A stretch of 64,000 nucleotides of DNA. Source: Candidatus Eiseniibacteriota bacterium. Its GTDB lineage: Bacteria; Eisenbacteria; RBG-16-71-46; JABDJR01. The stretch's first letter is position 1. Each line of letters opens with the position of its first letter. The notes under the pieces are model-generated. The model saw only the letters and a list, made by a program, of their open reading frames with translations, made no database searches and was not told the DNA's origin. The DNA lies in contig CAVYIE010000007.1 of assembly GCA_963768615.1 (NCBI GenBank), positions 653,181 through 717,180 of the forward strand, given 5' to 3'. The position numbers and the translations under genes were made by a program. Positions 1-64,000 of this stretch are shown one piece after another.

Positions 1-1202
1 ACCGCGGTGGGATCCAGCGCCCCCAGGGCCCGGCGCATTCCGGCCAGGCCCTCGCGCCGTGCCCTCACCGCCACCGCGGCCGCCCGGACCAGCCGCATCC
101 TATCGGCGGCGACCACCGCCCGCGCCCCCGCCGTCCGGGCCCGGGGATCGAAGGGGGCCAAGCGCCGGGCCAGGGACTCCACCGCCCGCCGCCTCCCGGC
201 GGTCCGCTCCCCCGCCCCCCGGCGCAGGCGTGAGGCCAGATCGTCCACCCGCTGCTCTTCCCGGTGGAGGAAGAGTTCCGGCCGGCGGAACCCGTAGGCC
301 CCGGTCAGCCGTTCCAGACGCGTCCGCCGCCGGTCGAGATCGCCCCGAACCCGGCGCTCCAGGCGCTCGGCCAGGTGCCGGATCCCCGCCGCCACCTCCC
401 GCCGGTCCGGGGCCACGATCTCCGCCGCCGCCGACGGGGTGGCCGCGCGCACGTCGGCGGCGAGGTCGGCGATGGTCACGTCGATCTCGTGTCCCACCGC
501 GGAGACGACGGGGGTACGGCAGGCAGCCAGGGCCCGGGCCACCCGCTCCTCGTTGAAGGCCCACAGGTCCTCCAGCGACCCGCCTCCCCGGCCCACGATG
601 AGGACGTCGGCCCCGCCCCAGCGGTCCAGCCGCTCGACGGCCCGGGCGATCTCCTCCGCCGCCCCCTCCCCCTGCACCCGCGCCGGGGCCAGCACCACCG
701 CCGCCGCCGGCCAGCGGCGGGAGAGCACGTGGAGCAGGTCGCGCACCGCGGCCCCGGTGGGCGAGGTGACCACCCCGATGGTCCAGGGGTAGGCGGGCAA
801 CGGCCGCTTCCGCTCCGGGTCGAACAGCCCCTCCGCGGCCAGGCGCCGCTTCAGGGCCTCGAAGGCCTGCATGAGCGCGCCCACGCCGGAAGGTGCCATG
901 CGGCGCACGATGAGCTGGAGATCGCCCCGGGGCTCGTAGAGGGAGATCTCCCCCTCCGCCTCCACCTCCACCCCGTCCGCGGGAAGGAACCGAAGGCCGG
1001 CGGCCGCGCCCCGGAACATGACCGTGCGGAGCTGGGCCGAGCCGTCCTTGAGGGCGAAGTAGAGATGCCCGGAGGCGGGGCGGCGGAAGCCGCTGATCTC
1101 GCCCCGCACCCGCACCCGCCCGTAGGCGGCCTCCAGGGTGCGCTTGACCGCGCCGGTGATCTCGGAAACGGTGAACAGGGGAAGCTCGCCGGTCAGCGCC
1201 AT
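1..1202 (-). CDS. xseA: Exodeoxyribonuclease VII large subunit (5' part; continues beyond window start)
   Basis: Manual reverse-strand translation starts MALTGELPLFTVSEITGAVKRTLE...IWAFNEERVARALAACRTPVVSAVGHEIDVTIAD, typical XseA OB-fold plus catalytic core. ATG at 1202-1200. Not in the ORF track because it runs off the window edge. Confidence 0.85.
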   Translation of the reverse strand, partial: MALTGELPLFTVSEITGAVKRTLEAAYGRVRVRGEISGFRRPASGHLYFALKDGSAQLRTVMFRGAAAGLRFLPADGVEVEAEGEISLYEPRGDLQLIVRRMAPSGVGALMQAFEALKRRLAAEGLFDPERKRPLPAYPWTIGVVTSPTGAAVRDLLHVLSRRWPAAAVVLAPARVQGEGAAEEIARAVERLDRWGGADVLIVGRGGGSLEDLWAFNEERVARALAACRTPVVSAVGHEIDVTIADLAADVRAATPSAAAEIVAPDRREVAAGIRHLAERLERRVRGDLDRRRTRLERLTGAYGFRRPELFLHREEQRVDDLASRLRRGAGERTAGRRRAVESLARRLAPFDPRARTAGARAVVAADRMRLVRAAAVAVRARREGLAGMRRALGALDPTA

Positions 1203-1233
1203 CGGACCCGCATCCCGCCGGGACCGGCGCCGC

Positions 1234-2034
1234 TCACGCCCCCGGGCCTTCCCGGTCCAGCCGCTTGACGATCCGGCGCACCGAGCGCGCGTGCCCGGTC
1301 TCCTCGTCCAGTTCGATGAGGAGCGCGTAGAGGCGGATGTCGTTCTGGGCGGGCTGGAAACGATGATAGAGGCCGGTCTTGAAGTTCCCCAGCACCGCCT
1401 CCTTCTGCATGCCGATCACCGAGTCGTAGGGACCGGTCATGCCCAGGTCGGTGAGGTAGGCGGTCCCTCCGGGCAGGATCTCCTCGTCCCCGGTGGGAAC
1501 GTGGGTGTGGGTCCCCACCACCACCGAGGCGCGGCCGGCCAGGTGCCACCCCATGGCCCGCTTCTCCGAGGTCGCCTCGGCGTGCATGTCCACCACCAGG
1601 TACCGCGCTCCCCGCTCCCGGGCCCGGGCCACCAGGTCGTCCGCGGCCCGGAAGGGGTCGTCGAGGGCGCGCATGAACACCCGGCCCAGGAGGCAGCCCG
1701 CAACCAGCAGCCCTCCCGGGACCTCGGCCTCGACCCAGGTGCGGCCGGGGGCCCCGGGGGGATAGTTGGCGGGACGGCAGAGGCGGCTCTCGGACTCGAT
1801 GTAGGCGTGACCCTCGCGCTTGTCGTAGAGGTGGTTCCCTCCGGTGATGAGATCCACCCCGGCCTTGAACAGCTCCTCGGCGGTGTCCTTGGTGAGCCCC
1901 GCCCCGCCGGCCAGGTTCTCACCGTTGGCCAGCACCACCGAGATTCCCAGTTCCTCCCGCAGGCCGGGAAGGAAGGTCTCCACCGCCCGGCGGCCGGGAC
2001 GGCCCACCACGTCGCCGATGAAAAGTAGATTCAT
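1234..2034 (-). CDS. YmdB-family metallophosphoesterase (2',3'-cyclic-nucleotide phosphodiesterase-like, TIGR00282)
   Basis: 266-aa ORF MNLLFIGDVVGRPGRR...ANGENLAGGAGLT...GGNHLYDKRE. Conserved GDxxG / GNH metallophosphatase motifs match the YmdB family. Confidence 0.85.
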   Translation of the reverse strand: MNLLFIGDVVGRPGRRAVETFLPGLREELGISVVLANGENLAGGAGLTKDTAEELFKAGVDLITGGNHLYDKREGHAYIESESRLCRPANYPPGAPGRTWVEAEVPGGLLVAGCLLGRVFMRALDDPFRAADDLVARARERGARYLVVDMHAEATSEKRAMGWHLAGRASVVVGTHTHVPTGDEEILPGGTAYLTDLGMTGPYDSVIGMQKEAVLGNFKTGLYHRFQPAQNDIRLYALLIELDEETGHARSVRRIVKRLDREGPGA

Positions 2035-2061
2035 GAGGTTCGGCCGGTGCCCTCCACGAGC

Positions 2062-2262
2062 GTGTTCGCGCTAAAGAAAATTCCCCGCCGGGTGCCGTGT
2101 GATTCGGGTTTTTGAACCTAAACCATCCAAGGGGGCGCCCTATTCCGGAGTTCGCGTCTTCCGCGCGTGGCGGACGTCACTCCGTCCGGCTTTCCGGCTC
2201 CCGAAGTCTAGGTGTTGGCTCAAAAATACCTGGAATCATCACGGACAGGGCAGGGAATCTTC
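2062..2262 (-). ncRNA. ssrS: Candidate 6S RNA (ssrS-like) immediately downstream of zapA
   Basis: A 285-nt non-coding gap lies 3' of zapA; zapA-ssrS is the conserved context for 6S RNA. Transcript segments around 2236-2262 and 2068-2098 can form a roughly 27-bp imperfect closing helix (gaagauucccugcccuguccgugaugauu pairs with gaaucacacggcacccggcggggaauuuuc), enclosing about 140 nt as in 6S RNA. GC content is lower than the flanks. No covariance model was run. Confidence 0.35.
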
Positions 2263-2318
2263 AAACCCTTCTGTTCGTGCTGTCGGGGGCCGCGCCCGTG
2301 CGCGACCGCCCCTTGATG

Positions 2319-2612
2319 TTAGCGACCGCCGAGCGCCTCGTCCAGAAGTTCCTCCAGACGTTCCAGCCGGGTGCGCAGCTGCAGGCGTTCGTCCCGGCGC
2401 TGCTCGCGTTCGTCGAGCAGCTCGCCGGCGATGGAGAGCGAGGTCAGCACCGACACCTTGGCCGGCGGCAACGCCGCCCGCGGATCCAGCTCCCGCATCT
2501 TCCCGTCCACGTACGCCGCGATGCGCACCATCGTGTCCGGGTTCAGGTCGGTGCGGAGCTGGTAGGACGCTCCGCGGATCTGCACCGTGGTCTCGTTCAC
2601 CGGTTTGGCCAT
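2319..2612 (-). CDS. zapA: Cell division protein ZapA
   Basis: 97 aa starting MAKPVNETTVQIRGASYQLRTDLNPDTMVRIAAYVDGKMRELD... with a C-terminal coiled coil, as in ZapA. The long ORF 2319..2759 begins at an upstream GTG; the internal ATG at about 2612 fits ZapA length. Confidence 0.75.
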   Translation of the reverse strand: MAKPVNETTVQIRGASYQLRTDLNPDTMVRIAAYVDGKMRELDPRAALPPAKVSVLTSLSIAGELLDEREQRRDERLQLRTRLERLEELLDEALGGR

Positions 2613-2673
2613 GTTCGATCCTCGCCCGAAGCGGTGCGCGCCCGTCCCGGTCCGTCCGGTGGGCGTGCCTCCG

Positions 2674-2997
2674 CTACTCGCGCTCCATGGACTCCAGGCG
2701 TTCCAGGATGGCCTGGACGCGCTGGGCGGTGGCGGCCCGCGAGCGGAGCAGGTCGTCACGTTCCTTCTCCAGCCGCGTCACCTGGTCCCGTTCCGCCCCC
2801 GCCTCGGCCAGCCCCGCCTCCAGCTCGCCCACCCGCGCCTCGCGCTCGGCCAGCTGCTCCCGGAGACGATCCCGCTCGACCCGCAGGTCCCGGATGAGGG
2901 CCGCCGCCTCCTCCACCCGCCGCTCCAGCTGCTCCAGCGCGGCCAGCTCCTCCCCCGCCGCCTCCACCACGTCCGTCTCCGTCGTGCTCGTGCTCAT
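2674..2997 (-). CDS. Small coiled-coil protein, ZapB-like (cell-division associated)
   Basis: 107 aa that is almost entirely heptad-repeat coiled coil (LEQLERRVEEAAALIRDLRVERDRLREQLAERE...). Lies directly upstream of zapA. Confidence 0.4.
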   Translation of the reverse strand: MSTSTTETDVVEAAGEELAALEQLERRVEEAAALIRDLRVERDRLREQLAEREARVGELEAGLAEAGAERDQVTRLEKERDDLLRSRAATAQRVQAILERLESMERE

Positions 2998-3027
2998 GCT
3001 CTTCCCTTCTTCGCCGCGGGCGCCCTC

Positions 3028-5433
3028 TCAGCTCTCGCGACGCGTGATGCCGTGCCCTGCCAGCGCGCCGACGATGCCCTCCATCGCGGCGTCCACCTCC
3101 CCCTCCTCCAACGTGCGGTCGGAGGCGCGGAAGGTCAAACTGAAGCCGAGCCCCACGTGCCCGGCGGGAATGTGCTTGCCCCGGTAGTGGTCGAACAGCT
3201 CCAGCCCGGCGAGATGGGCGCCGGCCGCCGCCCGGACGATCTCCCGCACCGCGTCCTGGCTCGTTCCCTCGGGAACGACCAGGGCCAGGTCCCGGCGCAC
3301 CGCCGGGTACCGGGACGGCTCGCGGTAGACCACGGGGGTTCCGGTGTCGGGAGGCAGGGCGTCGAGGCGGATCTGGGCCAGGAACACCGGCCGGTTGAGA
3401 TCCCACCGCGCGGCGGCGGCTTCGTCCACCGTCCAGGCGAAACCGAGGCTCCGGTCGCCCGCGGCCGCTTCGATCACGCCCGCCGGAACCGGATCGGGGC
3501 CAGTATAGGAGCGCCATCGGGGAGCGTCAATTTTGAACGCGGCCAGCAGCGCTTCCACGCAGCCCTTGAACTCGGTGAAGCTGAAGCTCCGCTGGGCGCG
3601 CTCCAGGGAAGGGGCGAACTCGCCGCCCGCCGCGGCCAGGCCCACCCACTCCGTCTCCTCGGGCAGCTCGCCCGGACCGCGACGGCGGAAGGTCTTCCCC
3701 AGCTCGTAGAACCTGGCCTCGGGAACCCCGTGGCGCAGGTTGTGCCCCACCGCGTCCAGGAGGGAGGGGAGGAGGCTGATGCGGAGCCCTTCCTCCTCGC
3801 GGGTGGGCGGGTCCAGGAGGAGCAGGGTGTCCGTCTCCGCGCGGGCCGGGTCCGCCCCCACCCGCACCGCGGCCTCCCGCGACACCAGGACCTTGGTCAC
3901 CGCCTCGTGGAACCCGATCCCCCTGAGGATCTCCCCCACCCGGCGCCGGCGGCGTTCCGCGGGCTGGAGAGGCGCGTCGACGGCGCTGGCGTTCAGGTGG
4001 CGGATCCCGATCGCGTCGTACCCGCGGTGCCGGGCCACCTCCTCCACCAGATCGCATTCCTCGAACACGTCGCGCCGCCAGCTGGGCACGGCCACCGGCC
4101 AGGGGACCGCGCTCCGGTCCACCGGGAAGCCGAAGGCGGCCAGCCGTTCGGCGATCTCCTCCTCGGGCACCGGATCGCCCAGGGTTTCCCCCACCTTGGC
4201 CGGGCGCAGGGACACCGTGCGCGGCTGGAGGAGCTCGGGAGCGAGGGCCTCGGCCATGCCCGGCGCCACCTCCCCGCCCGCGGTCCCGGCCAGGAGCGCG
4301 GCCGCCCGCCGGGCGGCGTCGTCCACTCCGGCGGGATCGATGCCCCGGCGGAAGCGGATGGCGGCGTCGGTGTCCAGGCGCAGGAAGCGGGAGCCCCGGA
4401 GGATGCGCTCCGGCTTGAAGAAGGCGGCCTCGAGCAGGATGTTGGTGGTGCCCTCGTGGACCTCGGTGTTGGCCCCCCCCATCACTCCCCCCGCGGCGAT
4501 GGGCCGCTCCCCGTCGGTGATGAGGAGCACCGAGTCGTCCAGGGCGCGGTCCACGTCGTCCAGGGTGGTGAGACGCTCCCCGGCCCGGGCCCGCCGGACC
4601 AGGATGCGGCCGGTGCCCAGGCGGTCGAGATCGAAGGCGTGCAGGGGCTGGCCCAGCTCCTGCATCACGTAGTTGGTCACGTCCACCACGTTGTTGATGC
4701 TGCGCTGGCCCACCGCCTCCAGGCGCCGGACCAGCCACTCCGGGGAGGGGCCCACGGTCACACCCCGGATCACGTGGGCGGTGAAGCGGGGACAGTCCTC
4801 CGGGTCCTCCACCGCGACCCGGAACTGCTCCGTCGCGGGCGGGCCGGAGCGGGGCGCCTCGGCGGCGGGACGGCGGCAGGCGGCCCCGGTGAGGGCGGCG
4901 ATCTCCCGCGCCAGCCCCAGGTGGCTCAGGCAGTCCCCCCGGTTGGAGGGCACGTCGATGTCCAGGATCACGTCGCGCTCACCCAGCACGCGGTTGAGGG
5001 GCGTGCCGGGCGCCGCGGGCGCGAGTTCCATGATCCCGGAGGCGTCCTCCCCCAGGCCGAGCTCCACCTCGGAGCAGAGCATCCCGTTCGAGACCTCGCC
5101 CCGGATCCTGGCCCGCTTCAGGGTGAGGCCGTTGGGGAGGGTGGCCCCCACCGGGGCCAGGGGGCTGTAGAGCCCTTCCCGGGCGTTGGGGGCGCCGCAC
5201 ACCACCTCCACCGGGCTCCCCTCCCCCACCTCCACCCGGCACAGGCGCAGGCGGTCGGCGTTGGGATGGGGGCGCACTTCCACCACCTTCCCCACCACCA
5301 CCGTGTCGGGAATCACCACCGGCCGCTCCACCCGGTCCACGGGGAGTCCGGCCAGGGTCAGGCGATGGGCCAGGGCCTCGGGCTCCTCGGCCACCTCCAC
5401 GAAATCTCGGATCCAGTTCAGGCTGAAGCGCAC
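3028..5433 (-). CDS. pheT: Phenylalanine--tRNA ligase beta subunit
   Basis: ORF 3028..5532; the conserved N-terminus begins [14 protein letters not shown] at a GTG near 5433. The sequence contains B3/B4, tRNA-binding and B5 domains typical of PheT (...[24 protein letters not shown]...). Confidence 0.9.
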
Positions 5434-5678
5434 GTCGTCTCTCCGGGAACGGCCCCCGCGCCGCGGTCGCCGCCCGGCACCTTGCGGCTCTCCGTGCGGA
5501 CGGGGGCGAATGGGAAGCGGCAATCCTACCACGGTCCGAGGGGGGCGGGAGGGGGTCCGGGGCCGCTTCCCGGGAGGCGTTCGAGACGCTAGACTCGCGG
5601 TTCCATGTCATGCGTCGCCGATCATCGCCGTCCCCCGTTCCCTGCTCCCGCCGGCCGCTCCCAGGAGGCGGCACGGCG

Positions 5679-6803
5679 GTGAAGGTGTGCCTGATCAGCC
5701 TGAGCGGCCTCCCCCTGCAGCTCGAGAACCCGCGCACGACCGCCGGTGGTTCCGAGCGCCAGGTCACCCTTCTCGCCCAGGCCCTGGCCGGGCGGGGCCA
5801 CGAGGTGATCCTGGTCGTCACCGACTACGACCGGGCCGCGCGCCGGGAACCGCGCGCCACCCCGTTCCCCCTGGAGAACGCCTACCGGGTCCGGGCCGGC
5901 ATCCCCGGCCTGCGCTTCCTCCATCCCCGCTGGGCCGGCCTCGATCGCGCCCTGGGGCGGGCGGATGCGGAGGTGATCTTCCAGCGGGGGGCCGGGGCGG
6001 TGACCGGCCAGGCGGCCTGGTTCGCCCGGCGGCGGGGACTCCCCTTCGTGTTCGGCCTGGCCAGCGACACCGACGCCGATCCGGACCGGGTGCGCCTGGG
6101 GTTCCGCGATCGCCGGCTCTACCGCTACGGGCTCCGCCGGGCCCGCCGGGTGGTGGCTCAGCACCGGCACCAGGCCGAGGCCCTTCGCGCCGGCTACGGG
6201 GTGGAGTCCACGGTGATCGGCAGCATCGCCCCCCACCTTCCCGAGCGGGTGGAGGAGCCGGCCTCCCCCCCGGTGGTGGCCTGGCTGGGCAACTTCCGCG
6301 CCCTCAAGCGTCCGGAGCTGTTCCTGGCCATGGCCCACCGCTTCCCCGACGTCCGCTTCCAAATGATGGGGGGGCCGGTGCGGAGCGAGCCCGGTTGCCT
6401 CGACACCGTGCGTTCCGAGGCCGCCTCGCTCCCCAACGTGGAGTTCCTCGGCCCCACGCCCGATCCCGGACCCCGGCTGGCCCGGGCCTGGGTGCTGCTC
6501 AACACCTCGGAGCTGGAAGGATACCCGTCCAGCTTCGTGGAGGCTTGGGGCCACGGCGTTCCCACCGTCTCCTTCGTGGATCCGGGCGGGGTGATCGCCG
6601 CCCGCGGGCTGGGCCTGGTGGCGTCGGAACCGGGGGACCTGGGCCGGGTACTGGAGAGCGTGCTGGGTGCGCGGACGCTCCGCGACGAGCTGGGAACGCG
6701 CGCCCGCGCCTACGCCCGGAGCGAGCACGCCCCGGACGCGGTGGCCGCCCGCTACGAGACCCTCTTCGCCGAGGCCGCGGACGCGGCCCGGAGGCGTTCA
6801 TGA
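5679..6803 (+). CDS. Glycosyltransferase family 4 (GT-B, GT1 superfamily)
   Basis: ORF 5610..6803; the likely start is a GTG (VKVCLISLSG...) preceded by GGAGG. Features of retaining GT4 enzymes are present: an N-terminal Gly-rich sugar-acceptor domain and the C-terminal motif ...NTSELEGYPSSFVEAWGHGVPTV... (E-x7-E). Confidence 0.8.
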   Translation: MKVCLISLSGLPLQLENPRTTAGGSERQVTLLAQALAGRGHEVILVVTDYDRAARREPRATPFPLENAYRVRAGIPGLRFLHPRWAGLDRALGRADAEVIFQRGAGAVTGQAAWFARRRGLPFVFGLASDTDADPDRVRLGFRDRRLYRYGLRRARRVVAQHRHQAEALRAGYGVESTVIGSIAPHLPERVEEPASPPVVAWLGNFRALKRPELFLAMAHRFPDVRFQMMGGPVRSEPGCLDTVRSEAASLPNVEFLGPTPDPGPRLARAWVLLNTSELEGYPSSFVEAWGHGVPTVSFVDPGGVIAARGLGLVASEPGDLGRVLESVLGARTLRDELGTRARAYARSEHAPDAVAARYETLFAEAADAARRRS

Positions 6804-8857
6804 ACCCGATCGATCCCGTGACCGCAGGCGGGGACCCGGGCACGGAACGGCCGGGGCTGTTCCTCTCCCCCATCCTGCTCCTGGTGGTGGTGGCCTACGG
6901 CCTGGCCGCCCTCGGCTGGGGAGGCACCCTGTTCCTGGCGGCGGCGGGCTCGGCGGCCGCGCTGCTCCTGCCCGGGAACGCCCTTCTCCTCGCCTTCTCC
7001 TATCCCCGGACCCGGGCCCGGGACCTGGTCCTGGGAGCCGCGCTATCCCCGGTGGTCCTGGGAGCCACGGTAGCCGCCGCCCTTCTCACCGGTTCCCCGG
7101 TCCTGGTCTGGGTGCGGGGCCTGCTTCTCGGCTGCGGTCTGGGCATGCTGGTGCTGCGAGTGGCGGGAGACGGGACCGCGGCCGGGGACGACGAGGAGAT
7201 TCCCGCCGCGGCCTGGCTGGTGGGGCTGCTGGCCCTGGCCGCGGTGGCCCTCATCCTCCTGCCCGAACCCTGGCGGAGGAGCAACTCCGACGCCTGGTTC
7301 CACACCGCGGTGGTGTTCGAGATGGCCCGGGCCGGGGTGCCCCCCCAGGATCCCTACTTCGCCGGACTCACCCTCCAGTACTTCTGGTTCTATCACGCGG
7401 TGGTCCTGGGGCTGGGGGCCGCGGCCGGCCTCTCCCCTCCCGACGCCATGACCCTGCTCAACCTGGCCGCGGCGCTCCTGACCCCTCCCGCGGCGAGCCG
7501 GGTGGCCCGGGCCCTCGGCTTCTCCCCCGCCGCCGGCACCTGGGCCGGGGTGCTCGTTCTCCTCGGGATGGGAGGCCTCTCCTGGCTCTTCTTCCCCCTC
7601 AAGCTGGTCGGGGTCCTGATCGGCGACGTGCGCGGCTACCAGGCCCTCCACGACATCATCTCCCTGGGAGCGACGAACCCGTCCAACACATCCCGGCTGG
7701 TCCAGTTCCTGAGCAGCTCCAGCTTCATGATGCGGAAGTACGTGATCGGCACCGCGGTCCCCTGGTCGTTGCTCCTGGTGCTCGTCGCCGCCGACGCCGC
7801 GTTGCGCTTCGTCCGCGACCTGCGTCCGGCCGACGCCGCCCTCCTCGTCGCCGCCGGGGCGGGAGCCTTCCTCTTCCACGTGGTCCTGGGCGGCGCCCTC
7901 ATCGCCGGCCTGGCCGCGGGGGCGGGCATCCTCTTCCTGGCCGGGCGGGGCATGCGGGGCCGCGCCCTGGGAGTGGCGGTCCTGGCCGCGGCCGCCCTCG
8001 CCCTCTGCCTGCCCTACCTGCTGACCCTGGTCGGCGGCCGGGGGGGCGCTTCCGCGCTTCCCTTCGGGCTCAGCCTGCGGCTGTGGGTCTCCATCCCCTT
8101 CACCCTGGCCGGGGTGGCGCTCCTCTCCGTTCCCGCCTGGCGCCGGCTGGCCCGGGCCGGAACCCCGGCCGCCCGGCTCTACATGGCCTGGTTCGCGGCC
8201 GTCACCCTCTACGCCCTCATCGCCCGGCTTCCCGGGGCCAACCAGTACGACAAGCCCCCCATCCTCATCTACCTCCCCCTGTCCCTCGCCGCGGGCATGG
8301 CCGTCCCCGGGATCTGGCGCGCCCTGGCCGGACGCCCCCGGACCCGGGTGGCCTTCGCGCTGCTCCTGGTGCTGTTCCTGCTCCCCGAGAACGCCTTCCG
8401 GTGGTGGGGGTTCTACGGGGAAGCGGCACCCCCCGCGCTCACCGCCGCCGAGCACGACCTGTACTCCTGGGTGAGGGACGACACGCCCCGCGACGCGGTG
8501 TTCGTGGACTCGGCCGACCGCATGGAGGTGGTGGTGCGCGGACCCCGCCGCCAGTACTGGGGCATCCCCGCCTACGCCGAGCAGTGGGGCTACGATCCGG
8601 CGGAAATGGCCCTCCGGCAGGCGGTGCGGGATTCGGTCTACGCCTCGGGGCGGATCGGTCCCGCGGGAAAGGCGGACCTGGCCTCGCTCCACGCCCCGGT
8701 CTACGTGATCGTGAGGGACGAGGACACCCCGGGGGCGGCCGACCGACTCCTGGCCCTCCCCCGGCGCTACCGCCCCCTCTTCCACGAGGACGGGATCCGG
8801 GTGTTCCGGATCGTGCTCCCGGACACCACGGTGAAGCAGCCGGCTAGAACTGGGTGA
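6800..8857 (+). CDS. Polytopic membrane protein, putative GT-C-type glycosyltransferase (paralog of 18594..21152)
   Basis: The ATG at 6800 overlaps the GT4 stop (ATGA). The protein is 685 aa with more than 11 predicted TM helices. A periplasmic-loop motif SDAWFHTAVVFEMARAGVPPQDPYFAG resembles GT-C catalytic loop motifs (ArnT REMLASG, STT3 DPYF). A C-terminal soluble domain follows. The upstream part of ORF 5186..8857 is an antisense artefact. Confidence 0.6.
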   Translation: MNPIDPVTAGGDPGTERPGLFLSPILLLVVVAYGLAALGWGGTLFLAAAGSAAALLLPGNALLLAFSYPRTRARDLVLGAALSPVVLGATVAAALLTGSPVLVWVRGLLLGCGLGMLVLRVAGDGTAAGDDEEIPAAAWLVGLLALAAVALILLPEPWRRSNSDAWFHTAVVFEMARAGVPPQDPYFAGLTLQYFWFYHAVVLGLGAAAGLSPPDAMTLLNLAAALLTPPAASRVARALGFSPAAGTWAGVLVLLGMGGLSWLFFPLKLVGVLIGDVRGYQALHDIISLGATNPSNTSRLVQFLSSSSFMMRKYVIGTAVPWSLLLVLVAADAALRFVRDLRPADAALLVAAGAGAFLFHVVLGGALIAGLAAGAGILFLAGRGMRGRALGVAVLAAAALALCLPYLLTLVGGRGGASALPFGLSLRLWVSIPFTLAGVALLSVPAWRRLARAGTPAARLYMAWFAAVTLYALIARLPGANQYDKPPILIYLPLSLAAGMAVPGIWRALAGRPRTRVAFALLLVLFLLPENAFRWWGFYGEAAPPALTAAEHDLYSWVRDDTPRDAVFVDSADRMEVVVRGPRRQYWGIPAYAEQWGYDPAEMALRQAVRDSVYASGRIGPAGKADLASLHAPVYVIVRDEDTPGAADRLLALPRRYRPLFHEDGIRVFRIVLPDTTVKQPARTG

Positions 8858-9866
8858 GGAACCGGAGGTCGTTCTCCAGGAAGAGGCGGATGTCCGGAAC
8901 GCCGTGGCGGAGAATCGCGATGCGCTCGACCCCCATTCCCGCCGCGTAGCCCGAGACCTCCTCGGGGTCGTAGCCCGCGTTCCGGAGCACCTGGGGATGC
9001 ACCATGCCCGCGCCCAGGATCTCGATCCAGCCCGTCTGCTTGCACAGCCGGCAGCCCGAGCCCAGGCACTGGAAACAGGTGATGTCCACCTCCGCCCCCG
9101 GTTCCACGAAGGGGAAGTAGGAGGGGCGGAAGCGCACGTCGAGGCTCCGTCCGAACATCTCCCGGGCGAAGGTGGTGAGGGTCCCCCGGAGGTCCTTCAT
9201 GGTCACCCCCCGGTCCACGTAGAGCACCTCCACCTGGTGGAACTCCGAGGAATGGGTGGCGTCCTGGGTCTCGTTCCGGTAGACGCGGCCGGGGAACACC
9301 TTCCGCACCGGCGGAGGCTGGCTCTCCATCACCCGAATCTGCACCGGGGAGGTGTGGGTGCGCAGCACCACCGACTCGGAGATGAAGAAGGTGTCCTGCA
9401 TGTCCCGGGCGGGGTGGCCGGGAGGCATGTTGAGGGCCTGGAAGTTGTGGTAGTCGTCCTCGACGTCCGGCCCCCGGGCCACGGAGAAACCCATACCCCG
9501 GAAGATGTCGAGGATCCGCTCCTCGGTCTGGGTGAGGAGGTGGGCCACTCCCAGGGGGGGCCGGATTCCGGGCAGGGTGGGATCCTCGGCCGGACCCGTC
9601 CGGCCCGCTCCGAGGGCCCGCTCCCGCTCGGCGTAGGCCGACTCCAGGGTCTGCCTGGCCTGGTTGGCCGCCTGCCCCACCGCCCCCCGCTCCTCCGCGG
9701 GCACGTCCTTGAGCCCCCGGAGCACCCCGGTCAGGGGCGACTTCCGAGCCAGGTGCCGGACCCGGGCCGCCTCCAGGGCACCCGGATCCGGGGCCCCGGT
9801 GATCTCGGCCAGGGCCTCCTCCCGGATGCGGTGGATCTGGTTGAGGAGCTCGGCGGCGGCGGGCAC
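8844..9866 (-). CDS. pheS: Phenylalanine--tRNA ligase alpha subunit
   Basis: 340 aa with class II aaRS motifs (...FPGRVYRNETQDATHSSEFHQVEVLYVD...GWIEILGAGMVHPQVL...). Confidence 0.95.
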   Translation of the reverse strand: MPAAAELLNQIHRIREEALAEITGAPDPGALEAARVRHLARKSPLTGVLRGLKDVPAEERGAVGQAANQARQTLESAYAERERALGAGRTGPAEDPTLPGIRPPLGVAHLLTQTEERILDIFRGMGFSVARGPDVEDDYHNFQALNMPPGHPARDMQDTFFISESVVLRTHTSPVQIRVMESQPPPVRKVFPGRVYRNETQDATHSSEFHQVEVLYVDRGVTMKDLRGTLTTFAREMFGRSLDVRFRPSYFPFVEPGAEVDITCFQCLGSGCRLCKQTGWIEILGAGMVHPQVLRNAGYDPEEVSGYAAGMGVERIAILRHGVPDIRLFLENDLRFLTQF

Positions 9867-9869
9867 GGC

Positions 9870-10229
9870 CTAGGCGCTCACCGCCTCCCGGGCCACCGTG
9901 GCCAGCTCCTTGAACGCCTCGGCGTCCCGCACCGCCAGCTCGGCCAGGAGCTTGCGGTCGATGTCCACGCTGGCCCGCTTCAAGCCGTTGATGAGGGTGC
10001 TGTAGGACATCCCGTTCTGGCGGGCGGCGGCGTTGATCCGGGTGATCCACAGCCGGCGGAAGTCCCGCTTCTTGCGGCGGCGATGCTCGTAGGCGAACTG
10101 GAGGCCGCGCATGACGGTCTCGTTGGCGCTCTTGAACAGGCGGGACCGGCCGCCGACGTTGCCTTTGGCCGCGGCCAGGACCTTCTTTCGCCGGGCGCGT
10201 CCCGGCACCACTCCACGTGCGCGTGGCAT
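9870..10229 (-). CDS. rplT: 50S ribosomal protein L20
   Basis: 119 aa MPRARGVVPGRARRKKVLAAAKG...FKSANETVMRGLQFAYEHRR. Confidence 0.95.
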   Translation of the reverse strand: MPRARGVVPGRARRKKVLAAAKGNVGGRSRLFKSANETVMRGLQFAYEHRRRKKRDFRRLWITRINAAARQNGMSYSTLINGLKRASVDIDRKLLAELAVRDAEAFKELATVAREAVSA

Positions 10230-10313
10230 ATTCGTTCCTCCCGCCCCCTCGATCGGGGGCCTGACTCGCCGGCTCCCGCCTCCCGGCGGGTTCCGGATGG
10301 GACCCCTGCGGTC

Positions 10314-10511
10314 CTAGCTGTAGGGCAGCATCCTCTTGACGTGACCCTCGTCGGCCTTGTCCACCATGGTGGCCTGGCGGAGGTTCCGCTTCCGCTTGGT
10401 GTCCTTCTTGGTGAGGATGTGGCTGTGATACGCCTTCCCGCGCTTCATGCGGCCGGACGCGGTGACCTTGAAGCGCTTGGCCGCGCCCCGCTTGGTCTTC
10501 ATCTTGGGCAT
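10314..10511 (-). CDS. rpmI: 50S ribosomal protein L35
   Basis: 65 aa [36 protein letters not shown]. Confidence 0.95.
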
Positions 10512-10540
10512 CGTCTCTCCTCGTTCCGGAGCGCCGCGGC

Positions 10541-11107
10541 CTAGGCCGGAGCCTCCTCGTCGTCCTTGCCGGTCTTCCCCCGGTCCTTGCGGGGCATCAT
10601 GTACATGGTCATGGTGTAGCCCTCCATGCGGGGAGGGTTCTCCACCTGCGCGATGTCGTCGAGGTCGACCGCGGCCCGGTCCAGCAGGGCCCGGCCCAGT
10701 TCCGAGTGGGCCATCTCCCGGCCCCGGAACATGACCGTGAACTTGACCTTGTTCTTCTCCTCGAGGAAGTTGCGGGCGTGGTTGACCTTGAAGTCGAAAT
10801 CGTGGTCGTCGATCTTGGGCCGGAACTTGACTTCCTTGACCTGGATCCGGTGCTGGACCTTCTTGGCCTTGGCCGCCCGCTTGCTCAGCTCGTATTTGTA
10901 CTTGCCGAAGTCCATGACCCGGCAGACCGGCGGGGACGCCTGCGGCGACACCTCGACCAGGTCCAATCCCCGCTCGCGAGCGAGCTTGAGCGCCTCGTAG
11001 GAGGACATCACCCCGATCTGGCTGCCGTCCTCGTCCACCACCCGCACGGTGGGAATACGAATGCGCTCGTTGACCCGAACTTGGTCCTCTTTCTTGGCTA
11101 TGCCCAT
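10541..11107 (-). CDS. infC: Translation initiation factor IF-3
   Basis: 188 aa ...[53 protein letters not shown]... Confidence 0.95.
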
Positions 11108-11219
11108 AACCTCCTGGATCTTCCCGGGCCCCTCCGCCGGTCGCGCGTCCGCGCGCCGGGGGGTCCGGGCATGTTCATCGCTGGTGCGGCCCTTGCGAAC
11201 CGGCCCTCCGCCCCCAACG

Positions 11220-11259
11220 AAAAAGAGCGGAGCCGCGCCGGGGGCGTCCGCTCCGCTCT
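11220..11259 (-). terminator. Rho-independent terminator between thrS and infC
   Basis: On the minus strand: agagcggagc-ggacgcccccggcgcg-gctccgctct (10-bp perfect stem) followed by UUUUU (plus-strand AAAAA at 11220-11224). Confidence 0.45.
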
Positions 11260-11433
11260 CTCTCCCTCCGGGGACAAAAGCCCGTGCCGTCGGTCCTGGA
11301 CCGCGGCGTCCCCGGGCGGTAGTGAGCGCCCCCCTCTGGGGGAACCCGGTGAGCAGTCGGGCCGCGGCCGGAGACCACGGAACCCCGCCCCGGGTGAGAA
11401 GCGTCCGCCTCTGCTTGGCGCAAGTCGTGTAGT

Positions 11434-13346
11434 TTATTGCCGGGACTGGATCTCGGCAAGAATTTTCTCGGTGAACCCGGCCCGGGGGCTGGCCCCCAGA
11501 TCCCCGTCCCCCCGGTGGCGGACGGACACCGTTCCCGCCTCCTGGTCCCGCCGGCCCACCACCAGCATGTAGGGAACCTTGAGCAGCTCCGCATCGCGGA
11601 TCTTGGCCCCTATCTTCTCGTTACGCTCGTCAACCTCCACCCGGACCCCGGCCTCGAAGAGCTCCCGCCGGACCTCCTCGGCATAGTCCAGGTTCTGGGG
11701 GCTGATGGGGAGCACCTTGACCTGGGTGGGGGCCAGCCAGAGGGGAAAGTCCCCGGCGTAGTGCTCGATCAGGACCCCGAAGAACCGCTCGATGGACCCC
11801 AGGAGCGCCCGATGGATCATGTACGGCCGGTGTTTCTCCCCGTCGTCCCCGATGTAGTACAGGTCGAAGCGCTCCGGCTCGTTGAAGTCGAACTGGATCG
11901 TGCTGCACTGCCAGGAACGGCCGATGGCATCCTGGATCTTGATGTCGATCTTGGGCCCGTAGAAGGCGCCCCCTCCCTGGTCCACCTGGAAGGGGAGCCC
12001 CACCGCCTCCAGGGCCTTCCGCAGGGCGGCCTCCGCCGCCTCCCAGTCGCCGGACTCCCCCACCGCCTTTTCGGGCCGGGTGGAGAGGTAGAGGTCGAAC
12101 TCCTTGAACCCGAACGCGCGAAGCATGTCCAGGCAGAAGCGGAGCACCCGCTCGATCTCCTCCTCCATCTGCTCCGGACGCACGAAGAGGTGGGCGTCGT
12201 CCTGGGTGAAGCCGCGGACCCGCATGAGGCCGTGCAGCACCCCCGGCATCTCGTAGCGATACACGGTGCCCAGCTCCGCCCAGCGCATGGGCAGATCCCG
12301 GTAGGAGTGCAGGCTGTTCTGGTACATCTTGATGTGGAACGGGCAATTCATCGGCTTCACGTAGAATTCCTGGTCGTCCATCTCCATGGGCGGATACATG
12401 AACTCCCGGTAGAAGCCGAGATGGCCGGAGGTCTCCCACAGGTTGGCCCGGCCCACGTGGGGCGAGTACACGATCTCGTATCCGTTCTTCAGGTGCTCGT
12501 CGCGCCAGAAGTCCTCGATCACCTTGCGGATCCGGCCGCCGCGGGGATGCCAGAACACCAGTCCCCCGCCCACGTCCTCGTGGAGGGAGAAGAGGTCCAT
12601 CTCCTTGCCGATCTTCCGGTGGTCGCGCTTCTTGGCCTCCTCCAGCCGGTGGAGGTAGTCGTCGAGCTGATCCTGGGAGTACCAGGAGGTGCCGTAGATG
12701 CGCTGCAGCCGGTCCCGGTCCGAGTCCCCGCGCCAGTAGGAGCCGGCCACCGAGAGCAGCTTGACCGCGTGGAGCCGGCCGGTGGAGGGCAGGTGGGGCC
12801 CGGTGCAGAGATCCACGAAGTCCCCGTGGCGGAAGAGGGTCACCTGGGGATCGGTGATCCCCTCCAGGATCTCCACCTTGAACTTGTCCCGGCGCTGCTT
12901 GAAGTACTCGACGGCCTCTTCCCGCTTCATCCAGCTCTTCTCGAAGGGGACGTCGCGGCGGGCGATCTCGCGCATCCGGTCCTCGATCCGGGCCAGGTCC
13001 TCCTCGGTGAAAGGGCGCTCGGTCTCGAAGTCGTAGAAGAACCCGTCCTCGATGGCCGGCCCGATGGCGTACTTGGTGCCGGGGAACAGCTCCTCCACCG
13101 CCGAGGCCATGATGTGGGCGGAGCTGTGACGGTAGAGGTCGCGGGCGGCGGGATCGTCGAAGCCGAGCAGGCGGACCTCGGCCCCGTCCCGGACCGGTTC
13201 GTAGAGTCCCTTGAGGACCCCGTCCTCCTGGACGGCGAGGATCTCCTCCCCCCCCCCGCCGCACGAACCAGGTCGGAGTAGACGGCGTTCTCCGCCACCT
13301 CAACCGGACGCCGGGCGCTGTCTTCGATCACCGTGACCTTGGGCAT
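11434..13346 (-). CDS. thrS: Threonine--tRNA ligase (apparent frameshift at a C10 homopolymer)
   Basis: ORF 11434..13110 encodes the catalytic and anticodon-binding domains (RHSSAHIMASAVEEL...HRDLPMRWAELGTVYRYE...). The TGS-domain N-terminus (MPKVTVIEDSARRPVEVAENAVYSDLVRAAGGG) lies in a different frame, in ORF 12927..13346. The two frames would join if the C10 run at 13250-13259 were C11 (giving ...AAGGGEEILAVQEDG...). Confidence 0.85.
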
Positions 13347-13394
13347 GACCGCTCCTCGGGGCTCCCGGGCCGGTCCTCGGGGACCGGTCCCGGA

Positions 13395-13427
13395 GCCGAA
13401 ACAGAGACGCAGGCCGGGGGCCTGCGT
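13395..13427 (-). terminator. Putative terminator downstream of tRNA-Val
   Basis: Minus strand: acgcaggcc-ccc-ggcctgcgt (9-bp stem) followed by cucuguuucgg. Confidence 0.3.
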
Positions 13428-13533
13428 TCGGGGAACCGCTGGTTCTTCGGCCGGGGAATGGGAACCCGTGCCCGGCCGGTTCCGGATCCGCTCCGGAGGC
13501 CGTCCCGACGCGGGGGGCCGCTTCCCTTGGCCA

Positions 13534-13610
13534 TGGTGGGCGATAGTGGACTTGAACCACTGACCTCTTGCATGTCAAGCAAGCACTCTAACCAACTGAG
13601 CTAATCGCCC
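13534..13610 (-). tRNA. tRNA-Val (anticodon GAC)
   Basis: Manual cloverleaf: acceptor GGGCGAT/ATCGCCC, D-arm GCTC-AGTTGGTTA-GAGT, anticodon arm CTTGC-TTGACAT-GCAAG, T-arm AGTGG-TTCAAGT-CCACT, encoded 3' CCA. Confidence 0.9.
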
Positions 13611-13628
13611 GCGAAACTTGGGGATGGG

Positions 13629-13656
13629 AGCATACCAGAGGGGGCGTCCCTGTCAA
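13629..13656 (-). promoter_or_regulatory. Putative sigma70-type promoter for tRNA-Val
   Basis: Minus strand: TTGACA (13656-13651), 16-nt spacer, TATGCT (13634-13629), then about 18 nt to the tRNA 5' end. Overlaps a 9-bp hairpin (gggcgtccc/gggacgccc) downstream of the preceding gene. Confidence 0.3.
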
Positions 13657-13678
13657 GACGCGGGACGCCCTCCCGCGC

Positions 13679-13969
13679 CTACCATTCCGCCTCGTCTTCC
13701 TCCTCTTCCTCCTCTTCCTCGAAGTCCTCGTCCTCGTCGTCGTCGTCGTCCCAGTCCTCGTCGTCGTCGTCGAAGTCCTCGTCGTCTTCGTCTTCTTCTT
13801 CTTCGTCGTCGTAGAGCTCGTCGTCTTCTTCTTCGTCGATCATATACACCTCATCGCTGCCGCATTCGGGACAATAGCGGATCACCTCGTCGGGGTTTTC
13901 CTCGGAGGCCTCCTCGTCGAAGGTCGTGCCGTCCTCGTCCGTGTACCCGCAGTTGTCGCACTGCCACAT
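13679..13969 (-). CDS. Small zinc-ribbon protein with a poly-acidic C-terminal tail
   Basis: ATG at 13969 preceded by GGAGGT. MWQCDNCGYTDEDG...RYCPECGSDEVYMIDEEEDDELYDDEEEEDEDDEDFDDDDEDWDDDDDEDEDFEEEEEEEEDEAEW has CxxC...CxxC followed by about 60 residues of D/E. ORF 13679..14107 as listed runs into the tRNA; the internal start is preferred. Confidence 0.6.
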   Translation of the reverse strand: MWQCDNCGYTDEDGTTFDEEASEENPDEVIRYCPECGSDEVYMIDEEEDDELYDDEEEEDEDDEDFDDDDEDWDDDDDEDEDFEEEEEEEEDEAEW

Positions 13970-14074
13970 GCCAGTACCTCCAGCTCTCGCCAAGTCCCAC
14001 AGTTCTGCACCGGGGGCCATGAGGGTACAACACACCCTCCGCACCGGTTCCACCCTTTTTCTGCCGGGAAGTGA

Positions 14075-14151
14075 TGGTGCCCCCGGGGTGACTCGAACAC
14101 CCGGCACGCGGTTTAGGAAACCGCTGCTCTATCCGCCTGAGCTACGGGGGC
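14075..14151 (-). tRNA. tRNA-Arg (anticodon CCT)
   Basis: Manual cloverleaf: GCCCCCG-TA-GCTC-AGGCGGATA-GAGC-A-GCGGT-TTCCTAA-ACCGC-GTGCC-GGGTG-TTCGAGT-CACCC-CGGGGGC-A-CCA. Confidence 0.9.
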
Positions 14152-14354
14152 CAAGAGGTTAAGTGACTGTTTGGCAACAAGATCAAGGAGTCTAGCAGAT
14201 TCCGCGACGGCTCCGCTACCCGGTCGCGACGCCATCTTGGGCCCGCCTCGGGCCGGGGTCAAGCGCACCCCGTGCGCACCCTCCCCGGCCGGCCACGAAA
14301 CCGGGCCCCCGGGGCATCCGGGGGCCCGGCCGAACCCGCGCGCCGTCCGCTCGC

Positions 14355-15593
14355 TCAGGCGGCGTTCTTCACGTAGAGCTTCCGCAGTTCCACCCCGTCC
14401 ACGGAGGCCTTCCCGATGACCAGGCCGGTGGGCGAGGCCGCGGGCTGGAGCCGCAGGTACCAGGTCATGCGCTGGCGATTCAGGTCCAGTCGGTCCTGGG
14501 CCTTGAGCTTGCCCTCGGCCAGGGCCTGCACCTGGTCCTCGGGCACCACCAGGTCCTCGAGGAGGGCGCGGGGTCCGGGAGCCAGGGAGGCGGGATCCAG
14601 GGCCACGGCCACGTTCTCCGCCCGCAGCCGGAAGCCTTCGCCGTCCCTGACCACGAAGGCGTGCAGCGCCACCCGCTCCACCCCGCGCCAGGTCGCGCCC
14701 CGGTCGGCCCGGAACCCGCTGGCGTCGAGGTAGCCGGACCCGTCCCGCTCCTGGGTCATGGGTGGGCTCGCGCCCAGGGCCAGGGGAATGACGTCGACGT
14801 CCAGGTCGTCGTTTCCGCTCTCCTGAACGTCGCGGAGGATGGAGTCGAGGTGGTAGCGCGTCCCCTCGGTGCGGCTGAGATCGAAGCGCAGGGTGAGGGG
14901 CGCCGCCCCCCGGTCCCCTTTCACCAGGTCCTCGATGGATGCCTGGCGCAGCCCGGGAACACGAAGGTAGTAGTTCTCGACGATCGCGTTCCGGCCGATC
15001 CAGTGGGGCCAGCTGACCACGTTCACGGCCACGTAGCGGGAGTCGTCGGGGTTGACCAGCGCCGCCAGTCCGCCCGCGGCGGGGGGCGGGTTCCCGGCCC
15101 GGGCCACCACCTGGGCCAGGGACGCCTGCTGGGAATAGGAGCGGGTCATGTGATCCCGCGCCACTCCCACCACCGCCGCCAGCACCGCCAGCACGCCCAG
15201 GAACACGAAGGGGAGCACCACCTTCTGCTTCCGGGAGGGGGTCAGGGAGTGTTCGTGGAGCGCCGAGATGGTGCTCCCCGCCCCTGGCCCCGCCCCCCCG
15301 CCCGCCGCGGGAGAGGCGGCCTTGGCGTGCAGGGCCTCCATGTCGGCGACGTCCTTGACCGTGAGACCGGCGGCGGCGGCCTTCTCCCGGACCGCGGCCA
15401 CCTCCCCGGCGGTCATGGGGTCGGACCGGACCACCGAGTGCATGAAGTTGACCGCGTGGTAGCCCTTGATACCCAGATCCTGGATCAGCTTGCGGGCCTC
15501 GGTCTCCCCGCGCCCCATACCCGCCAGCTCCACCAGGCCCTTGCTGTCGATCCGCACCTCGACCGGATGGGTCTTCACAACCATCGTCATCAC
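14355..15593 (-). CDS. Hypothetical single-pass membrane protein (cytoplasmic N-domain of about 120 aa, one TM, periplasmic C-domain of about 270 aa)
   Basis: 412-aa ORF with ordinary, non-PGR-rich composition. TM segment VVLPFVFLGVLAVLAAVVGVA. No recognisable family. Transcribed divergently from the flippase/GT operon. Confidence 0.6.
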   Translation of the reverse strand: MMTMVVKTHPVEVRIDSKGLVELAGMGRGETEARKLIQDLGIKGYHAVNFMHSVVRSDPMTAGEVAAVREKAAAAGLTVKDVADMEALHAKAASPAAGGGAGPGAGSTISALHEHSLTPSRKQKVVLPFVFLGVLAVLAAVVGVARDHMTRSYSQQASLAQVVARAGNPPPAAGGLAALVNPDDSRYVAVNVVSWPHWIGRNAIVENYYLRVPGLRQASIEDLVKGDRGAAPLTLRFDLSRTEGTRYHLDSILRDVQESGNDDLDVDVIPLALGASPPMTQERDGSGYLDASGFRADRGATWRGVERVALHAFVVRDGEGFRLRAENVAVALDPASLAPGPRALLEDLVVPEDQVQALAEGKLKAQDRLDLNRQRMTWYLRLQPAASPTGLVIGKASVDGVELRKLYVKNAA

Positions 15594-15750
15594 CTGCCCT
15601 GTTCGATCCGGGACCGGAGCGGGCGGCTCCCGCGCCGGCTCGCGGATTCCTCCGATCCAACCTTCCCACCCGGTGGCGGGTTGCCCCTCCCCTCAAAATT
15701 CGAATTCACTTATGCTTCCCTCCGCAGGTCGACGGCCGCCGGTCCCCGCC

Positions 15751-15780
15751 TTGACACCGGACGGCTAAAAGGCGGAAAAT
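15751..15780 (+). promoter_or_regulatory. Putative promoter for the wzx-GT4-membrane-GT operon
   Basis: TTGACA at 15751-15756, 18-nt spacer, GAAAAT at 15775-15780. A 10-bp perfect palindrome AATTCGAATT lies at 15697-15706 in the divergent intergenic region. Confidence 0.25.
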
Positions 15781-15872
15781 TGTGCGCTTATGCGCGCCGG
15801 AGTTCTCCGGTGCGAGCCCGGGCCCGAAGCGGCCGGGGTGTCCGGACCCCCCGGGCCGGGCCGAAGGCGCGC

Positions 15873-17378
15873 GTGAGGCCCAACCCGAGACCCGATCGCC
15901 ACTTGAGCCAGAACAACTCCGAGTTCCTCCGCGGACTGCTCACCCTCACCCTCAGCCGCTACTTCGTCCGGGGCTTGAGCCTGCTCAAGGGCCTGGTGGT
16001 GGCCCGCGTCCTGGGCCCCAGCCTGTACGGGATGCTGGGGATCCTGGCCGTGTTCATGGGCTACAGCGCCTACGCCGACCTCGGCATCTTCGGCGGGCTC
16101 ACCAAGACCCTCCCCGTCCACCTCTCCCGCGAGGAGCGCGAGGAGATGGCCCGCCAGGAGGGAATCGGCTTCACCTCGGTCACCCTCCTCACCGTGCTCT
16201 TCGCGGCGGTGGTCATGGGGGTCATGTGGGAACGGGGGGCGGTGGTGAAGCGCGCCCTCCCCGCCCTGGCCTTCGCCATGATCGCCCAGCAGTTCTTCAA
16301 GTACTGCACGGTGCTGCTCCGGGCCCGGAGCCGGTTCGGCGAGACCGCCTTCGCGTGGAGCTTCCTCCAGATCCTGGACATGCTCTTCGTGCTCGCCCTG
16401 GTCTTCCCCCTCAACCTCACCGGGGTGTTCCTCGGCCAGGGGCTGGCCTTCACCGTGGCCGCGGCGGTCATCGCCCGCCGTAACCGGCTCGTCCCCCGCC
16501 TCATTCTCGACCCCCGCTTCTCCGCCGTGCTCATCCGGGCGGGCATCCCCCTGGTGGTCTCCACCCTCACCTTCCTCCTCCTGCAGACCGTGGACCGCTT
16601 CCTTATCGTGGGTTTCCTCAGCGCGGAGGCCCTGGGCCACTACATGATCGGGGTGTTCTGCGCCAACTTCATCTACTTCATCCCCCAGAGCCTGGGCTAC
16701 GTGCTGTTTCCCAACTTCCGGGAACGGCTGGCCGGCCTCGCCGAGGGCGAGCGCCCGCCGCTCCGGTACATCGAGCTTCCCACCCGGATGCTCTCCTATG
16801 TGCTCCCTCCCTTCACCGCCATGGTGTTCCTGGGCATTCCCGTCATCGGGCTCCTCCTGCCCGCCTACGTGCCGGGGTTGGAGAGCGCCCGCATCCTGGT
16901 CATGGGGACCTTCTTCCTCTCCCTGGTCACCAGCATCACCAGCTTCCTCATCGCCGCCGACCGCCACTGGTCTTTGATGGGGGTGCAGGTGGCGGCGGTG
17001 CTGATGGACTTGGGGCTCAACTACTTCGCCCTCCGGACCGGCCGCGGCATCGAGGGGGTGGCCCTGGCCACCGCCCTCTCCTACGTGTTCTACGCCACCG
17101 CCTCCCTGGCCCTGGCCTACCGCTACCTGCGCTTCCGCTGGGAGGCGATGACGCCCCGCCTGGGCCGGCTCTACGCCCCCTACCTGTACACCCTCGCCGC
17201 CGCGCTCCTGGTGGCCTCCTGGAGCCCCCTCGGGAACCCGGGTCCGGTGATCCTCACCGTGGTCCTGCGCGAGGTCGTCTTCCTGCTCGCCCTGCTCCCG
17301 GGAGTGTGGCTGCTCCAGCGCACCACCGGAGCGGTGGGCGAGGTGGCGGGCATGATCCGGAAGGCGGTGCGGACGTGA
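15873..17378 (+). CDS. Polysaccharide/oligosaccharide flippase, Wzx-like (MOP superfamily)
   Basis: About 500 aa with 12-14 TM helices. The N-terminus ...LLTLTLSRYFVRGLSLLKGLVVARVLGPSLYGMLGIL is typical of Wzx/RfbX-type polysaccharide biosynthesis proteins. Start at GTG 15873 or TTG 15903. Confidence 0.8.
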   Translation: MRPNPRPDRHLSQNNSEFLRGLLTLTLSRYFVRGLSLLKGLVVARVLGPSLYGMLGILAVFMGYSAYADLGIFGGLTKTLPVHLSREEREEMARQEGIGFTSVTLLTVLFAAVVMGVMWERGAVVKRALPALAFAMIAQQFFKYCTVLLRARSRFGETAFAWSFLQILDMLFVLALVFPLNLTGVFLGQGLAFTVAAAVIARRNRLVPRLILDPRFSAVLIRAGIPLVVSTLTFLLLQTVDRFLIVGFLSAEALGHYMIGVFCANFIYFIPQSLGYVLFPNFRERLAGLAEGERPPLRYIELPTRMLSYVLPPFTAMVFLGIPVIGLLLPAYVPGLESARILVMGTFFLSLVTSITSFLIAADRHWSLMGVQVAAVLMDLGLNYFALRTGRGIEGVALATALSYVFYATASLALAYRYLRFRWEAMTPRLGRLYAPYLYTLAAALLVASWSPLGNPGPVILTVVLREVVFLLALLPGVWLLQRTTGAVGEVAGMIRKAVRT

Positions 17379-18607
17379 GCGCCCCCCGCGTGCTCATGGT
17401 CATCCAGCGCTTCCGGCCCACCTTCACCGGGCACGGCATCCAGGTGGAGACCCTGGCCCGGGAGCTGGGCGCCCTGGGCGTCCGCACCGAGATCGTGACC
17501 CGGGCCCTGCCCGGGTCGCCGGAGCGGGAGGACGGTCCGGTGCCGGTGCGCCGCTTCCCCATGACCCCCACCCGGAATCCGGTCCGGCTCTGGTGGGAGC
17601 ACCGCCCGCTCCTGAACTACATCCGCGGCTCCGGGGACCGGTTCGACATCCTGCACGTGCACGGAGCGCCTCCCGGCCTCCCCTACCTGCTCGACGCCGG
17701 CCGCAAGGCGGGGCTTCGGACCGTGGTCACCAGCACCCTGCTCACCGCCGACGATCCCCTCTCCATCAAGGGACGGGGACGGCTGGCCGCGTGGCGGTTC
17801 AAGTCCTTGCGGGGGGCGGACCGGTTCGTGGCCATCTGCCCCGCCCTGCTCGACACCTACCCCGCCGCCGGCATCGACCCCGCCCGGGTCTCCCACATCC
17901 CGGTGGGCGTCTCGGTCCGGCGCTTCCACCCCCCCACCGACCGGGAGGCGGAGGCCGAGGCCCTGGGCTGGCCCCGGGACGTCCCCCGCGCGCTCTTCGT
18001 GGGAGGGGTGCTCCGGCGGAAGGGCGTGGACGTGCTGCTCAGCGCCTGGGAGCGGGTCCTGGCCCGTCTTCCCGAGGCCCGGCTGTACGTGGCCGGGCCC
18101 CTGGACTTCCCCCATGCCGCCGGGCCCGACGCCGAGGCCTTCGCCGAGGCCTGCCGCGAGCGGGCGGGGCGCCCGCCCCTGGCCGGGCGGGTGTTCCTGC
18201 TCGGCACCCGGGACGACACCGCCGCCCTCTACCGGGCCGCCCACGTGTTCGTGTTCCCCTCCCGGGTGGAGGGGTTCCCCAACGTGCTCCTGGAAACCCT
18301 GGCCTCGGCCACCCCGGCGGTGACCGCCCGCATTCCCGGCTCCACCGACGTGAGCGTGCGCGACGGGGAGAACGGCTTCGTGGTTCCCCAGGAGGATCCC
18401 GGGGCCCTGGCCGGCCGCGCGGTGCAGCTCCTCACCGACTCCGCCCTCCGGGACCGCTTCGCCGCCGCCGCCCGGGCCGACGCCGAGGCCCGCTTCGCCT
18501 TCCCGGTGGTGGCCCGCGCCCACCTGGAGCTCTACCGCCGCCTGCTGGACCCGGCCTCGCCGCCTCCGGCCGGCCCCGCGCCGGGAGCGAGCCGTGCCCA
18601 CCGCTGA
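17375..18607 (+). CDS. Glycosyltransferase family 4 (GT-B)
   Basis: The GTG start overlaps the flippase stop (GTGA). Contains ...VFVFPSRVEGFPNVLLETLASATPAV..., the E-x7-E motif of retaining GT4 enzymes. Confidence 0.85.
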   Translation: MSAPRVLMVIQRFRPTFTGHGIQVETLARELGALGVRTEIVTRALPGSPEREDGPVPVRRFPMTPTRNPVRLWWEHRPLLNYIRGSGDRFDILHVHGAPPGLPYLLDAGRKAGLRTVVTSTLLTADDPLSIKGRGRLAAWRFKSLRGADRFVAICPALLDTYPAAGIDPARVSHIPVGVSVRRFHPPTDREAEAEALGWPRDVPRALFVGGVLRRKGVDVLLSAWERVLARLPEARLYVAGPLDFPHAAGPDAEAFAEACRERAGRPPLAGRVFLLGTRDDTAALYRAAHVFVFPSRVEGFPNVLLETLASATPAVTARIPGSTDVSVRDGENGFVVPQEDPGALAGRAVQLLTDSALRDRFAAAARADAEARFAFPVVARAHLELYRRLLDPASPPPAGPAPGASRAHR

Positions 18608-21152
18608 GGCCGGCGGCGGACTCGGCGCCCTGCTTCGGTTCGCGCTCGCGGCCGGGGTATGGGTCCTTCCCGGTTTCGCTCTCCACCGCCTGGTCCATCG
18701 CCGCCGGGACGGGGATCCGCTCCTCGCCGTGGCCTTCGCCCCCGCCCTGGCCGCCTTCGCCACCACCGTGGCCGCCTTCCTCGCCCTGGCCACGGGCATT
18801 CCCGTGGTCCGCTTTCCCTGGGTGCTGCTGGTCCTGGCCGCGGCGGCGGCGGCGATCCTGGTGCTGGTGCGCTCCCGGCCCCCGGCCGGGGAACTCCCGG
18901 ACGCCCCTGGAGCCGCGGCCCGCTGGGTGGGTTTCCTGTCGGTGGCCCTGCTCGTTCTCGGCGGGGCCTGGGTGGGGGGAACGCTGCGGTTCACCACCGA
19001 CGCGCCCGACCACGTGGGCACCCTGCGGGAGATCCTGGCCTCGGGCCGGTACTTCCCCACCGAGGCCTTCCACCTCGGGGCGGGGATCCTCGGCGCCGAC
19101 CCCCGCAAGGGGCTCCTCCACCCGGTCTACGCCGCCCTGAGCCGGCTCGCCGGCCTGGACCCGGCCGCGTTCTGGCGCTGGCTGCCCGCCCTCACCGGCG
19201 CCTTCCCCTTCCTGGCCGGATACGGCTTCCTGCGGTCGGCGGGGTATCGGGCCGGCTGGGCCCTGGCCGGAGCCTGGGTCCTGACCCTGAGCTGGAACGG
19301 GGGTCCGGGGGGCGACCTCCTGGGCATCTCCGGCTATCCCAACCAGGTCGGGGCGGCCCTGTTCTGGCTCGGTTTCGGGGCCTCGATCGGCGCCCTCCGG
19401 CGGCCGGGGACGGGCGCGGTGGCCGCCGCGGCCATGGTGCTCGCGGCCGCGGTCACCGTCCATCCCATGTACGTGGTCTTCGTGGCCCTGCTCGGCGGGA
19501 TGCTCCTGCTCTACGCCCTGGGCCCCGCCCGGCCCCGGGGCCCCGCGCTCCGGGTGGTGGTGATCCTGGGCGCGGCCCTGGCCGTGGTCCTGGTCCCCTA
19601 CCTCCTCTATCGCTATACCCAGTACCGCCCCGGGAACCCCATTCACACCGCCGTCCAGGGGATGCTCTTCCTGGGCGACCGCACCTTCATCGCCGATCCC
19701 GGCCTCCTCTGGCGCCACCTGGGCTGGGCGGGGCTGGTGGGCTTCCCCGCCGCGGCGGTGGTGTTCCTGCCCCGCTGGCGTCGCGGAGCGGCCCCGTTCC
19801 TGATCGCGCTCGCCCTGGTGGCCATGGCCCTCCTCACCCTGAACCCGCTCTTCGTCCCCGTCCTCCAGGAGCGGCTCACCTACCTGGTGTTCCGGAGCCT
19901 GTGGATCCTCCCCGCCGGGCTGGCCGCGGGGGCGGCCCTGGGCCTGCTCGCCGCCGGGGAACGCGGGGCGCTGGGGGCGGGAGACTTCGCACCCGGGGCC
20001 CCGGCTTCCCCGGCCCCCGGGCCCGGGCGCCCGGCCCGGGCGGGGGCGCTCCTGGTCGCAGCCGCGGTGATCCTCCCCGCGGCCCTCTCGCTCCCCCGCT
20101 GGACGGAGCAGGCCCCGGCCCGGGACGGCATCGCGAACCCCCGGATCTGGCGGGCCGACCTGGCCGCGGTGGACGCCGCCCTTCCTCCACGCTCCACCGT
20201 GCTCTCGGACCCGGTGACGTCCTACCTGCTCCCCGCCTTCACCACCCAGCGCACCGTGGCCCCCTACGACCAGCACTCCTCCCCCAACGACTCCCTGGCC
20301 CTGGGCCGGATCCTGGCCGCCCGCGACGTGCTGAGCCCGGGGGTGCCGCTCCTCACCGCCTGGGAGACCGCCCGCCGCTGGGGCGCGGACTACGTGCTGG
20401 TCAACACCGCCTTTCCCGGGCCGGTCCGCACCGACTACTGGAGCTTCGACCGGAACGCGCTCCGGGCCCGGGAGCGCGCCTTCCGGGGCTCGCCGCTCTT
20501 CCGGCCGCTCCTGGACCGGGACGGGTTCGCGCTGTTCGCGGTGGCCCCCACCCTTCCCGATTCGCTGCCGCCCGAGGACCTGCGGAGCCCGGTCCTCACC
20601 GTGCCCGCGCCCCCGGGACCTCCGATCCTGGACCGCGAGGGCCTGGCCCTGGTCGGTGCCTCGGCCGGCCCCGACACCCTGAGCTGCCGGGACACCCTGG
20701 CCGTGCGGCTCACCTGGACCCCGACCCGGGCCGGGCTCCCTCCCGAACCGCTCCGGGCCTCGCTGCGACTGGACGCCCTCGACGCCCCCGGCCGAGGCCG
20801 TCCGGCGGAGAAGCTCCTCCGCAAGCTCGCCGCCGCCGCCACCGGGACCCGGTATCGCGCCCGCACCGACTGGATCCCTTCCGGGGGCCGTTTGGCCTTC
20901 GACCGCTGGACCCCGGGGCGGGCGATCACGGACACGGTGCGGATCCGCCCTCCCTGCGCCCTGGCCCCCGGGCGCTACGCGGTCACGGTGACGGTGAACC
21001 GCATCCCCCACATGCCCAACTACCGCCTGCGGGACTACCTGAGCAACCGGGACCTCTACGCCGGCCCCGCGGTGGACACGGTGACCGTGGTCCCGCGCCC
21101 GCTGACCGCCGCTAGCCGGCGGCGGTGTCCGCCGGCGACGAGGCCTCGGTGA
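18594..21152 (+). CDS. Polytopic membrane protein, putative GT-C-type glycosyltransferase with a C-terminal periplasmic domain (paralog of 6800..8857)
   Basis: 852 aa with more than 11 TM helices. The loop motif TTDAPDHVGTLREILASGRYFPTEAFHLGAG is close to the E. coli ArnT sequence [22 protein letters not shown]. A roughly 300-aa soluble C-terminus is present. The start overlaps the upstream GT4 stop. Confidence 0.65.
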   Translation: MPTAEAGGGLGALLRFALAAGVWVLPGFALHRLVHRRRDGDPLLAVAFAPALAAFATTVAAFLALATGIPVVRFPWVLLVLAAAAAAILVLVRSRPPAGELPDAPGAAARWVGFLSVALLVLGGAWVGGTLRFTTDAPDHVGTLREILASGRYFPTEAFHLGAGILGADPRKGLLHPVYAALSRLAGLDPAAFWRWLPALTGAFPFLAGYGFLRSAGYRAGWALAGAWVLTLSWNGGPGGDLLGISGYPNQVGAALFWLGFGASIGALRRPGTGAVAAAAMVLAAAVTVHPMYVVFVALLGGMLLLYALGPARPRGPALRVVVILGAALAVVLVPYLLYRYTQYRPGNPIHTAVQGMLFLGDRTFIADPGLLWRHLGWAGLVGFPAAAVVFLPRWRRGAAPFLIALALVAMALLTLNPLFVPVLQERLTYLVFRSLWILPAGLAAGAALGLLAAGERGALGAGDFAPGAPASPAPGPGRPARAGALLVAAAVILPAALSLPRWTEQAPARDGIANPRIWRADLAAVDAALPPRSTVLSDPVTSYLLPAFTTQRTVAPYDQHSSPNDSLALGRILAARDVLSPGVPLLTAWETARRWGADYVLVNTAFPGPVRTDYWSFDRNALRARERAFRGSPLFRPLLDRDGFALFAVAPTLPDSLPPEDLRSPVLTVPAPPGPPILDREGLALVGASAGPDTLSCRDTLAVRLTWTPTRAGLPPEPLRASLRLDALDAPGRGRPAEKLLRKLAAAATGTRYRARTDWIPSGGRLAFDRWTPGRAITDTVRIRPPCALAPGRYAVTVTVNRIPHMPNYRLRDYLSNRDLYAGPAVDTVTVVPRPLTAASRRRCPPATRPR

Positions 21153-22425
21153 CGGCGAGGCGGGCCAGGAGCAGATAGAGCAGGACGGCCCCGAAGAGCG
21201 GCAGCGAGACCAGGAGGTTGAACACCCGGCCGTGCCCGCCGCCCCCCACCCGGTAGTAGGCGTCGAAGAGGAAGAGGCCGCCCCAGGAGGCGGTCCAGAC
21301 CAGGAACCCGCCCACCGGCGCACCGGACCGCGCCCCCAGCCAGGCCGCGGCCACCGCGAAGGGCAGGGCCAGTCCCACCAGGTGATGGAGCCAGACGTTG
21401 GAGGCCCCCGAGAACACCCACACCGTGGCCAGGGCCAGGGCCAGCGGCTCGCCCCACTCCCCGCCGCGGCGGCGGAGCCGGTCGGCCAGGACCAGGGTGA
21501 CCGCCATCCAGGCCAGGAGCACCGCCCGGGCCGCCCAGGCCGTCGCGGTGGGAATGGGCAGTACCGACCAGTGGCGGGGGCTGGTGGCGTCCATCCACCG
21601 GAGGATGAGGCCGGTGACCGACTGGTTGGAGGAGAGGGTGGTGCTCAGTTTCACGTAGTCGAGCATGAGGTGGAGGTAGCGGAGGTGGGCCTCCCAGCCC
21701 GCCGCGGCCAGGCTCACCCCGAGGAGCAGCGCTCCGCCGAGCGCGAAGGCGGCCAGCGCCCGCCACCGGCGCATGACCAGGAGGTAGGGCACGAAGAGGA
21801 TGGGAAAGAGCTTCATCCCGGTCACGAAGGCCAGCCACAGCCCGGCCTGGATGTCCCGCCGGCGCCACAGCGCGTGGGCGAAGAGCACGATCAGGAGCAG
21901 CACCGGCACGCTGGCCTGCCCGGCGCGGATGGCCTGGAGGAACGGGGTGGTGTGGATGAGGAGCGCGAAGGAGCCGGCGGCGGCGGGCCAGCCCCATCCG
22001 GGGAGGGACCTGGCGAGGAGGAAGAGGGCGGCCAGGGCCAGGATCCAGTTCACCAGGTAGACCACGACCAGGGCCCGGTACGGGGAGAGGCCGGCCACGG
22101 GGACGTAGAGGAGGCCGACCCAGGGCGGATAGATGTAGTAGCTGGTGTCCTCGATGCCCGCCCCGGCGCCGATGGCGGCGAATCGGCTCCCGGGGAAGCG
22201 CCGGGTGGTGAGCCCGGTCATGATGTCGGTGAAGTAGAGGGCATCGGGCTCGCGCTCCATGAGCACCCGCGCGGCGATGTAGTACTGGGCGAAGTCCTTG
22301 GGGACCGGCTTGGAGGGGCCGGGAAACTCGCGCAGGAAGACCATCAGGCCCTGCAGGGCCAGGACCGACGCCACCAGGAGCAGCAGGGGCCGGCCCAGGG
22401 CCGGCGTCCGGACTCGAGCGTGCAT
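21112..22425 (-). CDS. DUF2029/GT87-like membrane glycosyltransferase (PimE-like, polyprenyl-phosphate-sugar dependent)
   Basis: True start MHARVRTPALGRPLLLLVASVLALQ... at ATG 22425. An N-terminal TM is followed by KDFAQYYIAARVLMEREPDALYF, the characteristic loop-1 motif of the family. Roughly 10 TM helices. The upstream part of ORF 21112..22719 is an artefact. Confidence 0.6.
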   Translation of the reverse strand: MHARVRTPALGRPLLLLVASVLALQGLMVFLREFPGPSKPVPKDFAQYYIAARVLMEREPDALYFTDIMTGLTTRRFPGSRFAAIGAGAGIEDTSYYIYPPWVGLLYVPVAGLSPYRALVVVYLVNWILALAALFLLARSLPGWGWPAAAGSFALLIHTTPFLQAIRAGQASVPVLLLIVLFAHALWRRRDIQAGLWLAFVTGMKLFPILFVPYLLVMRRWRALAAFALGGALLLGVSLAAAGWEAHLRYLHLMLDYVKLSTTLSSNQSVTGLILRWMDATSPRHWSVLPIPTATAWAARAVLLAWMAVTLVLADRLRRRGGEWGEPLALALATVWVFSGASNVWLHHLVGLALPFAVAAAWLGARSGAPVGGFLVWTASWGGLFLFDAYYRVGGGGHGRVFNLLVSLPLFGAVLLYLLLARLAVTEASSPADTAAG

Positions 22426-22648
22426 GAAGGGACACTCCGTTCCGGGGGACTGGGGGCGGGCCGCCCCGCCGGCGAGCCCGGGCCCGCGCCGGCGCCGTTC
22501 GAGGTCCCGTTTATAGGCGAGGGACGGGCCGCGGTCAACCGGCGGCGTGGGGCCGGGGCGGCGCGAACCCGCCCGGAGCGATGGCTGCGCGTACCGGCGG
22601 CATCCCCGGCACGGGGTCATTTTTCCCCGTCCCCGGCCTCTGGCGCTC

Positions 22649-22657
22649 TGGTAGAAT
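22649..22657 (+). promoter_or_regulatory. Extended -10 element (TGgTAGAAT) about 10 nt upstream of the gmd ATG
   Basis: TG at 22649-22650 and TAGAAT at 22652-22657; the gmd start is at 22667. Implies a very short or leaderless 5' UTR. Confidence 0.3.
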
Positions 22658-22666
22658 ATTCGCCCT

Positions 22667-23692
22667 ATGAACGACTCCCCCCCCTCGCCACGCAAGAAGG
22701 CGCTGATCACCGGCGTCACCGGACAGGACGGCTCCTACCTCGCCGAGCTGCTGCTGGAGAAGGGCTACGACGTCCACGGCGTGGTACGCCGGGTGAGCGT
22801 GTTCAACCGGCAGCGGATCGACGCCCTCTATCCCGGGCCCCAGGCCTCGGGATCCCACTTCCAGCTCTACTACGGGGACCTGGCCGACTCCAACGTCCTC
22901 ATCTCCCTGGTGGCCAAGCTCCAGCCGGACGAGATCTACCACCTCGCCGCCCAGAGCCACGTGCGGGTGAGCTTCGACATCCCGGAGTACACCGCCAACG
23001 TCACCGCCATCGGCACCCTGAGGATGCTGGAGGCCATCCGCCTGGAGAGCCCGAAGTCCAAGCTCTACCAGGCCTCCTCCTCGGAGATGTTCGGGGCCGC
23101 GCCGCCGCCCCAGAACGAGAAGACCCCCTTCGAGCCCCAGAGCCCCTACGGGGCGGCCAAGGTCTTCGCCCACCACGTGGGCAAGAACTACCGCGAGGGG
23201 TACGGGTTGTGGGTGTGCTCGGGGATCCTCTTCAACCACGAGTCCCCCCGCCGGGGCGAGGCTTTCGTCTCCCGCAAGATCACCCGCTCGGTGGCCCGCA
23301 TCGCCAACGGGCTCCAGGACTACCTCTACCTGGGGAACCTGGACGCCAAACGCGACTGGGGCTACGCTCCCGAGTACGTGGAGGCGATGTGGCGAATGGT
23401 GCAAATCGGGGAGCCCGACGACTTCGTGATCGCCACCGGCGAGGCCCACACCGTACGCGAGTTCCTCATCGAGGCCTTCAACCACGTGAACCTCGACTGG
23501 GAGAAGTACGTGCGCATCGACAAGCGCTACCTCCGCCCCTCCGACGTCTGGCACCTGGAGGGGGACGCCTCCAAGGCGGAGAAGGCACTGGGCTGGAAGC
23601 CCGCCACCACCTTCAAGGACCTGGTCCGGATCATGATGGAGGCCGATCTCCGCGCCGCCCGCAAGGAGAGAGCGGCCAAGGAGACGGACTGA
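22667..23692 (+). CDS. gmd: GDP-mannose 4,6-dehydratase
   Basis: 341 aa [28 protein letters not shown]...[37 protein letters not shown]. Confidence 0.95.
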
Positions 23693-23699
23693 GCCGCCG

Positions 23700-24650
23700 G
23701 TGATGGCCTCCGGATTCTGGCGCGAGCGGACGGTGCTGATCACCGGGGGCGGAGGCTTCCTGGGCTCCCACCTGGTCCGCGCCCTGCGCGCCCACGGGGT
23801 GGACGCCGCCCGCCTCCGCGCCCCCTCCTCCTCCGAGGCCGATCTCCGGGACCGGGCCGCCTGCGCCCGGGCGGTGCGCGGGGCCCAGGTGGTGATCCAC
23901 GCCGCGGGCCGCATCGGGGGTATCGGGCTCAACCGCGAACGCCCCGGTGAGCTCTTCTTCGAGAACGCCCTCATGGGCATCCAGCTCATGGACGAGGCCC
24001 GGCGGGCCGGGGTGGAGCGCTTCGTGACCGTGGGCACCACCTGCGAGTACCCCAAGATCACCCCCGTCCCCTTCCGGGAGGACGCCCTCTGGGACGGCTA
24101 CCCGGACGAGGTCACCGGCCCCTACGGCCTGGCCAAGAAGATGCTCCTGGTCCAGGGGCGGACCTACCGGGACCAGTACGGCTTCCGCTCCGTTCACCTC
24201 ATTCCCACCAACCTCTACGGGCCCGGGGACCATTTCGACGAGGTCCACGGCCACGTCATCCCCTCCCTCATCAAGCGGTTCTCCGAGGCCGCCGACCGGG
24301 GCGACGAGGCGGTGACGGTGTGGGGCACGGGCCGGGCCACCCGGGAGTTCCTCTACGTGGAGGATGCGGCGCGGGGCATCGTGCTCGCCGCCGAGCGCTA
24401 CGACCACCCCGACCCGGTGAACCTGGGCTCGGGGATCGAGACCCCCATCCGCGACCTGGCCGCCCGCATCGCCGCCCTCACCGGGTTCGGCGGGGAGATC
24501 CGCTGGGACGCGGACAAACCCGACGGCCAGCCCCGGCGGAGCCTGGACGTCTCCCGGGCGCGGGAGGCCTTCGGGTTCACCGCCGAAACCGGCCTGGACC
24601 AGGGCCTGGCCCGCACCGTGGACTGGTACCGGGAGCACCGGAATCAATGA
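23700..24650 (+). CDS. fcl: GDP-L-fucose synthase (GDP-4-keto-6-deoxy-D-mannose 3,5-epimerase/4-reductase)
   Basis: 316 aa VLITGGGGFLGSHLV...YGLAKKMLLVQGRTYRDQYGFRSVHLIPTNLYGPGDHFD. Lies immediately after gmd. Confidence 0.9.
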   Translation: MMASGFWRERTVLITGGGGFLGSHLVRALRAHGVDAARLRAPSSSEADLRDRAACARAVRGAQVVIHAAGRIGGIGLNRERPGELFFENALMGIQLMDEARRAGVERFVTVGTTCEYPKITPVPFREDALWDGYPDEVTGPYGLAKKMLLVQGRTYRDQYGFRSVHLIPTNLYGPGDHFDEVHGHVIPSLIKRFSEAADRGDEAVTVWGTGRATREFLYVEDAARGIVLAAERYDHPDPVNLGSGIETPIRDLAARIAALTGFGGEIRWDADKPDGQPRRSLDVSRAREAFGFTAETGLDQGLARTVDWYREHRNQ

Positions 24651-25432
24651 GCGACACCCACTCCCGCCGCCCCACCCTGACCCTGGTCATCCCCACCCGG
24701 GACGAGAAGGGGAACATCGAGCCCGCGGTGGCCCGCTGCCCGGACTTCGGCACCGAGGTGGAGCTCCTCTTCGTGGACGGCAACTCCACCGATGGGACCC
24801 TGGAGGAGCTGGCCCGGGTGGCCGCGGCCTATCCCGACCGGCGGATCAGCTACTTCACCCAGGAGGGGAAGGGCAAGCGGATCGCGGTGTGGCAGGGCTT
24901 CGAGCGGGCCCGGGGAGAGGTGGTGATGATCCTGGACGGGGACATTACCGTGCCCCCGGAGGAGCTTCCCGCCCTCTACGAGATCCTGACCGGCGGGCCC
25001 CACCTCTTCGTCAACGCCACCCGGTTCCGGTACCCCATGGAGCCGGGAGCGATGCAGCTCCCCAACCACCTGGCCAACCGGTTCTTCGCCCTCTTCGTGA
25101 GCCTGATCACCGGACAGTGGTTCTCGGACACCCTCTGCGGCACCAAGGGGCTCTGGAAGAGCGCCTTCCTGCGGCTCCGGGACGAGGGGTTCCTGGCCGG
25201 CATGGACCGCTACGGGGATCACGAGCTCATCCTGGGGGCCTGGAACCTGGGCATGACCATCGTGGAGGCGCCGGTCCACTACCGGGCCCGCCTCTACGGA
25301 GAGGCCAAGATCGCCAACCAGAAGTTCTCCGGGGGAACCGCGTTCCTGAAGCTGGACCTGGCCGCGCTCAAACATCGATTCCTGGGCCGGCGCCGCCGCC
25401 GGACCTTCGCGCCCCTGACCCCGACCGACTGA
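24647..25432 (+). CDS. Glycosyltransferase family 2, DPM1-like polyprenyl-phosphate glycosyltransferase
   Basis: ATG at 24647 overlaps the fcl stop (ATGA). 261 aa LTLVIPTRDEKGNIEPAV...ELLFVDGNSTDGT...ILDGDITVPPEELP (DxD). Confidence 0.85.
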   Translation: MSDTHSRRPTLTLVIPTRDEKGNIEPAVARCPDFGTEVELLFVDGNSTDGTLEELARVAAAYPDRRISYFTQEGKGKRIAVWQGFERARGEVVMILDGDITVPPEELPALYEILTGGPHLFVNATRFRYPMEPGAMQLPNHLANRFFALFVSLITGQWFSDTLCGTKGLWKSAFLRLRDEGFLAGMDRYGDHELILGAWNLGMTIVEAPVHYRARLYGEAKIANQKFSGGTAFLKLDLAALKHRFLGRRRRRTFAPLTPTD

Positions 25433-25503
25433 GCCGGAGGGCGGACCGTCCGGAGCCGTCCGGGCTCCCCCCGCCGATCCCCCCCGGCGGCCGAGGAGAG
25501 CCC

Positions 25504-27046
25504 ATGTCCGATTCACGCCCCGCCGCCGAAACCACCCGCCGCGCCCCCCTGGAGATGGATCCCGAGACCTTCCGCGCCCTGGGCCGGGCCGCGGTGGACC
25601 GGATCGCCGACTTCCTGGCCGCCATGCCCCGGGGCCCGGTGACCCGGGGGGAGTCCCCCAGCGCGGTCCGCGAGGCGCTGGGCACCGGCGCCCTCCCCGC
25701 CGAGGGGACGCCGCCGGATGCGCTCCTGGAGGACACCGCGCGGCTTCTGTTCGAGCACTCGCTCTTCAACGGACACCCCCGCTTCCTGGGCTACATCACC
25801 GCCTCGGCGGCGCCGATCGGGGCCCTGGGGGACCTCCTGGCCGCGGCGGTGAACCCCAACGCCGGGGCCTCGATCCTCTCCCCCGCCGCCACCGAGATCG
25901 AAGCCCAGACCGTGCGCTGGATCGCCGAGCTGATCGGATTCCCCGCCCGGGGCGCGGGCGGGCTCATGGTGAGCGGGGGGAACCTGGCCAACATCGTCCC
26001 CTTCCTGGCCGCCCGCCGGGCCAAGGCGGACTGGGACCTGCGCTCCGAGGGGGTCGCCGCCGGCCCCCCCATGACCTGCTACGCCTCCGAGCGCACCCAC
26101 ACCTGGATCCAGAAGGCGGCCGACCTGGCCGGACTGGGCACCGAGGCGATACGGTGGATCCGGGTCGACCGCGACCACCGCATGGAGCCGGACGGCCCTG
26201 GCCGAGGCGGTGGCGCGGGACCGGGCGGCGGGGGCCCGTCCCTTCCTGGTGGTGGGGGCCGGGGGCACGGTGGAGGTGGGGGCGGTGGACCCCCTGCCCA
26301 CCCTGGCCGCCTTCTGCCGGGAGCAGGACCTGTGGTTCCACGTGGACGGGGCCTACGGCGCCATCGCGGCCGCGCTCCCCGAGGCCCCGGCCGACCTGAA
26401 GGGGCTGGCCGAGGCCGACTCGGTGGCGGTGGACCCCCACAAGTGGCTCTACGCCCCCCTGGAGGCGGGCTGCGTGCTCGTCCGCGATCCCGCCACCCTC
26501 CTGGACGCGTTCAGCTTCCACCCCGAGTACTACCGGATGGAGGTGCCCGGCCAGGAGCCGCGGCTGAACTACTTCGACTTCGGGCTCCAGAACTCGCGGG
26601 GGTTCCGGGCGCTCAAGGTGTGGCTGGCCCTGCGGCAGGTCGGCCGGGCCGGGTACCAGCGCATGCTCCGGGAGGACATCGAGCTGGCCGAACGCCTGTT
26701 CCGGAACGCCGCCGACCACCCCGAGCTGGAGGCGTTCACCCGGAACCTCTCCATCACCACCTTCCGCTTCGTGCCCCGGGATCTGCGCGGGCGTGCGGCG
26801 GAGCCGCCGGTCGCGGACTACCTGAACGGGCTCAACCAGGAGCTCCTGGACCGGCTCCAGGCCGGGGGCGAGGTGTTCGTCTCCAACGCGGTGCTGGAGG
26901 AGCGCTACGCCCTCCGCTCCTGCGTGGTCAACTTCCGCACCTCGGGAGGGGACATGGACGCCATTCCGGGGATCGTGGTCCGGATCGGGCGGGAGGTCGA
27001 CCGGGAGCGGCGTCCGGCCTCGCTGCGGGCGGACCGTTCCCGGTGA
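25504..27046 (+). CDS. Group II PLP-dependent decarboxylase (aromatic-L-amino-acid/glutamate decarboxylase family), with an apparent +1 frameshift near 26194
   Basis: The N-terminal half is in the 24889..27612 frame (MSDSRPAAETTRR...HPRFLGYITASAAPIGALGDLL...RVDRDHRMEPD). The C-terminal half is ORF 26210..27046 (HVDGAYGAIAAALPE...DSVAVDPHKWLYAPLEAGCVLVRD, with the PLP lysine in DPHKW). The frames join if one G is removed from gacGgcc at 26191-26196. Confidence 0.75.
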
Positions 27047-30000
27047 CCGGCCGCAGGCGGGCACCGTTCCGCCGCCGGCCGGTCAGGCCTGGGGGCTCCC
27101 GGCCGGGGTTCCAGGACGCCCGGATGAACTCGGCCGCGTCGGCCCCCTTGGGCACGAACGCCACCGCCCCCGCCTTCCGCATCCGGTCCGCCGTGGCCCT
27201 GGTTTCCTGGATGGACATGCCGATCACCCGGATCTCCGGGCGGCGCCGGAGGATCTCCCGGGTGGCCTCGGTCCCTCCCATGCGGGGCATGTTGACGTCC
27301 ATGAGCACCACGTCCGGACGCTCCCGCTCGACGACGGCGATCGCTTCCGTACCGTCCGCCGCCTCGGCGACCACCCGGATCCCGGGCTCCTCCTGCAGCA
27401 TCCTGCAGATTCCCTGCCGCACGACGGCATGGTCGTCCACGACCAGCACCCGGATCTGCCCCTCCGCCTGGGAGAGCATCGGCAGCGCGTCCGCCGGCGC
27501 CCGGCGGTCCGGATGGGTTGGCTCCGCGGCGACGTGGATCGGCAGCTCCAGGGAAACCCGGGTTCCCTTCCCCGGAGCCGAATCCACCTGCATGCGACCC
27601 CCCAGTCCGTAGATCCGCTCGCGGAGATGGTGGAGCCCGAACCCGGCGGGCGAAGCCTCGGGCTGGTTCGAGTCCGGATCGAAGCCCACCCCCCCGTCCG
27701 CCACCGTGATCCGGATCCAGCTCCCCACCGTCTCCACCCGCACCTCGGCCCGGTCGACCGAGGCGTGCTTCACCACGTTGAACAGGAGCTCGCGAACGCC
27801 CTGGAAGAGGAAGCTCGCGACCTCGTCCCGGGGGATGACCGGATTCTCGCCGGCGTGGAGCGCCACCTCCAACCGGAGCAGGCGGGTCATATCCCGGCCG
27901 AGCCAGCGGAGGGCGGGGACCAGTCCCTCCTCGAACAGCACCGGCGGATGCAGCTCCTGGGCCAGTTCCCGGGAGCAGGCCACCGCCCGGTCCATCATCT
28001 CCGCAGCCTCCCTCCGGGCATCCTCGACCGCCTGCGCCCCCTGCGACGGATCCAGGTCGCTCAACCGCATCTTGGCCCCCACCAGCCACTGCTGGAGATC
28101 GTCGTGGAGGATCGAGGCCAGCCGCCGGCGTTCGCGTTGTTCGGCGGAAGCGAGCTCGCGGGCCAATTTCCGGAGCCGGGAGGCCTGATTCTCGAGTTCC
28201 CGGGTGCGCTCCAACACCCGCCGCTCGAGATCGTCCCGGGTCTCGCGCAGATCGTCCTCCATCCGCCTCCGTTCGGAGATGTCGACGAAGGTGATGACCA
28301 CCCCGTCGATCCGGTCCTCGGCGGTCCGGTAGGGCAGGACCCGGGTCAGATACCATCCCCGTTCTCGCTCTGGATCTCGCGTTCCACCGGGACCAGCCGG
28401 TCGAGCACCGCCCGGGCGTCGTCCTGGAGATCCCGCGGACCCAGCCGGTGGGTAAGATCCCCGAGGGGCCGGCCCCGGTCGGCGACCCGGATGCTGAACA
28501 GGTCGGCCACCCGGGGGGTGAACCGCACGATGTGCAGGTTCCGGTCCAGGAACAGGGTGGCGATATCGATGGCGGTGAGGAGGTTCTGCAGGTCGGCGCT
28601 GACGCTGAGCCAGCTCCACCAGCCGGTGGCGGTTCTCCTGGTTGACCGTGCTCAACTCCTCGTTGACGCTCTGCAGCTCTTCCTTGCTGGTCTCCAGCTC
28701 CTCCAGGGTGGACCGGAGCTCCTCGTTGGTGCTCTGCAGCTCCTCGAAGGAGGTCTGCATCTCCTCCTGGGAGGTCTCGTAGTCCTCGATCGCCGTCCGC
28801 AGCCGCTCCCGGGTGTGCTCCAGCTCAAGCTCCAGCTCGCGGATGGTGGCGTCGGACTTGGGCCGGTCCGCTTCCGGAGTGGATTCCGGGAAGTTCGAAG
28901 CCTCCTCGAACATGACCAGGAACAGGTCGTCCTGATCCGGTTCCTCCACCCGCCGGGCCCGGACCGTCACCTTCCGGGCCTCTCCTCCGATCTCCATCCG
29001 CACCGGGTTCCCCTTCACCGTGCCCGGATTCTCCCGGGCGGCGTGGAGCACGGCACGGACCTCGGCCCGGAGAGGATTCCGGACCACCTTCAGGAGGCTG
29101 TTGGTCGGCTCCCCCCCGGGGAGATGCAGGTACCGCCCCGCCCCGCTCGAGGAGTGGAGGATCCGGAGATCATCGGTGACGAGCACGCTCGGCGGGGCAT
29201 AGCGCTCAACCAGCCGTTCGTGCAGGGCGCCGTGTTCCCGGGGCCGGGGGCGGGACCGGGCCGGACCCAGCTCCGGCTTCCCCGGCGGCCCGAACACGCT
29301 CCGGGCGGTCATGGGGAGGTGCAGCTCCCGCGCCGGCACGTTGCGCCGCCGGTACAACCGGTGCTCCTTGTTCTCGGGCAGGAACAGGTTGGATCGGTCC
29401 ACGGACTCGCTGGAACCCAGGAGGAGGAGGCCGTCGGGATTGAGCGCGTAGTGGAGAAGGGTGAGCACTTCGCCCTGGGCCTCACGTTCGAGGTAGATGA
29501 GCAGGTTCCGGCAGCTGACGAGGTCGATGTGGGCGAAGGGCGGATCCCGGAGCAGGTTGTGGGGGGCGAAGACGATCGCCTCCCGGAGGTTCTTCCGGAC
29601 CCGGTAGGTGCTGTCCTCCTTGGCGAAGAACCGGCGCAGCCGTTCGGGGCCCACGCTCTCCCGGATCGACTCCGGATAGACGCCCTCCCGGGCCTTGCGG
29701 AGGGAGAGATCGTGCAGATCGCTGGCGAAGATCTGGATCCGGGGAGAGTCGTTCCTCCGGGTCGCCGCTTCCAGGAGAACCATGGCCAGGGAGTAGGCCT
29801 CCTCCCCGGTCGCACAGCCGATGGACCAGATCCGGATGTGGTCCTCCGACCCCTTGCCCTGGAAGAGGCGGGGGAGGACGTCCTGCTCGAGGAACTCGTA
29901 GGTGGAGGGATCCCGGAAGAACTGGGTCACGGTGATCAGGAGGTCGTCGGCCAGATTCCCGGCCTCCTCCCGGTGCTCGCGGACGATCTCGAGGTAGGCG

Positions 30001-30805
30001 CCGAAATCCTCCACGTGGTGGATCTGCATCCGGCGCCGGATCCGGCGCATGAGGGTCGAGCGCTTGTAGTCGCTGAAGTCGCGCCCGGTCACCAGCCTGA
30101 TCTGGGCGAAGATCGCGGAAAGGAGGCGCTCCGGGGCCTCCTGTTCCGCCTCCCTCCGTTCCCGGACGGGGACCCGGGGCTCGGTACCCGCGAACTTCAC
30201 GATCGGGTCCACCATCTCCTCGAGCCGCAGCACCAGGTCCACCGCCCCTCCGGCGATGGCGCTGCGGGGCATCCCGTCGTACTCCGCCTCCTCCGGATCC
30301 TGGACGATGGCGAGCCCCCCTGCTCCCGGATCTCCCGGAGGCCCAGGGTGCCGTCCGAGCCGGAGCCCGTGAGAACCACCCCGATCGACCGTCCGTCGTG
30401 GGACGCGGCCAGGGTGCGGAAGAAATGGTCGATGGTCGCCCGCTCGGTGCGTTTCTCCTCCAGGGCCGACAGCCGCAGGTGGGTGTCGATGGCGTTGAGG
30501 TTGGCTCCGGGAGGGATGACGTACACCCGGTCCGGTTCCAGGAGCCGGGTGTCGCTGACCTGCTCCACCGGCATCGGACAACCCGGTTGGAGGAGATCGG
30601 CCAGATGGCTCTCGTGCTCCGGAGAGAGATGGACCACGATCACGTAGGCCAGCCCGGAGTCCGGCGGCAGGCTTCCCAGGAACCGAGTGAGGGCCTTGAG
30701 CCCTCCGGCCGACGCCCCGATCCCCACCACGGACACGGCCGGCTTGCGGTCCTTCTCCTTCGGCGGCCCTTTCCGGGGGCTTTTCGGGCCCTTCGACCCA
30801 CCCAT
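26928..30805 (-). pseudogene. CheB methylesterase - CheR methyltransferase - coiled coil - PAS - HisKA_3/HATPase - receiver fusion protein with at least three frame disruptions (a pseudogene or sequencing errors)
   Basis: CheB domain in ORF 30197..30853 (VVGIGASAGGLKALTRFLGSL...VLTGSGSDGTLG). The frame changes at the C6 run at 30315-30320. CheR follows (FFRDPSTYEFL...IWSIGCATGEEAYSLAM), then a coiled coil (EELQSTNEELRSTLEELETSKEELQSVNEEL). The PAS N-half lies in another frame (ORF 28346..28528), with shifts near 28600 and at the C4 run 28357-28360. Next come the HK (LHDDLQQWLVGAKMRL, HATPase) and REC (IRVLVVDDH...VLMDVNMP) domains. Start ATG 30805 is preceded by GAGGAGG. Confidence 0.7.
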
Positions 30806-30883
30806 GGCACCTCCTCGTTCCCGGCGCGGGGAAAATTCCCCCCCCCCGGACAATTTGAGATTACCACCGATACCGGAATCGGG

Positions 30884-31381
30884 TCACGGGGCCGGCCGGC
30901 CCCGGTAGGTCTCGGTGTCCTCGCCCCTCCAGGCCAGGATGGCCTGCCGGGCGGCGGCCACCCTCCAGCTTCCGTCCACGCTCCGCGCCATCCGGTACCG
31001 GGTCCAGACCCCGGCCACGGCGTCGTCCGGCAGCCGGTCCATGATCACGGTCACGGTGGAGCTGTCCGGGGACTCGACCCGGTTGTCCGCGCGGTACAGG
31101 CGGACCCGCGGCGCCTCCGCGGTGCGGGAGATCCGCAACGCGACCTCCCCCGGATCGCCGACCCAGGCCTCGCCGCGCCGCGCCGCCGCCCCGATCTCCA
31201 GATTGAAGGGGGCGGGCTCGACCGGACTCGAGGAGATCATCATCGGCGTGTCGGCGAAATCGGCCGGCACCGCCGACACCGGGACCGGCGCTTCCGGCAC
31301 CCGAACCTCCGGCTTGCTACCGGCACAACCCATCGCGGCCGGGATCAGGGCGGCGAGCATGCATGCGATCGAGGTCTTCAT
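30884..31381 (-). CDS. Hypothetical lipoprotein
   Basis: ATG at 31381 with an AGGAGG RBS. Signal peptide plus lipobox MKTSIACMLAALIPAAMGCAG. 165 aa, no recognised family. The upstream part of ORF 30884..32545 is an artefact. Confidence 0.6.
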   Translation of the reverse strand: MKTSIACMLAALIPAAMGCAGSKPEVRVPEAPVPVSAVPADFADTPMMISSSPVEPAPFNLEIGAAARRGEAWVGDPGEVALRISRTAEAPRVRLYRADNRVESPDSSTVTVIMDRLPDDAVAGVWTRYRMARSVDGSWRVAAARQAILAWRGEDTETYRGRPAP

Positions 31382-31419
31382 CGGTCCTCCTGGTTCGGTT
31401 TCCAGCCTCCGGCGGCCCA

Positions 31420-32628
31420 TTACCTCCTGGGAGCGAGCCCCACCGCCCGGCCGTACCGGTCGAGCGCGGTCCGCACCGCCTCCCGGTCCGCCGCCGGCGG
31501 CTTCGCCGCCTCGTAGTGCAGCGACAATACCCGAAGCCGCCCCGCGGCACGGTCGGCCTTCAGGTCCACCCGGCCCACCAGGCGATCCCCGGCCAGGACG
31601 GGAAGGCAATAGTAGCCGTAAATCCGTTTCGACGCCGGTTTGAAGATCTCCAGCGTCGCCTCGAAGCCGAAGAGCCGGCTCACCCGGCGGCGGTCCCAGA
31701 GGAGCGGATCGAAGGGCGAGAGGAGCACCCCCCGGTCGGAGCGCGGCCGTACCGGGCGCAGCCGCTCGGCCAGCTCCAGGTCCGCTGGGCGGATCCAGCC
31801 CCGCACCCGCCGGCCGTCGAGGGCAAGCTCGCAGGGGACGATCTCCCCCGCCTCGGCCAGGACGGACACCGCCCCCTCCAGCGCCCGGCGGTGCGCGGAG
31901 AGGCGCCAGGTCGCGGCCACCGTCCCGGTGTCGGCCCAGCCGTGCCCCTCCAGCGCCTTGAAGACCAGGGTTCGCAGCGCCGCCCCCTCCCCCATCCGCC
32001 GCCGGCGAAGCTCCGCCGGGATCACCCGCTCGGCCAGGTCGTAGCTCCGCTGGAAGGCCCGGCGCTCCCGGATGGCCAGCTCCCCCGAGGACCACAGCGC
32101 CACCGCCACCTTCTTGGCCGGGCGGTGGCCCCACCAGGGGCCGTGGTCGGTCCCCTCCAGGTCGGCGGACCGCACCGGCCCTTCGTCGCGGATCCGGCGG
32201 AGCAGGTCCCGGGCCAGGTCCCGGTGCCGGCCCAGGATATCCCCCCACCAGGGATGGAGGCGGAACCGCTTCCGCCGGAAGGCGAATACCGGGTAGAGGT
32301 CCAGGGGGAGCCAGCTCGCCTCGTGGCCCCAGTACTCGTAGAGCGGCTCCCCGGGCCGGAGCAGGTCCTCGGCCAGCGCGGCCGGGAAGCCGGAGAGGCG
32401 GGAGGCGAGCACGATGGCGTGGCTGCGGGCTCCGGCCACCGAGACCGTGTCGAGCTGGAGGTAGCCGAAGCGCGCGACCACCGCGTGGGCCCGGGCGCGG
32501 CGCCGGGCCTCTCCCCGGCCCGCCGAAGACGGAAAGCCGGTCCACTCCGGCTTGAGGAGCCCCGCCCGGGCCAGGGCCAGCCGGCGAACGGCGGGGACGT
32601 CCAGGCTCGCGGGCCGGCGGGAAGGCAC
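31420..32628 (-). CDS. Winged-helix DNA glycosylase, YcaQ/AlkZ family (DUF1006)
   Basis: 402-aa ORF with ordinary composition. ...RFGYLQLDTVSVAGARSHAIVLASRL...YEYWGHEASWLP... resembles the YcaQ family. Confidence 0.65.
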   Translation of the reverse strand: MPSRRPASLDVPAVRRLALARAGLLKPEWTGFPSSAGRGEARRRARAHAVVARFGYLQLDTVSVAGARSHAIVLASRLSGFPAALAEDLLRPGEPLYEYWGHEASWLPLDLYPVFAFRRKRFRLHPWWGDILGRHRDLARDLLRRIRDEGPVRSADLEGTDHGPWWGHRPAKKVAVALWSSGELAIRERRAFQRSYDLAERVIPAELRRRRMGEGAALRTLVFKALEGHGWADTGTVAATWRLSAHRRALEGAVSVLAEAGEIVPCELALDGRRVRGWIRPADLELAERLRPVRPRSDRGVLLSPFDPLLWDRRRVSRLFGFEATLEIFKPASKRIYGYYCLPVLAGDRLVGRVDLKADRAAGRLRVLSLHYEAAKPPAADREAVRTALDRYGRAVGLAPRR

Positions 32629-32634
32629 CGTCGC

Positions 32635-33156
32635 CTACTCCCCGTCGTAGTCGATCAGGGCGGCGATACGGCGTCCCTCCAGGAGCTTCCGCCCCCCCAG
32701 GAAGGAGAGCTCGACCACGAAGGCCAGCCCGGCCACCTCGGCCCCCAGGCGCTCGATCAGCCGGGCGGCGGCGGCGGCGGTGCCCCCGGTGGCCAGGAGG
32801 TCGTCCACCACCAGCACCCGTTCCCCCGCCCGCACCGCGTCGCGGTGCAGCTCGAGCACCCCTTCCCCGTACTCCAGGGCGTAGGTCTCGGAGAGGCGGT
32901 CGAAGGGGAGCTTGCCCTCCTTGCGCACGGGAACGAATCCCACCCCCAGCCGCCGGGCCACGGCGATGCCGAAGATGAACCCCCGGCTCTCGATCCCCGC
33001 CACCACCTGCACGCCGGCGCCGGTGAAGGCCGCCACCAGCCGGTCCTCGGCCTCCCGGAACGCGGCCGGATCCCGGAGCATGGGCGTGATGTCGCGGAAC
33101 AGGATCCCCGGCTTGGGGAAGTCGGGCACGTCGCGGATGAAGTCCTTCAGGTCCAC
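32635..33156 (-). CDS. apt: Adenine phosphoribosyltransferase
   Basis: 173 aa ...FRDITPMLRDPAAFREA...VAGIESRGFIFG...VLVVDDLLATGGTAAAAARLIERLGAEV. Confidence 0.95.
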   Translation of the reverse strand: MDLKDFIRDVPDFPKPGILFRDITPMLRDPAAFREAEDRLVAAFTGAGVQVVAGIESRGFIFGIAVARRLGVGFVPVRKEGKLPFDRLSETYALEYGEGVLELHRDAVRAGERVLVVDDLLATGGTAAAAARLIERLGAEVAGLAFVVELSFLGGRKLLEGRRIAALIDYDGE

Positions 33157-33184
33157 CGATCCACCTCCTCGCCGGCCGTCCCGG

Positions 33185-34255
33185 CTACTTCAGCTCGTCG
33201 AGCTTCACCCCCTGTTCGGTGAGCTCGATGTACCGCTTGAGCCGCTGCAGCGCCACCTTCTCGATCTGGCGCACCCGTTCGCGGCTCACCCCCAGGCGTT
33301 CCCCGGTCCGGGCCAGGGACCGGGCCTCGCCGTCCTCGAATCCGTACCGGATGCGCAGCACCAGCTCCTCCCGCGGGCTCAGGCGGCCCAGCAGACGGTT
33401 CAGGCGCTCGTGCTCCAGGATGCGCTCCACCGTGTCCTGGAACCCCTCCGGCGGCTCGGCCAGCTCGGTCTCGGCCAGGGTCCCCATCGCCTCCCAGGAG
33501 CTCTCGTAGTCCAGGTTCTTGATGCTGGAGATCAGGGTCTTCACCCGCTTCAGGCGGGCCGGGGTCTCCCCGATCTCCGCCGCCACCTCCTTGAGGGTGG
33601 GGAGGTGCCCGGTGCGGGCGCGGATCCGGGTCTCCACGGCCAGGTAGCGGTTCACGAGCTGCATCACGTGGAAGGGAATCCGCACCGTGCGGGCCTGGTT
33701 CGCCACCCCCCGGGCCAGGGCCTGCTTGATCCACCACGCGCCGTAGGTGGAGAAGCGGAAGCCGCGCCGGTAGTCGAAGCGGTCCACGGCGGCGATGAGC
33801 CCCAGGTTGCCCTCCTCGATCAGGTCCTGGAAGGGCACCCCCCGGTTGGCGTAGCTCCGGGCCAGCTTCACCACCAGCCGCAGGTTGGACACGATGAGCC
33901 GCTTGCGGGCCTCGGACCGGTTGTGGGGCGTGGTGCCCTCGACCATCTCCCGGCCGTAGCGCTGTTCCTCCTCCGCGGAGAGGAGGGGGTAGCGGCCGAG
34001 GTCCCGGAGGTAGAGCTGGAAGGAGTCCAGGTCCACCGGCGCCTCCGGCCGGGGAGGCGCGGCGGCCTCGTCCACGATCTCCAGGCCGAGCCGGCGGGTG
34101 AGATCCAGGAAGAGGTCGAAGGCGGTGGCGTCGAAGCCGGGATGATCGAGGATCTCGTCCACCTCGGTCTGGAGAAACCGCCCCCGGCGCTTGCCGCGCT
34201 CGAGGAGCCGGTCCAGGCGATGGTCGAAGGACTGGGGTTCCGGGCTCATGGGCAC
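33185..34255 (-). CDS. RNA polymerase sigma-70 family sigma factor (RpoS/RpoD-like, regions 1.2-4.2)
   Basis: 356 aa with [21 protein letters not shown] (region 1.2), [52 protein letters not shown] (region 2) and a C-terminal HTH (region 4). Confidence 0.9.
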
Positions 34256-34261
34256 TCCCGC

Positions 34262-34543
34262 TCAGTGGGCGATCTGGAAGCTCCCCGGGGGCGGGCCTTC
34301 CGTGGCTCCCCACTCCGCGTCCACCCGCTCCACCTGCGCCCCCTCGGGGCCGCGGTGGAGCCAGTCGAGAAGCCGCTGCAGCCGGTCCCGGGGACCCACC
34401 GCCTCCACCTCCACCGTGCCGTCGGGGAGGTTGCGGACGGTGCCGCCCACTCCGATCCGTGACGCCTCCTCGCGGGTGGAAGCGCGGAAGAACACGCCCT
34501 GGACGCGCCCGTGGACGACGGCATGAAGGGTGGGGAGGGGCAT
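34262..34543 (-). CDS. acyP: Acylphosphatase
   Basis: 93 aa [41 protein letters not shown]. Confidence 0.9.
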
Positions 34544-34631
34544 GGCTCGCGCCTCGCGGGGGGCGCCGGGCCGGGAACCCGGGGGGATCCGGGTCCCCCG
34601 GCGGAGGGTGGCCCCGCCGGCGGAAAGGGAA

Positions 34632-34708
<77 letters not shown>

Positions 34709-34826
34709 ACCTGAAAACCGAGCGTCCGGCGGAAAAGCCGCCGGACATGCGAGCGGGTAACTATATCGGTCCGGGTCCGATCCCGCAAGCGTCCATCGCG
34801 GAAAACCGCGCCGCCGTTCCCCCGGC

Positions 34827-35339
34827 CTAGCCCCCCGCCCCCGGGGCCAGGAGCCCCCCCAGGCCGATCACCCCGGTCACGGCCAGGGTCACCACCACCC
34901 CCGCGATCAGCACCCCGGCCACGATGGCCGGGAACGCCCGGTGGAACCGGATCCCCATCACGAAGGCCAGGGCGGCCCCGGTCCAGGCCCCGGTCACGGG
35001 CAGGGGCACGGCCACGAAGAGGGCCAGCCCCCAGGGGCCGTACCGCTCCACCGGCCCGCTCTTCCGGCGGGTGCGGGCGAAGAGCCACTCGAAGAAGCGG
35101 CCGAAGCCGGGCAGGTGGCCCAGGGCCCGGGAGATCGGCCCCAGGAGGAGCAGGATCGGCACCACCGGGACCAGGTTTCCCAGCACCGCGAAGAGATAGG
35201 CCTCAGCCCAGGGGATCCTGGCCACCCCGATGGCGTAGGGAATCGCCCCCCGGAGCTCCACGATGGGGAACATGGAGATGACGAAGGTCGTCCATTCCGG
35301 GGGCAGGAACTGGAAGGCGTGGATGACGGCTTCTTTCAC
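34827..35339 (-). CDS. Small integral membrane protein (COG2426-like putative small exporter)
   Basis: The GTG start at 35339 overlaps the pcm stop (GTGA). About 170 aa with 4 TM helices ([18 protein letters not shown]...). The upstream 250 aa of ORF 34827..36101 is an artefact. Confidence 0.5.
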
Positions 35340-35959
35340 GCGGTGTTCACCTCGAAACCCTCCCGTCCGAGGAGGGGCACGAAGACGCAGCGGCAGATCG
35401 CCTCTTCCCGGACCGTCTCCCCCTCCCGGGTCACCCGGATCAGGGTCTGCTCCAGCCGGTCTCCCACCGGGGCGACCAGGATGCCCTCCCCGGTGAGCTG
35501 GTCCAGGAGGGTGCGGGGCACCCGGGGAGCGGCGGCGGTGACCACGATCCGCTCGTAGGGGGCGGCGTCCCGGTAGCCGAGGCTCCCGTCCCCCACCTTG
35601 ACCACGATCCCGTCCAGGCCCAGCTCCCGGAACAGGGTCTGGGCCCGTCGGGCCAGCTCCGGCACCCGCTCCACGGTGATGACCCGGCAGCCCATCCGGG
35701 CCAGCACCGCGGCCTGGTAGCCGGACCCGGTGCCGACCTCCAGCACCTTGGTGCCCCGGGAGCACTGCAGGGCCTCGGTCATCAGGGCCACCATCTGGGG
35801 GGCGCTGATGGTCTGCCCCCCGCCGATGGGGAGCGCCGACGGCCCGTAGGCCTCGTGCTCCATGGCCTCGGGAACGAAGCGGTGCCGGGGGACGGCGCCC
35901 ATGGCCTCGATCACCGCGGGATCGGAGATCCCGCGGCCCACCACCTCGTCCCGCACCAT
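35336..35959 (-). CDS. pcm: Protein-L-isoaspartate O-methyltransferase
   Basis: ISAPQMVALMTEAL...VLEVGTGSGYQAAVLARMG...ERIVVTAAAPRVPRTLLDQLTGEGILVAPVG. The start is uncertain and may be a few codons upstream. Confidence 0.9.
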   Translation of the reverse strand: MVRDEVVGRGISDPAVIEAMGAVPRHRFVPEAMEHEAYGPSALPIGGGQTISAPQMVALMTEALQCSRGTKVLEVGTGSGYQAAVLARMGCRVITVERVPELARRAQTLFRELGLDGIVVKVGDGSLGYRDAAPYERIVVTAAAPRVPRTLLDQLTGEGILVAPVGDRLEQTLIRVTREGETVREEAICRCVFVPLLGREGFEVNTA

Positions 35960-35994
35960 CCGTTCCCGGGCCTGGGGGAAGTCCTTCCGCCCGC

Positions 35995-36747
35995 TCACGG
36001 CAGGGAGAGCTCCAGCCCCCGGAGGAAGTCGAAGCCGGCGGCGTCGGTGAGGTCGAGGAGCAGCGGGGTGAGGGACACGTACCCCTCCTCCACCGCGGCA
36101 AAGTCGGTCTCGGGATTGGGTTCCCAGGTGGGGGCGGCGCCGCCGATCCAGTAGTAGTCGCGGCCCCGGGGATCGGTCTTCCTGACGATGGCGTCGTTGT
36201 AGACCCGGGTGCCGAGGCGGGTCACCCGCACCCCCTTGATGTTGGCCCGATCGAGGGGGGGGACGTTCACGTTGACCAGGAACCGGGAGGGGGGGGACGC
36301 GGCCAGCATGCGCGCGGCCAGGGTCCGGGCGATCTCCACCGCGGGGGCGAAGTCCCGGTGCTGCCAGGAGGCCAGGCTCACGGCCAGGGAGGGAATGCCG
36401 AGGATGGCCCCCTCCATGGCCGCGGCCACCGTCCCCGAGTAGATGACGTCCTCGCCCATGTTGGGGCCCTGGTTGATCCCGCTCACCACCAGGTCGGGGC
36501 GGGCGCCGAGGAACTCGCGCACGGCCAGGAGCACGCAATCGGTGGGGGTGCCCTCCACCCCGAAGGTGCGGGGGCCGATCTCCTTCACCCGCAGGGGGTG
36601 GTGGAGGGTGAGGGAATGCGAGGTGGCGCTCTGCTCGGTGAGGGGGGCCATCACCGAGACCTCCCCCACCGTACCCAGGCCCTCGGCCAGGGCCCGGATG
36701 CCGGGAGCGTGGATGCCGTCGTCGTTGCTGACCAGAATGCGCGTCAT
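35995..36747 (-). CDS. surE: 5'/3'-nucleotidase SurE
   Basis: 250 aa MTRILVSNDDGIHAPGIRALAE...GINQGPNMGEDVIYSGTVAAAMEGAILGIPSLAVS. ATG at 36747. Confidence 0.95.
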   Translation of the reverse strand: MTRILVSNDDGIHAPGIRALAEGLGTVGEVSVMAPLTEQSATSHSLTLHHPLRVKEIGPRTFGVEGTPTDCVLLAVREFLGARPDLVVSGINQGPNMGEDVIYSGTVAAAMEGAILGIPSLAVSLASWQHRDFAPAVEIARTLAARMLAASPPSRFLVNVNVPPLDRANIKGVRVTRLGTRVYNDAIVRKTDPRGRDYYWIGGAAPTWEPNPETDFAAVEEGYVSLTPLLLDLTDAAGFDFLRGLELSLP

Positions 36748-37433
36748 GCCTGTGCTCCGCGCCGGGGACGGCGCCTGGATTCCCGCACCCACCGGAGGCT
36801 CCGGCCCACCAGCCGCAGGAACCGGGCGGTGTCCCGGAAGGGGTGCACCTTGCTCACCTCGTCGCCGTAGACCGCGGGCATCGGGATCTCCCTCACCCGG
36901 AAGCCCCGGCGGGCGGCCTTGATCAGGATCTCGGACTCCGCGTCGAACCGTTCCGACTCCAGGGGGATCTCGCGCAGGACCTCGGCCGCGATCCAGCGGA
37001 ATCCGGACTGGCTGTCGGTGATCCGCACCCCGGCCAGGGCGCTCACCACCGCGGAGGTGAAACGGTTCACCGCCACCCGGAGCCACGGCATGGGCCCCGG
37101 CGCCCGCATCCTCGACCCTACCACCAGGTCCGCGCCCGGGGCCGCGGCCAGGAAGTCCGGGATCCAGGCCGGATCGTGCTGGCCGTCCGCGTCCAGGGTG
37201 ATCACCCCCGCCGCCCCTCCGGCCAGCGCGGCCTCGAACCCGGTGCGGAGCGCCGCCCCCTTCCCCCGGTTCGCCGGATGGACGATCACCCGCGCCCCCG
37301 CCGCCCGGGCCCGCTCCGGGGCCCCGTCGGTGGACCCGTCGTCCACCACCAGCACCCGCCCGGGATCCAGGCGGCGGCCCGCCTCCGCGGCCACGACGGC
37401 GAGCGGCTCCCCGGCGTTGTAGGCCGGGATCAC
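36744..37433 (-). CDS. Glycosyltransferase family 2 (polyprenyl-phosphate/dolichyl-phosphate sugar transferase-like)
   Basis: VIPAYNAGE...VLVVDDGSTDGAPERARAAGARVIVHPANRGKGAAL...ITLDADGQHDP. The stop overlaps the surE start. The reading frame stays open upstream with no ATG/GTG/TTG, so the real start may be a CTG near 37478 or lie beyond a frameshift at the G6 run. Confidence 0.75.
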   Translation of the reverse strand: MIPAYNAGEPLAVVAAEAGRRLDPGRVLVVDDGSTDGAPERARAAGARVIVHPANRGKGAALRTGFEAALAGGAAGVITLDADGQHDPAWIPDFLAAAPGADLVVGSRMRAPGPMPWLRVAVNRFTSAVVSALAGVRITDSQSGFRWIAAEVLREIPLESERFDAESEILIKAARRGFRVREIPMPAVYGDEVSKVHPFRDTARFLRLVGRSLRWVRESRRRPRRGAQA

Positions 37434-37591
37434 CGCCCAGGTCCTCGCGCCGATACCGGCCGGGGACGGCGGGGACAGCTCCCCCCGCGATCGTTCAAGC
37501 GGATCGCGCTCCCTTCCGCGGACCGGGCGCCCGGACCCGGTACCCGCCTTCGGGGCCGGTTTCCGGGCTCGGGAAAGCCCTCCCGGCGCTC

Positions 37592-37630
37592 AAAAAAAAG
37601 AGCCCGCCGGTCCGGGGCGGTCCCGCGGGC
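37592..37630 (-). terminator. Putative terminator downstream of tRNA-Pro(GGG)
   Basis: Minus strand: gcccg-(18-nt loop)-cgggc followed by UC+U8 (plus-strand A8 at 37592-37599). Confidence 0.3.
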
Positions 37631-37684
37631 GAAGGCGGTGGAGCGGGGCGGCGGACCGGCCCGGCGCTCCCGCCGGCGACGAAC

Positions 37685-37761
37685 TGGTCGGGGCGACTGG
37701 ATTTGAACCAGCGACCACTTGCACCCCAAGCAAGTGCGCTACCAGGCTGCGCCACGCCCCG
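37685..37761 (-). tRNA. tRNA-Pro (anticodon GGG)
   Basis: Manual cloverleaf: CGGGGCG-TG-GCGC-AGCCTGGTA-GCGC-A-CTTGC-TTGGGGT-GCAAG-TGGTC-GCTGG-TTCAAAT-CCAGT-CGCCCCG-A-CCA. Confidence 0.9.
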
Positions 37762-37812
37762 ACCTAAAACCTCTTTTTGGGGTCGGAAGAGGATACACGA
37801 GGGGAAACGCGG

Positions 37813-38202
37813 CTACAACCCCCCCGCGCCGTCGGGGCGCTCACGCAGGTCCTTGAGCACCAGCTTGAGCTCGCGCTTCACCTCCAGCAGGAGAGCGGCC
37901 CGGTCCACGTCGTTGAAGGTCAGCTCGAGCTGGGACCGGATGGCGTCCTTCTCCGAGGTCAGTTTCTTCTTGGCCCCGGCGATGGTGAACCCCTTGTCGT
38001 AGAGGAGTTCCTTGATGAGGCCGATGAGCTTCAGGTCCTCGTGGGTGTACATGCGGTTCCCGGCCTTGTTCTTCCGGGGGCGAAGCATGCGGAACTGGCT
38101 CTCCCAGTAGCGGAGGACGTGGGGCTTGACCCGGGTGATGCCGGACGCTTCGCTGATGGAGTAGTACTTCTTGGTGTCCGCCGCCTTGGCCTTCTTCTTC
38201 AT
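37813..38202 (-). CDS. MerR-family transcriptional regulator
   Basis: 129 aa with an N-terminal HTH (YYSISEASGITRVKPHVLRYWESQF) and a C-terminal coiled coil. Confidence 0.85.
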   Translation of the reverse strand: MKKKAKAADTKKYYSISEASGITRVKPHVLRYWESQFRMLRPRKNKAGNRMYTHEDLKLIGLIKELLYDKGFTIAGAKKKLTSEKDAIRSQLELTFNDVDRAALLLEVKRELKLVLKDLRERPDGAGGL

Positions 38203-39221
38203 GCGCTCCCCCTCGGTGTCCCGGCGGAAGCCGGATCCTCGGCCTTGGGCTCCCGCGTCATCAGGGTGCGGATGGCCCCAGACGGATCCTCTCCCTCGAA
38301 CAACACCGCGTACACGCGATCCACGATCGGCATCTCCGTCCCCAGGCGCCGGGCCAGGTCCCGGGCCGCGCGGACGGTGGTGACCCCTTCGGCCACCATG
38401 CTCATTCCCGCCAGCACCGACTCCAGCGATTCCCCCCGGCCCACCGCCTCCCCCACCCGGCGGTTCCGGCTGTGGCGGCTGGCGCAGGTGGTGACCAGGT
38501 CCCCCACCCCGGCCAGGCCGTAGAAGGTCTCCGGCCGGGCGCCTCGGGCCGCCCCCAGCCGGGTCATCTCGGCCAGGCCCCGGGTGACCAGCGCCCCCAG
38601 GGTGTTGTCCCCCAGGCCCAGGCCGGCGGCGATCCCCGCGGCCAGGGCGATCACGTTCTTGAGCGAGACGGCCAGCTCCACCCCGACCACGTCGTCGTTG
38701 GTGTAGACCCGGAGCGTCTCGTCCGAGAAGAGGTCCTGGGCGGTGCGGGCCGCGTCGGGGCTCACCGAGGCCGCCACCAGCGCGGTCGGCATCTGCCGGG
38801 CCACCTCCTCGGCGTGGCTGGGCCCGACCAGGGACACGGCCGGCTGCTCCGGCCCCAGCTCCTCACTCAGGACCTGAAGCATAAGCTCCAAGGTGCCGAC
38901 TTCCAAGCCCTTGGCCGCATTGATGACCGGGACGGGCAGGAGCTCCGGGGCCAGTCCCCGGGCCACCTCCCGAACCGCGAAGCTGGGCACGGCCAGCACC
39001 ACCGCCTCGGCTTCCCGCACCGCCTCCGTGGGGGTGTCCACGATCCGGACCGACTCCGGCAGGGCCAGGCCGGGAAGGTACTTCCGGTTCTCCCGGTCCC
39101 GGGCCAGCGCGGCCCGCTGGCCGGGGTCGTGGGTCCATCCCCGCACCGCGTGGCCGTTCCCGGCCAGCCGCGCGGCCAGGGCGGTGCCCCAGGAGCCCAG
39201 TCCCACCACCGCCGTCCTCAT
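38199..39221 (-). CDS. gpsA: Glycerol-3-phosphate dehydrogenase [NAD(P)+]
   Basis: MRTAVVGLGSWGTALA...SLKNVIALAAGIAAGLGLGDNTLGALVTRGLAEM. ATG at 39221. Confidence 0.95.
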   Translation of the reverse strand: MRTAVVGLGSWGTALAARLAGNGHAVRGWTHDPGQRAALARDRENRKYLPGLALPESVRIVDTPTEAVREAEAVVLAVPSFAVREVARGLAPELLPVPVINAAKGLEVGTLELMLQVLSEELGPEQPAVSLVGPSHAEEVARQMPTALVAASVSPDAARTAQDLFSDETLRVYTNDDVVGVELAVSLKNVIALAAGIAAGLGLGDNTLGALVTRGLAEMTRLGAARGARPETFYGLAGVGDLVTTCASRHSRNRRVGEAVGRGESLESVLAGMSMVAEGVTTVRAARDLARRLGTEMPIVDRVYAVLFEGEDPSGAIRTLMTREPKAEDPASAGTPRGSA

Positions 39222-39886
39222 CGGCCGTCCTCCTTCCCCTCCGGGGCCGCGCCTCCCCCGGGGGTCTCGGGGCGGTGCTCCCACAGGGCCTGCTCGCGTC
39301 CCTCGGCCACCCGCCGCCAGTTAGAGCGGTGCCGGACGAGCACCAGCGCGGCCAGGAGGAGGGAGAGGGCCAGGACCCAGGGGTAGCGGGGCCCGAGATC
39401 GTCCCGGGTCAGCACCACCATGACCGGAAGCAGGGCGGCCGCGATCCCCGAGGCCACCGAGACCCATCCCCCGAGGACCAGGGCCCCGAACCAGGCCGCG
39501 AAGGCAAGGAGGGCGGCCTCGGGGGCCAGGCCGAGGAAGATCCCCAGGCCGGTGGCCACGCCCTTCCCCCCCTTCATGCCCGCGAAGGGGGTGAACATGT
39601 GCCCGGCCACCGCGGCCAGGCCGGCCAGGGCGGGAAGCGCGCCGGCGGCCTGGGGCGGGGCCAGGGCCCGGGCCAGGACCACGGCCAGGGTGCCCTTGCC
39701 GATGTCCAGGAGGAGCACCCCCACCCCCCATTTCCAACCCAACACCCGGTAGACGTTGGTGGCACCGAGATTCCCGCTGCCGTGGCGCCGGAGATCGGTG
39801 CCGTGGAGTCGTCCCACCCACAGGCTCCAGGCCAGCGACCCCAGGAGATAGCCCAGGACCAGGACCAGGACCGCGCGGAGGATCAT
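39218..39886 (-). CDS. plsY: Glycerol-3-phosphate acyltransferase PlsY
   Basis: 222 aa MILRAVLVLVLGYLLGS...GSGNLGATNVYRVLG...FKGGKGVATG. Confidence 0.9.
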   Translation of the reverse strand: MILRAVLVLVLGYLLGSLAWSLWVGRLHGTDLRRHGSGNLGATNVYRVLGWKWGVGVLLLDIGKGTLAVVLARALAPPQAAGALPALAGLAAVAGHMFTPFAGMKGGKGVATGLGIFLGLAPEAALLAFAAWFGALVLGGWVSVASGIAAALLPVMVVLTRDDLGPRYPWVLALSLLLAALVLVRHRSNWRRVAEGREQALWEHRPETPGGGAAPEGKEDGR

Positions 39887-41208
39887 CGCCGGGCCCGGAA
39901 GTCCAGCCGGAGCGGGGCGGCGCGGAATTCCAGCCGCTCCCGGAAGAGGTTGCGAAGGTAGCTGCGGTAGGCGGCGGGAATCTCCTCCGGTTCGTTGACG
40001 AAGACGGCGAAGGTGGGGGGCGAGTCCGCGGTCTGGGTCATGTAGTAGAGCTTGAGCGGCTTGCCGTTCTTCCGCATGGGGGGCTGGAGCCGGTCGGTGG
40101 CCTCCTTGAGGAGGTCGTTGAGCACGCTGGTGGTGATGCGCCGGCGGCGCTCCTCGTAGAGCTCGCGAACCAGGGGGGGAATGCGGCTCACCCGCTGCCC
40201 GGTGACCGCGGATACGAACAGGACCGGGGATTCCGCCATGAGCGGGAACTTCTCCCGCACCAGCTTCATGAAGGTCCCGGTGGTGTGGGTGTCCTTGTCC
40301 ACCAGGTCCCACTTGTTGAAGAGGATCACCGCCGACTTCCCCAGATCCAGGATCATGGAGGCGATGCGGGCGTCCTGGGCGGTGATGGGATCGATCGCGT
40401 CGATGACCAGCAGCGCCACGTCGCTCCGCTCCAGGCTCCGCCGGGTCCGCACCGCGGAGTAGTATTCCACCCCCTTGGCCACGTGGCTCCGGCGGCGGAG
40501 GCCGGCGGTATCCACGAGCAGGAACTCGCTCCCGTCGTAGCGGAAGGGAACGTCCACCGCGTCCCGGGTGGTTCCGGCCTCGTGGTGCACGATCAGGCGG
40601 GACTCGCCGAGGAGCCGGTTGGCCAGGCTGGACTTGCCCACGTTGGGCCGGCCGACCAGGGTGACGTGGATGACGTCCCCGTCCTCCTCCTGGGGATCGC
40701 GACGGGGCAGGCGCTCCACCACCGCGTCCAGGAGATCCCCCACCCCGCGGCCGTGCTGGCCGGAGAGCATGAGCGGGGTGCCGAAGCCCAGCTCGGCCCC
40801 CTCCGCCGCGGCCAGCTCCTGCTTGGGAGCCTCGACCTTGTTGGCGACCAGGAGCACCTTCTCCGCGTGGGGGCGGAGCTCGGCGGCGATCTCCCGGTCG
40901 AGGGCGGTGACCCCTTCCCGGGCGTCGATGAGGAAGAGGATGAGGGCGGCCTCCCCGAGGGCCATCCCGGCCTGCTCGCGAATGGCCGCCTCCATGGCGT
41001 CCCGGGTGTCGGGCACCAGGCCCCCGGTGTCCATGAGCCGGAAAGGAACCGCGTTCCAGGAGGACTCCGCCTCCCGGCGGTCGCGGGTCACCCCGGGGAG
41101 GTCGTCCACCACCGCCTCGGCGCCGCCCACGATGCGGTTGAACAGGGTGGACTTCCCCACGTTGGGACGCCCCACCACCGCCACCAGGGGGAGCCGCTGC
41201 CGCCTCAC
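39883..41208 (-). CDS. der: Ribosome-associated GTPase Der (EngA), tandem GTPase domains
   Basis: GTG start at 41208 after GGAG. Two G domains (VAVVGRPNVGKSTLFN... and VTLVGRPNVGKSSLAN...) plus a KH-like C-terminus. The upstream 360 aa of ORF 39883..42291 is an artefact. Confidence 0.95.
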   Translation of the reverse strand: MRRQRLPLVAVVGRPNVGKSTLFNRIVGGAEAVVDDLPGVTRDRREAESSWNAVPFRLMDTGGLVPDTRDAMEAAIREQAGMALGEAALILFLIDAREGVTALDREIAAELRPHAEKVLLVANKVEAPKQELAAAEGAELGFGTPLMLSGQHGRGVGDLLDAVVERLPRRDPQEEDGDVIHVTLVGRPNVGKSSLANRLLGESRLIVHHEAGTTRDAVDVPFRYDGSEFLLVDTAGLRRRSHVAKGVEYYSAVRTRRSLERSDVALLVIDAIDPITAQDARIASMILDLGKSAVILFNKWDLVDKDTHTTGTFMKLVREKFPLMAESPVLFVSAVTGQRVSRIPPLVRELYEERRRRITTSVLNDLLKEATDRLQPPMRKNGKPLKLYYMTQTADSPPTFAVFVNEPEEIPAAYRSYLRNLFRERLEFRAAPLRLDFRARR

Positions 41209-42575
41209 GGGGAGTACTCCGCGACCAGGGCGGCGATGCCGGGGTCCTCGAAGGCGTCCTCCGGGTCCTCGGCCACGGCGAACAGGGGGTGCCAGCCGGG
41301 CACGACCCCGACCCCCAGCTCGCCGGCCAGGTCCTCCGGGGAGAGATCGTCCAGGAACACCCCGTCCTCGTTCACCGATTCGTCGGGGACCAGGACCAGG
41401 TCCCCGGGGGCCACCCGGGGACGGGCCGCCTCCAGGAGGTCCCGGCCGCCCAGGAGGCCGGCCACGGTGGTGGGGCGGCCGAAGAGCCGGTTCTCCACCG
41501 GGATCATCTCCAGGTCGATCCCGGGGAGGCGGCGTCCGAGGCGGGGAAGCGCGTTGCGGAGCACCGGGGCGAAGCTCTCCCCGGTCAGGATCCACACCCG
41601 GCGGATGCCCCGCCCGGCGAGTTCCGCGCCCCGCGGTTCGGCCCCCTCCAGGAAGTCCAGGGTGCTCCGGACCAGGCCCACCCCGTTCTCGCGCTGGCCG
41701 AAGCCCTCGTAGTAGCTCGCGGGAGGGATGGGCTTTCCGGCCTGGATGACCAGCTCGTCGGCCACGAAGCAGAAGCGGGTGCCCAGCCGGCGCTGCATGG
41801 CCCGTCCGTAGCGGCGGACCTCCTCGGCGATGCGGCGGGCCTCGGCCCGGTCGAAGGTGCGCATCTCGGGAAGGTCGGTGCGGTGGGCGGTGAGGCCCAC
41901 CGGCACCACCGACACCGAGCGGACCCCGGGGTGGTACCCGGCGAGACCGAACACCGTCTCCCGCAGCACCTCGCCGTCGTTGATCCCCGGCACGGCCACG
42001 ATCTGGGTGTGGATCTCGATGCCTCCGGCGATGAGCTGCTCCAGGCGGCGGCGGATCTCCCCCGCCCGCTTGCTGACCAGGAGGCGCGCGCGCACCTCGG
42101 GGTCCAGGGCGTGCACCGAGACGTACAGCGGCGAGAGCTCCTGTTCGATGATCCGTTCGAACTCCCACTCCTTGAGATTGGTGAGGGTCACGAAGTGACC
42201 GTGGAGATAGGAGTAGCGATAGTCGTCGTCGCGGTAGTAGAGGCTGCGGCGGAGCCCCTGGGGAAGCTGGTCCACGAAGCAGAACGGACAATCGTTGCCG
42301 CAGATCCGGATCCGCGGCTCGGCGAAGCGGAGGCCGAGGGGCCGGCCGTAGACGCGGTGGATGTGCACCCGGTGGGGATTGCCGAAGGCCCGGGGACGGT
42401 CGGGGAGCGGCTCCTCCACGGTGAGGTCCAGCTCCTCCTCCCCCAGCCAGAGATGGAGGTCGAGGAAGTCCCGGACCTCGCGGCCGTTGACCGCGGCCAC
42501 CCGGGCGCCGGGTGCCAGCCCGGCCTCGTCGGCCAGGGACCCGGGGGCGACGGAGAGGATTTCCACGACGGCGAC
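41205..42575 (-). CDS. DUF512 protein: N-terminal PDZ domain plus radical-SAM-like domain (COG1625)
   Basis: PDZ domain (VAVVEILSVAPGSLADEAGLAPGARVAAVNGREV) followed by CGNDCPFC (CxxxCxxC). The start is uncertain: the ORF begins at TTG 42638, and a GTG near 42575 is also plausible. Confidence 0.7.
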   Translation of the reverse strand, partial: VAVVEILSVAPGSLADEAGLAPGARVAAVNGREVRDFLDLHLWLGEEELDLTVEEPLPDRPRAFGNPHRVHIHRVYGRPLGLRFAEPRIRICGNDCPFCFVDQLPQGLRRSLYYRDDDYRYSYLHGHFVTLTNLKEWEFERIIEQELSPLYVSVHALDPEVRARLLVSKRAGEIRRRLEQLIAGGIEIHTQIVAVPGINDGEVLRETVFGLAGYHPGVRSVSVVPVGLTAHRTDLPEMRTFDRAEARRIAEEVRRYGRAMQRRLGTRFCFVADELVIQAGKPIPPASYYEGFGQRENGVGLVRSTLDFLEGAEPRGAELAGRGIRRVWILTGESFAPVLRNALPRLGRRLPGIDLEMIPVENRLFGRPTTVAGLLGGRDLLEAARPRVAPGDLVLVPDESVNEDGVFLDDLSPEDLAGELGVGVVPGWHPLFAVAEDPEDAFEDPGIAALVAEYSP

Positions 42576-42760
42576 TCCGATCCGAGGAGCCGGCGGGCCC
42601 GGCTCCTCCGGGAAACGGCCGGAGGACAACTTGACCAAGCGATTAAGTGCAAGTAGTCAAAAAGATTACGGCCGCCCTGTCAAGTGGTATCTCGCCACCG
42701 GGAGCCGGCCGGGCTGCGGGGGAACCCCGGGGGGCCGGACCGGCTTCCAGGGGGGAGGAT

Positions 42761-42836
42761 TGGAGCGGGCGACCGGGTTCGAACCGGCGACATTCAGCTT
42801 GGGAAGCTGACACTCTACCAACTGAGTTACGCCCGC
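42761..42836 (-). tRNA. tRNA-Gly (anticodon CCC)
   Basis: Manual cloverleaf: GCGGGCG-TA-ACTC-AGTTGGTA-GAGT-G-TCAGC-TTCCCAA-GCTGA-ATGTC-GCCGG-TTCGAAC-CCGGT-CGCCCGC-T-CCA. Confidence 0.9.
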
Positions 42837-42944
42837 CCAGTCGTTCGGCAGGGAGAGATTGAACCCGATACCGGGAGCCGGTGTCAAGCATCCTCGCGCG
42901 GAGAGCCCTCCGCTCCCCCCCCGCCCTCCCCCGGACGGCCGCGT

Positions 42945-43874
42945 CTAGGCCGGCCCGCGGCCCCACACCGTGAGCGCGCGCTCGGCGGTGGTCTCCGCGG
43001 GTTCGTCCGGGGCCACGTGGAGCCAGTGGGCGTCGGTGAGGCTCCGGAACCAGGTGCGCTGGCGCTTGGTGAAGCGGCGGGTGTTGACCACCACCTCCTC
43101 GATCCACGCGCCCCGGGCCATCTCCCCGCGCAGGTAGCGGAGGGTCTCGGCGTAGCCCACGCTCTTCAGGGCCATGGTTCCGGCATCGAGCCCCCGGTCG
43201 AGGAGCGCCTGCACCTCCGCCTCCAGCCCGGCATGGACCATGGCCTCCACCCGGACCCGGATCCGGCTCTCCAGGTCCGCCCGGTCCCGGTCCAGGATCA
43301 CGATCTTCGCCGGGATCTCGGTCTCTCGTCCCCTGGTCCGGAGCTCGCTGGTGGGGCGCCCGCTCAGGGTCATGATCTCCAGCGCCCGCAGGATGCGCTG
43401 GCCGTCCCGGGGCGAGACCCCCTCCGCGGTCTCGGGGTCCAGACGGGCCAGCTCCACGTAGAGCGCCTCCACCCCCTCCCGGTCCAGCCGGTCCCGCAGC
43501 TCCCCCCGGAGACGTTCGTCGTGAGGCAGCTCCTCGTCGAGGCCGCCGAGGGCGGCCCGGAGGTAGAGCCCGGAGCCCCCGACCAGGAGCGGCACCTTCC
43601 CCGCGGAGACGATGTGCTCCACCGCGGCCCGGGCCCTCCGCCCGAACTCCCCCGCGGTCATGGTCTCCTCCGGCGGCACCTCCCCCACCAGGTGGTGCGG
43701 GATCCGGGCCCGTTCCTCGAGGGTGGGGGCGGCGCTTCCGATCTCCAGTCCCTGGTAGATCTGGCGCGAATCCACGGAAACGATCTCGGCGTCGAGGGCG
43801 GCGGCCAGGGGCAGGCTGACTGCGGTCTTTCCCGAGGCGGTGGGGCCCAGGAGCGCGAACAGCGGCTCGGTCAT
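42945..43874 (-). CDS. miaA: tRNA dimethylallyltransferase
   Basis: 309 aa LLGPTASGKTAVSLPLAAALDAEIVSVDSRQIYQGLEIGSAAPT. Confidence 0.95.
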   Translation of the reverse strand: MTEPLFALLGPTASGKTAVSLPLAAALDAEIVSVDSRQIYQGLEIGSAAPTLEERARIPHHLVGEVPPEETMTAGEFGRRARAAVEHIVSAGKVPLLVGGSGLYLRAALGGLDEELPHDERLRGELRDRLDREGVEALYVELARLDPETAEGVSPRDGQRILRALEIMTLSGRPTSELRTRGRETEIPAKIVILDRDRADLESRIRVRVEAMVHAGLEAEVQALLDRGLDAGTMALKSVGYAETLRYLRGEMARGAWIEEVVVNTRRFTKRQRTWFRSLTDAHWLHVAPDEPAETTAERALTVWGRGPA

Positions 43875-43989
43875 GGCGATCCCTCCCGGAGGGTGGGGCT
43901 ACCCATCCATCCTGCCCCAAGCGGGAAGGAAGTGCAATCGGGGGGGGCGGTCCGTCCGGGCCTCCCCCGGGCGGGCCGGCCCGCGGGCC

Positions 43990-45801
43990 TCAGCCCGAGC
44001 GGCCGAACCGGCGGTGGAGATCGGTGAGCGGCACCCGGAGGAAGACCGGGCGTCCGTGGGGATCGCCCTGGGGCTTGTGGGTGGCGAAGAGCTGGTCCAC
44101 CAGGCCGTTCATCTCCTCCAGGGTCAACCGCTGCCCCGCCTTGACCGCGCCCTGGCAGGCCACCGCCCGCGCCACCCGCTCGGTGACGTCGAGATGGGTG
44201 GGGAGATCGGCCACGTGGTCGAGCACGTCCCGGAGCAGCGCCCCGTGGCGCCACTCCCGCAGCCCGGCGGGGATGGCGTGGACCAGCACCGTGGTCCCGC
44301 CGAAGACCTCCAGGTGGAAACCCAGCTTCTCCAGCACCGCGTGGGCCTCGAGGAGCAGGGAGAACTCGTCGTGGGTGAGATCCACGGTGAGGGGGAACAG
44401 GAGCTCCTGGCTGGGAGCGGCCGAGCCTTCCAGCCGCAGCATGGCCTGCTCGAAGAGGACCCGCTCGTGGGCCGCATGCTGGTCGATGACGAGGAGCGCC
44501 CCCTCGATCGCGGCCAGGATGTAGGTGCGGTGGAGCTGCCAGAGATTGGCCAGGACCGGGGCTTCCTCCTCCAGGTCCCCGGACACGCCCTCGCCCTCCG
44601 GGGCCGGGGCGGCTGCGCCCAGGGGGGGCATGGGGAGCACCCGCGCCGGGCCGTCCGGCCGCTCCCCGGCCTCGGCCACCCGGCCCCCGCCGCCCAGCGG
44701 CGGGACGGGAAACTGCATCAAGCCCTGGGGCGAGGCTCCCGGACCGGCCTCGCCGGAACCGGGCGCGCTCTCCGTCCCCCGCCGCCCCAGTTCCAGGGCG
44801 GGGAAGTGCCCTTCCACCCGGTCGCGCAGGAGCCGGATGAGCCGCGGATAGAGGTCACGCTCGCGCAGGAGCCGCACCTCGCGCTTGGTGGGATGGACGT
44901 TCACGTCCACCTCCTCCGGAGGGAGGCGCAGGTGCAGCACGCCCTCGGGATGGCGCGTCGGCGGAATGAGGTCGGAGTAGGCCTCGCGCACCGCCACCTT
45001 GAGCACCGGACTCTGGATCCAGCGTCCATTCAACAGGAAGATCTGGTGGGTACCCCGGGCCCGCGAATCCTCCGGGGCGCCCAGGAACCCCTCCAGGGCC
45101 AGGTCCGCGGACTCCTCCAGCACCGGGACCATGCGCGCGGTCTTCTCCCGGCCCAGCACCTGGGCCGTCCGTTCGTGGAGATCGGCGGCGGGGGGGAGGT
45201 TCAGGGACTCCCGGCCCTCCAGGGTGAGCACCAGGTGCACCTCGGGGCGGGCCAGGGCGTAGGCCTGCAGGAGCTGGGAGATGTAGCGGATCTCGTAGGG
45301 CTCGCTCTTCTGGTAGCGGCGGCGGACGGGGGTGTTGAAGAAGAGGTCGCGCACCTCCACCGTGGTCCCGGTGGCGCGGGCGGCGGGGCGCACGGCCCCG
45401 ATCCGGCCCCCTTCCACCGCGATCTCGGCCCCGGTCTCGGCGTCGGCGGTCCGGCTGAGGATGCGGAGCCGCGACACCGCGCCGACGGCGGCCAGCCCCT
45501 CGCCGCGGAACCCGAGGGAGGCGATGTGGACCAGGTCGTCGGAGTCCCCGATCTTGCTGGTGGCGTGGCGCTGCACGGCCAAAGCGAGCTGGTCGGCGGG
45601 GATGCCCGCCCCGTCGTCGGAGACCCGGATCAGCCCGCCCAGCTTCCCCTCCACCGCCACCTCCACCCGGCCCGCGCCGGCGTCGAGGGCGTTCTCCAGG
45701 AGCTCCTTCACCACCGATCCCGGACGCTCCACCACCTCCCCGGCCGCGATCCGTCCTACCAGGTCGTCGGGCAGGACCCGGATCGTTCCCGCACCTACCA
45801 A
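43990..45801 (-). CDS. mutL: DNA mismatch repair protein MutL
   Basis: The N-terminus GTIRVLPDDLVGRIAAGEVVERPGSVVKELLENALDAGA is the GHKL ATPase. The C-terminal dimerisation domain includes ...QHAAHERVLFEQ.... Likely TTG start at 45801 after GGAGGA. The upstream part of ORF 43990..46380 is an artefact. Confidence 0.9.
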   Translation of the reverse strand: MVGAGTIRVLPDDLVGRIAAGEVVERPGSVVKELLENALDAGAGRVEVAVEGKLGGLIRVSDDGAGIPADQLALAVQRHATSKIGDSDDLVHIASLGFRGEGLAAVGAVSRLRILSRTADAETGAEIAVEGGRIGAVRPAARATGTTVEVRDLFFNTPVRRRYQKSEPYEIRYISQLLQAYALARPEVHLVLTLEGRESLNLPPAADLHERTAQVLGREKTARMVPVLEESADLALEGFLGAPEDSRARGTHQIFLLNGRWIQSPVLKVAVREAYSDLIPPTRHPEGVLHLRLPPEEVDVNVHPTKREVRLLRERDLYPRLIRLLRDRVEGHFPALELGRRGTESAPGSGEAGPGASPQGLMQFPVPPLGGGGRVAEAGERPDGPARVLPMPPLGAAAPAPEGEGVSGDLEEEAPVLANLWQLHRTYILAAIEGALLVIDQHAAHERVLFEQAMLRLEGSAAPSQELLFPLTVDLTHDEFSLLLEAHAVLEKLGFHLEVFGGTTVLVHAIPAGLREWRHGALLRDVLDHVADLPTHLDVTERVARAVACQGAVKAGQRLTLEEMNGLVDQLFATHKPQGDPHGRPVFLRVPLTDLHRRFGRSG

Positions 45802-47189
45802 GAGAGTTCCTCCCCGGCCAGGGCCAGCTCCACCCGACGCAGGGTCAGGGGCCAATGAGGATCGTCCCCGCCGCCGGCGAGATGGAGCCGGACCCCGGGG
45901 GTGGGTTCCCAGCGCCGCCAGGGGGAGCCTTCGCCCTCGAAGGTGGCGGCGAAGAGCGCCGAGGGCAGGATGAAGCTCCCGGTGAATCCGACCCCGGTCC
46001 CCCGGGCCTCCACCAGCTTCCAGCCCGCCCCTTCCCGGCGCCAGAAGAGGGCGGTCTCCGCGCCCAGGGCGGCCAGGACCGGACGGGCCCAGGCGGCCAG
46101 CCCGGCGCCGTCGGCGTGGGGATCGGGCAGGCCGTGGGCGGCCAGCTCGTGGGCCTGCCGGCGCCAGCGCATGAGATCGCGGAGCGCCATGTCCTCGGCC
46201 ACCCGGGTGAGGGCGGCCACGGGAAGCCGGGCCGCGCCCTCCCCGGCGCCGGTGAGCCGGAAACGGCCCCAGCTCGCGGGCACGTCGATGCCTTCCCCCG
46301 GCCCCTCCTTCCCCCGCTCCGCCGGAGCCACCCCGGTCCACACCCAGGGGACCCACACGTCGGTGGTGCCGTTCCACCACAGGGTGACCGCCCGGTCACG
46401 CCCCAGGGCGCTCTCGACCAGGTAGCGGAAGGAGGCCTCGGGGTGCTCCCACACCTCCACCCCGGCCCGCCCGGGTGCGGTGGATCGCGAGGCGTCGCCC
46501 GGGGCGCCGGGAGTTCCGGGGGGCGCCCCGGCCGGCGGCGCCGCGGGCGCCGCTCCGGCGGCGGGGCTCGTCGGCGCGGCGGGGGGGGTCGGCGCGGCCG
46601 GAGGGGTCGGCGCGGCGGGAGGGGCGGGCGCGGACCCGGCCGGCCGATCGTCGGCTCCCGGCTCCGCGGCTCGTCCCTCCGAGGCCCCCCGGCCCGGCCT
46701 CGGGCCTCCGCCTCCCTGCTCGACGGCATCGCCGTCGTGCATTGCCGCCACGTAAGTTTCCGCGTGGACTTCATGTCCGTTCGAGTGCTCCGAGATCGCG
46801 GCGGCGACCCCCGCCTCGGCGGGGGCGGGCGTTTCCGCGGCCGCGCTCCGGGCCCGGGCCACCCGCGCCCGCTCCAGGATCTCCTCCAGACCCTGCCCCT
46901 CCCGGCCCAGGGCGGTGGGGAGAATCAGCGTCGCCCCCGCCTTGCGGAAGGGATCGATCCACTCGGCCAGGGCGGCCACGTTCCCCGGCGGGACCACCAC
47001 CACGTCCTCGGGCCGGGGACGGGGGGCCTCGGTCAGGGCCGGGTACTGGGCCACCGCGGCCAGGCGGAGGAGAAGGGCCTCCGGATCCGGGTGCACGGCC
47101 AGCACTTCGGGCCGGGGGTTCATGCGGGATATGCGGGAGAGAACGTCCACGTCCCGGTCGCCGAGGCCGAGCAGGATGAGTCTGGGCAT
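45795..47189 (-). CDS. Hypothetical protein with a Pro/Ala-rich repeat linker
   Basis: ATG at 47189 (MPRLILLGLGDRDVDVLSRI...). 464 aa: an N-domain of about 130 aa, a low-complexity linker PAPPAAPTPPAAPTPPAAPTSPAAGAAPAAPPAGAPPGTPGAPG, and a C-domain of about 220 aa. No recognised family. Confidence 0.55.
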   Translation of the reverse strand: MPRLILLGLGDRDVDVLSRISRMNPRPEVLAVHPDPEALLLRLAAVAQYPALTEAPRPRPEDVVVVPPGNVAALAEWIDPFRKAGATLILPTALGREGQGLEEILERARVARARSAAAETPAPAEAGVAAAISEHSNGHEVHAETYVAAMHDGDAVEQGGGGPRPGRGASEGRAAEPGADDRPAGSAPAPPAAPTPPAAPTPPAAPTSPAAGAAPAAPPAGAPPGTPGAPGDASRSTAPGRAGVEVWEHPEASFRYLVESALGRDRAVTLWWNGTTDVWVPWVWTGVAPAERGKEGPGEGIDVPASWGRFRLTGAGEGAARLPVAALTRVAEDMALRDLMRWRRQAHELAAHGLPDPHADGAGLAAWARPVLAALGAETALFWRREGAGWKLVEARGTGVGFTGSFILPSALFAATFEGEGSPWRRWEPTPGVRLHLAGGGDDPHWPLTLRRVELALAGEELSW

Positions 47190-47212
47190 GGTTGCATCTC
47201 CAGGGTGCGGAA

Positions 47213-48259
47213 TCACGGCGAGACGGCGCGCCGTCCGGCGGGACGGGGCGGCGCCGAGGCCAGCGCCCGGACCACCCGGTCCGGGGAAATGTCCAGCATG
47301 CAGCGAAAGTGACCCTTCGGGCAGTGCGGGCCCCCGTGGAGGGAGCACGGGCGGCAGGAGAGCGAGTCGACCTCCAGGACGCGGTGGTCCGGGCCCGCGG
47401 GAGCGAAGCCAAAGGATCGCACGGTCGGGCCGAACAATGCCACCACCGGGACGCCCATGGCCGCGGCCACGTGCATGAGCCCGGTGTCGTTGACCGCCAC
47501 CGCGGCCAGGCGCTCCAGGACGGCCGCGGCCTCCAGGACCGGAGCCCGGACCGGGAACCAGCCTTCCTCCCCGGGCCAGAGGCGCGTCCACGCGGCCAGG
47601 AGCGCGTTCTCCTCCGGGTCGCTCCCGGGGCCGAAGAAGACCGGCACCGGACCGCGCCCGGCGGCGGCCAGGGCGCGACCCACCTCCACGAACCGCTCCA
47701 CCGGCCATCGCTTGGTGGCGTGGCGGGCGCCGGGCACCAGCCCCACCCGTTCTCCCGCTTCCGGCACCCGTTCCCGGGCCCGTTCCCGGGCCCCGGGCCC
47801 CGGGTGGAGGGCGGGCAGCGCCTCCGAGCCGGGATCCACGGCGGCGGTGAAGGTCCGGAGCACCGAGAACCCCGGCTCCGGGCCGCCCCGGTGGAGATGG
47901 ACCAGGAGCCGCCGCCGGAGATGGCGCCGCCGGGGACGCCGGACCCGGACCAGGCCGGCCAGCCGGGTCAGCACCCGGGTCCGGGGGGAGGCCTGGAGGT
48001 CGAAGGTCTCCACGTACCCCTCACCCCGGAGCCTGCGGGCCCAGGCCCGCACCCCCCGGGGTCCGCGTTCCGAGGCCGGCCAGACCCACACCCGGCGCAC
48101 CGCCGGATGCCCCTCCCAGAGGGGAGCCCAGGCCGCCTTGACCAGGACGTCCACCGCTCCCGGCCCCCAGCGCTCGCGGGCCGCCTCGGCGGCGGCGGTG
48201 GCCAGGACCACGTCCCCCAGGGAGCCCAGCCGGATGAGGAGGCGGGGCTCCGGGCTCAC
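47213..48259 (-). CDS. ADP-heptose:LPS heptosyltransferase (GT9, WaaF/WaaC family)
   Basis: 348 aa ...LLIRLGSLGDVVLATAA...VNDTGLMHVAAAMGVPVVALFGPT..., characteristic of GT9. Confidence 0.8.
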   Translation of the reverse strand: MSPEPRLLIRLGSLGDVVLATAAAEAARERWGPGAVDVLVKAAWAPLWEGHPAVRRVWVWPASERGPRGVRAWARRLRGEGYVETFDLQASPRTRVLTRLAGLVRVRRPRRRHLRRRLLVHLHRGGPEPGFSVLRTFTAAVDPGSEALPALHPGPGARERARERVPEAGERVGLVPGARHATKRWPVERFVEVGRALAAAGRGPVPVFFGPGSDPEENALLAAWTRLWPGEEGWFPVRAPVLEAAAVLERLAAVAVNDTGLMHVAAAMGVPVVALFGPTVRSFGFAPAGPDHRVLEVDSLSCRPCSLHGGPHCPKGHFRCMLDISPDRVVRALASAPPRPAGRRAVSP

Positions 48260-50868
48260 CCCCGCCCCGTCGACCGTTTCGGCTTCTTCCCCCGGCCCGT
48301 GGAACCGGTGGAGCGGCGGGAGACCGGCTTGTTCTTCGCCTTCTTCTTCGTCGCCTTCTTCTTCGTCTTCTTGCCGGACCTCCGCCCCGGGCCCGGGGCC
48401 TTGAGGGCGGCATCGAGCACGTCCTGGATGTTCGCCGCGGTCACGAACTCCATGCTCGCCCGCACGTCCTCGGGCACCTCGTCCAGATCGGGCCGGTTGG
48501 CCTCGGGGAGGATGATCCGCTTGATCCCGGCCCGGCGGGCCCCCAGCACCTTCTGCTTCAACCCGCCGATGGGGAGCACGTTCCCCCGCAGGGAGATCTC
48601 GCCGGTCATGGCCGTGTCGGAGCGTACGGCCCGGTCGGAGAGGAGCGAGGCCACCGCGGTGACCATGGCCACCCCCGCCGAGGGGCCGTCCTTGGGCATG
48701 GCCCCGGCGGGCACGTGGATGTGCAGGTCGTGCTTCTCGAACTGGGGATCCTCGACCCCCAGCTCGGCGGCGTGGGACCGGACGTAGGAGATGGCGGCCA
48801 CCGCCGATTCCCGCATCACGTCCCCCAGCTGGCCGGTGAGGGTCAGGTTCCCCCGGCCCGGCATCCGGGTGGCCTCCACGAAGAGGATCTCGCCTCCGTA
48901 GGGGGTCCAGGCCAGCCCGGTGACCACCCCCACCCGGTTCCTCCGCTCCCGGCGCTCCCGGAACACCTTGGGCTTCCCCAGGTAGTCGGCGAGGTTCTTC
49001 CTCCCCACCCTGGCCTTCACCTTCTTCCCCCGCGCCACCCGGGTGGCCACCTTGCGGGCCACCCGGTTGATCTGGCGCTCCAGCTCCCGGACCCCGGCCT
49101 CGTGGGTGTACTCGTTGGCGATGGCGGTCAGCGCCGACTTGAGGATGGAGAGGTTGCCGGAGGCGATCCCGTTGTCGCTCAGGGCCCGGGGCACCAGGTA
49201 GCGCCGGGCGATCTCCACCTTGTCCCCGGTGGTGTAGCCGGGCAGCTCGATCACCTCCATCCGGTCCCGGAGCGGCCCGGGAATGGAGTAGAGCACGTTG
49301 GCGGTGGTGATGAAGAGGACCGAGGACAGGTCGTAGGGCACGTTCAGGTAGTTGTCCTGGAAGCTGTTGTTCTGGGCCGGATCCAGCACCTCGAGCAGGG
49401 CCGAGGTCGGGTCCCCCCGGAAGTCGGCCCCCACCTTGTCCACCTCGTCGAGCATGAACACCGGATCCGGGGCCTTGGCGGTGGCCACCCCCTGCACGAT
49501 CCGGCCCGGCATGGCCCCGATGTAGGTACGCCGGTGGCCGCGGATCTCCGCCTCGTCGTGGAGGCCGCCCAGGGACAGGCGCACGAAGGGACGGTCCAGG
49601 GCGCGCGCGATGGACTGGCCGAGGGAGGTCTTCCCCACCCCGGGGGGGCCGGAGAGGCAGAGGATGGGGCTCCGGGGGTGGTCGGTGAGCTTGCGCACGG
49701 CCAGGTACTCGAGGATCCGCTCCTTGACCTGCTGGAGGTCGAAGTGGTCCTCGTTGAGGATCCGCTCCGCCCGGCCGATGTCGATGGGGGGGCGCTCGGG
49801 CCGCTTCCAGGGTAGCTGGAGCATCCAGTCGATGTAGGTGCGGGCCACGGTGTATTCCGCCGCCTGGGGCGGCATCACCTTCATGCGGTCGAACTCCTTC
49901 ATGACCGCGTCCAGGACCGCCTCCGGCATCTCCGCATCCTCGATCCGCTGCTTCAGGTCGGCCAGCTCGGGGTTCTCCTCCTCCCCCCCCAGCTCCTTCT
50001 GGATGGCCTTGAGCTGCTGGCGAAGGTAGAACTCCCGCTGGGTCTTCTCCATCTCCGTCTGGACCTGGTCCTGGATCCGCCGGCCCAGGGCGAGGATGTC
50101 CAGCTCGCGGACCATGTAGGCGGTCACCCGCTCCAGCCGGCGCTCCGGATTCCTCTCCTCGAGGAGGGCGAGCTTGTCCTCCAGCTTCAGGTTCAGGTTG
50201 GCGCCCAGGAAGTCGGCCAGGCGGCCCACCCCCTCCACGTTCAGGGCCACCACCTTGAGCTCGTCGGAGAGGTAGCCGGTGGCGTCCACCAGCTTCTGGA
50301 ACAGCTCCAGCGCGTTCCGGCGGAGTGCTTCCCCCCGCCGGGAGACCGGCTTCTCGGTGGGGACCATCTCCACCTCGCCCTTGAGGTACGGCTGCTCCTG
50401 CACCGTGCGGACGAGACGGATCCGCGCCACCCCCTGGACCAGGAGCCGCATGCCCCCGTCGGGGAAGCGCAGCATCTTGTGGATGATGGCCGCGGTGCCG
50501 GTGCCGGCCAGCTCCCGGTGCGAGGCCACGCTGCGGGCCCGGGCGCCGCCGTCGGAGGCCCGGTTGGCCTCGCCCCCGTCATCCCCCTCCTCTCCTTCGT
50601 TCCCCCCGCCGTCGGCGGAGGCGCCCGAAGGGACGGTGTCCCCGTCCCCGTCCTCCCCCTCCGGGGAACGCACGGTGAACAGCCCGATCATCTTGCTGCC
50701 GGCCAGGGCCTCGTCCACCAGGTCCAGGAGCTCCCGCTCGCTGACCACCAGCGGGAACATCATGTACGGGAACGCCACCAGGTCCGTGAGGGGGACCAGG
50801 GGGAGCACGGTGGGAATCTTGAGGGTCTGACCGGAGTCGGTTTCCACGGTCATCGTCGTTTCGGCCAT
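48256..50868 (-). CDS. lon: ATP-dependent protease Lon, with an acidic insertion in the N-domain and a Lys-rich C-terminal extension
   Basis: 870 aa with a Lon N-domain, AAA+ domain (LCLSGPPGVGKTSLGQSIARAL) and protease domain (DGPSAGVAMVTAVASLL...K). The C-terminus is ...RRSGKKTKKKATKKKAKNKPVSRRSTGSTGRGKKPKRSTGRG. Confidence 0.95.
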   Translation of the reverse strand: MAETTMTVETDSGQTLKIPTVLPLVPLTDLVAFPYMMFPLVVSERELLDLVDEALAGSKMIGLFTVRSPEGEDGDGDTVPSGASADGGGNEGEEGDDGGEANRASDGGARARSVASHRELAGTGTAAIIHKMLRFPDGGMRLLVQGVARIRLVRTVQEQPYLKGEVEMVPTEKPVSRRGEALRRNALELFQKLVDATGYLSDELKVVALNVEGVGRLADFLGANLNLKLEDKLALLEERNPERRLERVTAYMVRELDILALGRRIQDQVQTEMEKTQREFYLRQQLKAIQKELGGEEENPELADLKQRIEDAEMPEAVLDAVMKEFDRMKVMPPQAAEYTVARTYIDWMLQLPWKRPERPPIDIGRAERILNEDHFDLQQVKERILEYLAVRKLTDHPRSPILCLSGPPGVGKTSLGQSIARALDRPFVRLSLGGLHDEAEIRGHRRTYIGAMPGRIVQGVATAKAPDPVFMLDEVDKVGADFRGDPTSALLEVLDPAQNNSFQDNYLNVPYDLSSVLFITTANVLYSIPGPLRDRMEVIELPGYTTGDKVEIARRYLVPRALSDNGIASGNLSILKSALTAIANEYTHEAGVRELERQINRVARKVATRVARGKKVKARVGRKNLADYLGKPKVFRERRERRNRVGVVTGLAWTPYGGEILFVEATRMPGRGNLTLTGQLGDVMRESAVAAISYVRSHAAELGVEDPQFEKHDLHIHVPAGAMPKDGPSAGVAMVTAVASLLSDRAVRSDTAMTGEISLRGNVLPIGGLKQKVLGARRAGIKRIILPEANRPDLDEVPEDVRASMEFVTAANIQDVLDAALKAPGPGRRSGKKTKKKATKKKAKNKPVSRRSTGSTGRGKKPKRSTGRG

Positions 50869-50873
50869 CGTCC

Positions 50874-51302
50874 CTATTCCACCTCGATCTTGAATTCCTC
50901 GGCCCGGGGCCGGGGTTCGGACTTGAGCCGGATCTCCAGCACCCCGTCGCGGTAGCAGGCGGCGGCACCCGACCGGGCGAACCGCTCCGGGACCTGCACG
51001 CTCCGGGCGAAGGGGCCCATGGCGATTTCCATCTTGTGGAAGGTCTTCCGGCCGGGGGGGGTGGCGTCCCGGCGCAGACCCCGCACGTGGACGATCCGTC
51101 CCCGCATGAGGATCTGCACGTCCTTCCGGTCCACCCCGGAGAGATCCATCCTGATCACGAACTCGTCCTCGGTCTCATAGGCATCGGTGGCCGGATACCA
51201 CACCACGTCCGCTTCCACGCTGCTCCGGCCGGGCTCCAGGAACAGGTGCTCGACCAGGTCCCGGAAGTTGCCCCATCGTTCTTCGAAATCTCCGGCTGCC
51301 AC
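50874..51302 (-). CDS. Hsp20/alpha-crystallin family small heat-shock protein
   Basis: 142 aa ...PATDAYETEDEFVIRMDLSGVDRKDVQILMRGRIVHVRGLRRD...GVLEIRL. Confidence 0.9.
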   Translation of the reverse strand: MAAGDFEERWGNFRDLVEHLFLEPGRSSVEADVVWYPATDAYETEDEFVIRMDLSGVDRKDVQILMRGRIVHVRGLRRDATPPGRKTFHKMEIAMGPFARSVQVPERFARSGAAACYRDGVLEIRLKSEPRPRAEEFKIEVE

Positions 51303-51312
51303 CTTCGGCCTC

Positions 51313-51693
51313 CTACCAGGACGTCTCCTCGTCCATTGTCTCGTCGAACGCCATCACCCCGGCGAAGTCCTCCTTGCGGTCCTCGTCGGTCTTGGACATC
51401 AGTCCCACTCCGATCAGGTTGTACACCACCTCGCCCACGTCCTCCCCCCGCCTGAGCCCCCAGTAGTTCAGCACCGACCGGGCCAGGGGGCCGTACTCGC
51501 GCCGAGCCAGCTCCCGCACCCCCTCCAGCACCTGGGGGCCGCTGAGATGGGTGCGCTCCTCGGCCTTCCGGTGCAGGCGCTGGTAGAAGTCCAGGGCGGC
51601 CTGGACGAACAGGTACGCCGCCCGCGCGTAACGGTCGTCCTTCTCCAGCACCCGGTCCAGGGTGTCCTCGTATTCCTCGTCGGGCATGCTCAT
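51313..51693 (-). CDS. Hypothetical acidic protein (about 126 aa) adjacent to hsp20
   Basis: ORF 51313..51732; the start at MSMPDEEYED (ATG about 51693) avoids overlap with nadB. Ordinary composition, no recognised family. Confidence 0.5.
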   Translation of the reverse strand: MSMPDEEYEDTLDRVLEKDDRYARAAYLFVQAALDFYQRLHRKAEERTHLSGPQVLEGVRELARREYGPLARSVLNYWGLRRGEDVGEVVYNLIGVGLMSKTDEDRKEDFAGVMAFDETMDEETSW

Positions 51694-51694
51694 G

Positions 51695-53350
51695 TCAACT
51701 GCCCACCGTCTCCCCTTCGGGGATGGTATCACTCCAGCTCACTTCGCCCATGCGGCCCAGCACCGAATCGCGCCGGTAGCGCGCGTCGTCGGGGGTGGGG
51801 TAGTCCCGGTTGAAGTGGAGGCCCCGGCTCTCCTTCCGGGCCGTGGCCAGGCGGAGGATGATCTCGGCCAGCAGGGTGATGTTGCGCAGCTCCAGCAGGT
51901 CGGGGTCCACCGCGAACCGCCGGTAGAACCGCTCCACCTCCTCCCGGATCAGGGCCAGGCGCGAGGCGGCCGCGGCCAGCCGTTCGTCCGAGCGCACGAT
52001 GCCCACGTAGTCCCACATCAGCCGCCGCACCGCGTCCCAGTTGTGGTTGATGATCACGTCCTCCCGGGGGTGCCCGGAACTGGGCACCAGCCAGGGGTCG
52101 GCCCCGGGAGGCGGCGCTCCCTCCGTCCACGGACGCAGGTCCCGGGCCGCCCGGTCGGAGAAGACCAGGGCTTCCAGGAGGGAGTTGGAGGCGAGCCGGT
52201 TGGCCCCGTGTAGCCCGGTGTGCGCCACCTCCCCCACCGCGTAGAGGCGGGGGATATCGGTGGCCCCGCTGGGCCGGGTGCGCACCCCTCCGCACAGGTA
52301 GTGGGCCGCGGGCACCACCGGGATCGGCTCGGCGGCGGGATCGATGCCGAAGGCCCGGCATCCCTCCATGACCTGGGGAAACCGCTCGCGCAGGAAGGAG
52401 GCCCCCAGCGCGGTGGCGTCCAGCCACACGTGGTCCTGGCCCCGGGTCTTCATCTCGCGGTCGATGGCCCGGGCCACCACGTCCCGGGGGGCGAGATCGC
52501 CCCGGGGATCGTGCTCCTTCATGAACGCGGTACCGTCCAGGTTCCGGAGCACCGCCCCCTCGCCGCGCAGCGCCTCGGTGATGAGGAACCGCTTGGCCCG
52601 GGGGTGGTAGAGGCAGGTGGGGTGGAACTGGACGAATTCCAGGTTGGAGACCCGGGCCCCGGCCCGGAAGGCCATGGCCATGCCGTCCCCGGTGGCGATG
52701 TCCGGATTCGAGGTGTAGAGGTACACCTTGCCCGCCCCCCCCGAGGCGAGGACGGTGGCCTTGGCCTGGTAGGGAATGACCGCGCGGAAGTCGGGGGTGA
52801 GCACGTAGGCCCCCCAGCAGGCCTCGCCGTTCTCCGAGCTTCCCCGGGACATGCGCGAGGCCAGGATCAGGTCCACGGCGAAGAAGTGCTCGAGCACGGT
52901 GATGCGCGGCTCGGCGGCCACCGCGGCCAGGAGCGCCCGCTCCACCGCGAAGCCGGTCCGGTCGGCGGCGTGAACGATGCGCCGGCGCGAGTGTCCCCCT
53001 TCCCGCCCCAGCTCCAGGTCCCCGTTGCGGGCCCGGCTGAAGTCCACCCCCATCTCCATGAGCCTGCGCACCAGCGGCGCCCCCTCCTCCACCACCATGC
53101 GCACGGTGTCGGGATGGCAGAGCCCGGCCCCGGCCACCAGAGTGTCCCGGACGTGGAGGTCGGGGTGGTCCTCCGGATCGAGGACGGCAGCGATGCCGCC
53201 CTGAGCGTAGTTGGTGTTGGACTCGGCCCGCTCCTTCTTGGTGACCAGGGTCACCGCGCCCCACCGGCTGGCCTGCAGGGCGCACCAGAGACCGGCCAGG
53301 CCGCTCCCGATGACGAGGGTGTCGGTGAAGCGAGGAGATTCGGCAACCAT
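51695..53350 (-). CDS. nadB: L-aspartate oxidase
   Basis: 551 aa starting MVAESPRFTDTLVIGSGLAGLWCAL (FAD-binding) ...HYLCGGVRTRPSGATDIPRLYAVGEVAHTGLHGANRLASNSLLE. The upstream part of ORF 51695..54505 is an artefact. Confidence 0.95.
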   Translation of the reverse strand: MVAESPRFTDTLVIGSGLAGLWCALQASRWGAVTLVTKKERAESNTNYAQGGIAAVLDPEDHPDLHVRDTLVAGAGLCHPDTVRMVVEEGAPLVRRLMEMGVDFSRARNGDLELGREGGHSRRRIVHAADRTGFAVERALLAAVAAEPRITVLEHFFAVDLILASRMSRGSSENGEACWGAYVLTPDFRAVIPYQAKATVLASGGAGKVYLYTSNPDIATGDGMAMAFRAGARVSNLEFVQFHPTCLYHPRAKRFLITEALRGEGAVLRNLDGTAFMKEHDPRGDLAPRDVVARAIDREMKTRGQDHVWLDATALGASFLRERFPQVMEGCRAFGIDPAAEPIPVVPAAHYLCGGVRTRPSGATDIPRLYAVGEVAHTGLHGANRLASNSLLEALVFSDRAARDLRPWTEGAPPPGADPWLVPSSGHPREDVIINHNWDAVRRLMWDYVGIVRSDERLAAAASRLALIREEVERFYRRFAVDPDLLELRNITLLAEIILRLATARKESRGLHFNRDYPTPDDARYRRDSVLGRMGEVSWSDTIPEGETVGS

Positions 53351-53680
53351 TTGTCTTTCCGTGGGTTTGGGCTCCAGATCCCCAAAGTGCTTGAAAAGGG
53401 AATGATAGCCCATGCACCGGCCGCCCTCAAGCGAGGGGGGAAATGCCCCAGGCGGTCGGGACTCCCCCGCCGGGGGGTCATGCCGCCGGACCCCGGGTCC
53501 GATACCGGGAAGTGATCGAGGCGTCCGCCGTCCGGGACCGCACGCGCCCCTGCACGGCCGACACGTCGCCTTCCGGTAGAGGCGGGTCGGACCATGCTCC
53601 GCCGCCGGACCGCGGAACGCCACCGCGGTCACGCACTCGCGCGGTGGACCCGGAGGCCTGATCGATAAGGAGGAGAGAGG

Positions 53681-54328
53681 ATGCATACCTATCGTCGTCT
53701 GCCCTGGGCGGCCGCGCTCGTCATCGTCTTCGGCGCCGGCCTCACCGGCGTGGGCCTGCTCGGCTGCCAGGAGGAAGGCGGAGACACCCGCAACATCGTG
53801 GAGGTCGTCTCCCTGAACCAGAACCAGCCCCTCATGAGCGACGTCTACGACCTCGGGGACAAGGCGGAGGACCCCGCCGACGACTTCATTCCCGTGGACG
53901 TGGTCGAGGTCACCTTCAAGAGCCGGGTTCACGACAGCGCCCTGAGCATCCAGCCCGACGAGCCCTTCGGTTCGGTCAAGTTCACCAGCTATGACCTGGT
54001 GTTCGAGGATGCGAACCACAGCGACGGCGTGGACCTGGACGGCAACGGGACCGTGGATCTCAAGAACCGGAGCCACCAGCCCATGAACGCGGTGGTGCCC
54101 ATCGGCGGCACCGGCTCGGCCGGGATCGTGATCGTGAGCGGCGGGGACAAGATCGTGCCCCCCATCTCCTGCCTGGGTCCGCTGGGCGGCGATTGCGGGA
54201 GCGTGGATGCGGCCGAGTTCTCGGTCAACGCCTCCATCACCTTCCACGGCATCGAGGAGACCAGCGGGGACGACGTGACGGTGAAGCGGGGTCTCACTGT
54301 TCGCATCGGCCAGTTCGCCGACAAGTAG
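53681..54328 (+). CDS. Hypothetical lipoprotein
   Basis: Strong RBS AAGGAGGAGAG before the ATG. Signal peptide plus lipobox ...AGLTGVGLLGCQEEGG. 215 aa, Asp/Gly-rich, possible beta-sandwich fold. The only plus-strand gene in the lipid A/nadB region. Confidence 0.65.
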   Translation: MHTYRRLPWAAALVIVFGAGLTGVGLLGCQEEGGDTRNIVEVVSLNQNQPLMSDVYDLGDKAEDPADDFIPVDVVEVTFKSRVHDSALSIQPDEPFGSVKFTSYDLVFEDANHSDGVDLDGNGTVDLKNRSHQPMNAVVPIGGTGSAGIVIVSGGDKIVPPISCLGPLGGDCGSVDAAEFSVNASITFHGIEETSGDDVTVKRGLTVRIGQFADK

Positions 54329-54358
54329 GCGGTCCGGGGATTCCCGGACGTGGATCGG

Positions 54359-54395
54359 GGCGGGGGCGGCCGAAGGCCGTCCCCGCCTCTTCGTA
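54359..54395 (+). terminator. Putative terminator after the lipoprotein gene (between convergent genes)
   Basis: ggcgggg-gcggccgaaggccgt-ccccgcc (7-bp stem with a nested cggcc/ggccg mini-hairpin) followed by tcttcgtat. A second hairpin gtccggg-gatt-cccggac lies at 54331-54348. Confidence 0.3.
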
Positions 54396-54417
54396 TCCGG
54401 CGCGCGCCGGGAGGCGG

Positions 54418-55470
54418 TCAGTCGCGGGCGGAGAGACCGAGAAGGGCGCGGAGCAGCCGTTCCCATCCCCCCTCCACCTCCAGCTCCACCTCCAGCACCG
54501 CCCACCCCGCCCCCGGGGAGAGCCGCGGCTCGAGGCGCACCGCGTCCTTGGCCGTGGTCACCGGCACCGCTCCCACCCGGCGCGCCGCCTCCTCCTCCCG
54601 GCGCACGTCGGCGGCGGTGAAGCGGTGGTGGTCGCGATAGGTGGAGAACCCGCGCACCTCGGCCCCCGCCTCCTCCAGCGCGGCCCGGAACCGTTCCGGC
54701 CGGGCGATTCCCGCCACCCCGCGCACGGCTAGTCCCCGCAGGGAGGGCCCGGCCGAGGCGCTCCCCTCCCAGAGGCGCACCCGGGCCGGGGTCAGCCAGG
54801 CCCGGGTGAAGGGTACGCCGGGGGCGTAGCGGGCGAGAACGGCGTGGGTGGATCCGGGGACCGGCTCCCCCTCGTCGCCCCCGGTGAGGAGCAGGTGATC
54901 GGCCCGCCCCAGGGCGTCCGGCTCCTCCCGGAGCGGCCCGGCGGGGAGAAGCTCCCCGTTCCCCAGGGGACGCCTCAGATCCAGGAGCACCAGGTCCGCG
55001 CTCCGCTGCAGCCGGCGGTGCTGGAATCCGTCGTCCAGGAGGAACAGGTCCACCACCGAGCCCGCGTCCAGGAACTCCCGCGCCCGGCGCGACCGGTCGG
55101 CGCCCACCACCACCGGCACCCCGGGTAGCGAGCGGCTGAGGAGGAGGGGCTCATCCCCCGCCTCCTCCGCCGTGGCCGCCCCTCCCGGGTCCCAGGCGCC
55201 GTCGCGGAGCACCCCCGCCCGCCGCCCGCCGTAGCCGCGGGTGAGCACCGCGGGGCGGCGCCCCAGGGCGGCGGCGGCCGCGGCCAGGGCCCGGACCGAC
55301 GGGGTCTTCCCCGTCCCCCCCGCGGTCAGGTTCCCCACCGAGACCACCGGCACCGGGAGCCGGTCCGTGCCCAGCACGCCCCGGTCGTAGAGGCCGTGAT
55401 AAACCCCCGCGCCCAGCCGGTAGAGCCCGGCCGCGGCCCGGAGCCACGCCGCCGCCCGGCGTTCAGTCAT
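54418..55470 (-). CDS. lpxK: Tetraacyldisaccharide 4'-kinase
   Basis: 350 aa ...PVVSVGNLTAGGTGKTPSVRAL... (P-loop) ...FLLDDGFQH. Confidence 0.9.
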   Translation of the reverse strand: MTERRAAAWLRAAAGLYRLGAGVYHGLYDRGVLGTDRLPVPVVSVGNLTAGGTGKTPSVRALAAAAAALGRRPAVLTRGYGGRRAGVLRDGAWDPGGAATAEEAGDEPLLLSRSLPGVPVVVGADRSRRAREFLDAGSVVDLFLLDDGFQHRRLQRSADLVLLDLRRPLGNGELLPAGPLREEPDALGRADHLLLTGGDEGEPVPGSTHAVLARYAPGVPFTRAWLTPARVRLWEGSASAGPSLRGLAVRGVAGIARPERFRAALEEAGAEVRGFSTYRDHHRFTAADVRREEEAARRVGAVPVTTAKDAVRLEPRLSPGAGWAVLEVELEVEGGWERLLRALLGLSARD

Positions 55471-56719
55471 GGCGCGTCTTCGGGGGAAGCACGCCCCGTT
55501 CCACCAACCAGTCGAGGGCCCGGTCCGAGGCGCCGCGCAGCGCCTCCACCGCGGCCCCGGCGGCCGCCGCCGCCTCGGCCCGCGCGCGGGGGCGGTCCAG
55601 CCAGCCGGCGAGGGTCGAGGCCAGGGCTTCGGCGCCGTCCACCCGCACCGCTCCCCCGCCGGCGAGGAGGGCCTCGGCGTCCCCGGCCACGTTGGCGGTG
55701 TGGGGCCCGAAGAGGACCGGGACCCCCGCCGCCGCCGCCTCCAACACGTTGTGGCCCCCGACCGGGACCAGGGTGCCGCCCACGAAGGCCGCGGTGGCCG
55801 CGGCGTAAAGTGCGGGCAGCTCGCCCAGGGTGTCGGCGATGAGCACCGCGGCCGCGCCGTCCTCCGGCGCCGGGCGGCTCCGCCGGGCGGCGGGCAGGCC
55901 CCGCTCGGCCAGGAGCCGCTCCAGGCCGGGCCAGTCCCGGGGATGGCGCAGGGCCAGGACCAGGCGCAGGTCGGGGTGGCGGGCGCGGACCGAGGCGAAG
56001 GCGGCCAGCACCGGCTCCTCCTCCCCGGGGCGGAGGCTGCCCACCGTCCACACCGGGCCCTCCGGCCAGGGGAGGGCGGCCGGGGCGGCCCCGGCCAGCC
56101 GGTCGTGCTTGGTGTTCCCGGTCACCCGGACCGCCTCGGCGGGGACCCCGAGAGTCCGGAAGCGGGCGGCGTCCAGCTCGGAACGGGCGGCCACCGCCTG
56201 CACCCCGGCCAGGAGCGGCCGGAAGAGGAGACGCAGGCGGGCGTAGCGGGGCAGGGAGCGGTCGGAGAGGCGGCCGTTCACCACCGCCACCGCCGTCCCC
56301 CGCCGCCGGCACTCGGCCAGCCAGTTGGGCCAGAGCTCGGTTTCCACCAGGATCAGGCTCCCGGGATCGCGGGCCCCGAAGGCGCGCCGGACCGCCCCCG
56401 GAAAGTCCAGGGGCCCCAGGGTGACCGCCTCCCCCCACAACCGCCGCGCGGCGGAGCGTCCGGTCACGGTGGTGGTGGTCACGGCGATCCGGCCGGCCAC
56501 CATCCGGCGCCGCGCCCGCTCCAGGACCGGTTCCAGGGCCGCCACCTCGCCCAGGGACGCGGCGTGCCACCAGGTGTCCACGGTCCGCGTCCCCACCAGG
56601 CCGCGGCGCTCGGCATGGAACGCCCCCGGCTCCTCGCGCGCTCCCAGGCGGAGCACCGCTCCGGCCAGGGGCTCGGTCACCCCGGTGAGGGCGCGATAGA
56701 GCCCCAGGGCCGCGTTCAC
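55463..56719 (-). CDS. waaA: 3-deoxy-D-manno-octulosonic acid (Kdo) transferase (GT30)
   Basis: ...TWWHAASLGEVAALEPVLERAR...TETELWPNWLAECRRRG...GGHNVLEAAAAGVPVLFGPH. The start is probably GTG at about 56719; M1 at 56791 would overlap the upstream gene. Confidence 0.9.
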   Translation of the reverse strand: MNAALGLYRALTGVTEPLAGAVLRLGAREEPGAFHAERRGLVGTRTVDTWWHAASLGEVAALEPVLERARRRMVAGRIAVTTTTVTGRSAARRLWGEAVTLGPLDFPGAVRRAFGARDPGSLILVETELWPNWLAECRRRGTAVAVVNGRLSDRSLPRYARLRLLFRPLLAGVQAVAARSELDAARFRTLGVPAEAVRVTGNTKHDRLAGAAPAALPWPEGPVWTVGSLRPGEEEPVLAAFASVRARHPDLRLVLALRHPRDWPGLERLLAERGLPAARRSRPAPEDGAAAVLIADTLGELPALYAAATAAFVGGTLVPVGGHNVLEAAAAGVPVLFGPHTANVAGDAEALLAGGGAVRVDGAEALASTLAGWLDRPRARAEAAAAAGAAVEALRGASDRALDWLVERGVLPPKTRHD

Positions 56720-57423
56720 GCGCCATCCCCTACCGCGCGGTCGGCCTCGGCCTCGACGGCGTTCAGGGCCGCCTCCAGGCGCTTCCGCCACGGTTCCAGG
56801 TCGGAGGCCGGCGGCACCTCGATCGGGTCCCCGTAGACCAGGGCCCCCCGCGCCCCGGGCCGGGGCACCTGGAACCGGTCCCAGGAGCCGAAGGTCCAGG
56901 CCGGCCGGGCGGCCGCGCCCAGGGGCACCAGCGGCCGGCCGGTGCGCGCGGCCAGGAGCACCGCCCCCATCTGGGCCACGTGGCGGGGCCCCCGGGGACC
57001 ATCGGGGGTGAGGGCGGCCGAGACCCCCTCGGTGAGGAGCGCTTCCAGGGCCACCAGGCCCTCCCGCCCTCCCCGGCTGGAGGAGCCTCGCACCGCCCGG
57101 TAGCCCATCCGCTCGGCGGCTCGGGCGATGATCTCGCCGTCCTCGGAGAGGCTGACCAGGACCGCGGTGCCGGGCCGGCCGGCCCGGGCTGCGGCCAGCC
57201 AGAAGCGGCCATGCCAGAAGGCGTAAATCACAGCTCCGCTTTTTTTTAACGCGGCTTCTTCACGTTCACGGTGAAGGTATCGGACCCGGGTCAGCCGGCC
57301 CGAGAGCCGGAGCAGGGTGGCTCCCGCCGCCGCCCCCGCCCGGCGCAGGAGCTTCCGGCCCGGGCGCGGGCGGGCACGGGACCCGGATTCGCGAGCGGAG
57401 GCCGGAGCCGGGGCGGGGCTCAC
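56716..57423 (-). CDS. DUF374 lysophospholipid-acyltransferase-like protein (lipid A/Kdo cluster associated)
   Basis: GTG at 57423 ...LLRRAGAAAGATLLRLSGRLTRVRYLHREREEAALKKSGAVIYAFWHGRFWLAAARAG...ALTPDGPRGPRH. The upstream part of ORF 56716..57819 is an artefact. Confidence 0.7.
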   Translation of the reverse strand: MSPAPAPASARESGSRARPRPGRKLLRRAGAAAGATLLRLSGRLTRVRYLHREREEAALKKSGAVIYAFWHGRFWLAAARAGRPGTAVLVSLSEDGEIIARAAERMGYRAVRGSSSRGGREGLVALEALLTEGVSAALTPDGPRGPRHVAQMGAVLLAARTGRPLVPLGAAARPAWTFGSWDRFQVPRPGARGALVYGDPIEVPPASDLEPWRKRLEAALNAVEAEADRAVGDGA

Positions 57424-58553
57424 GGGGCCGCCTCCACCCCCAGGATCCGGAGGATCTCCTCCGCGGCCCGGGAGGCCGCCCCACCACCCCCCAGCCGCTC
57501 CCGGAGAGGGGCCAGAAAGGCCTTCTGCTCTCGCCTCTCGGCGGGGTCGAAGAGGAGCCTCCGCGCCGTCGCCGCCACCGCCGCCGGGGTCAGGGCGTCC
57601 TGGAGCAGCTCGGGCACCCGGGAGCCGCCCCCGGCGATGTTGACCAGGCCCACGGTGCGGATCCGGACCAGGGCCCGGGCCAGGTGCCAGTTCAAGGGCG
57701 CAGTGCGGTAGACCACGGCCAGGGGCGTGCCCTGGAGCCCGGTCTCCAGGGTGGCGGTGCCGCTGGCCACCAGGGCGGCGTCGGCGGCCCGGGCCAGGGC
57801 GGGGCCCGCACCCGGCCACAAGGGCATCCCCGCCTCCAGGGCGGGGCGGTAGTGCGACTCCGGCACCCCCGGCGCCCGACTCACCGCTACCCGCACCCCC
57901 TCCCCGGCCAGGGCGGCCGCCCCCGCGGCCAGGGGGGGCAGGATGCGGCGCACCTCCTGGGACCGGCTCCCCGGCAACAGGGCGAGGAGCGGAGCGTCCT
58001 CCGGCACGGCCAGTCTCGATCGCACCGCCTGGGGGGAGGCGAGCTCCCGCTCCTCGTCCAGGAGCGGGTGCCCCACGAACCGGGCGTCGATGCCCGCCTC
58101 GCGGAAGAGGGGTTCCTCGAAGGGGAAGACGACGAGGAGATGGTCCACCGCACGGCCGATGCCCGGCCGGCGCTCCCGCCGCCAGGCCCAGACCTGGGGG
58201 GCGATATAGTAGATCACCCGGAAGCCGCGGGCCCGGGCCCGCCGGGCCAGGCGGAGGTTGAAGCCGGGATAATCCACCGGGATCACCGCGTGGGGACGGA
58301 ACCGCTCCAGGGCCTCGGTGGCGCGGTGCATGAGGCGGCGGAAGTAGGGCAGGCGCTGGAGGACCTCGGCGAAACCGAGCACCGAGAGGTCCTCGACCCG
58401 GGCCAGGAGCTCCGCCCCCTCGGCGGCCAGCTCGTCACCGCCGAGGCCCAGGACCTCCACCGGTCCCGCCCGGCGCTTGAGCTCGCGCACCACCGCCGCC
58501 GCGTGGCGGTCCCCCGAGGTCTCCCCCGCGGAGACGAACAGCCGGAGGCTCAT
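57420..58553 (-). CDS. lpxB: Lipid-A-disaccharide synthase
   Basis: 377 aa MSLRLFVSAGETSGDRHAAAVVRELKRR...VIYYIAPQVWAWRRERRPGIGRAVDHLLVVFPFEEPLF. Confidence 0.95.
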   Translation of the reverse strand: MSLRLFVSAGETSGDRHAAAVVRELKRRAGPVEVLGLGGDELAAEGAELLARVEDLSVLGFAEVLQRLPYFRRLMHRATEALERFRPHAVIPVDYPGFNLRLARRARARGFRVIYYIAPQVWAWRRERRPGIGRAVDHLLVVFPFEEPLFREAGIDARFVGHPLLDEERELASPQAVRSRLAVPEDAPLLALLPGSRSQEVRRILPPLAAGAAALAGEGVRVAVSRAPGVPESHYRPALEAGMPLWPGAGPALARAADAALVASGTATLETGLQGTPLAVVYRTAPLNWHLARALVRIRTVGLVNIAGGGSRVPELLQDALTPAAVAATARRLLFDPAERREQKAFLAPLRERLGGGGAASRAAEEILRILGVEAAP

Positions 58554-59542
58554 CAGCGCCTCCCCAGGTGCGCGGCGACCGCCTCCTCCACCGCCACCAT
58601 GGCGCGCAGGGTCCGGAGCGCCTGCTCCCCGCTCACCCCCTCCCCCGGTTCCCCGGTCACGGCGCGGTGGAAGGCGGCGTGTTCGGCGGTGAGGGGGTCC
58701 TCCCCCTCCGGGCCCTCGGTGCGGGATTCCAGGAAGCTCAGCATCTCCACCGCCCCCCCGGTGCGGAAGGCCTCGCGGAGGAGGTCCTCGCGCCCCTCCT
58801 TGAGCCGGTAGACCCGCCCGGTGCGGGCGGCGCAGTCGGCGGAGACGTAGGCCCCGGGAAGGAACATGCGGAACTTGCGCACCCGTTCCAGGGAGACCCG
58901 GCTCGCGGTGAGATTGGCCACCGCGCCTCCGGGGAAGCGGAGCCGGGCGTTGGCGATGTCCACCCGGTCGGTGAGCACGGCCACCCCGGCCGCCTCCACC
59001 GACTCCGGCTCCTCGCCCACGAAGGCGATGGCCAGGTCCAGGTCGTGGACCATGAGGTCCTGGACGACGTCGAGGTCCAGGTTGCGGGGCACCAGGGGGG
59101 CCAGGCGGTGGCTCTCCACGAAGAGCGGGGCCGGGAGCCGGCCGAACAGGTTCCGGAGCGCGGGATTGAAGCGCTCCACGTGGCCGACCTGGAGGACCAG
59201 GCCGCGGTCCCGGGCCTTGGCCACCAGGACCTCGGCGTCCGCGGGCCGGCCGGTGAGGGGCTTCTCGACCAGGACCGGCTTCCCCGCGTCCAGCGCCGCC
59301 TCCGCGGCGATCCGGTGGGCGGAGGTGCTGGTGGCCACCACCGCGGCGTCGGCCCCGGCCAGGGCCTCGGCCAGGCCCAGGGCCCGGCACCCGAAGCGTT
59401 CCGCCGCCGCCCGGGCCCGTTCGGGGTCGCGATCGTGGACCGCGGTGAGGGTGAACCGGTCGGAGCCGGCCAGCTTCTCCGCGTGGCGGGTGCCGAGGTA
59501 TCCCACTCCGAGCACGGCCACCCGGAGACGCCCGTCGCTCAC
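58553..59542 (-). CDS. Gfo/Idh/MocA-family NAD-dependent oxidoreductase (GnnA-like UDP-GlcNAc 3-dehydrogenase candidate)
   Basis: 329 aa LRVAVLGVGYLGTRHAEKLAGSDRFTLTAVHDRDPERARAAAERFG...KPVLVEKPLTGRPADAEVLV...GHVERFNPA. Lies between lpxB and lpxA. Confidence 0.85.
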   Translation of the reverse strand: MSDGRLRVAVLGVGYLGTRHAEKLAGSDRFTLTAVHDRDPERARAAAERFGCRALGLAEALAGADAAVVATSTSAHRIAAEAALDAGKPVLVEKPLTGRPADAEVLVAKARDRGLVLQVGHVERFNPALRNLFGRLPAPLFVESHRLAPLVPRNLDLDVVQDLMVHDLDLAIAFVGEEPESVEAAGVAVLTDRVDIANARLRFPGGAVANLTASRVSLERVRKFRMFLPGAYVSADCAARTGRVYRLKEGREDLLREAFRTGGAVEMLSFLESRTEGPEGEDPLTAEHAAFHRAVTGEPGEGVSGEQALRTLRAMVAVEEAVAAHLGRR

Positions 59543-60312
59543 CGGGTCACGCCCCGCTCCGAGGTGAGCACGAAGTCCATCAGGATTCGCACCTCGGGCA
59601 GGAGGGGCACCTCCTCGCGCACCCGGGCGGCCGCGTCGGCGACCCCGAGCTTGCTGCGGAAGAAGATCCGGTAGGCCTGCTTGAGCGCGGCCAGGGTCTC
59701 GGGGGTGAAACCCCGGCGGGCCAGCCCCACCGCGTTCAGCCCGAAGGCCTCCGGCGGATTGCCCGCGACCTTGACGTAGGGAGCCACGTCCTGGGGGATG
59801 CGTGAGCCGCCCCCGACGAAGGCGTGGGCGCCGATGCGCACGAACTGGTGGACCGGGGTGACCCCGCCGATGATGGCGTAGTCCCCCACGGTGACGTGGC
59901 CGGCCAGGTTGACCGCGTTGGCCATGATCACGAAGTCCCCCAGGACACAGTTGTGGGCCACGTGGGAGTAGGCCATGAGGAGGCAGTCGGAGCCGACCAC
60001 GGTGGCCTGCCCCTCGGCGGTGGCCGGGTTCAGGGTGGCGAACTCGCGGATCACGGTGCGGTCCCCGATCCGGAGCAAGCTCCGTTCCCCCCGGTATTTC
60101 AGGTCCTGGGGAGGGGTCCCCACCACCGCGTGGGGAAAGACGCGGCAGTCCCGTCCGATCTCGGTGTACCCGTCGAGGTAGGCGTGGGCGCCCACGGTGG
60201 AGCCGGCTCCGATCCGGACGTTGGGCCCGATGATGGCGTAGGGGCCGACCTCGACGTCGGCGGCCAGCTCCGCCCGGTGATCCACCACCGCGGTCGCGGC
60301 GATCTCTGCCAT
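59539..60312 (-). CDS. lpxA: Acyl-ACP--UDP-N-acetylglucosamine O-acyltransferase
   Basis: 257 aa with left-handed beta-helix hexapeptide repeats ...IGPNVRIGAGSTVGAHAYL...MAYSHVAHNCVLGDFVIMANAVNLAGHVTVGDYAIIGG. Confidence 0.95.
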   Translation of the reverse strand: MAEIAATAVVDHRAELAADVEVGPYAIIGPNVRIGAGSTVGAHAYLDGYTEIGRDCRVFPHAVVGTPPQDLKYRGERSLLRIGDRTVIREFATLNPATAEGQATVVGSDCLLMAYSHVAHNCVLGDFVIMANAVNLAGHVTVGDYAIIGGVTPVHQFVRIGAHAFVGGGSRIPQDVAPYVKVAGNPPEAFGLNAVGLARRGFTPETLAALKQAYRIFFRSKLGVADAAARVREEVPLLPEVRILMDFVLTSERGVTR

Positions 60313-60322
60313 GTCTTCCTCC

Positions 60323-61645
60323 TCAGCGGTCCACGACGGTGGAGAGCAGCTCCGCCTCGGCCACCAGGTGGCCGTCCACGTAGGCCTTTCCGGACATCTT
60401 GCAGATCCGGCCCTTGAGTTTGCGCATTTCCAGCTCGAAGCGGAGCTGGTCGCCGGGGCGGACGGGGCGCCGGAACTTGGCCCCGTCGATGCCCATGAAG
60501 TAGACCAGCTTCTCGCGGGGCCGTTCCACCTTGTTGAGGAGGAGCACGCCCCCGGTCTGGGCCATGGCCTCGATGATCAGCACCGCGGGCATGATCGGGT
60601 GGCCGGGGAAATGGCCCATGAAGAAGGGTTCGTTCAGGGTGACGTTCTTGATCCCCACCACCCGGTCGTCGGTGAGTTCCAGGATCCGGTCCACCAGGAG
60701 CAGCGGATAGCGGTGGGGCATGATCTGGGAGATGGCCTCCACGTCCCAGAAGTGATCCTTGCCGTCGGGAAGCGGCGGCAGGTCGAAGCCGGTGGCCCGG
60801 CGCTCCGCCTCGGCCAGCGACTTCACGAACTCCACGTGGCTCTCGTGGCCCGAGCGCCAGGCCATCACGTGCCCCCGGAGGGGACGGCCGAGCAGGGTCA
60901 GGTCACCGAGAAGATCCAGCACCTTGTGGCGCACGAACTCGTCCCGCCAGCGGAGCCCCTCGGTGTTGGCCACCCCGTCGTCGTTGACCACCACCGCGTT
61001 GTCCAGGGTGCCCCCGCGGATCATCCCCGCCTGGCGGAGGAGCTCCACGTCGCGCCGGAGCACGAAAGTCCGGGCGGGAGCGATCTCGGACACGAAGGTC
61101 TCGGGGACGATCTCGAAGGTGGCGTACTGGGTGCCGATGGTGGCGTTGTCGTACTGGATGGTGAAGGAGACGCGGAGCCCGTCGTGGGGAAGGCCCAGGA
61201 GCTCCGCGCCCCGGTGCTGGAATCTCACCGGGTGGGGGATCTCGAAGTACCGCCGCTCGGCCTCCTGGGAGACCACCCCCGCGTCCCGGAACATCTCCAC
61301 GTAGAGGGCGGCGCTGCCGTCCCCCGGCTCCCCGGGCTCGCGGGCGTCGAGCTCGATCCGCAGGTTGTCGAGCCCCACCCCGGTCACCGCGGCCAGGAGG
61401 TGCTCCACGGTGTGGACCTCGGCCGATCCCGAGCGGAGGATGGTGCGGCGACCCTGTTCGGCGTCGTACACCGCGTTCCCCGGGGCCACCCGGACCTCCG
61501 GCTGGCCGGGAAGGTCGGTGCGCACGAAGCTGATCCCGCTTCCCGGAGGGGCGGGGAGGAAGGTGACCCGGCAGGATTCCCCGGTGTGGAGCCCGACCCC
61601 CTCGTAGGAGATCTCGCCGCCGAGGGTGGTCTGTCGGTCGTTCAC
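60323..61645 (-). CDS. lpxC/fabZ: Bifunctional UDP-3-O-acyl-GlcNAc deacetylase / (3R)-hydroxyacyl-ACP dehydratase (LpxC-FabZ fusion)
   Basis: 440 aa. The N-terminal 280 aa is LpxC (...[18 protein letters not shown]...[14 protein letters not shown]...). The C-terminal 150 aa is FabZ (...[15 protein letters not shown]...[20 protein letters not shown]). Confidence 0.9.
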
Positions 61646-62736
61646 AGGAAGTTTTCCTTCTCCCCCTGCCGGGGGCCCTCTCCCGGGGAGGCATCGGAGG
61701 CGCCGTCCGGTCCCGCTTCCAGGCGGCGGAGGCGGGCCTCCAGGTCCTTGATCTGCCGGTGGAGGTCCGGAAGCCTCCGGTTCAGTGCGTTCAGCCGCCG
61801 CGCGCGGTCGTGCTGCATGGCCGGATACCCCGAGACCCGGGTGTCGGGGGGAACCGACTTGGTCACCCCGGCCTGGGCGCCGACCACGGCCCGGTCCCCG
61901 ATCCTGATGTGGCCGGCCAGCCCGGCCTGGCCGGCCAGGGTCACGTCCCGGCCCACCTGGGTGGATCCCGAGATGCCCACCTGGGCCACCACCAGACTGT
62001 GCTCCCCGATGACCACGTTATGGGCCACGTGGACCAGGTTGTCGATCTTCACCCCCCGGCCGATGCGGGTGACCCCCATGGTCGCCCGGTCCACGGCCAC
62101 GTTGGCGCCGATCTCCACGTCGTCCTCCACCACCACCGTGCCCACCTGGGGGATCTTCTCGTGGACCCCCTCGACGCGAGCGTAGCCGAATCCGTCCGAT
62201 CCCAGCACCGTCCCGGAGTGGATCGTCACCCGGCGGCCCAGGGTCACCTTCTCGCGCACGGTGACGTTGGGATAGAGGTAGCAGCCTTCGCCCAGGACCG
62301 CTTCCCGGCCCACGAAGACCCCGGGACAGAGCACGGTGCCGTCCCCCAGCTCGGCCCCGGCCTCCACCACGCACAAGGGGCCGATCGAGACCCCCCGGCC
62401 CAGGCGGGCTTCGGGATCGACCACCGCGGTGGGGTGGACCCCGGCCGGCCGGACCCGGTCCTCGGCGCTGTAGAGCCGTAGGACCTGGACGAAGCCGTGG
62501 TAGGGCTCGGGAACCCGGAGCAGGGCCGCCCGCACCGGGCCCGGGTAGTCCCGGGGAACGATCACCGCCGCCGCCCGGGTGCCCGGCACCTCGGAGGCGT
62601 ACTTGGGGTTGGCGAAGAAGGTGATCTGGCCGGGACCGGCCTCGCTCAGCCCGGCCACGCCGGTGATGCGGATCTCGGGATCCCCGTCCAGCTCCGCCCC
62701 CAGGCGGCGGGCGATCTCTCCTAGCTTGAGGTCCAT
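61642..62736 (-). CDS. lpxD: UDP-3-O-(3-hydroxyacyl)glucosamine N-acyltransferase
   Basis: 364 aa with hexapeptide repeats ...[15 protein letters not shown]...[51 protein letters not shown]. Confidence 0.95.
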
Positions 62737-62815
62737 GCGTCGTCCTTGGCCGAGAACAAGGGGACCCGGCCCGGGCCGCGCACCCCCCTTGATGATTCGC
62801 CGCCGGGCGCCCGGG

Positions 62816-63406
62816 TCAGTTCTGACCCTGGGGCTGCGTTCCCGGCTGGGGCTGGGTTCCCGCCGGGACGGGCTGATCCTCGTTCAGGATGGCCAGTACC
62901 CGGTCGGTGAGATCGAAAGCGTCGTTGGCGTAGACCACGTTGCCGTCGGTGGCGTCGAAGATGATCGAGTAGCCTTCGCTCTGGCCGATGTTGGTCAGGA
63001 CCTCGCGGATCTTGTCCACGATGGGCCGGGTGAGCTCCTCGTTCCTCTTGGATACCTTCCCCGTCGGGCCCCAGATCTCCTGGGTGAAGGCGTCCAGTTC
63101 GCTGCGCTTCTTCTGGATCTCCTCTTCCCGTTCCCGCCGCTTGGGCTCGCTCAGGATCAGAGACTGGTTCTCGTAATCCTGCTGCATCTTCTGGAGCTCC
63201 TGCTTCTTGGCGTCCAGCTCCTTGTTCCACTGTTCGACCTGGCTGTTGAACTCGGCCTGGGCGTCCTTGGTGCCGTGGAATTCGGCGAAGATGCGCTCCG
63301 AGTCGATGAAACCCAGCTTCAAATCGGCAGCCCTCGCCGGAACGGCGGGAAATACTAGCAAGAACACGGCCAGAAAGATAGCTCCGTGAACGATGCGACG
63401 AAGCAC
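62816..63406 (-). CDS. skp: Periplasmic chaperone Skp (OmpH)
   Basis: GTG at 63406 after GAGGAGGAGG. Signal peptide VLRRIVHGAIFLAVFLLVFPAVPARA, then a coiled-coil OmpH domain (KLGFIDSERIFAEF...QQDYENQS...) and a Q/P-rich tail. Confidence 0.85.
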   Translation of the reverse strand: MLRRIVHGAIFLAVFLLVFPAVPARAADLKLGFIDSERIFAEFHGTKDAQAEFNSQVEQWNKELDAKKQELQKMQQDYENQSLILSEPKRREREEEIQKKRSELDAFTQEIWGPTGKVSKRNEELTRPIVDKIREVLTNIGQSEGYSIIFDATDGNVVYANDAFDLTDRVLAILNEDQPVPAGTQPQPGTQPQGQN

Positions 63407-63528
63407 GTTCCTCCTCCTCTCGACGCGCGGGGACCGGACGGTCCGCCGCGGATGACTGGAATGCCCGAACCGGAGGGGCCCCCTACCCCGGGCCCGCGGG
63501 GCGGGACCGGGCCGGGAGCGGCCGGGGG

Positions 63529-64000
63529 TCAGAAGATCCGCCCGAACTGGATGTGCGGCTGCCACCCCCCCCGATCGTACCGCCCGGTGGTGCGATCCAG
63601 GCGATCGAACCCGTAACCGTAGTCGAACCCGATCAGACCCAGCAGGGGCACCTCCATGCGCAACCCGAAGCCCACGCTCTTGTGAATGCTGTCCCAGCGG
63701 AAGTCCGAGACCTCGTTCCAGGTCCCCCCCCAGTCGGTGAACAGCAGCCCGTGCAGGGGGTCGGCGATCGGGAACTGCCACTCCAGGGTGAACGCGGCCA
63801 TGTACCGCCCGCCGGGGTAGTAGATGGCCGAGGAGCTCACGCTGTAGGTGGTGTCGGCGACCACGCTGCTGTCGGCCAGGACCCGCTGTTCCACCGAGCG
63901 CTGGACCACGAACCGCCGGCTCACGTTGTCCTGGGGCACGATCTCGTAGTCGTCGTAGCCGCGGAGGGCGTCGATGGTGGTGCCGCCCATCCGGAAGAGC
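63529..64000 (-). CDS. bamA: Outer membrane protein assembly factor BamA (3' end only; gene continues beyond window)
   Basis: C-terminal beta-barrel strands ...GGRYMAAFTLEWQFPIADPLHGLLFTDWGGTWN...LRMEVPLLGLIGFDYGYGF... ending with the aromatic-rich C-terminal signature HIQFGRIF. The listed ORF start (M at 63990) is internal. Confidence 0.9.
   Translation of the reverse strand, partial: LFRMGGTTIDALRGYDDYEIVPQDNVSRRFVVQRSVEQRVLADSSVVADTTYSVSSSAIYYPGGRYMAAFTLEWQFPIADPLHGLLFTDWGGTWNEVSDFRWDSIHKSVGFGLRMEVPLLGLIGFDYGYGFDRLDRTTGRYDRGGWQPHIQFGRIF

Follow-up and report, generated by a model that had tools for sequence, protein, structure and literature searches.

The region around the phenylalanyl-tRNA synthetase (PheRS) genes in E. 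coli reads thrS-infC-rpmI-rplT-pheMST-ihfA, and adjacency of pheS (alpha subunit) and pheT (beta subunit) is indeed the rule that the original prediction took it to be: pheT lay no more than about 300 nt from pheS in 45 of the 47 diverse pheS loci with room downstream. Two other interrupted pheS-pheT exceptions were seen, so that interruption is unusual but not unique. Disruption of operons by local rearrangement and glycan pathways built on GT4 and GT-C enzymes are both well known.

The window, by which we mean the whole 64,000-nt stretch of Candidatus Eiseniibacteriota DNA analyzed here, keeps thrS, infC, rplT, and pheS in this order on one strand, with pheS closing the thrS-infC-rpmI-rplT-pheS string 3 nt downstream of rplT (9870-10229) and with pheT remaining the translation gene that comes next. 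It differs in that pheT does not lie directly 3' of pheS on the same strand, as in a canonical pheST operon; according to the window sequence and Pfam, the two are 3410 nt (3.4 kb) apart, with two glycan genes in antisense orientation between them. A pheM-type leader was not detected, and Rfam models matched only five tRNAs in the window, with neither a leader nor a riboswitch close to the two PheRS genes. We consider it likely that the two intervening genes, GT4a and memA, form an operon of an envelope-glycan pathway, that their position goes back to an old rearrangement passed on vertically within an Eisenbacteria-like clade, and that pheT has its own promoter. The features discussed below are as follows.

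1234-2034, minus strand: ymdB, after pheT on the same strand
2319-2759, minus strand: zapA, after pheT on the same strand
2674-2997, minus strand: zapB-like gene, after pheT on the same strand
3028-5433, minus strand: pheT, PheRS beta subunit (Pfam B3_4, B5, tRNA_synthFbeta, FDX-ACB, and tRNA_bind)
5434-5678, no strand: divergent intergenic region between pheT and GT4a, 245 nt, presumed to hold promoters for both
5523-5531, minus strand: TGGTAGGAT, extended -10-like box, candidate pheT promoter, about 90 nt upstream of the pheT start
5590-5595, plus strand: TAGACT, -10-like box, candidate promoter of the GT4a-memA operon, about 85 nt upstream of the GT4a start
5679-6803, plus strand: GT4a, 374 aa, GT4-type GT-B glycosyltransferase by Pfam
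6800-8857, plus strand: memA, 685-aa polytopic protein, predicted GT-C fold, no Pfam family
8844-9866, minus strand: pheS, PheRS alpha subunit (Pfam tRNA-synt_2d, E 2e-97)
15867-17378 (start approximate), plus strand: Wzx-like flippase (Pfam Polysacc_synt)
17306-18607, plus strand: GT4b, a second GT4 glycosyltransferase by Pfam, not close to GT4a
18594-21152, plus strand: memB, 852-aa DUF6541-like membrane protein, predicted GT-C fold, ancient full-length paralog of memA
21112-22719, minus strand: GT87 (PimE-like) membrane mannosyltransferase (Pfam GT87, 93 bits)
22667-23692, plus strand: GDP-mannose 4,6-dehydratase (Pfam GDP_Man_Dehyd, E 9e-132)
23700-24650, plus strand: NAD-dependent epimerase/reductase (Pfam Epimerase, E 7e-54)

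The gene calls, antisense orientation, ATGA coupling, and 14-nt overlap described in the original prediction were all confirmed by the sequence and Pfam. The pheT start, read from the sequence as a GTG at 5433 (full ORF, 3028-5532), falls 1 base from the earlier 5434. The GT4a stop and memA start overlap in ATGA, with GGAGG 6 nt upstream, and the GTG start of GT4a at 5679 is backed by an aligned ATG and GGAGG in two relatives. The ends of memA (8857) and pheS (8844) form the 14-nt convergent overlap, which is not conserved, as a 13-nt spacer is found in the related locus L001 and a 60-nt spacer in L056.

GT4a matches four Pfam families above their cutoffs, namely, Glyco_trans_4_4 (PF13579, 60.7 bits; cutoff, 29.7), Glyco_transf_4 (PF13439, 55.0; 28.5), Glyco_trans_1_4 (PF13692, 36.2; 27), and Glycos_transf_1 (PF00534, 28.2; 26.4). 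An EX7E motif in the C-terminal domain is a feature of GT4 retaining enzymes, and GT4a carries one in NTSELEGYPSSFVEAWG (E-GYPSSFV-E) that is kept in its L001, L003, and L057 orthologs. By both domain matches and motif, GT4a is a predicted cytoplasmic family-4-type glycosyltransferase of the GT-B fold, with a biochemical role presumed accordingly. A GT4-conflict Pfam match (26.2 bits; cutoff, 26) was considered as a lead to a defense system and was set aside as generic GT4 similarity, given the glycan-biosynthesis context.

For memA, no Pfam family was matched, STT3, PMT, and ArnT included, and a profile search of PDB sequences with the memA family likewise gave no match. The AF2 model (pTM 0.70, moderately confident, with the N-terminal ~160 residues below pLDDT 60) has a C-terminal periplasmic alpha/beta domain and a polytopic core that superimposes on solved GT-C enzymes, the nearest being the STT3/AglB/PglB oligosaccharyltransferases (OSTs), AftA, ArnT, and Pmt. 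Like GT-C enzymes, memA has an invariant Asp in the predicted first outer loop, followed by juxtamembrane helices: the loop carries an invariant Asp164/His168 motif, Asp164 is invariant and D184 nearly so among 40 homologs, and in the model D164 comes directly after helix 136-153 and opens helix 164-178. Unlike the solved enzymes, with which it shares 9 to 13% sequence identity, memA has about four extra N-terminal helices in a low-confidence part of the model, and unlike STT3/AglB/PglB, it has neither the conserved WWD[YWF]G motif nor an STT3 Pfam match (0 of 40 family members). The family consensus reads YAxxWGY in that place among the 40 homologs; the window's RWWGFYG (residues ~534 to 540), considered as an OST WWDYG motif, was rejected because it is not conserved in orthologs. 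The model suggests that memA belongs to an unclassified family of GT-C-fold membrane glycosyltransferases and has a putative enzymatic role, and its co-occurrence with a Wzx-like flippase hints indirectly at a possible polyprenyl-phosphate-linked sugar donor.

The second half of the glycan gene set, made up of the flippase, GT4b, memB, GT87, and the GDP-sugar-modifying enzymes, lies 7 to 16 kb from GT4a-memA, beyond thrS. The flippase is 75% and 67% identical to its L001 and L003 homologs, respectively, memB is 45% identical to its L003 ortholog, and the GT87 gene, which probably starts near 22344, is 62% identical to its L003 ortholog from residue 126 onward. With a Wzx-like flippase, cytoplasmic GT4s, and GDP-mannose dehydratase/epimerase, the set resembles Wzx-dependent polysaccharide/O-glycan clusters, and with GT87 and further GT-C enzymes it also resembles mycobacterial-type periplasmic glycan elaboration (PimE/GT87, Aft). 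It differs from these systems in being split physically by the translation-gene block, and the stretch examined yielded no Wzy, Wzz, or initiating phosphoglycosyl transferase. In the pathway that we propose, the dehydratase and epimerase (22667-24650) would supply GDP-deoxyhexose, the GT4 enzymes would assemble a glycan linked to polyprenyl phosphate on the cytoplasmic side, Wzx would flip it, and the GT-C enzymes memA, memB, and GT87 would use lipid-phosphate donors to transfer or extend sugars on the outer side.

In the original prediction, GT4a-memA looked like a duplicate of the GT4 and membrane-glycosyltransferase cassette at 17306-21152 that landed in the pheS-pheT spacer. The two modules do share an architecture, a GT4 gene followed by a large polytopic protein gene with a start/stop overlap, and the proposed loop motif (DAxxH...E..x.G) exists, as SDAWFHTAVVFEMARAG in memA (6800-8857) and TDAPDHVGTLREILASG in memB (18594-21152), and the two copies are aligned with one another when the profiles are compared. 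At the profile level, the membrane proteins show true homology (hhalign of the two families, 99.3%; E 2.2e-20; 575 columns; 19% identity). The GT4s share only a generic motif of 50 aa (BLASTP, E=0.007). Pairwise BLASTP of memA and memB gave no signal (E=0.2), and neither alignment indicates a recent duplication. Recent duplicates should resemble each other more than their orthologs, whereas GT4a and memA are 43 to 64% identical over their full lengths to orthologs in other genomes. Separate orthologs of each of the two cassettes occur in relatives, and GT4a and memA form a distinct orthologous unit (GT4a/memA identities of 64/60% with L001, 53/50% with L003, and 43/43% with L057).

The paralogs are, moreover, already neighbors in distant bacteria whose memA and memB are ~30 to 35% identical to those of the window. 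The order flippase>memA>memB, adjacent and codirectional, occurs in L059, L070, L071, L075, and L089 and probably in L091, with GT4b-like genes downstream in L059, L070, and L089 and a GT4a-like gene in L059. Because both paralogs stand side by side in distant lineages, the memA/memB duplication long predates this lineage, and because flippase, memA, memB, and both GT4 types cluster there, the window's two modules are halves of one split gene set. We conclude that memA and memB are ancient full-length paralogs, homologous only at the profile level, and that a duplicated cassette in the spacer is highly improbable, since the data refute it on every recent time scale; the story of a core operon invaded by a fresh duplicate was attractive but wrong.

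The position of GT4a-memA is shared by relatives. At least four further assemblies, all independent, have the layout pheT|GT4>memA>|pheS: L001/L002 (JGI, Logan), L056 (ENA), L092 (GCA_975961835.1), and L093 (GCA_942491735.1). The L093 gap has grown to 11.4 kb and 10 genes, adding two sulfotransferases, cysC/D/N/Q-type genes, a flippase, and a methyltransferase. In a deeper relative (L057/L060), the pair occupies the gap in sense orientation, pheS>memA>GT4a>pheT>, with short spacers of 36 and 12 nt in L057. One nested relative, L005, has contiguous pheS and pheT, 51 nt apart, with the GT4a/memA pair beside memB. In L003, the pair lies between GT87 and memB, as GT87>memA>GT4a> abutting <memB<GT4b<flippase. 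A single block inversion or translocation joining the three layouts was rejected because the order within the pair is permuted (GT4a then memA in the window; memA then GT4a in L003 and L057).

A neighbor-joining (NJ) tree of pheS+pheT (587 columns), limited to six taxa, to NJ, to an assumed L057 root, and to the pheS and pheT genes themselves, has the topology (((window,(L001,L056))83,L005)100,L093)100. It places the interrupted arrangement as apparently ancestral for the clade, a lineage trait and not a recent insertion; the original prediction had foreseen that reading if close relatives shared the interruption and had no paralogous module elsewhere, and the shared arrangement in L001, L002, L056, L092, and L093 largely bears it out. 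The GT4a and memA identity matrices from the six genomes are congruent with the pheS/pheT tree, and because the gene trees agree, inheritance looks vertical. The pheS-pheT junction would have been broken long ago in the Eisenbacteria-like clade and then have served as a slot for glycan genes, which came to hold 2 genes in the window, 10 in one relative, and the sense pair in a deeper relative and was secondarily emptied in a nested one. What we infer is the direction of these rearrangements, together with promoter use and the biochemical roles; the analysis shows the gene identities, fold, homology, synteny, and phylogenetic distribution. At this locus, in a phylum about which little is known, the genes for the two PheRS subunits have come apart in a rare but stable way. 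Nothing in the mechanism is new, and the rearrangement is unusual but ordinary.

Other origins for the arrangement fit less well. Horizontal acquisition, as a genomic island or a mobile element, would account for an insert whose function has nothing to do with that of the operon and whose genes run on the opposite strand, and glycan genes are often mobile. Yet GC content is flat (0.73 to 0.75), with the pair at 0.74 to 0.75 like its flanks, the gap borders have only GC-rich chance matches as direct or inverted repeats, and no integrase, transposase, or recombinase domain was found in the scanned ORFs of and next to the gap. Composition, repeats, recombinase content, and phylogeny, with GT4a and memA identities tracking those of pheS/pheT across six genomes and orthologs residing in the neighboring glycan cluster of L003, all make an island very unlikely. 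A chimeric contig joining the pheS and pheT regions around unrelated genes through assembly or binning can be virtually dismissed: the organism is uncultured and some related assemblies have frameshifts (memA and thrS are split in L056), but the same junctions recur in independent JGI, ENA, NCBI, and Logan assemblies on contigs of 0.3 to 3.4 Mb.

The association might instead be selected, with the pheS-pheT gap a favored slot for envelope-glycan genes whose expression is, for example, tied to a constitutive translation operon. Such selection would explain why the pair occupies one gap in two layouts that are not interconvertible, running in sense in L057/L060 and in antisense in the window clade, and why the gap of L093 expanded to 10 genes; the 36- and 12-nt spacers of L057 are consistent with cotranscription with pheS. 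The glycan cluster is, however, always the physical neighbor of the tRNA-Arg/tRNA-Val/thrS-pheT region, so that chance rearrangement within the region is enough; the arrangement was lost in one nested lineage, and neither pheS nor pheT lies near any of the 30+ memA loci that are more distant. We regard selection as quite unlikely. There is a small chance of a bolder version, in which the slot is long-lived and selectively maintained, growing and shrinking between 0, 2, and 10 genes of either orientation, and memA/memB are an uncharacterized and widespread OST-like GT-C pair, with more than 2000 sequence clusters, whose members act together after the Wzx flippase, possibly in protein or envelope-polymer glycosylation.

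On the reading that we prefer, an old and vertically inherited rearrangement, the broken junction means that pheS ends a thrS-infC-rpmI-rplT-pheS unit and that pheT is most likely transcribed separately, along with zapB/zapA, starting at a promoter of its own within the 245-nt spacer. The separate pheT promoter within 5434-5678 called for by the original prediction is plausible. Aligned spacers of the window, L001, and L056 diverge except for two conserved islands, and a 13-nt block, CCGTGGTAGGATT, which contains TGGTAGGAT and has one exact copy in the window, is identical in these three genomes, two of which are close. This conservation supports TGGTAGGAT as the candidate box of a putative pheT promoter. 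A GCTA[GA]ACT block conserved in the same three genomes hints weakly at a GT4a-memA promoter. A strict sigma-70 consensus scan found no promoter in 5300-5800.

Alternatively, the pheS transcript could read through the 3.4 kb of antisense GT4a/memA into pheT, making a separate promoter unneeded and producing antisense RNA that damps the glycan genes. A scan for intrinsic terminators found none, either in the divergent spacer or where pheS and memA converge; at that junction, the 3' ends overlap by 14 nt and folding is no better than that of shuffled sequence (z -0.97 and -0.55), as read-through would allow. The conserved extended -10-like box upstream of pheT speaks for separate initiation instead, head-on transcription against the GT4a-memA operon would be costly, and obligatory read-through is implausible for the clade because the 11.4-kb gap of L093 has genes on both strands. 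We therefore hold read-through to be unlikely. The uncoupling of pheS and pheT bears on how alpha/beta stoichiometry is kept up without cotranscription.

The analysis also draws attention to memA as a large GT-C family that lacks annotation (2037 clusters at 50% identity, E<=1e-3) and to its ancient paralog, the DUF6541-like memB; both merit biochemical attention. DUF2298, probably a sister family of memA, was weakly matched by 12 of 40 memA-family members (best E 3e-7), and the L092 ortholog is weakly flagged as DUF2298; the window's memA had no match at E<=0.01 and stayed below the gathering threshold. DUF6541 was matched by 2 of 7 memB homologs (best E 5.6e-9), and the L059 homolog carries the precomputed annotation, with no match for the window's memB. 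A literature search on DUF2298/DUF6541, Eisenbacteria, and pheS/pheT nonadjacency found nothing relevant. In many uncultured soil bacteria, memA and memB travel with a flippase.

In an Eisenbacteria-like clade, the pheS-pheT junction was broken long ago, and the break now holds one of the two halves into which a putative envelope-glycan gene set is divided. In the window, whose G+C content is ~73%, the interval is occupied by two plus-strand genes, GT4a and memA.

Features of the pheS-pheT gap and of the glycan gene neighborhood (window coordinates, strand, description)
beyond pheT, minus: zapB-like gene, zapA, and ymdB
3028-5433, minus: pheT
5679-6803, plus: GT4a, GT4-type glycosyltransferase, 374 aa, four GT-B Pfam domains above cut-off
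6800-8857, plus: memA, polytopic protein, 685 aa
8844-9866, minus: pheS
9870-10229, minus: rplT
same side as pheS, minus: infC, thrS, tRNA-Val(GAC), and tRNA-Arg(CCT)
beyond thrS: two hypothetical genes
about 15867-17378, beyond thrS: Wzx-like flippase
17306-18607, beyond thrS: GT4b
18594-21152, plus: memB, 852 aa
21112-22719, minus: GT87 mannosyltransferase, convergent with memB
after GT87: GDP-mannose 4,6-dehydratase and epimerase/reductase

The GT4a TGA overlaps the memA ATG as ATGA, with GGAGG 6 nt upstream, and the final 14 nt of memA overlap the end of pheS. The start codon of pheT is the GTG at 5433, so that the divergent spacer runs from 5434 to 5678. The original prediction was correct in its coordinates and description of the gap, including the gene calls, the ATGA coupling, and the 14-nt overlap. 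The memA product belongs to no family in Pfam or NCBIfam, both of which were scanned. A second tail-to-tail overlap in the window joins the 3' ends of memB and the GT87 gene (41 nt, 21112-21152); such convergent overlaps may be frequent in this compact high-GC genome.

The premise that pheS-pheT adjacency is the rule was upheld in a survey of 51 pheS loci from many phyla: pheT lies within ~300 nt after pheS in 45 of the 47 loci with downstream sequence. In a Thermosipho MAG (L039:10975-14414), pheS is followed by truB, ychF, and a radical-SAM gene, and in a gammaproteobacterial MAG (L027:6315-9022) by pilin/T4P genes (pilin, T2SSE ATPase, and T2SSF), with no pheT detected within 4 to 10 kb in either case, even at E<0.01. 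With two exceptions among 47 loci, separation is therefore rare but not unique. The split is a real gene-order trait, unusual yet ordinary.

Following memA orthologs to their contigs, we found three layouts. The layout of the window (layout C; <pheT GT4a> memA> <pheS) is shared by L001/L002 (JGI and Logan loci; memA identity, 60%), L056 (an ENA locus), L093 (NCBI GCA_942491735.1), and L092 (NCBI GCA_975961835.1), the last on a contig that stops before pheT. In layout B, found at loci L057 and L060, infC, rpmI, rplT, pheS, memA, GT4a, and pheT are all codirectional, with spacers of 36, 12, and 140 nt. The nearest named genome, a MAG labeled Candidatus Eisenbacteria (loci L003 and L005; pheS of L005 78% identical), has layout A, in which pheS and pheT are 51 nt apart and the pair, as memA> GT4a>, is placed precisely between GT87> and memB, two genes that have nothing between them in the window. 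The gap of L093 (8893-20189 of CALOCN010000014.1) spans 11.4 kb and 10 genes, namely, GT4a, memA, two sulfotransferase genes, and genes for an APS kinase, CysD-, CysN/C-, and CysQ-like proteins, a Wzx-type flippase, and a methyltransferase, which suggests a sulfated glycan and a gene-accreting gap in this more distant relative. This apparent plasticity of the gap, with 0, 2, or 10 genes, is one of the two most interesting by-products of the analysis. In L056, memA and thrS each appear to be broken into two open reading frames (ORFs) (9355-11383 and 14170-16082), probably owing to assembly frameshift errors rather than to pseudogenization.

According to the original prediction, a duplicated GT4/membrane-protein cassette had landed within a core operon; when synteny was compared among relatives, the interrupted layout recurred in L001/L002, L056, and L093. 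The identity matrices of pheS, pheT, rplT, GT4a, and memA are mutually congruent, which favors vertical descent of the pair. A distance-based neighbor-joining tree of six taxa, built from pheS and pheT themselves (587 ungapped columns, 300 bootstraps) with an assumed root at L057, gave (((window,(L001,L056))83,L005)100,L093)100. Since L093, with layout C, branches outside L005, with layout A, and the window group is the sister of L005, the interrupted layout would most parsimoniously be ancestral for the clade; in L005, pheS and pheT would then have been rejoined secondarily, the pair having moved by ~12 kb to a place inside the glycan cluster. Layouts B and C share the positional order pheS, memA, GT4a, pheT, with every gene flipped; within the pair, GT4a precedes memA in layout C, whereas memA precedes GT4a in layouts A and B. 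This difference rules out a single inversion or translocation linking the three layouts; no fewer than two events are required. Nothing at the gap points to a mobile element: GC is flat, no border repeats were found, and no recombinase domain occurs in the scanned ORFs of the gap and its neighbors.

Pairwise alignment likewise argues against a recent duplication. GT4a and GT4b share by BLASTP only a generic 50-aa stretch (E=0.007), and memA and memB align at E=0.2, so that neither pair is recently paralogous. The predicted shared loop motif does exist (SDAWFHTAVVFEMARAG in memA versus TDAPDHVGTLREILASG in memB) and is accounted for by homology at the profile level: comparison of a 40-member memA alignment with a 7-member memB alignment gave 99.3% probability (E 2.2e-20; 575 columns; 19% identity) and placed the two motifs opposite each other. 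The two proteins are full-length paralogs of ancient origin. In distant bacteria (loci L059, L070, L071, L075, and L089, and probably L091), flippase, memA, and memB genes are adjacent and codirectional, with memA 28 to 30% and memB 33 to 35% identical to those of the window; L059, L070, and L089 carry GT4b-like genes downstream, and L059 additionally has a GT4a-like gene. Because memA and memB already stand side by side there, their duplication is older than the window lineage, and the two "modules" of the window are therefore a single conserved gene set in two halves. Of the original prediction, the loop motif, the rarity of the split, and the need for a promoter stand; the recent duplicated cassette does not.

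An AlphaFold2 model of memA built from eight homologs (pLDDT, 71.9; pTM, 0.70) is weak over its initial ~160 residues but strong for both the core and the C-terminal domain. All 27 Foldseek matches in the PDB with E<=1e-3 are GT-C enzymes (AftA, STT3, AglB, DPY19, ArnT, PglB, and AftD). Across 40 homologs, D164, H168, and R583 are invariant and D184-P185, K313, N481, and K485 nearly so, a pattern that would fit a GT-C catalytic loop with phosphate-binding basic residues after it. Membership in the STT3 family was rejected, as there is no STT3 Pfam match and RWWGFYG, which resembles WWDYG, lacks conservation. The sole Pfam affinity of the family is to DUF2298 (weak matches, 12 of 40 members), and memB relatives touch DUF6541. 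These large uncharacterized GT-C families (for memA, 2037 clusters at 50% identity with E<=1e-3, 407 with E<=1e-30) are the other main by-product.

A strict sigma-70 scan of the 5434-5678 spacer gave no match. When the window was aligned with L001 and L056 over the divergent spacer, two conserved islands stood out from otherwise diverged sequence: CCGTGGTAGGATT on the pheT strand (5534-5522), unique in the window, ~90 nt before the GTG of pheT, and including the extended -10-like TGGTAGGAT; and, at about 5588-5595 on the GT4a strand, GCTAGACT. Both make plausible candidate promoters for the two diverging genes and support the original prediction that pheT has its own promoter in the spacer. 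The convergent pheS/memA junction has no terminator-like structure. Read-through and mutual antisense transcription are possible. In the sense layout of L057, the 140-nt spacer before pheT (6343-6482) is conspicuously AT-rich (…TTGATATGACAAATCTAGTTAGAATGAAGTTTTAAGGGGG…) against a 65% GC genome and may likewise contain a separate promoter for pheT.

Judged by family membership, GT4a, memA, and the genes beyond thrS would form an envelope-glycan pathway in which cytoplasmic GT4s would assemble a lipid-linked intermediate, the flippase would transfer it to the outer face of the membrane, and there three GT-C-type enzymes would act. Sizeable ORFs without a Pfam match lie near these genes (14355-15593, minus; 24644-26301, minus; 27429-30647, plus), some of which may be shadow ORFs of high-GC sequence; one of these ORFs, of 412 aa, is conserved beside the flippase in L001 and L003. 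tRNA-Val(GAC) and tRNA-Arg(CCT) flank a small ORF (13679-14107, within 13534-14151) with a weak, subthreshold match to an IS1595 zinc ribbon. All relatives (L001, L005, L056, and L060) keep this block upstream of thrS/infC as a conserved anchor; L060 has no thrS between tRNA-Val and infC, and its memB begins directly beside tRNA-Arg.

Follow-up and report, generated by a model that had tools for sequence, protein, structure and literature searches.

The 96-codon open reading frame between two tRNA genes is a real, single-copy and strongly constrained gene, the product of which joins a four-cysteine zinc ribbon to a hyper-acidic tail. The gene is restricted to one family-level clade of Candidatus Eisenbacteria, where it is a stable chromosomal resident heading the tRNA-Val-thrS-infC-rpmI-rplT-pheS string in every judgeable relative. 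By analogy with YacG and DSS1, the product may be a docking protein, its polyanionic tail with two tryptophans filling the basic nucleic-acid-binding surface of a partner; the probability given to this reading is about 40%. All coordinates are those of the window, meaning the whole 64,000-nucleotide stretch of DNA that was analysed.

The coding sequence is on the minus strand at 13679..13969, from an ATG at 13969 to a stop codon at 13679-13681. It translates to the 96 residues given in the original prediction and is present once in the genome. In the list of open reading frames the gene runs further 5', to a GTG at 14107. Since this GTG is inside tRNA-Arg and 50 of 55 homologs begin with the N-terminus M[W/R]QC, the ATG at 13969 is the start. 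The good ribosome-binding site that had been claimed is a GGAGG at 13977..13981 (minus strand), 7 nt ahead of the ATG and kept in five out of six aligned loci. Alignment of these six loci also identifies a conserved upstream block at 14018..14063 (minus strand), made up of an A-tract, TGGAAY, 16 nt, TWGTAC and CCCTCATG. The block is common to the window and the loci L007, L008 and L009, is weak in L010 and is absent in L011. The complete motif has a single occurrence genome-wide, and the block is a possible promoter of the gene.

The extreme composition that had been noted is borne out by a six-frame scan, in which the segment containing the gene is the highest of the genome, with 27 D/E in 30 residues. 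In the 4.62-Mb genome as a whole, read in six frames, only 3 stop-to-stop segments have at least 21 D/E in 30 residues. The Arg/Pro-rich frame reported on the opposite strand does exist (13618-14022, plus strand, 134 aa), and it is open because GAN codons yield no stops when reverse-complemented. For transcript cover, contigs of three RNA runs and one DNA run were compared with the locus at 80% likeness. The best-matching run contains 0.15 of the sampled words. RNA-labelled contigs cover mainly the two tRNAs, and the faint cover of the ribbon-coding 13855-13965, found only in X18 and X19, two RNA-labelled runs from other organisms, is too little to claim transcription.

The homolog search that had been set as a refutation test found the frame kept in relatives. 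There are 55 close homologs, with ribbon identities of 59–93%. All four cysteines are invariant in the 49 homologs that were aligned, as are 13 other columns, and the knuckles CxxCGY and CPECGS are found in every one of these sequences. Ribbon dN/dS values, calculated for the window against 13 loci, are 0.007–0.29, with synonymous sites near saturation. The evolutionary rate of the gene is similar to that of ThrRS. This strong constraint on the ribbon at the protein level is the reason that a role as a translated leader (attenuator) was rejected.

The range of the gene is narrow. An exhaustive search of 1.84 billion representative proteins returned 18 matches, and the gene is present in 6 out of 206 Eisenbacteria genomes, all of one family within an uncultured soil bacterial group. 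In genomes of the sister families, tRNA-Val-thrS is present and the gene is absent. Weak matches outside Eisenbacteria (L012, L013, L030, L031, L032 and the viral L037 and L038), of which L012 and L032 are HypA-like and L013 is FmdB-like, were set aside as unrelated zinc ribbons. Homology was likewise not accepted for the long proteins P0057, P0062-P0064, P0066 and P0067, which have several short matching stretches only; P0067 is a run of Y-x-D-E-D-G-N-T-F repeats with no ribbon, and the others were judged by the match table alone.

The zinc ribbon of CxxC...CxxC form and the hyper-acidic tail were correctly recognised in the original prediction. The ribbon occupies residues 1-44 (13838..13969, minus strand), with its cysteines as C4-x2-C7 and C33-x2-C36. 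AF2 models it with four short strands at a pLDDT of about 78–89. The four invariant cysteines, being in knuckles of rubredoxin type, could fit either Zn or Fe. Residues 45-96 (13682..13837, minus strand) are predicted by AF2 to be disordered, with a pLDDT of 50–69. This tail is 52 residues long when measured past the ribbon, or 58 residues from CPECGS, and over the 58 residues it is 81% D/E with no K, R or H. It is encoded by imperfect triplet-repeat DNA, with TRF periods of 3–30 and 71–75% matches. Over its full length the protein contains 28 D, 31 E, no K and one R, for a net charge of about -58, and the ribbon itself is acidic (12 D/E versus 1 R). Direct binding of nucleic acid by the protein is therefore unlikely. 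The protein is leaderless and is therefore cytoplasmic.

Two tryptophans interrupt the acidic tail. Trp73 is encoded at 13751-13753 and Trp96 at 13682-13684 (minus strand), the latter ending the protein as ...EAEW. Across 60 sequences the tail varies from 25 to 95 residues and from 24 to 84% D/E, the latter range being 32–84% without two members that have aberrant, non-acidic tails. A C-terminal tryptophan is found in 43 of the 60 homologs, including the distant members P0061 and P0065, and at least two tail tryptophans are found in 45. The complete pattern, a D/E-W-D/E site and W as the last residue, is present in 42 out of 58 homologs. In these 42 the internal and terminal tryptophans are separated by 8–24 residues (median 15), and the internal one has D/E at -1 in 34 cases and at +1 in 35. 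As 17 of the 60 lack the terminal tryptophan, a precise docking motif is not universal.

No curated family matches the protein, nothing being above any cut-off in Pfam, NCBIfam, PADLOC or PHROGs. The FmdB family models are among those that fall short (TIGR02605, 11.3 bits versus 31.3; PF09723, 12.4 versus 34.4). Foldseek against PDB gives no match at E ≤ 0.001. A wide VIA-align search has a best Z of 3.3, to a TFIIE-type ribbon, and 23 chains at Z ≥ 2. In a sequence search of solved structures the best match is archaeal RpoM (E 0.00087), through the two knuckles only. In both fold searches the matches of the modelled ribbon are to generic zinc ribbons only. Among the matches listed from the literature on Eisenbacteria, and in the portions available of that on zinc ribbons with acidic tails in bacteria, no description of such a family was found.

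The location between two tRNA genes is confirmed by both ARAGORN and Rfam. Downstream is tRNA-Val(GAC) at 13534-13610 (71.5 bits in Rfam) and upstream is tRNA-Arg(CCT) at 14075-14151 (62 bits), both on the minus strand. The downstream neighbour is invariant, with the gene 58–97 nt 5' of tRNA-Val(GAC)-thrS-infC in all 12 judgeable loci, which span four genera and metagenomes. Upstream neighbours differ between loci, and tRNA-Arg(CCT) is among them in part of the clade only (also in L002/L007, L004/L008, L021 and L029). In the window the string continues on the minus strand with thrS (11434..13346, the frame of which is broken at a C10 run at 13248-13257), infC (10541-11107), rpmI (10314-10511), rplT (9870-10229) and pheS (8844-9866), all assigned by Pfam and by tblastn synteny. 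The gene may have been born or inserted in the ancestor of the clade, directly upstream of tRNA-Val(GAC)-thrS-infC-rpmI-rplT-pheS, and then kept there.

The 68-nt spacer past the stop codon contains a putative σ70-like promoter of tRNA-Val, TTGACA-16-TATGCT with TG, at 13629..13656 (minus strand). The pattern TTGACA ... TGnTATnCT is found in four out of six spacers (the window, L007, L008 and L010), is degenerate in L011 and was not seen in L009. Breakpoints in the spacer would be selected against, because it is only 58–97 nt and holds this promoter. The constant position beside translation genes may be purely historical. No conserved terminator was found when the six stop-to-tRNA spacers were folded (z-scores -1.19 to +1.16), and an Rfam sobemo_FSE match at 13642-13671 (19.9 bits versus 55) is due to chance.

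The DNA-mimic or chaperone idea put forward for the acidic-tailed protein is a reasonable inference. In the docking reading the ribbon would dock on one specific, positively charged partner, and the tail would lie in the DNA- or RNA-binding groove of that partner as a nucleic-acid-like polyanion, with its two tryptophans as hydrophobic anchors. From this location of the tail it would follow that the protein competes with nucleic acid or shields the basic surface.

A second reading has a small but appreciable chance of being correct. The protein could be a polyelectrolyte chaperone or counter-ion for lysine-rich, histone-H1-like tails, in a fuzzy, charge-driven complex like that of prothymosin-alpha and H1, for which the part of the published account that was available provides a precedent (PMC7661507). 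The disordered tail and the net charge are as this would have them, and the genome encodes extreme Lys-rich segments, 12 of which were found in the scan. These include a 114-aa poly-Lys/Ala protein at C7:180842-181183 and an HC2-like protein (30.5 bits, under the cut-off of 40). Lys-rich stretches are also present in four larger frames, the adjoining sequence of which resembles Lon, topoisomerase I and endonuclease III by eye. However, a pure counter-ion needs neither a ribbon conserved to the extent seen here (dN/dS about 0.01–0.03) nor two positioned tryptophans, and many bacteria in which this gene is missing also have Lys-rich tails.

The neighbourhood could instead be read as functional, with the protein serving the translation apparatus as a dedicated polyanionic mimic of RNA, although this is unlikely. 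Its mRNA would be joined to the tRNA-Val-thrS-infC-rpmI-rplT-pheST unit, and RNase P, acting at tRNA-Val, would produce the 3' end. Through its ribbon and its two tryptophans the protein would hold on to a basic component that binds RNA, such as a ribosomal protein, IF3 or a tRNA synthetase, and would chaperone or titrate that component. A complex prediction with IF3, L35 and L20, run without controls and with partners picked by gene neighbourhood only, scored 0.00 against a mark of 0.32, which speaks neither for nor against such binding.

It is improbable that the protein is a buffer or store for divalent cations (Ca, Mg, Mn or Fe), bound by the carboxylates of the tail while the ribbon serves only for stability. 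There are 59 carboxylates in the 96 residues, and tail length drifts through triplet-repeat change, as is expected if only bulk charge matters. This would leave the conserved tryptophan positions and the terminal tryptophan unexplained, and the conserved neighbourhood has no metal-transport or storage gene.

There is still less reason to suppose that the protein is truly rubredoxin-like and carries electrons on an Fe(Cys)4 centre, its acidic tail steering it to a basic redox partner. Rubredoxins share with this protein an acidic surface and knuckles of the form CxxCG[YF] ... CPxCG, which here read CxxCGY ... CPxCGS. Among the best sub-threshold profile matches are Pfam RUBY_RBDX (20.7 bits versus a cut-off of 26.5) and an RCKP-type rubredoxin-like profile (18.7 bits versus 45). 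Residues 2-38 can be aligned with PDB rubredoxins at an E of about 6, and one homolog carries the JGI name 'rubredoxin'. All of these matches are nonetheless under their cut-offs, and the Pfam Rubredoxin family (PF00301) is absent from the 23 Pfam families that were listed with E values of 10 or less. The loop between the knuckles of rubredoxins is longer than the Cys7-Cys33 loop of this protein, and the conserved context includes no redox gene.

A LysW-like function, as a carrier or scaffold with a small molecule assembled at or ligated onto the C-terminal end of the acidic tail, is largely refuted and retains only a slim chance. The architecture of a zinc ribbon and an acidic tail with tryptophan is the same, an Atlas feature search gives LysW zinc-ribbon clusters as the nearest named cluster type (0.83–0.86, as leads only) and a ligase of the RimK family is encoded in the genome (198 bits). 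Nevertheless, this only strong RimK-family gene is on another contig, C5, where the frame just upstream is, as read from its translation, presumably the usual RimK-associated protease. PF21344 (Zn_ribbon_LysW, cut-off 27 bits) is not among the 23 Pfam families listed for the protein, and the best match to it in a six-frame search of the genome, at 13.8 bits, is not at this locus. The neighbours of the gene are tRNA-Val, thrS, infC and variable genes, with no lysX/argX ligase and no lysZYJK. The substrate of LysW is attached to a C-terminal Glu, according to the part of the source available (PMC12998189). The last residue here is most often tryptophan, as described above, and not an acceptor Glu.

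The gene is most likely neither a mobile nor a defence element. The reading with the slightest chance of all, in which it would be the cargo of a mobile or anti-defence element that had integrated at a tRNA gene, is largely refuted by the fixed chromosomal position of the gene. In favour of that reading, phages commonly encode acidic DNA mimics, the gene is flanked by two tRNA genes, an rve_3 integrase fragment is present about 1 kb upstream in one relative (L009), and the phage contig L038 encodes a generic acidic zinc ribbon that is 43% identical. Against this are the same position in 12 out of 12 judgeable loci and the ThrRS-like evolutionary rate. The absence of a nearby integrase noted in the original prediction holds for the 18 frames scanned at 5.6–23.7 kb of the window; with the fixed position it speaks against the tRNA integration-hotspot framing. 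The phage and defence framing also fails, as PADLOC models find 0 families in the protein, PHROG models give one sub-threshold match of unknown function (E 0.0075), and tblastn finds no match in 50,697 phage records or 72,556 plasmid records.

The docking reading draws in part on likeness to known proteins. In the parts of the YacG papers available, YacG consists of a small zinc module with four cysteines and, after it, a tail that lacks structure in the free protein (PMC4083091; PMC2490753). Its Trp40 and Trp59 occupy pockets of GyrB and GyrA, so that DNA binding is blocked (PMC4083091); the two are about 20 residues apart, the pockets are hydrophobic and DNA is excluded from the enzyme (PMC4083091; PMC2490753). 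The protein studied here also has a zinc module and a disordered tail with two tryptophans, a likeness of architecture only, with no evidence of homology. The YacG family PF03884 (cut-off 25.5 bits) is not listed for the protein and has no match in the genome at E up to 1. Unlike that of YacG, the tail is far longer, almost purely D/E and ends in tryptophan. YacG is mainly proteobacterial, unlike the host clade here.

DSS1, which is small and acidic, shuts down the binding of BRCA2 to DNA, as reported in the portions available (PMC11329725; PMC7641332). DSS1/Sem1 and prothymosin-alpha, from similarly partial sources, resemble the present tail as disordered polyanions with embedded or terminal aromatics that cover DNA- or RNA-binding surfaces (PMC11329725; PMC7641332; PMC7661507; PMC6294567). 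DSS1/Sem1 and other D/E-rich mimics are unrelated in sequence and have no zinc ribbon, and the analogy is one of mechanism only. Comparable acidic tails are those of the Bacillus RNA polymerase delta subunit, SSB and T7 gp2.5. LysW docks electrostatically on basic enzyme surfaces, and the C-terminus of LysW/ArgW is of the EDWGE type; the tail of the present protein is several times longer.

Alone, the gene is a clade-restricted orphan. If its tail is a two-anchor polyanionic plug, it would be a natural and genetically simple case of nucleic-acid mimicry by a chromosomal gene of housekeeping type, rather than a phage gene, and its partner would lead to a regulatory step, of the nucleoid, of topoisomerase or of translation, that is particular to an uncultured phylum. 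The protein may be one case of a recurrent class of mini-proteins with a zinc ribbon plus an acidic Trp tail. Its likeness to LysW and YacG suggests a general, convergent design of docking proteins that current family libraries miss.

The gene reads on the reverse strand from an ATG at 13969 to a TAG at 13681–13679, an ORF reading of 96 codons, with a GGAGG ribosome-binding site at 13977–13981, 7 nt before the ATG. It lies between tRNA-Val(GAC) (13534–13610) and tRNA-Arg(CCT) (14075–14151), both on the reverse strand and both found with ARAGORN and Rfam (71.5 and 62 bits, respectively). The ORF, its ribosome-binding site and its position between two tRNA genes are as the original prediction described them. 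A mechanical ORF list pushes the frame out to a GTG at 14107, a start within tRNA-Arg; 50 of the 55 homologs have M[W/R]QC as their very first residues. A genome search shows the gene to be single copy. The Arg/Pro-rich ORF on the opposite strand (13618–14022), previously called spurious, is a side effect of the acidic-tail codon composition. At the DNA level the tail is encoded by imperfect triplet repeats, with periods of 3–30 and 71–75% matches. Within the tail (13682–13837) all 22 Asp codons are GAC, and GAA accounts for 12 of 23 Glu codons versus 3 of 55 in the adjoining thrS. The tail at the homolog locus L007 has a weaker GAA excess (8/24 versus 5/54), and the excess is not present in all relatives. 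Avoidance of Shine-Dalgarno-like GAGGAG runs is one possible cause of it, repeat slippage another.

The encoded protein has the predicted CxxC...CxxC ribbon (C4-x2-C7 and C33-x2-C36) and nearly pure Asp/Glu tail, with 81% D/E over the 58 residues following CPECGS. There are 28 Asp, 31 Glu, 1 Arg and no Lys or His, giving a net charge near −58. It starts MWQC and has no leader, and on this basis is predicted to be cytoplasmic. Only three segments in the 4.62-Mb genome, read stop-to-stop in six frames, have at least 21 D/E per 30 residues, and this protein is the highest at 27/30. The others in the same scan are at G000:C2:174109–174639 and G000:C7:519677–520849, elsewhere in this genome. One is an RNA polymerase omega subunit (Rpb6 domain, 26.9 bits) with its D/E-rich stretch downstream of the matched domain, and the other is an NYN-domain protein with a D/E-rich region.

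AlphaFold2, run with a 49-row alignment, models four short strands within residues 2–43 (block pLDDT 78–89) and a tail without secondary structure (block means 50–69). Foldseek against PDB returned nothing at E ≤ 0.001, and a structure aligner independent of Foldseek returned generic zinc ribbons only, with a best Z of 3.3. In a profile search of PDB sequences, matches were confined to the two knuckles of archaeal ribbon proteins.

Homologs and conservation of the cysteines, which had been put forward as checks on the gene, were both found. Residues 1–46 as query retrieved 55 proteins of 72–133 aa and 59–93% identity, all 55 candidates having E ≤ 0.01. Of 56 sequences, 49 were aligned; the seven left out (P0005, P0009, P0010, P0016, P0020, P0025, and P0037) comprise five whose starts were called upstream and two whose tails are aberrant and non-acidic. 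The four cysteines are invariant in all 49, as are 13 other columns (M1, Q3, N6, G8, Y9, T10, D11, F17, P34, E35, G37, S38, and D39). Comparison with 13 loci over 31 ungapped ribbon codons gives a nonsynonymous divergence of 0.01–0.23, a synonymous divergence of 0.42 to saturated, and dN/dS of 0.007–0.29 where computable. The gene is real and conserved.

The family is also narrow and clade-restricted. A profile built from six ribbon domains and run without a length limit on 1.84 billion representative proteins matched 18 of them at E ≤ 0.001 and 9 at the stricter E ≤ 1e-10. Among these 18, several long proteins match through a number of short stretches, P0067 being a repeat protein, and no fused form of the ribbon and tail protein was found in this search. 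The relatives carrying homologs are Candidatus Eisenbacteria. Of the phylum's 206 genomes, 6 have whole-genome profile matches, and these 6 belong to one family (five of seven members besides the genome studied here). The two members without a match are uninformative, since the G001 contig ends within thrS and no thrS match is present in G007 (75% complete).

On the reverse strand the gene comes first in a run of housekeeping genes, with tRNA-Val, thrS, infC, rpmI, rplT, and pheS following it. In the window and all five related genomes the stop is 62–97 nt from tRNA-Val(GAC), with thrS and infC beyond. A metagenome scan found 12 loci, nine of them family members. Six of the nine have enough downstream sequence, L023, L027, and L029 being too short to judge, and in all six tRNA-Val(GAC) lies 58–84 nt past the stop; thrS comes next in the five that extend far enough. 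The tRNA is thus downstream in 12 of 12 judgeable loci. The linkage to tRNA-Val and thrS is not in itself proof of a translation-related role, because a spacer of only 58–97 nt that carries an essential promoter offers few places for a rearrangement. In the window this promoter is σ70-like (TTGACA-16-TATGCT with a TG); it is recognisable in four of six spacers, degenerate in L011 and not seen in L009. None of the six stop-to-tRNA spacers has significant structure (z −1.19 to +1.16), therefore transcription reading through into tRNA-Val is possible. A 9-bp GC-rich inverted repeat right past the stop (13642–13671), whose loop contains the −35 hexamer for tRNA-Val, is neither conserved in the relatives nor significant against shuffles.

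The upstream neighbours are variable. The tRNA-Arg(CCT) is present in part of the clade only, and NHL-repeat, FkbM, S9 peptidase, SLT transglycosylase, RCC1-repeat, and histidine kinase genes and an IS fragment are found elsewhere. Upstream of tRNA-Arg, a 412-aa ORF (14355–15593, reverse strand) has 43–46% identity matches in the same genus only and 36% in metagenome locus L029, with no Pfam, PADLOC or PHROG match. A block about 50–95 nt before the ATG (14018–14063) is common to four loci, its full motif occurs once in the genome, and judging by sequence it may be the gene's own promoter. Two sister-family genomes have tRNA-Val(GAC)–thrS with no such gene upstream, the absence being uncertain in G008, where about 105 bases just upstream are unread. 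The most parsimonious account has the gene arising, or landing, at this position in the ancestor of the family.

The suggestion of a mobile or defence-associated protein is rejected. The 18 ORFs scanned around the gene include no integrase, as was originally noted, and the protein has no PADLOC match. PHROG gave one match of unknown function (E 0.0075), and tblastn gave none in 50,697 phage or 72,556 plasmid records; two viral contigs have generic ribbons only. At L009 the homolog has a fragment of an rve_3 integrase core (2521–3030, reverse strand, 40.7 bits) some 1 kb upstream. This fragment is not common to other loci and is probably an IS remnant.

A feature absent from the original account is a two-tryptophan pattern in the tail. 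Among 60 family sequences tail length is 25–95 residues (median 43.5) and median D/E content 60%; Trp is the last residue in 43 and at least two tail Trp are present in 45. Within this range the window protein's tail is towards the longer and purer extreme, and is no outlier in kind. With the two aberrant tails dropped, internal and terminal Trp are both present in 42 of 58. In these 42 the internal Trp is 8–24 residues (median 15) before the end and is flanked by D/E at −1 in 34 and at +1 in 35. The commonest internal context is EDWDE and the commonest C-terminal end is EEW. The terminal Trp is kept in the distant members P0061 and P0065. In the window protein the two are Trp73 and Trp96.

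In public runs, the highest share of the sampled words is 0.15. RNA-labelled contigs mainly cover the tRNAs, with 13855–13965 only faintly covered in two runs from other organisms. The thrS frame (11434–13346, reverse strand) is broken at a C10 homopolymer at 13248–13257 (G10 on the coding strand), so that the N-terminal ORF (12927–13346) and main ORF (11434–13110) are in different frames. The thrS of relatives is unbroken at about 640–680 aa, and the break probably stems from an error in sequencing or assembling the homopolymer. A gene at G000:C5:245671–249123, which from its translation we take to be a canonical RimK ATP-grasp gene, is likewise split over two frames, likely by another assembly indel error; its Pfam match covers model positions 40–187. 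The ORF just upstream resembles the usual RimK-associated protease.

Established for the protein are a strongly constrained metal ribbon, a disordered polyanion and two positioned tryptophans. As the ribbon is itself acidic (12 D/E, 1 Arg), it should bind a basic protein partner rather than nucleic acid. The tail would then resemble a nucleic-acid backbone, with the aromatic residues as anchors. This docking and mimicry mechanism is the best supported reading, although tentative, with a probability of about 0.4.

It is unlikely, on balance, that the protein is instead a prothymosin-like counter-ion for Lys-rich tails, for which prothymosin-alpha offers a precedent (PMC7661507). In its favour, several extreme Lys-rich, histone-H1-like segments are encoded in the genome and are possible counterparts of a polyanion. 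They are located at G000:C7:180842–181183, C7:1927953–1928501, and C8:268154–269179, and at about 48259–51174 in the window. They include a 114-aa poly-Lys/Ala protein and an HC2-like protein with a DUF1232 domain; the window segment is a 972-aa frame with a Lys-rich C-terminal stretch, its sequence being a Lon-like candidate. A role for the polyanion as a cation buffer is less probable again. That the protein is a genuine Fe rubredoxin whose tail serves for docking is improbable; no curated family reached its cut-off, the best scores being RUBY_RBDX (20.7 versus 26.5 bits) and an RCKP-type rubredoxin-like family (18.7 versus 45). A LysW-like carrier, despite an Atlas feature search similarity of 0.83–0.86, is very improbable: PF21344 has no match in the protein and none above its cut-off in the genome, lysX-type neighbours are lacking, the RimK homolog sits elsewhere, and a terminal Trp replaces the acceptor Glu, the C-terminal residue to which the LysW substrate is attached (PMC12998189).

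For docking and mimicry, the nearest documented parallel is YacG, in which a zinc finger is joined to a tail that otherwise lacks structure. YacG Trp40 and Trp59 dock in GyrB and GyrA pockets and exclude DNA (PMC4083091). DSS1 is described as an acidic Trp-bearing cover over DNA-binding folds (PMC11329725, PMC7641332). The protein described here would be a clade-restricted variant of the design that combines a small zinc module with an acidic Trp tail.

Follow-up and report, generated by a model that had tools for sequence, protein, structure and literature searches.

Genes for a Wzx-like flippase, membrane glycosyltransferases and GDP-fucose synthesis lie close together in a stretch of 64,000 nucleotides (here called the window), which raises the question whether they form a single glycan pathway and which sugar is handled by the GT2 encoded directly after fcl. 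The DNA comes from an uncultured soil-type bacterium. The host is a diderm, LPS-making, Candidatus Eisenbacteria-like bacterium; lipid A genes are encoded in the window, so LPS is present and could serve as acceptor.

Layout and conservation of the locus

Genes were called from the GC3 frame plot together with Pfam and NCBIfam profiles (Table 1). Most of the gene list given by a sequence-only reading was confirmed, namely the Wzx-like flippase, the GT4, the 852-aa GT-C protein, GT87, gmd, the fcl-family gene and the GT2, but the decarboxylase was not intact. The arrangement is not that of two divergent operons, as had been proposed. It has four parts: G1 on the minus strand diverges from Wzx-GT4-M852 on the plus strand, which converges on GT87 (minus), which in turn diverges from gmd-fcl-GT2 (plus). 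The convergent M852 and GT87 genes overlap by 41 nt and the spacer between GT87 and gmd is 241 bp. The start of GT4 overlaps the Wzx stop (GTGA). For the Wzx-like gene a TTG start was inferred from the orthologue alignment; its product was 76% identical over the full length to the orthologue in the relative L085. Of the three membrane glycosyltransferases of the lipid-linked-donor type expected in 14355-27046, just two GT-C-type proteins were found there. The third, the paralogue M685, and a second DPM1-like GT2 (GT2b) are encoded elsewhere in the window.

Table 1. Features of the locus, with positions in the window and the matches on which they were named.
Feature	Positions	Strand	Description	Evidence
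GT4b	5610..6803	+	second GT4	Pfam Glyco_trans_4_4, Glyco_transf_4, Glycos_transf_1
M685	6800..8857	+	685-aa polytopic protein; third GT-C-type candidate	14 predicted TM segments; M852 paralogue
tRNA-Arg(CCT)	14075..14151	-	flanks the cluster	ARAGORN
G1	14355..15593	-	412 aa; divergent from Wzx	one predicted TM (residues 122-140)
Wzx	15903..17378	+	Wzx-like MOP-family flippase, 491 aa	PF01943, 40.8 bits (cut-off 28.2)
GT4	17375..18607	+	cytoplasmic, GT-B retaining-type	Pfam Glyco_trans_1_4 1e-30, Glyco_trans_4_4 6e-21
M852	18594..21152	+	852-aa polytopic protein	GT-C-fold membrane glycosyltransferase, Pfam-less family
GT87	21112..22425	-	GT87/DUF2029 GT-C membrane glycosyltransferase, 437 aa	PF09594, 94.4 bits (cut-off 25)
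gmd	22667..23692	+	GDP-mannose 4,6-dehydratase	TIGR01472, 479.6 bits (cut-off 415)
fcl	23700..24650	+	fcl-family GDP-4-keto-6-deoxymannose 3,5-epimerase/4-reductase	NF047922, PDB matches
GT2	24647..25432	+	261 aa, DPM1/ArnC/GtrB-type predicted polyprenyl-phosphate glycosyltransferase	sequence and structure matches
Decarboxylase	25504..27046	+	group II PLP decarboxylase, frameshifted	extra G (+1) at 26194
GT2b	36744..37442	-	small DPM1-like GT2, about 230 aa	PfDPMS 2e-11, full length

The decarboxylase had been counted as a member of the cluster. PF00282 was split over two frames (model positions 11-181 in 25504-26200 and 182-360 in 26159-27046), removal of the one extra G restored a 513-aa ORF, and the gene was missing at the same position in L001, L085 and L088. 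We concluded that the decarboxylase gene and its neighbour, which encodes a CheB/CheR hybrid kinase, are insertions specific to this lineage, are decaying and lie outside the pathway.

The block had also been taken for an accessory island beginning at a tRNA gene. This was not borne out, since the block and the flanking tRNA-Arg hold the same position in relatives: in Candidatus Eisenbacteria-like genomes thrS lies on one side of them and a sigma-70 gene on the other, and in L085 the same pair of tRNA-Val and tRNA-Arg(CCT) lies upstream of the G1 orthologue. The G+C content across the block was unremarkable. From these comparisons the tRNA-Arg(CCT) gene reads as conserved synteny and not as a mark of insertion, and the locus is a chromosomal, lineage-conserved envelope-glycan locus.

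G1 was, as described earlier, a divergently transcribed protein with a single predicted TM segment. It had no Pfam or NCBIfam match, and four homologues were found among 5.8 billion proteins, all lineage-restricted and none with a Pfam domain. In L085 and L088 the corresponding place is taken by orthologues with 45-47% identity, and the protein length ranges from 409 to 412 aa. The reported absence of Wzy, Wzz and PHPT was also supported: a tblastn search of limited sensitivity, which covered PHPT, Wzz, Wzy_C and Poly_export, detected no homologue of these in the window.

Two separate modules

The profile and structure check suggested for the 852-aa protein was run; it gave no Pfam family, but a GT-C fold was found, with ArnT among the matches. 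No sequence-level match to any PDB chain was detected, STT3/AglB/PglB included. A periplasmic alpha/beta plus beta-sandwich domain is predicted at the C-terminus. We concluded that M852 has the GT-C fold. The alignment of M685 with the M852 family (hhalign probability 97.6%, E 2.7e-12, 553 columns) covers the loop motif SDAWFHTAVV / DAPDHVGTLRE. M685 was also 49% identical to the product of a 655-aa gene adjoining GT87 in L088. Its start overlaps the GT4b stop (ATGA), and in L001 and L088 the pair of GT4b and GT-C paralogue sits between the 852-aa gene and GT87.

Around M852 homologues a Wzx-like gene was found upstream in 31 of the 45 loci that extend 2 kb or more in that direction, and GT4b-like genes downstream in 32 of 80 metagenomic loci. 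Among the 32 metagenomic loci whose upstream flank reached 4.5 kb or more, 18 had a small DPM1-like GT2 ahead of Wzx-M852; most of these 18 were GT2b-like (34-45% identity) and the rest L090-type. The homologues occur in GT2b-Wzx-(M685)-M852-GT4-GT4b operons, a widespread and so far uncharacterised operon type that we call module A. GT2b itself, with PpgS, Dol-P-hexose transferase and AglJ as best NCBIfam matches, adjoins surE in all relatives, L087 included, and probably makes the lipid-linked sugar for the Wzx/M852/M685 module.

Module A could instead work as an oligosaccharyltransferase or ligase: the GT4s would build an Und-PP-oligosaccharide whose synthesis is begun by a PGT encoded elsewhere, Wzx would flip it and M852/M685 would transfer it en bloc to protein or lipid, the small GT2s adding side decorations only. 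A Wzx-family flippase, normally used for Und-PP-oligosaccharides, is indeed the most conserved neighbour, and Bac_transf genes lie near in L090, L154 and L170. We regard this as quite unlikely. The WWDxG-type motif of STT3/AglB/PglB (GT66), to which M852 is about 10-15% identical, was absent from 31 M852-family and 3 M685-family sequences, no PHPT homologue was detected in the window by tblastn, and Bac_transf was near just 2 of 80 M852 loci. Furthermore, M852-type partners typically include a small DPM1-like GT2, often in the same operon and in L090 translationally coupled to the GT-C gene, which is typical of GT-Cs using monosaccharide-phosphate lipids and differs from the GT66 systems.

The fcl-coupled GT2, GT87 and true gmd were found in none of the 80 metagenomic loci of the M852 family, which instead hold another small GT2, Wzx and GT4s. 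GT87 adjoins gmd-fcl-GT2 in L001/L006, L085/L086 and L088/L089, and in the relative L087, where M799 and GT2b are kept, GT87, gmd, fcl and GT2 are all missing together. The pairing is not strict, because L007 carries gmd-fcl-GT2 without GT87. We concluded that the cluster consists of two modules, Wzx-GT4-GT-C (normally with a GT2b type) and a separate GT87-gmd-fcl-GT2 module (module B).

The fcl-coupled GT2 and its donor sugar

The fcl-family protein scored 250 bits against NF047922, under the curated cut-off of 500. Its best 18 PDB matches were all GDP-L-fucose synthases (3e-57; E. coli GMER 4.5e-52), and its T-x-C, its YxxxK and the His of 'HVIPSLI' line up with their counterparts in the best match, 8du0. 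By these alignments the product is probably a GDP-L-fucose synthase.

The GT2 had been described as soluble, DPM1-like and translationally coupled to fcl, and this description was upheld: the fcl stop and GT2 start overlap (ATGA), no TM segment was predicted, and the nearest proteins in sequence and predicted structure were polyprenyl-phosphate GTs. Among PDB sequences PfDPMS was the top match (1e-12) and ArnC matched over the full length (3.5e-11), motif VEAPVHYRARLYGEAK included. When the AF2 model (pLDDT 84) was used in Foldseek, the top 12 matches were all polyprenyl-phosphate GTs, with E-values of 3e-14 for ArnC (best; TMq 0.67-0.69), 1e-11 for DPMS and 1e-9 for GtrB. Sequence and model thus both indicate a polyprenyl-phosphate-GT character.

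A soluble GT2 could also transfer fucose from GDP-fucose directly to a lipid-linked oligosaccharide that is still cytoplasmic, ahead of flipping by Wzx and with no fucose-lipid, as WrtF, WbdO and Bf4306 would suggest; these are GT-A fold GT2s encoded beside gmd/fcl (PMC12595478). WrtF was a significant structural neighbour (1e-8), weak by sequence (E 0.004), and the missing TM segment would fit. This explanation appears very unlikely to us. ArnC, DPMS and GtrB are much stronger matches and extend along the entire protein, and the E-values of the best structural matches lie some six orders of magnitude below that of WrtF. In enzymes of the WrtF type the DxD is missing and the C-terminus forms a helical bundle (PMC12595478), whereas the window GT2 has DGD...PPEE and the C-terminal DPM1-type RxYGE(A/S)K motif (RxYGEAK here). 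The wider GT2 family is moreover flanked by PF03706 flippase-like and large polytopic GT-C-type proteins, which a cytoplasmic fucosyltransferase would not need.

A neighbourhood census had been suggested for the pairing of gmd-fcl-GT2 with the GT-C; the gmd-fcl linkage of the GT2 family was found across phyla, but the pairing with the 852-aa GT-C was not. Adjacency of fcl and GT2 was repeated in Eisenbacteria MAGs (GT2 identity 77% and 76%), a Planctomycetota MAG (63%) and Desulfatiglans anilini (69%), where the neighbour is also Fcl-family. The wider family (43-50% identity) covers Alphaproteobacteria, Marinimicrobia, Thermodesulfobacteriota, Omnitrophota and one Woesearchaeota MAG. Here gmd lay within 3 kb of GT2 in 20 of 57 full-flank loci, and 23 of the 25 gmd matches near GT2 fell within 3 kb; about two-thirds of the loci had no gmd inside 10 kb. 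As a rough control, gmd was found in 0 of 22 loci of the GT2b type (Fisher p ~9e-4). A polytopic protein (at least 400 aa and 7 TM) was present within 3 kb in 37 of the 57 loci, PMT-type and TPR-tailed GT-C-like proteins among them, which fits a three-component scheme. In four loci of marine Rhodospirillaceae (L019, L024, L025, L035), a module of PF03706 flippase-like protein, MT-GT2, methyltransferase, gmd and fcl was the sole glycan machinery among housekeeping genes, with GT2 as the sole glycosyltransferase beside gmd-fcl. This cross-phylum linkage gives the idea of polyprenyl-phosphate fucose comparative support, while the loci without gmd count against it.

GDP-mannose is the substrate of Gmd, so the co-location of gmd and GT2 could reflect shared precursor supply alone. 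The GT2 might then be a polyprenyl-phosphate mannose synthase feeding GT87 and other GT-Cs, as in actinobacterial PIM/LM/LAM synthesis, with gmd-fcl drawing on the same GDP-mannose pool for another fucosyltransferase. To our knowledge, the GT87 enzymes characterised so far (PimE, Rv2181, Rv1635c) all take polyprenyl-phosphate mannose as donor, and the family is known solely for PPM-dependent mannosyltransferases. The top sequence match of GT2 is a Dol-P-Man synthase, and manC is sometimes present in wider-family loci. The GT2 keeps the canonical DxD, as DPMS does, which counts against a fucose donor; the WrtF study argued that the geometry of DxD is suited to donors of the axial alpha-D kind, GDP-mannose for example, and that GT2-family fucosyltransferases have lost the motif (PMC12595478). 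We nevertheless consider a mannose donor rather unlikely. GT2b lies 12 kb away and is kept in every relative, and because the genome already encodes this other DPM1-like enzyme, a redundant mannose-lipid synthase is less likely. Against a mannose donor also stand the joint loss in L087, the Rhodospirillaceae loci, and the far more frequent association of the family with gmd and fcl (20 of 57) than with manC (7 loci). No other enzyme of the cluster is of a known GDP-Fuc-using class, the GT4s being retaining GT-B enzymes.

A proposed pathway and its relation to known systems

We propose a two-module pathway on the periplasmic side in which GT2 loads a 6-deoxyhexose (fucose) onto polyprenyl phosphate, and we give it about an even chance of being right. 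Both modules would act on the outside of the cytoplasmic membrane. In module A (Wzx-GT4-M852 with GT4b-M685 and GT2b), the GT4s would assemble a membrane-anchored glycan in the cytoplasm, GT2b would produce a polyprenyl-phosphate sugar, the MOP flippase would carry the lipid-linked intermediate across the membrane, and the paralogues M852 and M685 would glycosylate a periplasmic acceptor (lipoglycan, LPS or protein). In module B, Gmd and Fcl would yield GDP-L-fucose, the TM-less GT2 would move the 6-deoxyhexose onto polyprenyl phosphate and, after flipping, a GT-C (GT87 in this lineage) would add the fucose to the glycoconjugate of module A or to a related one. Fucose as donor, the GT-C that takes each donor, the module B flippase and the acceptor are all points that we infer; no GtrA- or PF03706-type flippase for module B was found in the window.

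The nearest parallel in logic is the GtrA/GtrB/GtrC system, which glycosylates the Shigella/Salmonella O-antigen in the periplasm from Und-P-Glc (reviewed in PMC11127046). Both combine a GT2 polyprenyl-phosphate sugar synthase, a variable GT-C transferase and a flippase, and GtrB is among the structural matches of GT2, whose wider family has flippase-like and GT-C-type neighbours. The window GT2 differs in having no TM helices, GtrA is replaced by PF03706-type proteins in the wider family, gene linkage points to a GDP-6-deoxyhexose and not UDP-Glc, and the locus is not phage-borne. With ArnC/ArnT (lipid A modification, Und-P-L-Ara4N) it shares the fold matches noted above and an operon joining sugar-nucleotide tailoring genes to the GT2; however, ArnC takes a UDP-sugar and carries TM helices at its C-terminus, and arnA, arnB and arnD have no equivalents here.

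Actinobacterial PIM/LM/LAM synthesis uses the same enzyme classes (PimA/PimB' GT4, Ppm1 GT2, PimE GT87, MptA/B GT-C) without PGT, Wzy or Wzz. This set is consistent with a glycan that is begun on a lipid anchor in the cytoplasm and lengthened outside, with polyprenyl-phosphate sugars as donors. In contrast to those bacteria the host is a diderm and has lipid A genes, the locus includes a MOP flippase, gmd-fcl is operonic with GT2, and GT87 reached just 38 bits with the PimE equivalog profile (cut-off 413).

Polyprenyl-phosphate fucose was not mentioned in the literature searched, which means a lack of precedent as well as possible novelty. If the proposal is true, a fucose-loaded lipid carrier, a step to which gene linkage points, would be a new donor.

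Gene order, synteny and boundaries of the glycan block

With approx. 72% G+C the window contains many long spurious ORFs, and reading frames were therefore chosen by third-position G+C and by alignment with orthologues. The frame-resolved order was G1 <> Wzx-GT4-M852 >< GT87 <> gmd-fcl-GT2 (<> divergent, >< convergent), which replaces the two divergent operons proposed in the sequence-only reading. M852 denotes the large polytopic protein, M685 its shorter paralogue, GT2 the fcl-coupled enzyme and GT2b a second small DPM1-like GT2; GT4 and GT4b are the glycosyltransferases coupled to Wzx and M685, respectively. For G1 neither a domain (Pfam, NCBIfam) nor distant homologues were found.

Features of the window discussed in the text (window positions)
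Feature	Position	Strand	Remarks
GT4b	5610-6803		second GT4; ATGA overlap with M685
M685	6800-8857		685 aa, 14 TM
small ORF	13679-14107	(-)	between tRNA-Val and tRNA-Arg
tRNA-Arg(CCT)	14075-14151
G1	14355-15593	(-)	412 aa, one predicted TM
Wzx-like flippase	15903-17378	(+)	Pfam/NCBIfam label
GT4	17375-18607	(+)	Pfam/NCBIfam label
M852	18594-21152	(+)	852-aa polytopic protein
GT87	21112-22425	(-)	Pfam/NCBIfam label
gmd	22667-23692	(+)	Pfam/NCBIfam label
fcl-family gene	23700-24650	(+)
GT2	24647-25432	(+)	261 aa; ATGA overlap with fcl
PLP decarboxylase	25504-27046	(+)	frameshifted
CheB/CheR-PAS-histidine kinase-receiver gene	27123-30736		three frame changes
GT2b	36744-37442	(-)	adjoins surE-pcm
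lipid A/core genes	47213-62736		GT9 heptosyltransferase-like, lpxK, waaA, GFO/IDH oxidoreductase, lpxA, lpxC-fabZ fusion (440 aa), lpxD

The same block was carried by three independent relatives, L085 (JGI 3300057004), L088 (JGI 3300048074) and L001/L006 (labelled Candidatus Eisenbacteria), with protein identities to the window of 47-91%. The shared order runs pheS-rplT-rpmI-infC-thrS, tRNA-Val, small ORF, tRNA-Arg(CCT), G1, Wzx, GT4 and the large GT-C, followed by GT87, gmd, fcl, GT2, phosphoribosyltransferase, sigma-70, acylphosphatase, PCMT, SurE and the second small GT2. The position of the block was equal in L085 and L088; L001 has no upstream flank and covers the downstream part only. 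Judged by these relatives, the DNA most likely comes from a Candidatus Eisenbacteria-like genome. The G+C content of the block (0.68-0.77) was similar to that of the remaining window. An accessory island beginning right after tRNA-Arg had been suggested earlier, but the composition is not deviant and the block, tRNA-Val and tRNA-Arg included, sits between thrS and sigma-70 in the relatives too. We thus rejected the interpretation as a genomic island or accessory region.

Two minor features were recorded in the same stretch. The small ORF between the tRNAs gave zinc-ribbon-type Pfam matches, all below threshold, and its last 44 residues were 93% identical to the positionally equivalent 107-aa gene of L085. 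A tRNA-Pro called by ARAGORN at 12902-12983 of L085 falls within the G+C-rich coding region of GT87 and is probably spurious.

The group II PLP decarboxylase, previously counted as part of the pathway, was dropped from it. PF00282 positions 11-181 and 182-360 fell in two different frames, owing to one extra G at 26194 whose removal yields a 513-aa protein, and no decarboxylase was found at this position in the relatives examined (L001, L085, L088). Compared with the L001 orthologue of 1405 aa, the adjoining CheB/CheR hybrid kinase gene showed frame changes near 30290, 28604 and 28350 and a gap of approx. 130 aa. The glycan genes aligned with their orthologues over the full length. Since four disruptions cluster in approx. 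5 kb beside 10 kb without any, local gene decay appears a more likely origin than random assembly error.

A Wzx/Wzy-dependent O-antigen or EPS cluster was considered, as a Wzx is present. The families covered by tblastn, a search of limited sensitivity, were Bac_transf, Wzz, Wzy_C and Poly_export, and none gave a match in the 64-kb window. Within that sensitivity no PHPT, Wzy or Wzz homologue was found, and the view that this is not a classical Wzy O-antigen cluster was upheld. The organism is a diderm with LPS, since lipid A genes are present in the window.

Enzyme classes of GT2 and of the membrane proteins

GT2 matched PF00535 with 77.7 bits. Its LDGDITVPPEE aligned with DADLQHPPE of DPMS and DADLQNPPEE of ArnC, giving a DxD followed by PPE, and the C-terminal acceptor-side motif (V/I)E(V/I)P(V/F)x(Y/F)xxRxxGESK was present as well (VEAPVHYRARLYGEAK, aligned with IEIPVHHAEREFGESK of ArnC and VEVPFTFGIRARGESK of DPMS). 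Residues R215, G218 and K221 were invariant among 20 clade members. The best sequence matches in the PDB were the Pyrococcus Dol-P-Man synthase (1e-12) and ArnC (3.5e-11, full length). Foldseek ranks 1-12 of the AF2 model (pLDDT 84) were occupied by ArnC (3e-14), DPMS (1e-11) and GtrB (1e-9), followed by PcManGT and WrtF. In GT2 no hydrophobic or TM segment was predicted that could serve as a membrane anchor of its own. Human DPM1 and some other members of the DPM1/GtrB/ArnC type also have no TM helices and depend on a partner, so the missing helices lower the certainty of family membership and do not exclude it. WrtF, a GT2-family enzyme for which GDP-Fuc is the direct donor in fucose transfer onto a glycan (PMC12595478), was a weaker match than ArnC, DPMS and GtrB both in structure (1e-8) and in sequence (0.004). 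We concluded that motifs and predicted fold place GT2 in the DPM1/ArnC/GtrB type, as had been proposed, and make it a predicted polyprenyl-phosphate glycosyltransferase.

For M852 no match was obtained in Pfam, NCBIfam or by PDB sequence searches, the latter performed with the single sequence and with a profile. The AlphaFold2 model, built on 13 homologues, reached a pLDDT of 85.5 and a pTM of 0.88; its top 20 Foldseek hits were all GT-C, and it predicted a multi-TM GT-C architecture with a periplasmic domain. The DAPDH motif lies, according to the model, in the N-terminal extracytoplasmic loop, and its D136 and D139 did not vary among 31 homologues (21-57% identity); both are putative catalytic residues. 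As judged from the model, M852 is a GT-C glycosyltransferase. The earlier observation proved largely real, its GT-C and DPM1-like assignments being upheld. It is not a canonical oligosaccharyltransferase: GT66 enzymes (STT3/AglB/PglB) carry WWDxG in the C-terminal domain, whereas the motif was absent from 31 M852-family and 3 M685-family sequences. Nor is it a rare orphan. A word-indexed search returned 13 proteins, but the full HMMER search 1599, of which 344 at E<1e-30, and the family comprises at least 344 clusters of 50% identity at this threshold.

M685 lies outside the region originally delimited and was recognised as a paralogue of M852 (hhalign probability 97.6%). The translationally coupled GT4b-M685 pair is found between the large GT-C and GT87 in L001 and L088, and beyond the pheS-thrS block in the window and L085. 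GT87 matched PF09594 with 94.4 bits (cut-off 25) and the PimE-like model NF009915 with 38 bits against a cut-off of 413, which does not indicate orthology to characterised mannosyltransferases; in the PDB there was no sequence match by single or profile search.

Gene neighbourhoods, two modules and the donor sugar

The block had been read as one pathway, and its homologues elsewhere argue against this. A metagenome scan with a 14-sequence alignment of the M852 family gave 80 loci (L091-L170), around which the order small GT2 - Wzx - (M685-like) - M852 - GT4 - GT4b was conserved. Wzx was located upstream in 31 of 45 loci (flank at least 2 kb upstream), a small DPM1-like GT2, either GT2b-like (34-45% identical) or of the type in L090, in 18 of 32 (at least 4.5 kb upstream), and GT4 downstream in 34 of 42 (at least 2.5 kb downstream). 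Neither the fcl-coupled GT2 nor GT87 occurred near any of the 21 homologues with at least 4.5 kb on both sides, and an orthologous gmd (at least 45% identity) was found in none of the 80 loci. The M852-family operon appears to be a widespread, uncharacterised glycoconjugate pathway of its own. It usually has neither a phosphoglycosyl transferase nor a polymerase.

The small GT2 of these operons resembles GT2b, which is DPMS-, PpgS- and AglJ-like and which all relatives have kept. The GT2 gene of L090 encodes 223 aa and shows translational coupling to the M852 homologue of that locus. L087 kept the big GT-C, two GT4s and GT2b, while GT87, gmd, fcl and GT2 were jointly missing; L007 contains gmd-fcl-GT2 and an M685-like protein, and no GT87. 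From these neighbourhoods we consider M852 and M685 most likely to partner GT2b and the Wzx-like protein (module A: Wzx-GT4-M852, GT4b-M685 and GT2b). GT87 is the best candidate, not an obligatory one, for the use of the GT2 product (module B: GT87 <> gmd-fcl-GT2).

For module B the nucleotide-sugar enzymes bear on the sugar supply. Gmd scored 479.6 bits with the equivalog model TIGR01472 (cut-off 415). The fcl-family gene gave 250 bits with NF047922, under the cut-off of 500; its 18 best PDB matches were GDP-L-fucose synthases without exception, and the best of them, 8du0, had corresponding residues aligned at T-x-C, at YxxxK and at the His of HVIPSLI.

A scan for the GT2 clade over species-representative genomes yielded 80 loci. 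The closest GT2s had fcl directly upstream, in an uncultured bacterium (83% identity), two Eisenbacteria MAGs (77% and 76%) and a Planctomycetota MAG (63%); the gene upstream of the Desulfatiglans anilini GT2 (69%) was likewise of the Fcl family. The wider family (43-50% identity) consisted mostly of fusions of approx. 490 aa with an N-terminal SAM methyltransferase (MT) and a C-terminal GT2. Its recurrent neighbours were a 247-aa methyltransferase (46 loci), a flippase-like PF03706 (LPG_synthase_TM) membrane protein (25 loci), gmd, fcl-like genes and large polytopic proteins including PMT-type GT-C. Among the 57 loci with full flanks, gmd was within 3 kb of GT2 in 20, and 23 of the 25 gmd matches were that near; a polytopic protein (at least 400 aa and 7 TM) was within 3 kb in 37. 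As a rough control, gmd was present in 0 of 22 loci with the other small GT2 type, that of GT2b (Fisher p ~9e-4). The gene linkages of the clade are the strongest evidence for its use of a GDP-6-deoxyhexose and for its supplying a flippase/GT-C route.

In four Rhodospirillaceae loci (L019, L024, L025, L035) the order PF03706 - MT-GT2 - MT - gmd - fcl stood amid TerC, enoyl-CoA hydratase, cupin, TauD, DUF1611, SLT and MIP genes, with no other glycosyltransferase within 10 kb of the module. We regard this module as a candidate for the smallest unit that yields a lipid-linked (methyl-)6-deoxyhexose. These loci belong to marine MAGs, and the self-contained five genes occupy approx. 8-13.5 kb of each. 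In L008 (Planctomycetota), L038 and L039 (both Thermodesulfobacteriota), fcl-GT2 or MT-GT2 directly adjoins the gene of a polytopic protein (630-705 aa) that carries a TPR array at its C-terminus, a layout that may resemble that of the TMTC-type GT-C protein O-mannosyltransferases.

Several points count against the fucose-lipid step. Characterised GT87 enzymes take mannose donors, two-thirds of the GT2-family loci had no gmd nearby, and in the literature searched there was no precedent for polyprenyl- or undecaprenyl-phosphate fucose. As GDP-mannose is the substrate of Gmd, gmd next to GT2 could also reflect precursor supply. GT2 further retains a canonical DxD. DxD-bearing GT2 rhamnosyltransferases use beta-L donors, e.g. 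dTDP-L-rhamnose, and for this reason we regard the DxD objection to fucose as soft. It derives from the WrtF authors, who argue that DxD is by its geometry suited to donors of the axial alpha-D kind and that the motif has been lost in GT2 fucosyltransferases (PMC12595478). We found no defensible sequence feature that discriminates the donor sugar of GT2. The proposal that GT2 makes polyprenyl-phosphate fucose survives and is better supported than could be known from the window sequence; we judge its probability to be nearly, if not quite, balanced.

Proposed pathway and implications

Starting from the enzyme classes, folds, operon couplings and cross-lineage linkage established here, module B would operate as follows. 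Gmd and Fcl would form GDP-L-fucose, from which GT2 would make polyprenyl-phosphate-fucose on the inner membrane face. This lipid would be carried across by a flippase; none of GtrA or PF03706 type was found in the window, which leaves the Wzx-like protein as sole candidate there. Fucose would then be passed by GT87 from the lipid to a glycoconjugate. In module A a glycoconjugate may be built or extended from a lipid-anchored precursor made by GT4 and a lipid sugar made by GT2b. With two GT4s, DPM1-like GT2s, GT87, other GT-Cs and no PHPT, Wzy or Wzz homologue found, the arrangement is nearer to the logic of actinobacterial PIM/LM/LAM synthesis than to an O-antigen cluster. LPS and protein are equally possible as acceptor.

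The lipid-monophosphate donors known for extracytoplasmic glycosylation carry hexoses, hexosamines, Ara4N, GalA or pentofuranoses, and in the literature searched none carried fucose or another GDP-derived 6-deoxyhexose. We tentatively propose, as a view we consider somewhat less probable than its opposite, that a polyprenyl-phosphate 6-deoxyhexose (L-fucose here, possibly O-methylated in the MT-GT2 fusions) is an undescribed donor in many phyla. It would be made by the widespread gmd-fcl-linked clade of DPM1-like GT2, cross the membrane with the help of proteins of the PF03706 or MOP type and serve diverse GT-Cs, non-actinobacterial GT87 included, in extracytoplasmic fucosylation.

The analysis defines a Pfam-less GT-C family (M852) with a conserved GT2-Wzx-GT-C-GT4 operon that usually has no PGT and no polymerase. 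If GT2 makes a fucose-lipid donor, this would add a new branch to the three-component glycosylation scheme and give GT87/DUF2029 a function outside Actinobacteria. It would also provide a usable gene signature, the GT2 clade with gmd-fcl and a flippase-like protein, which already covers hundreds of loci in Alphaproteobacteria, Marinimicrobia, Desulfobacterota, Planctomycetota and candidate phyla.
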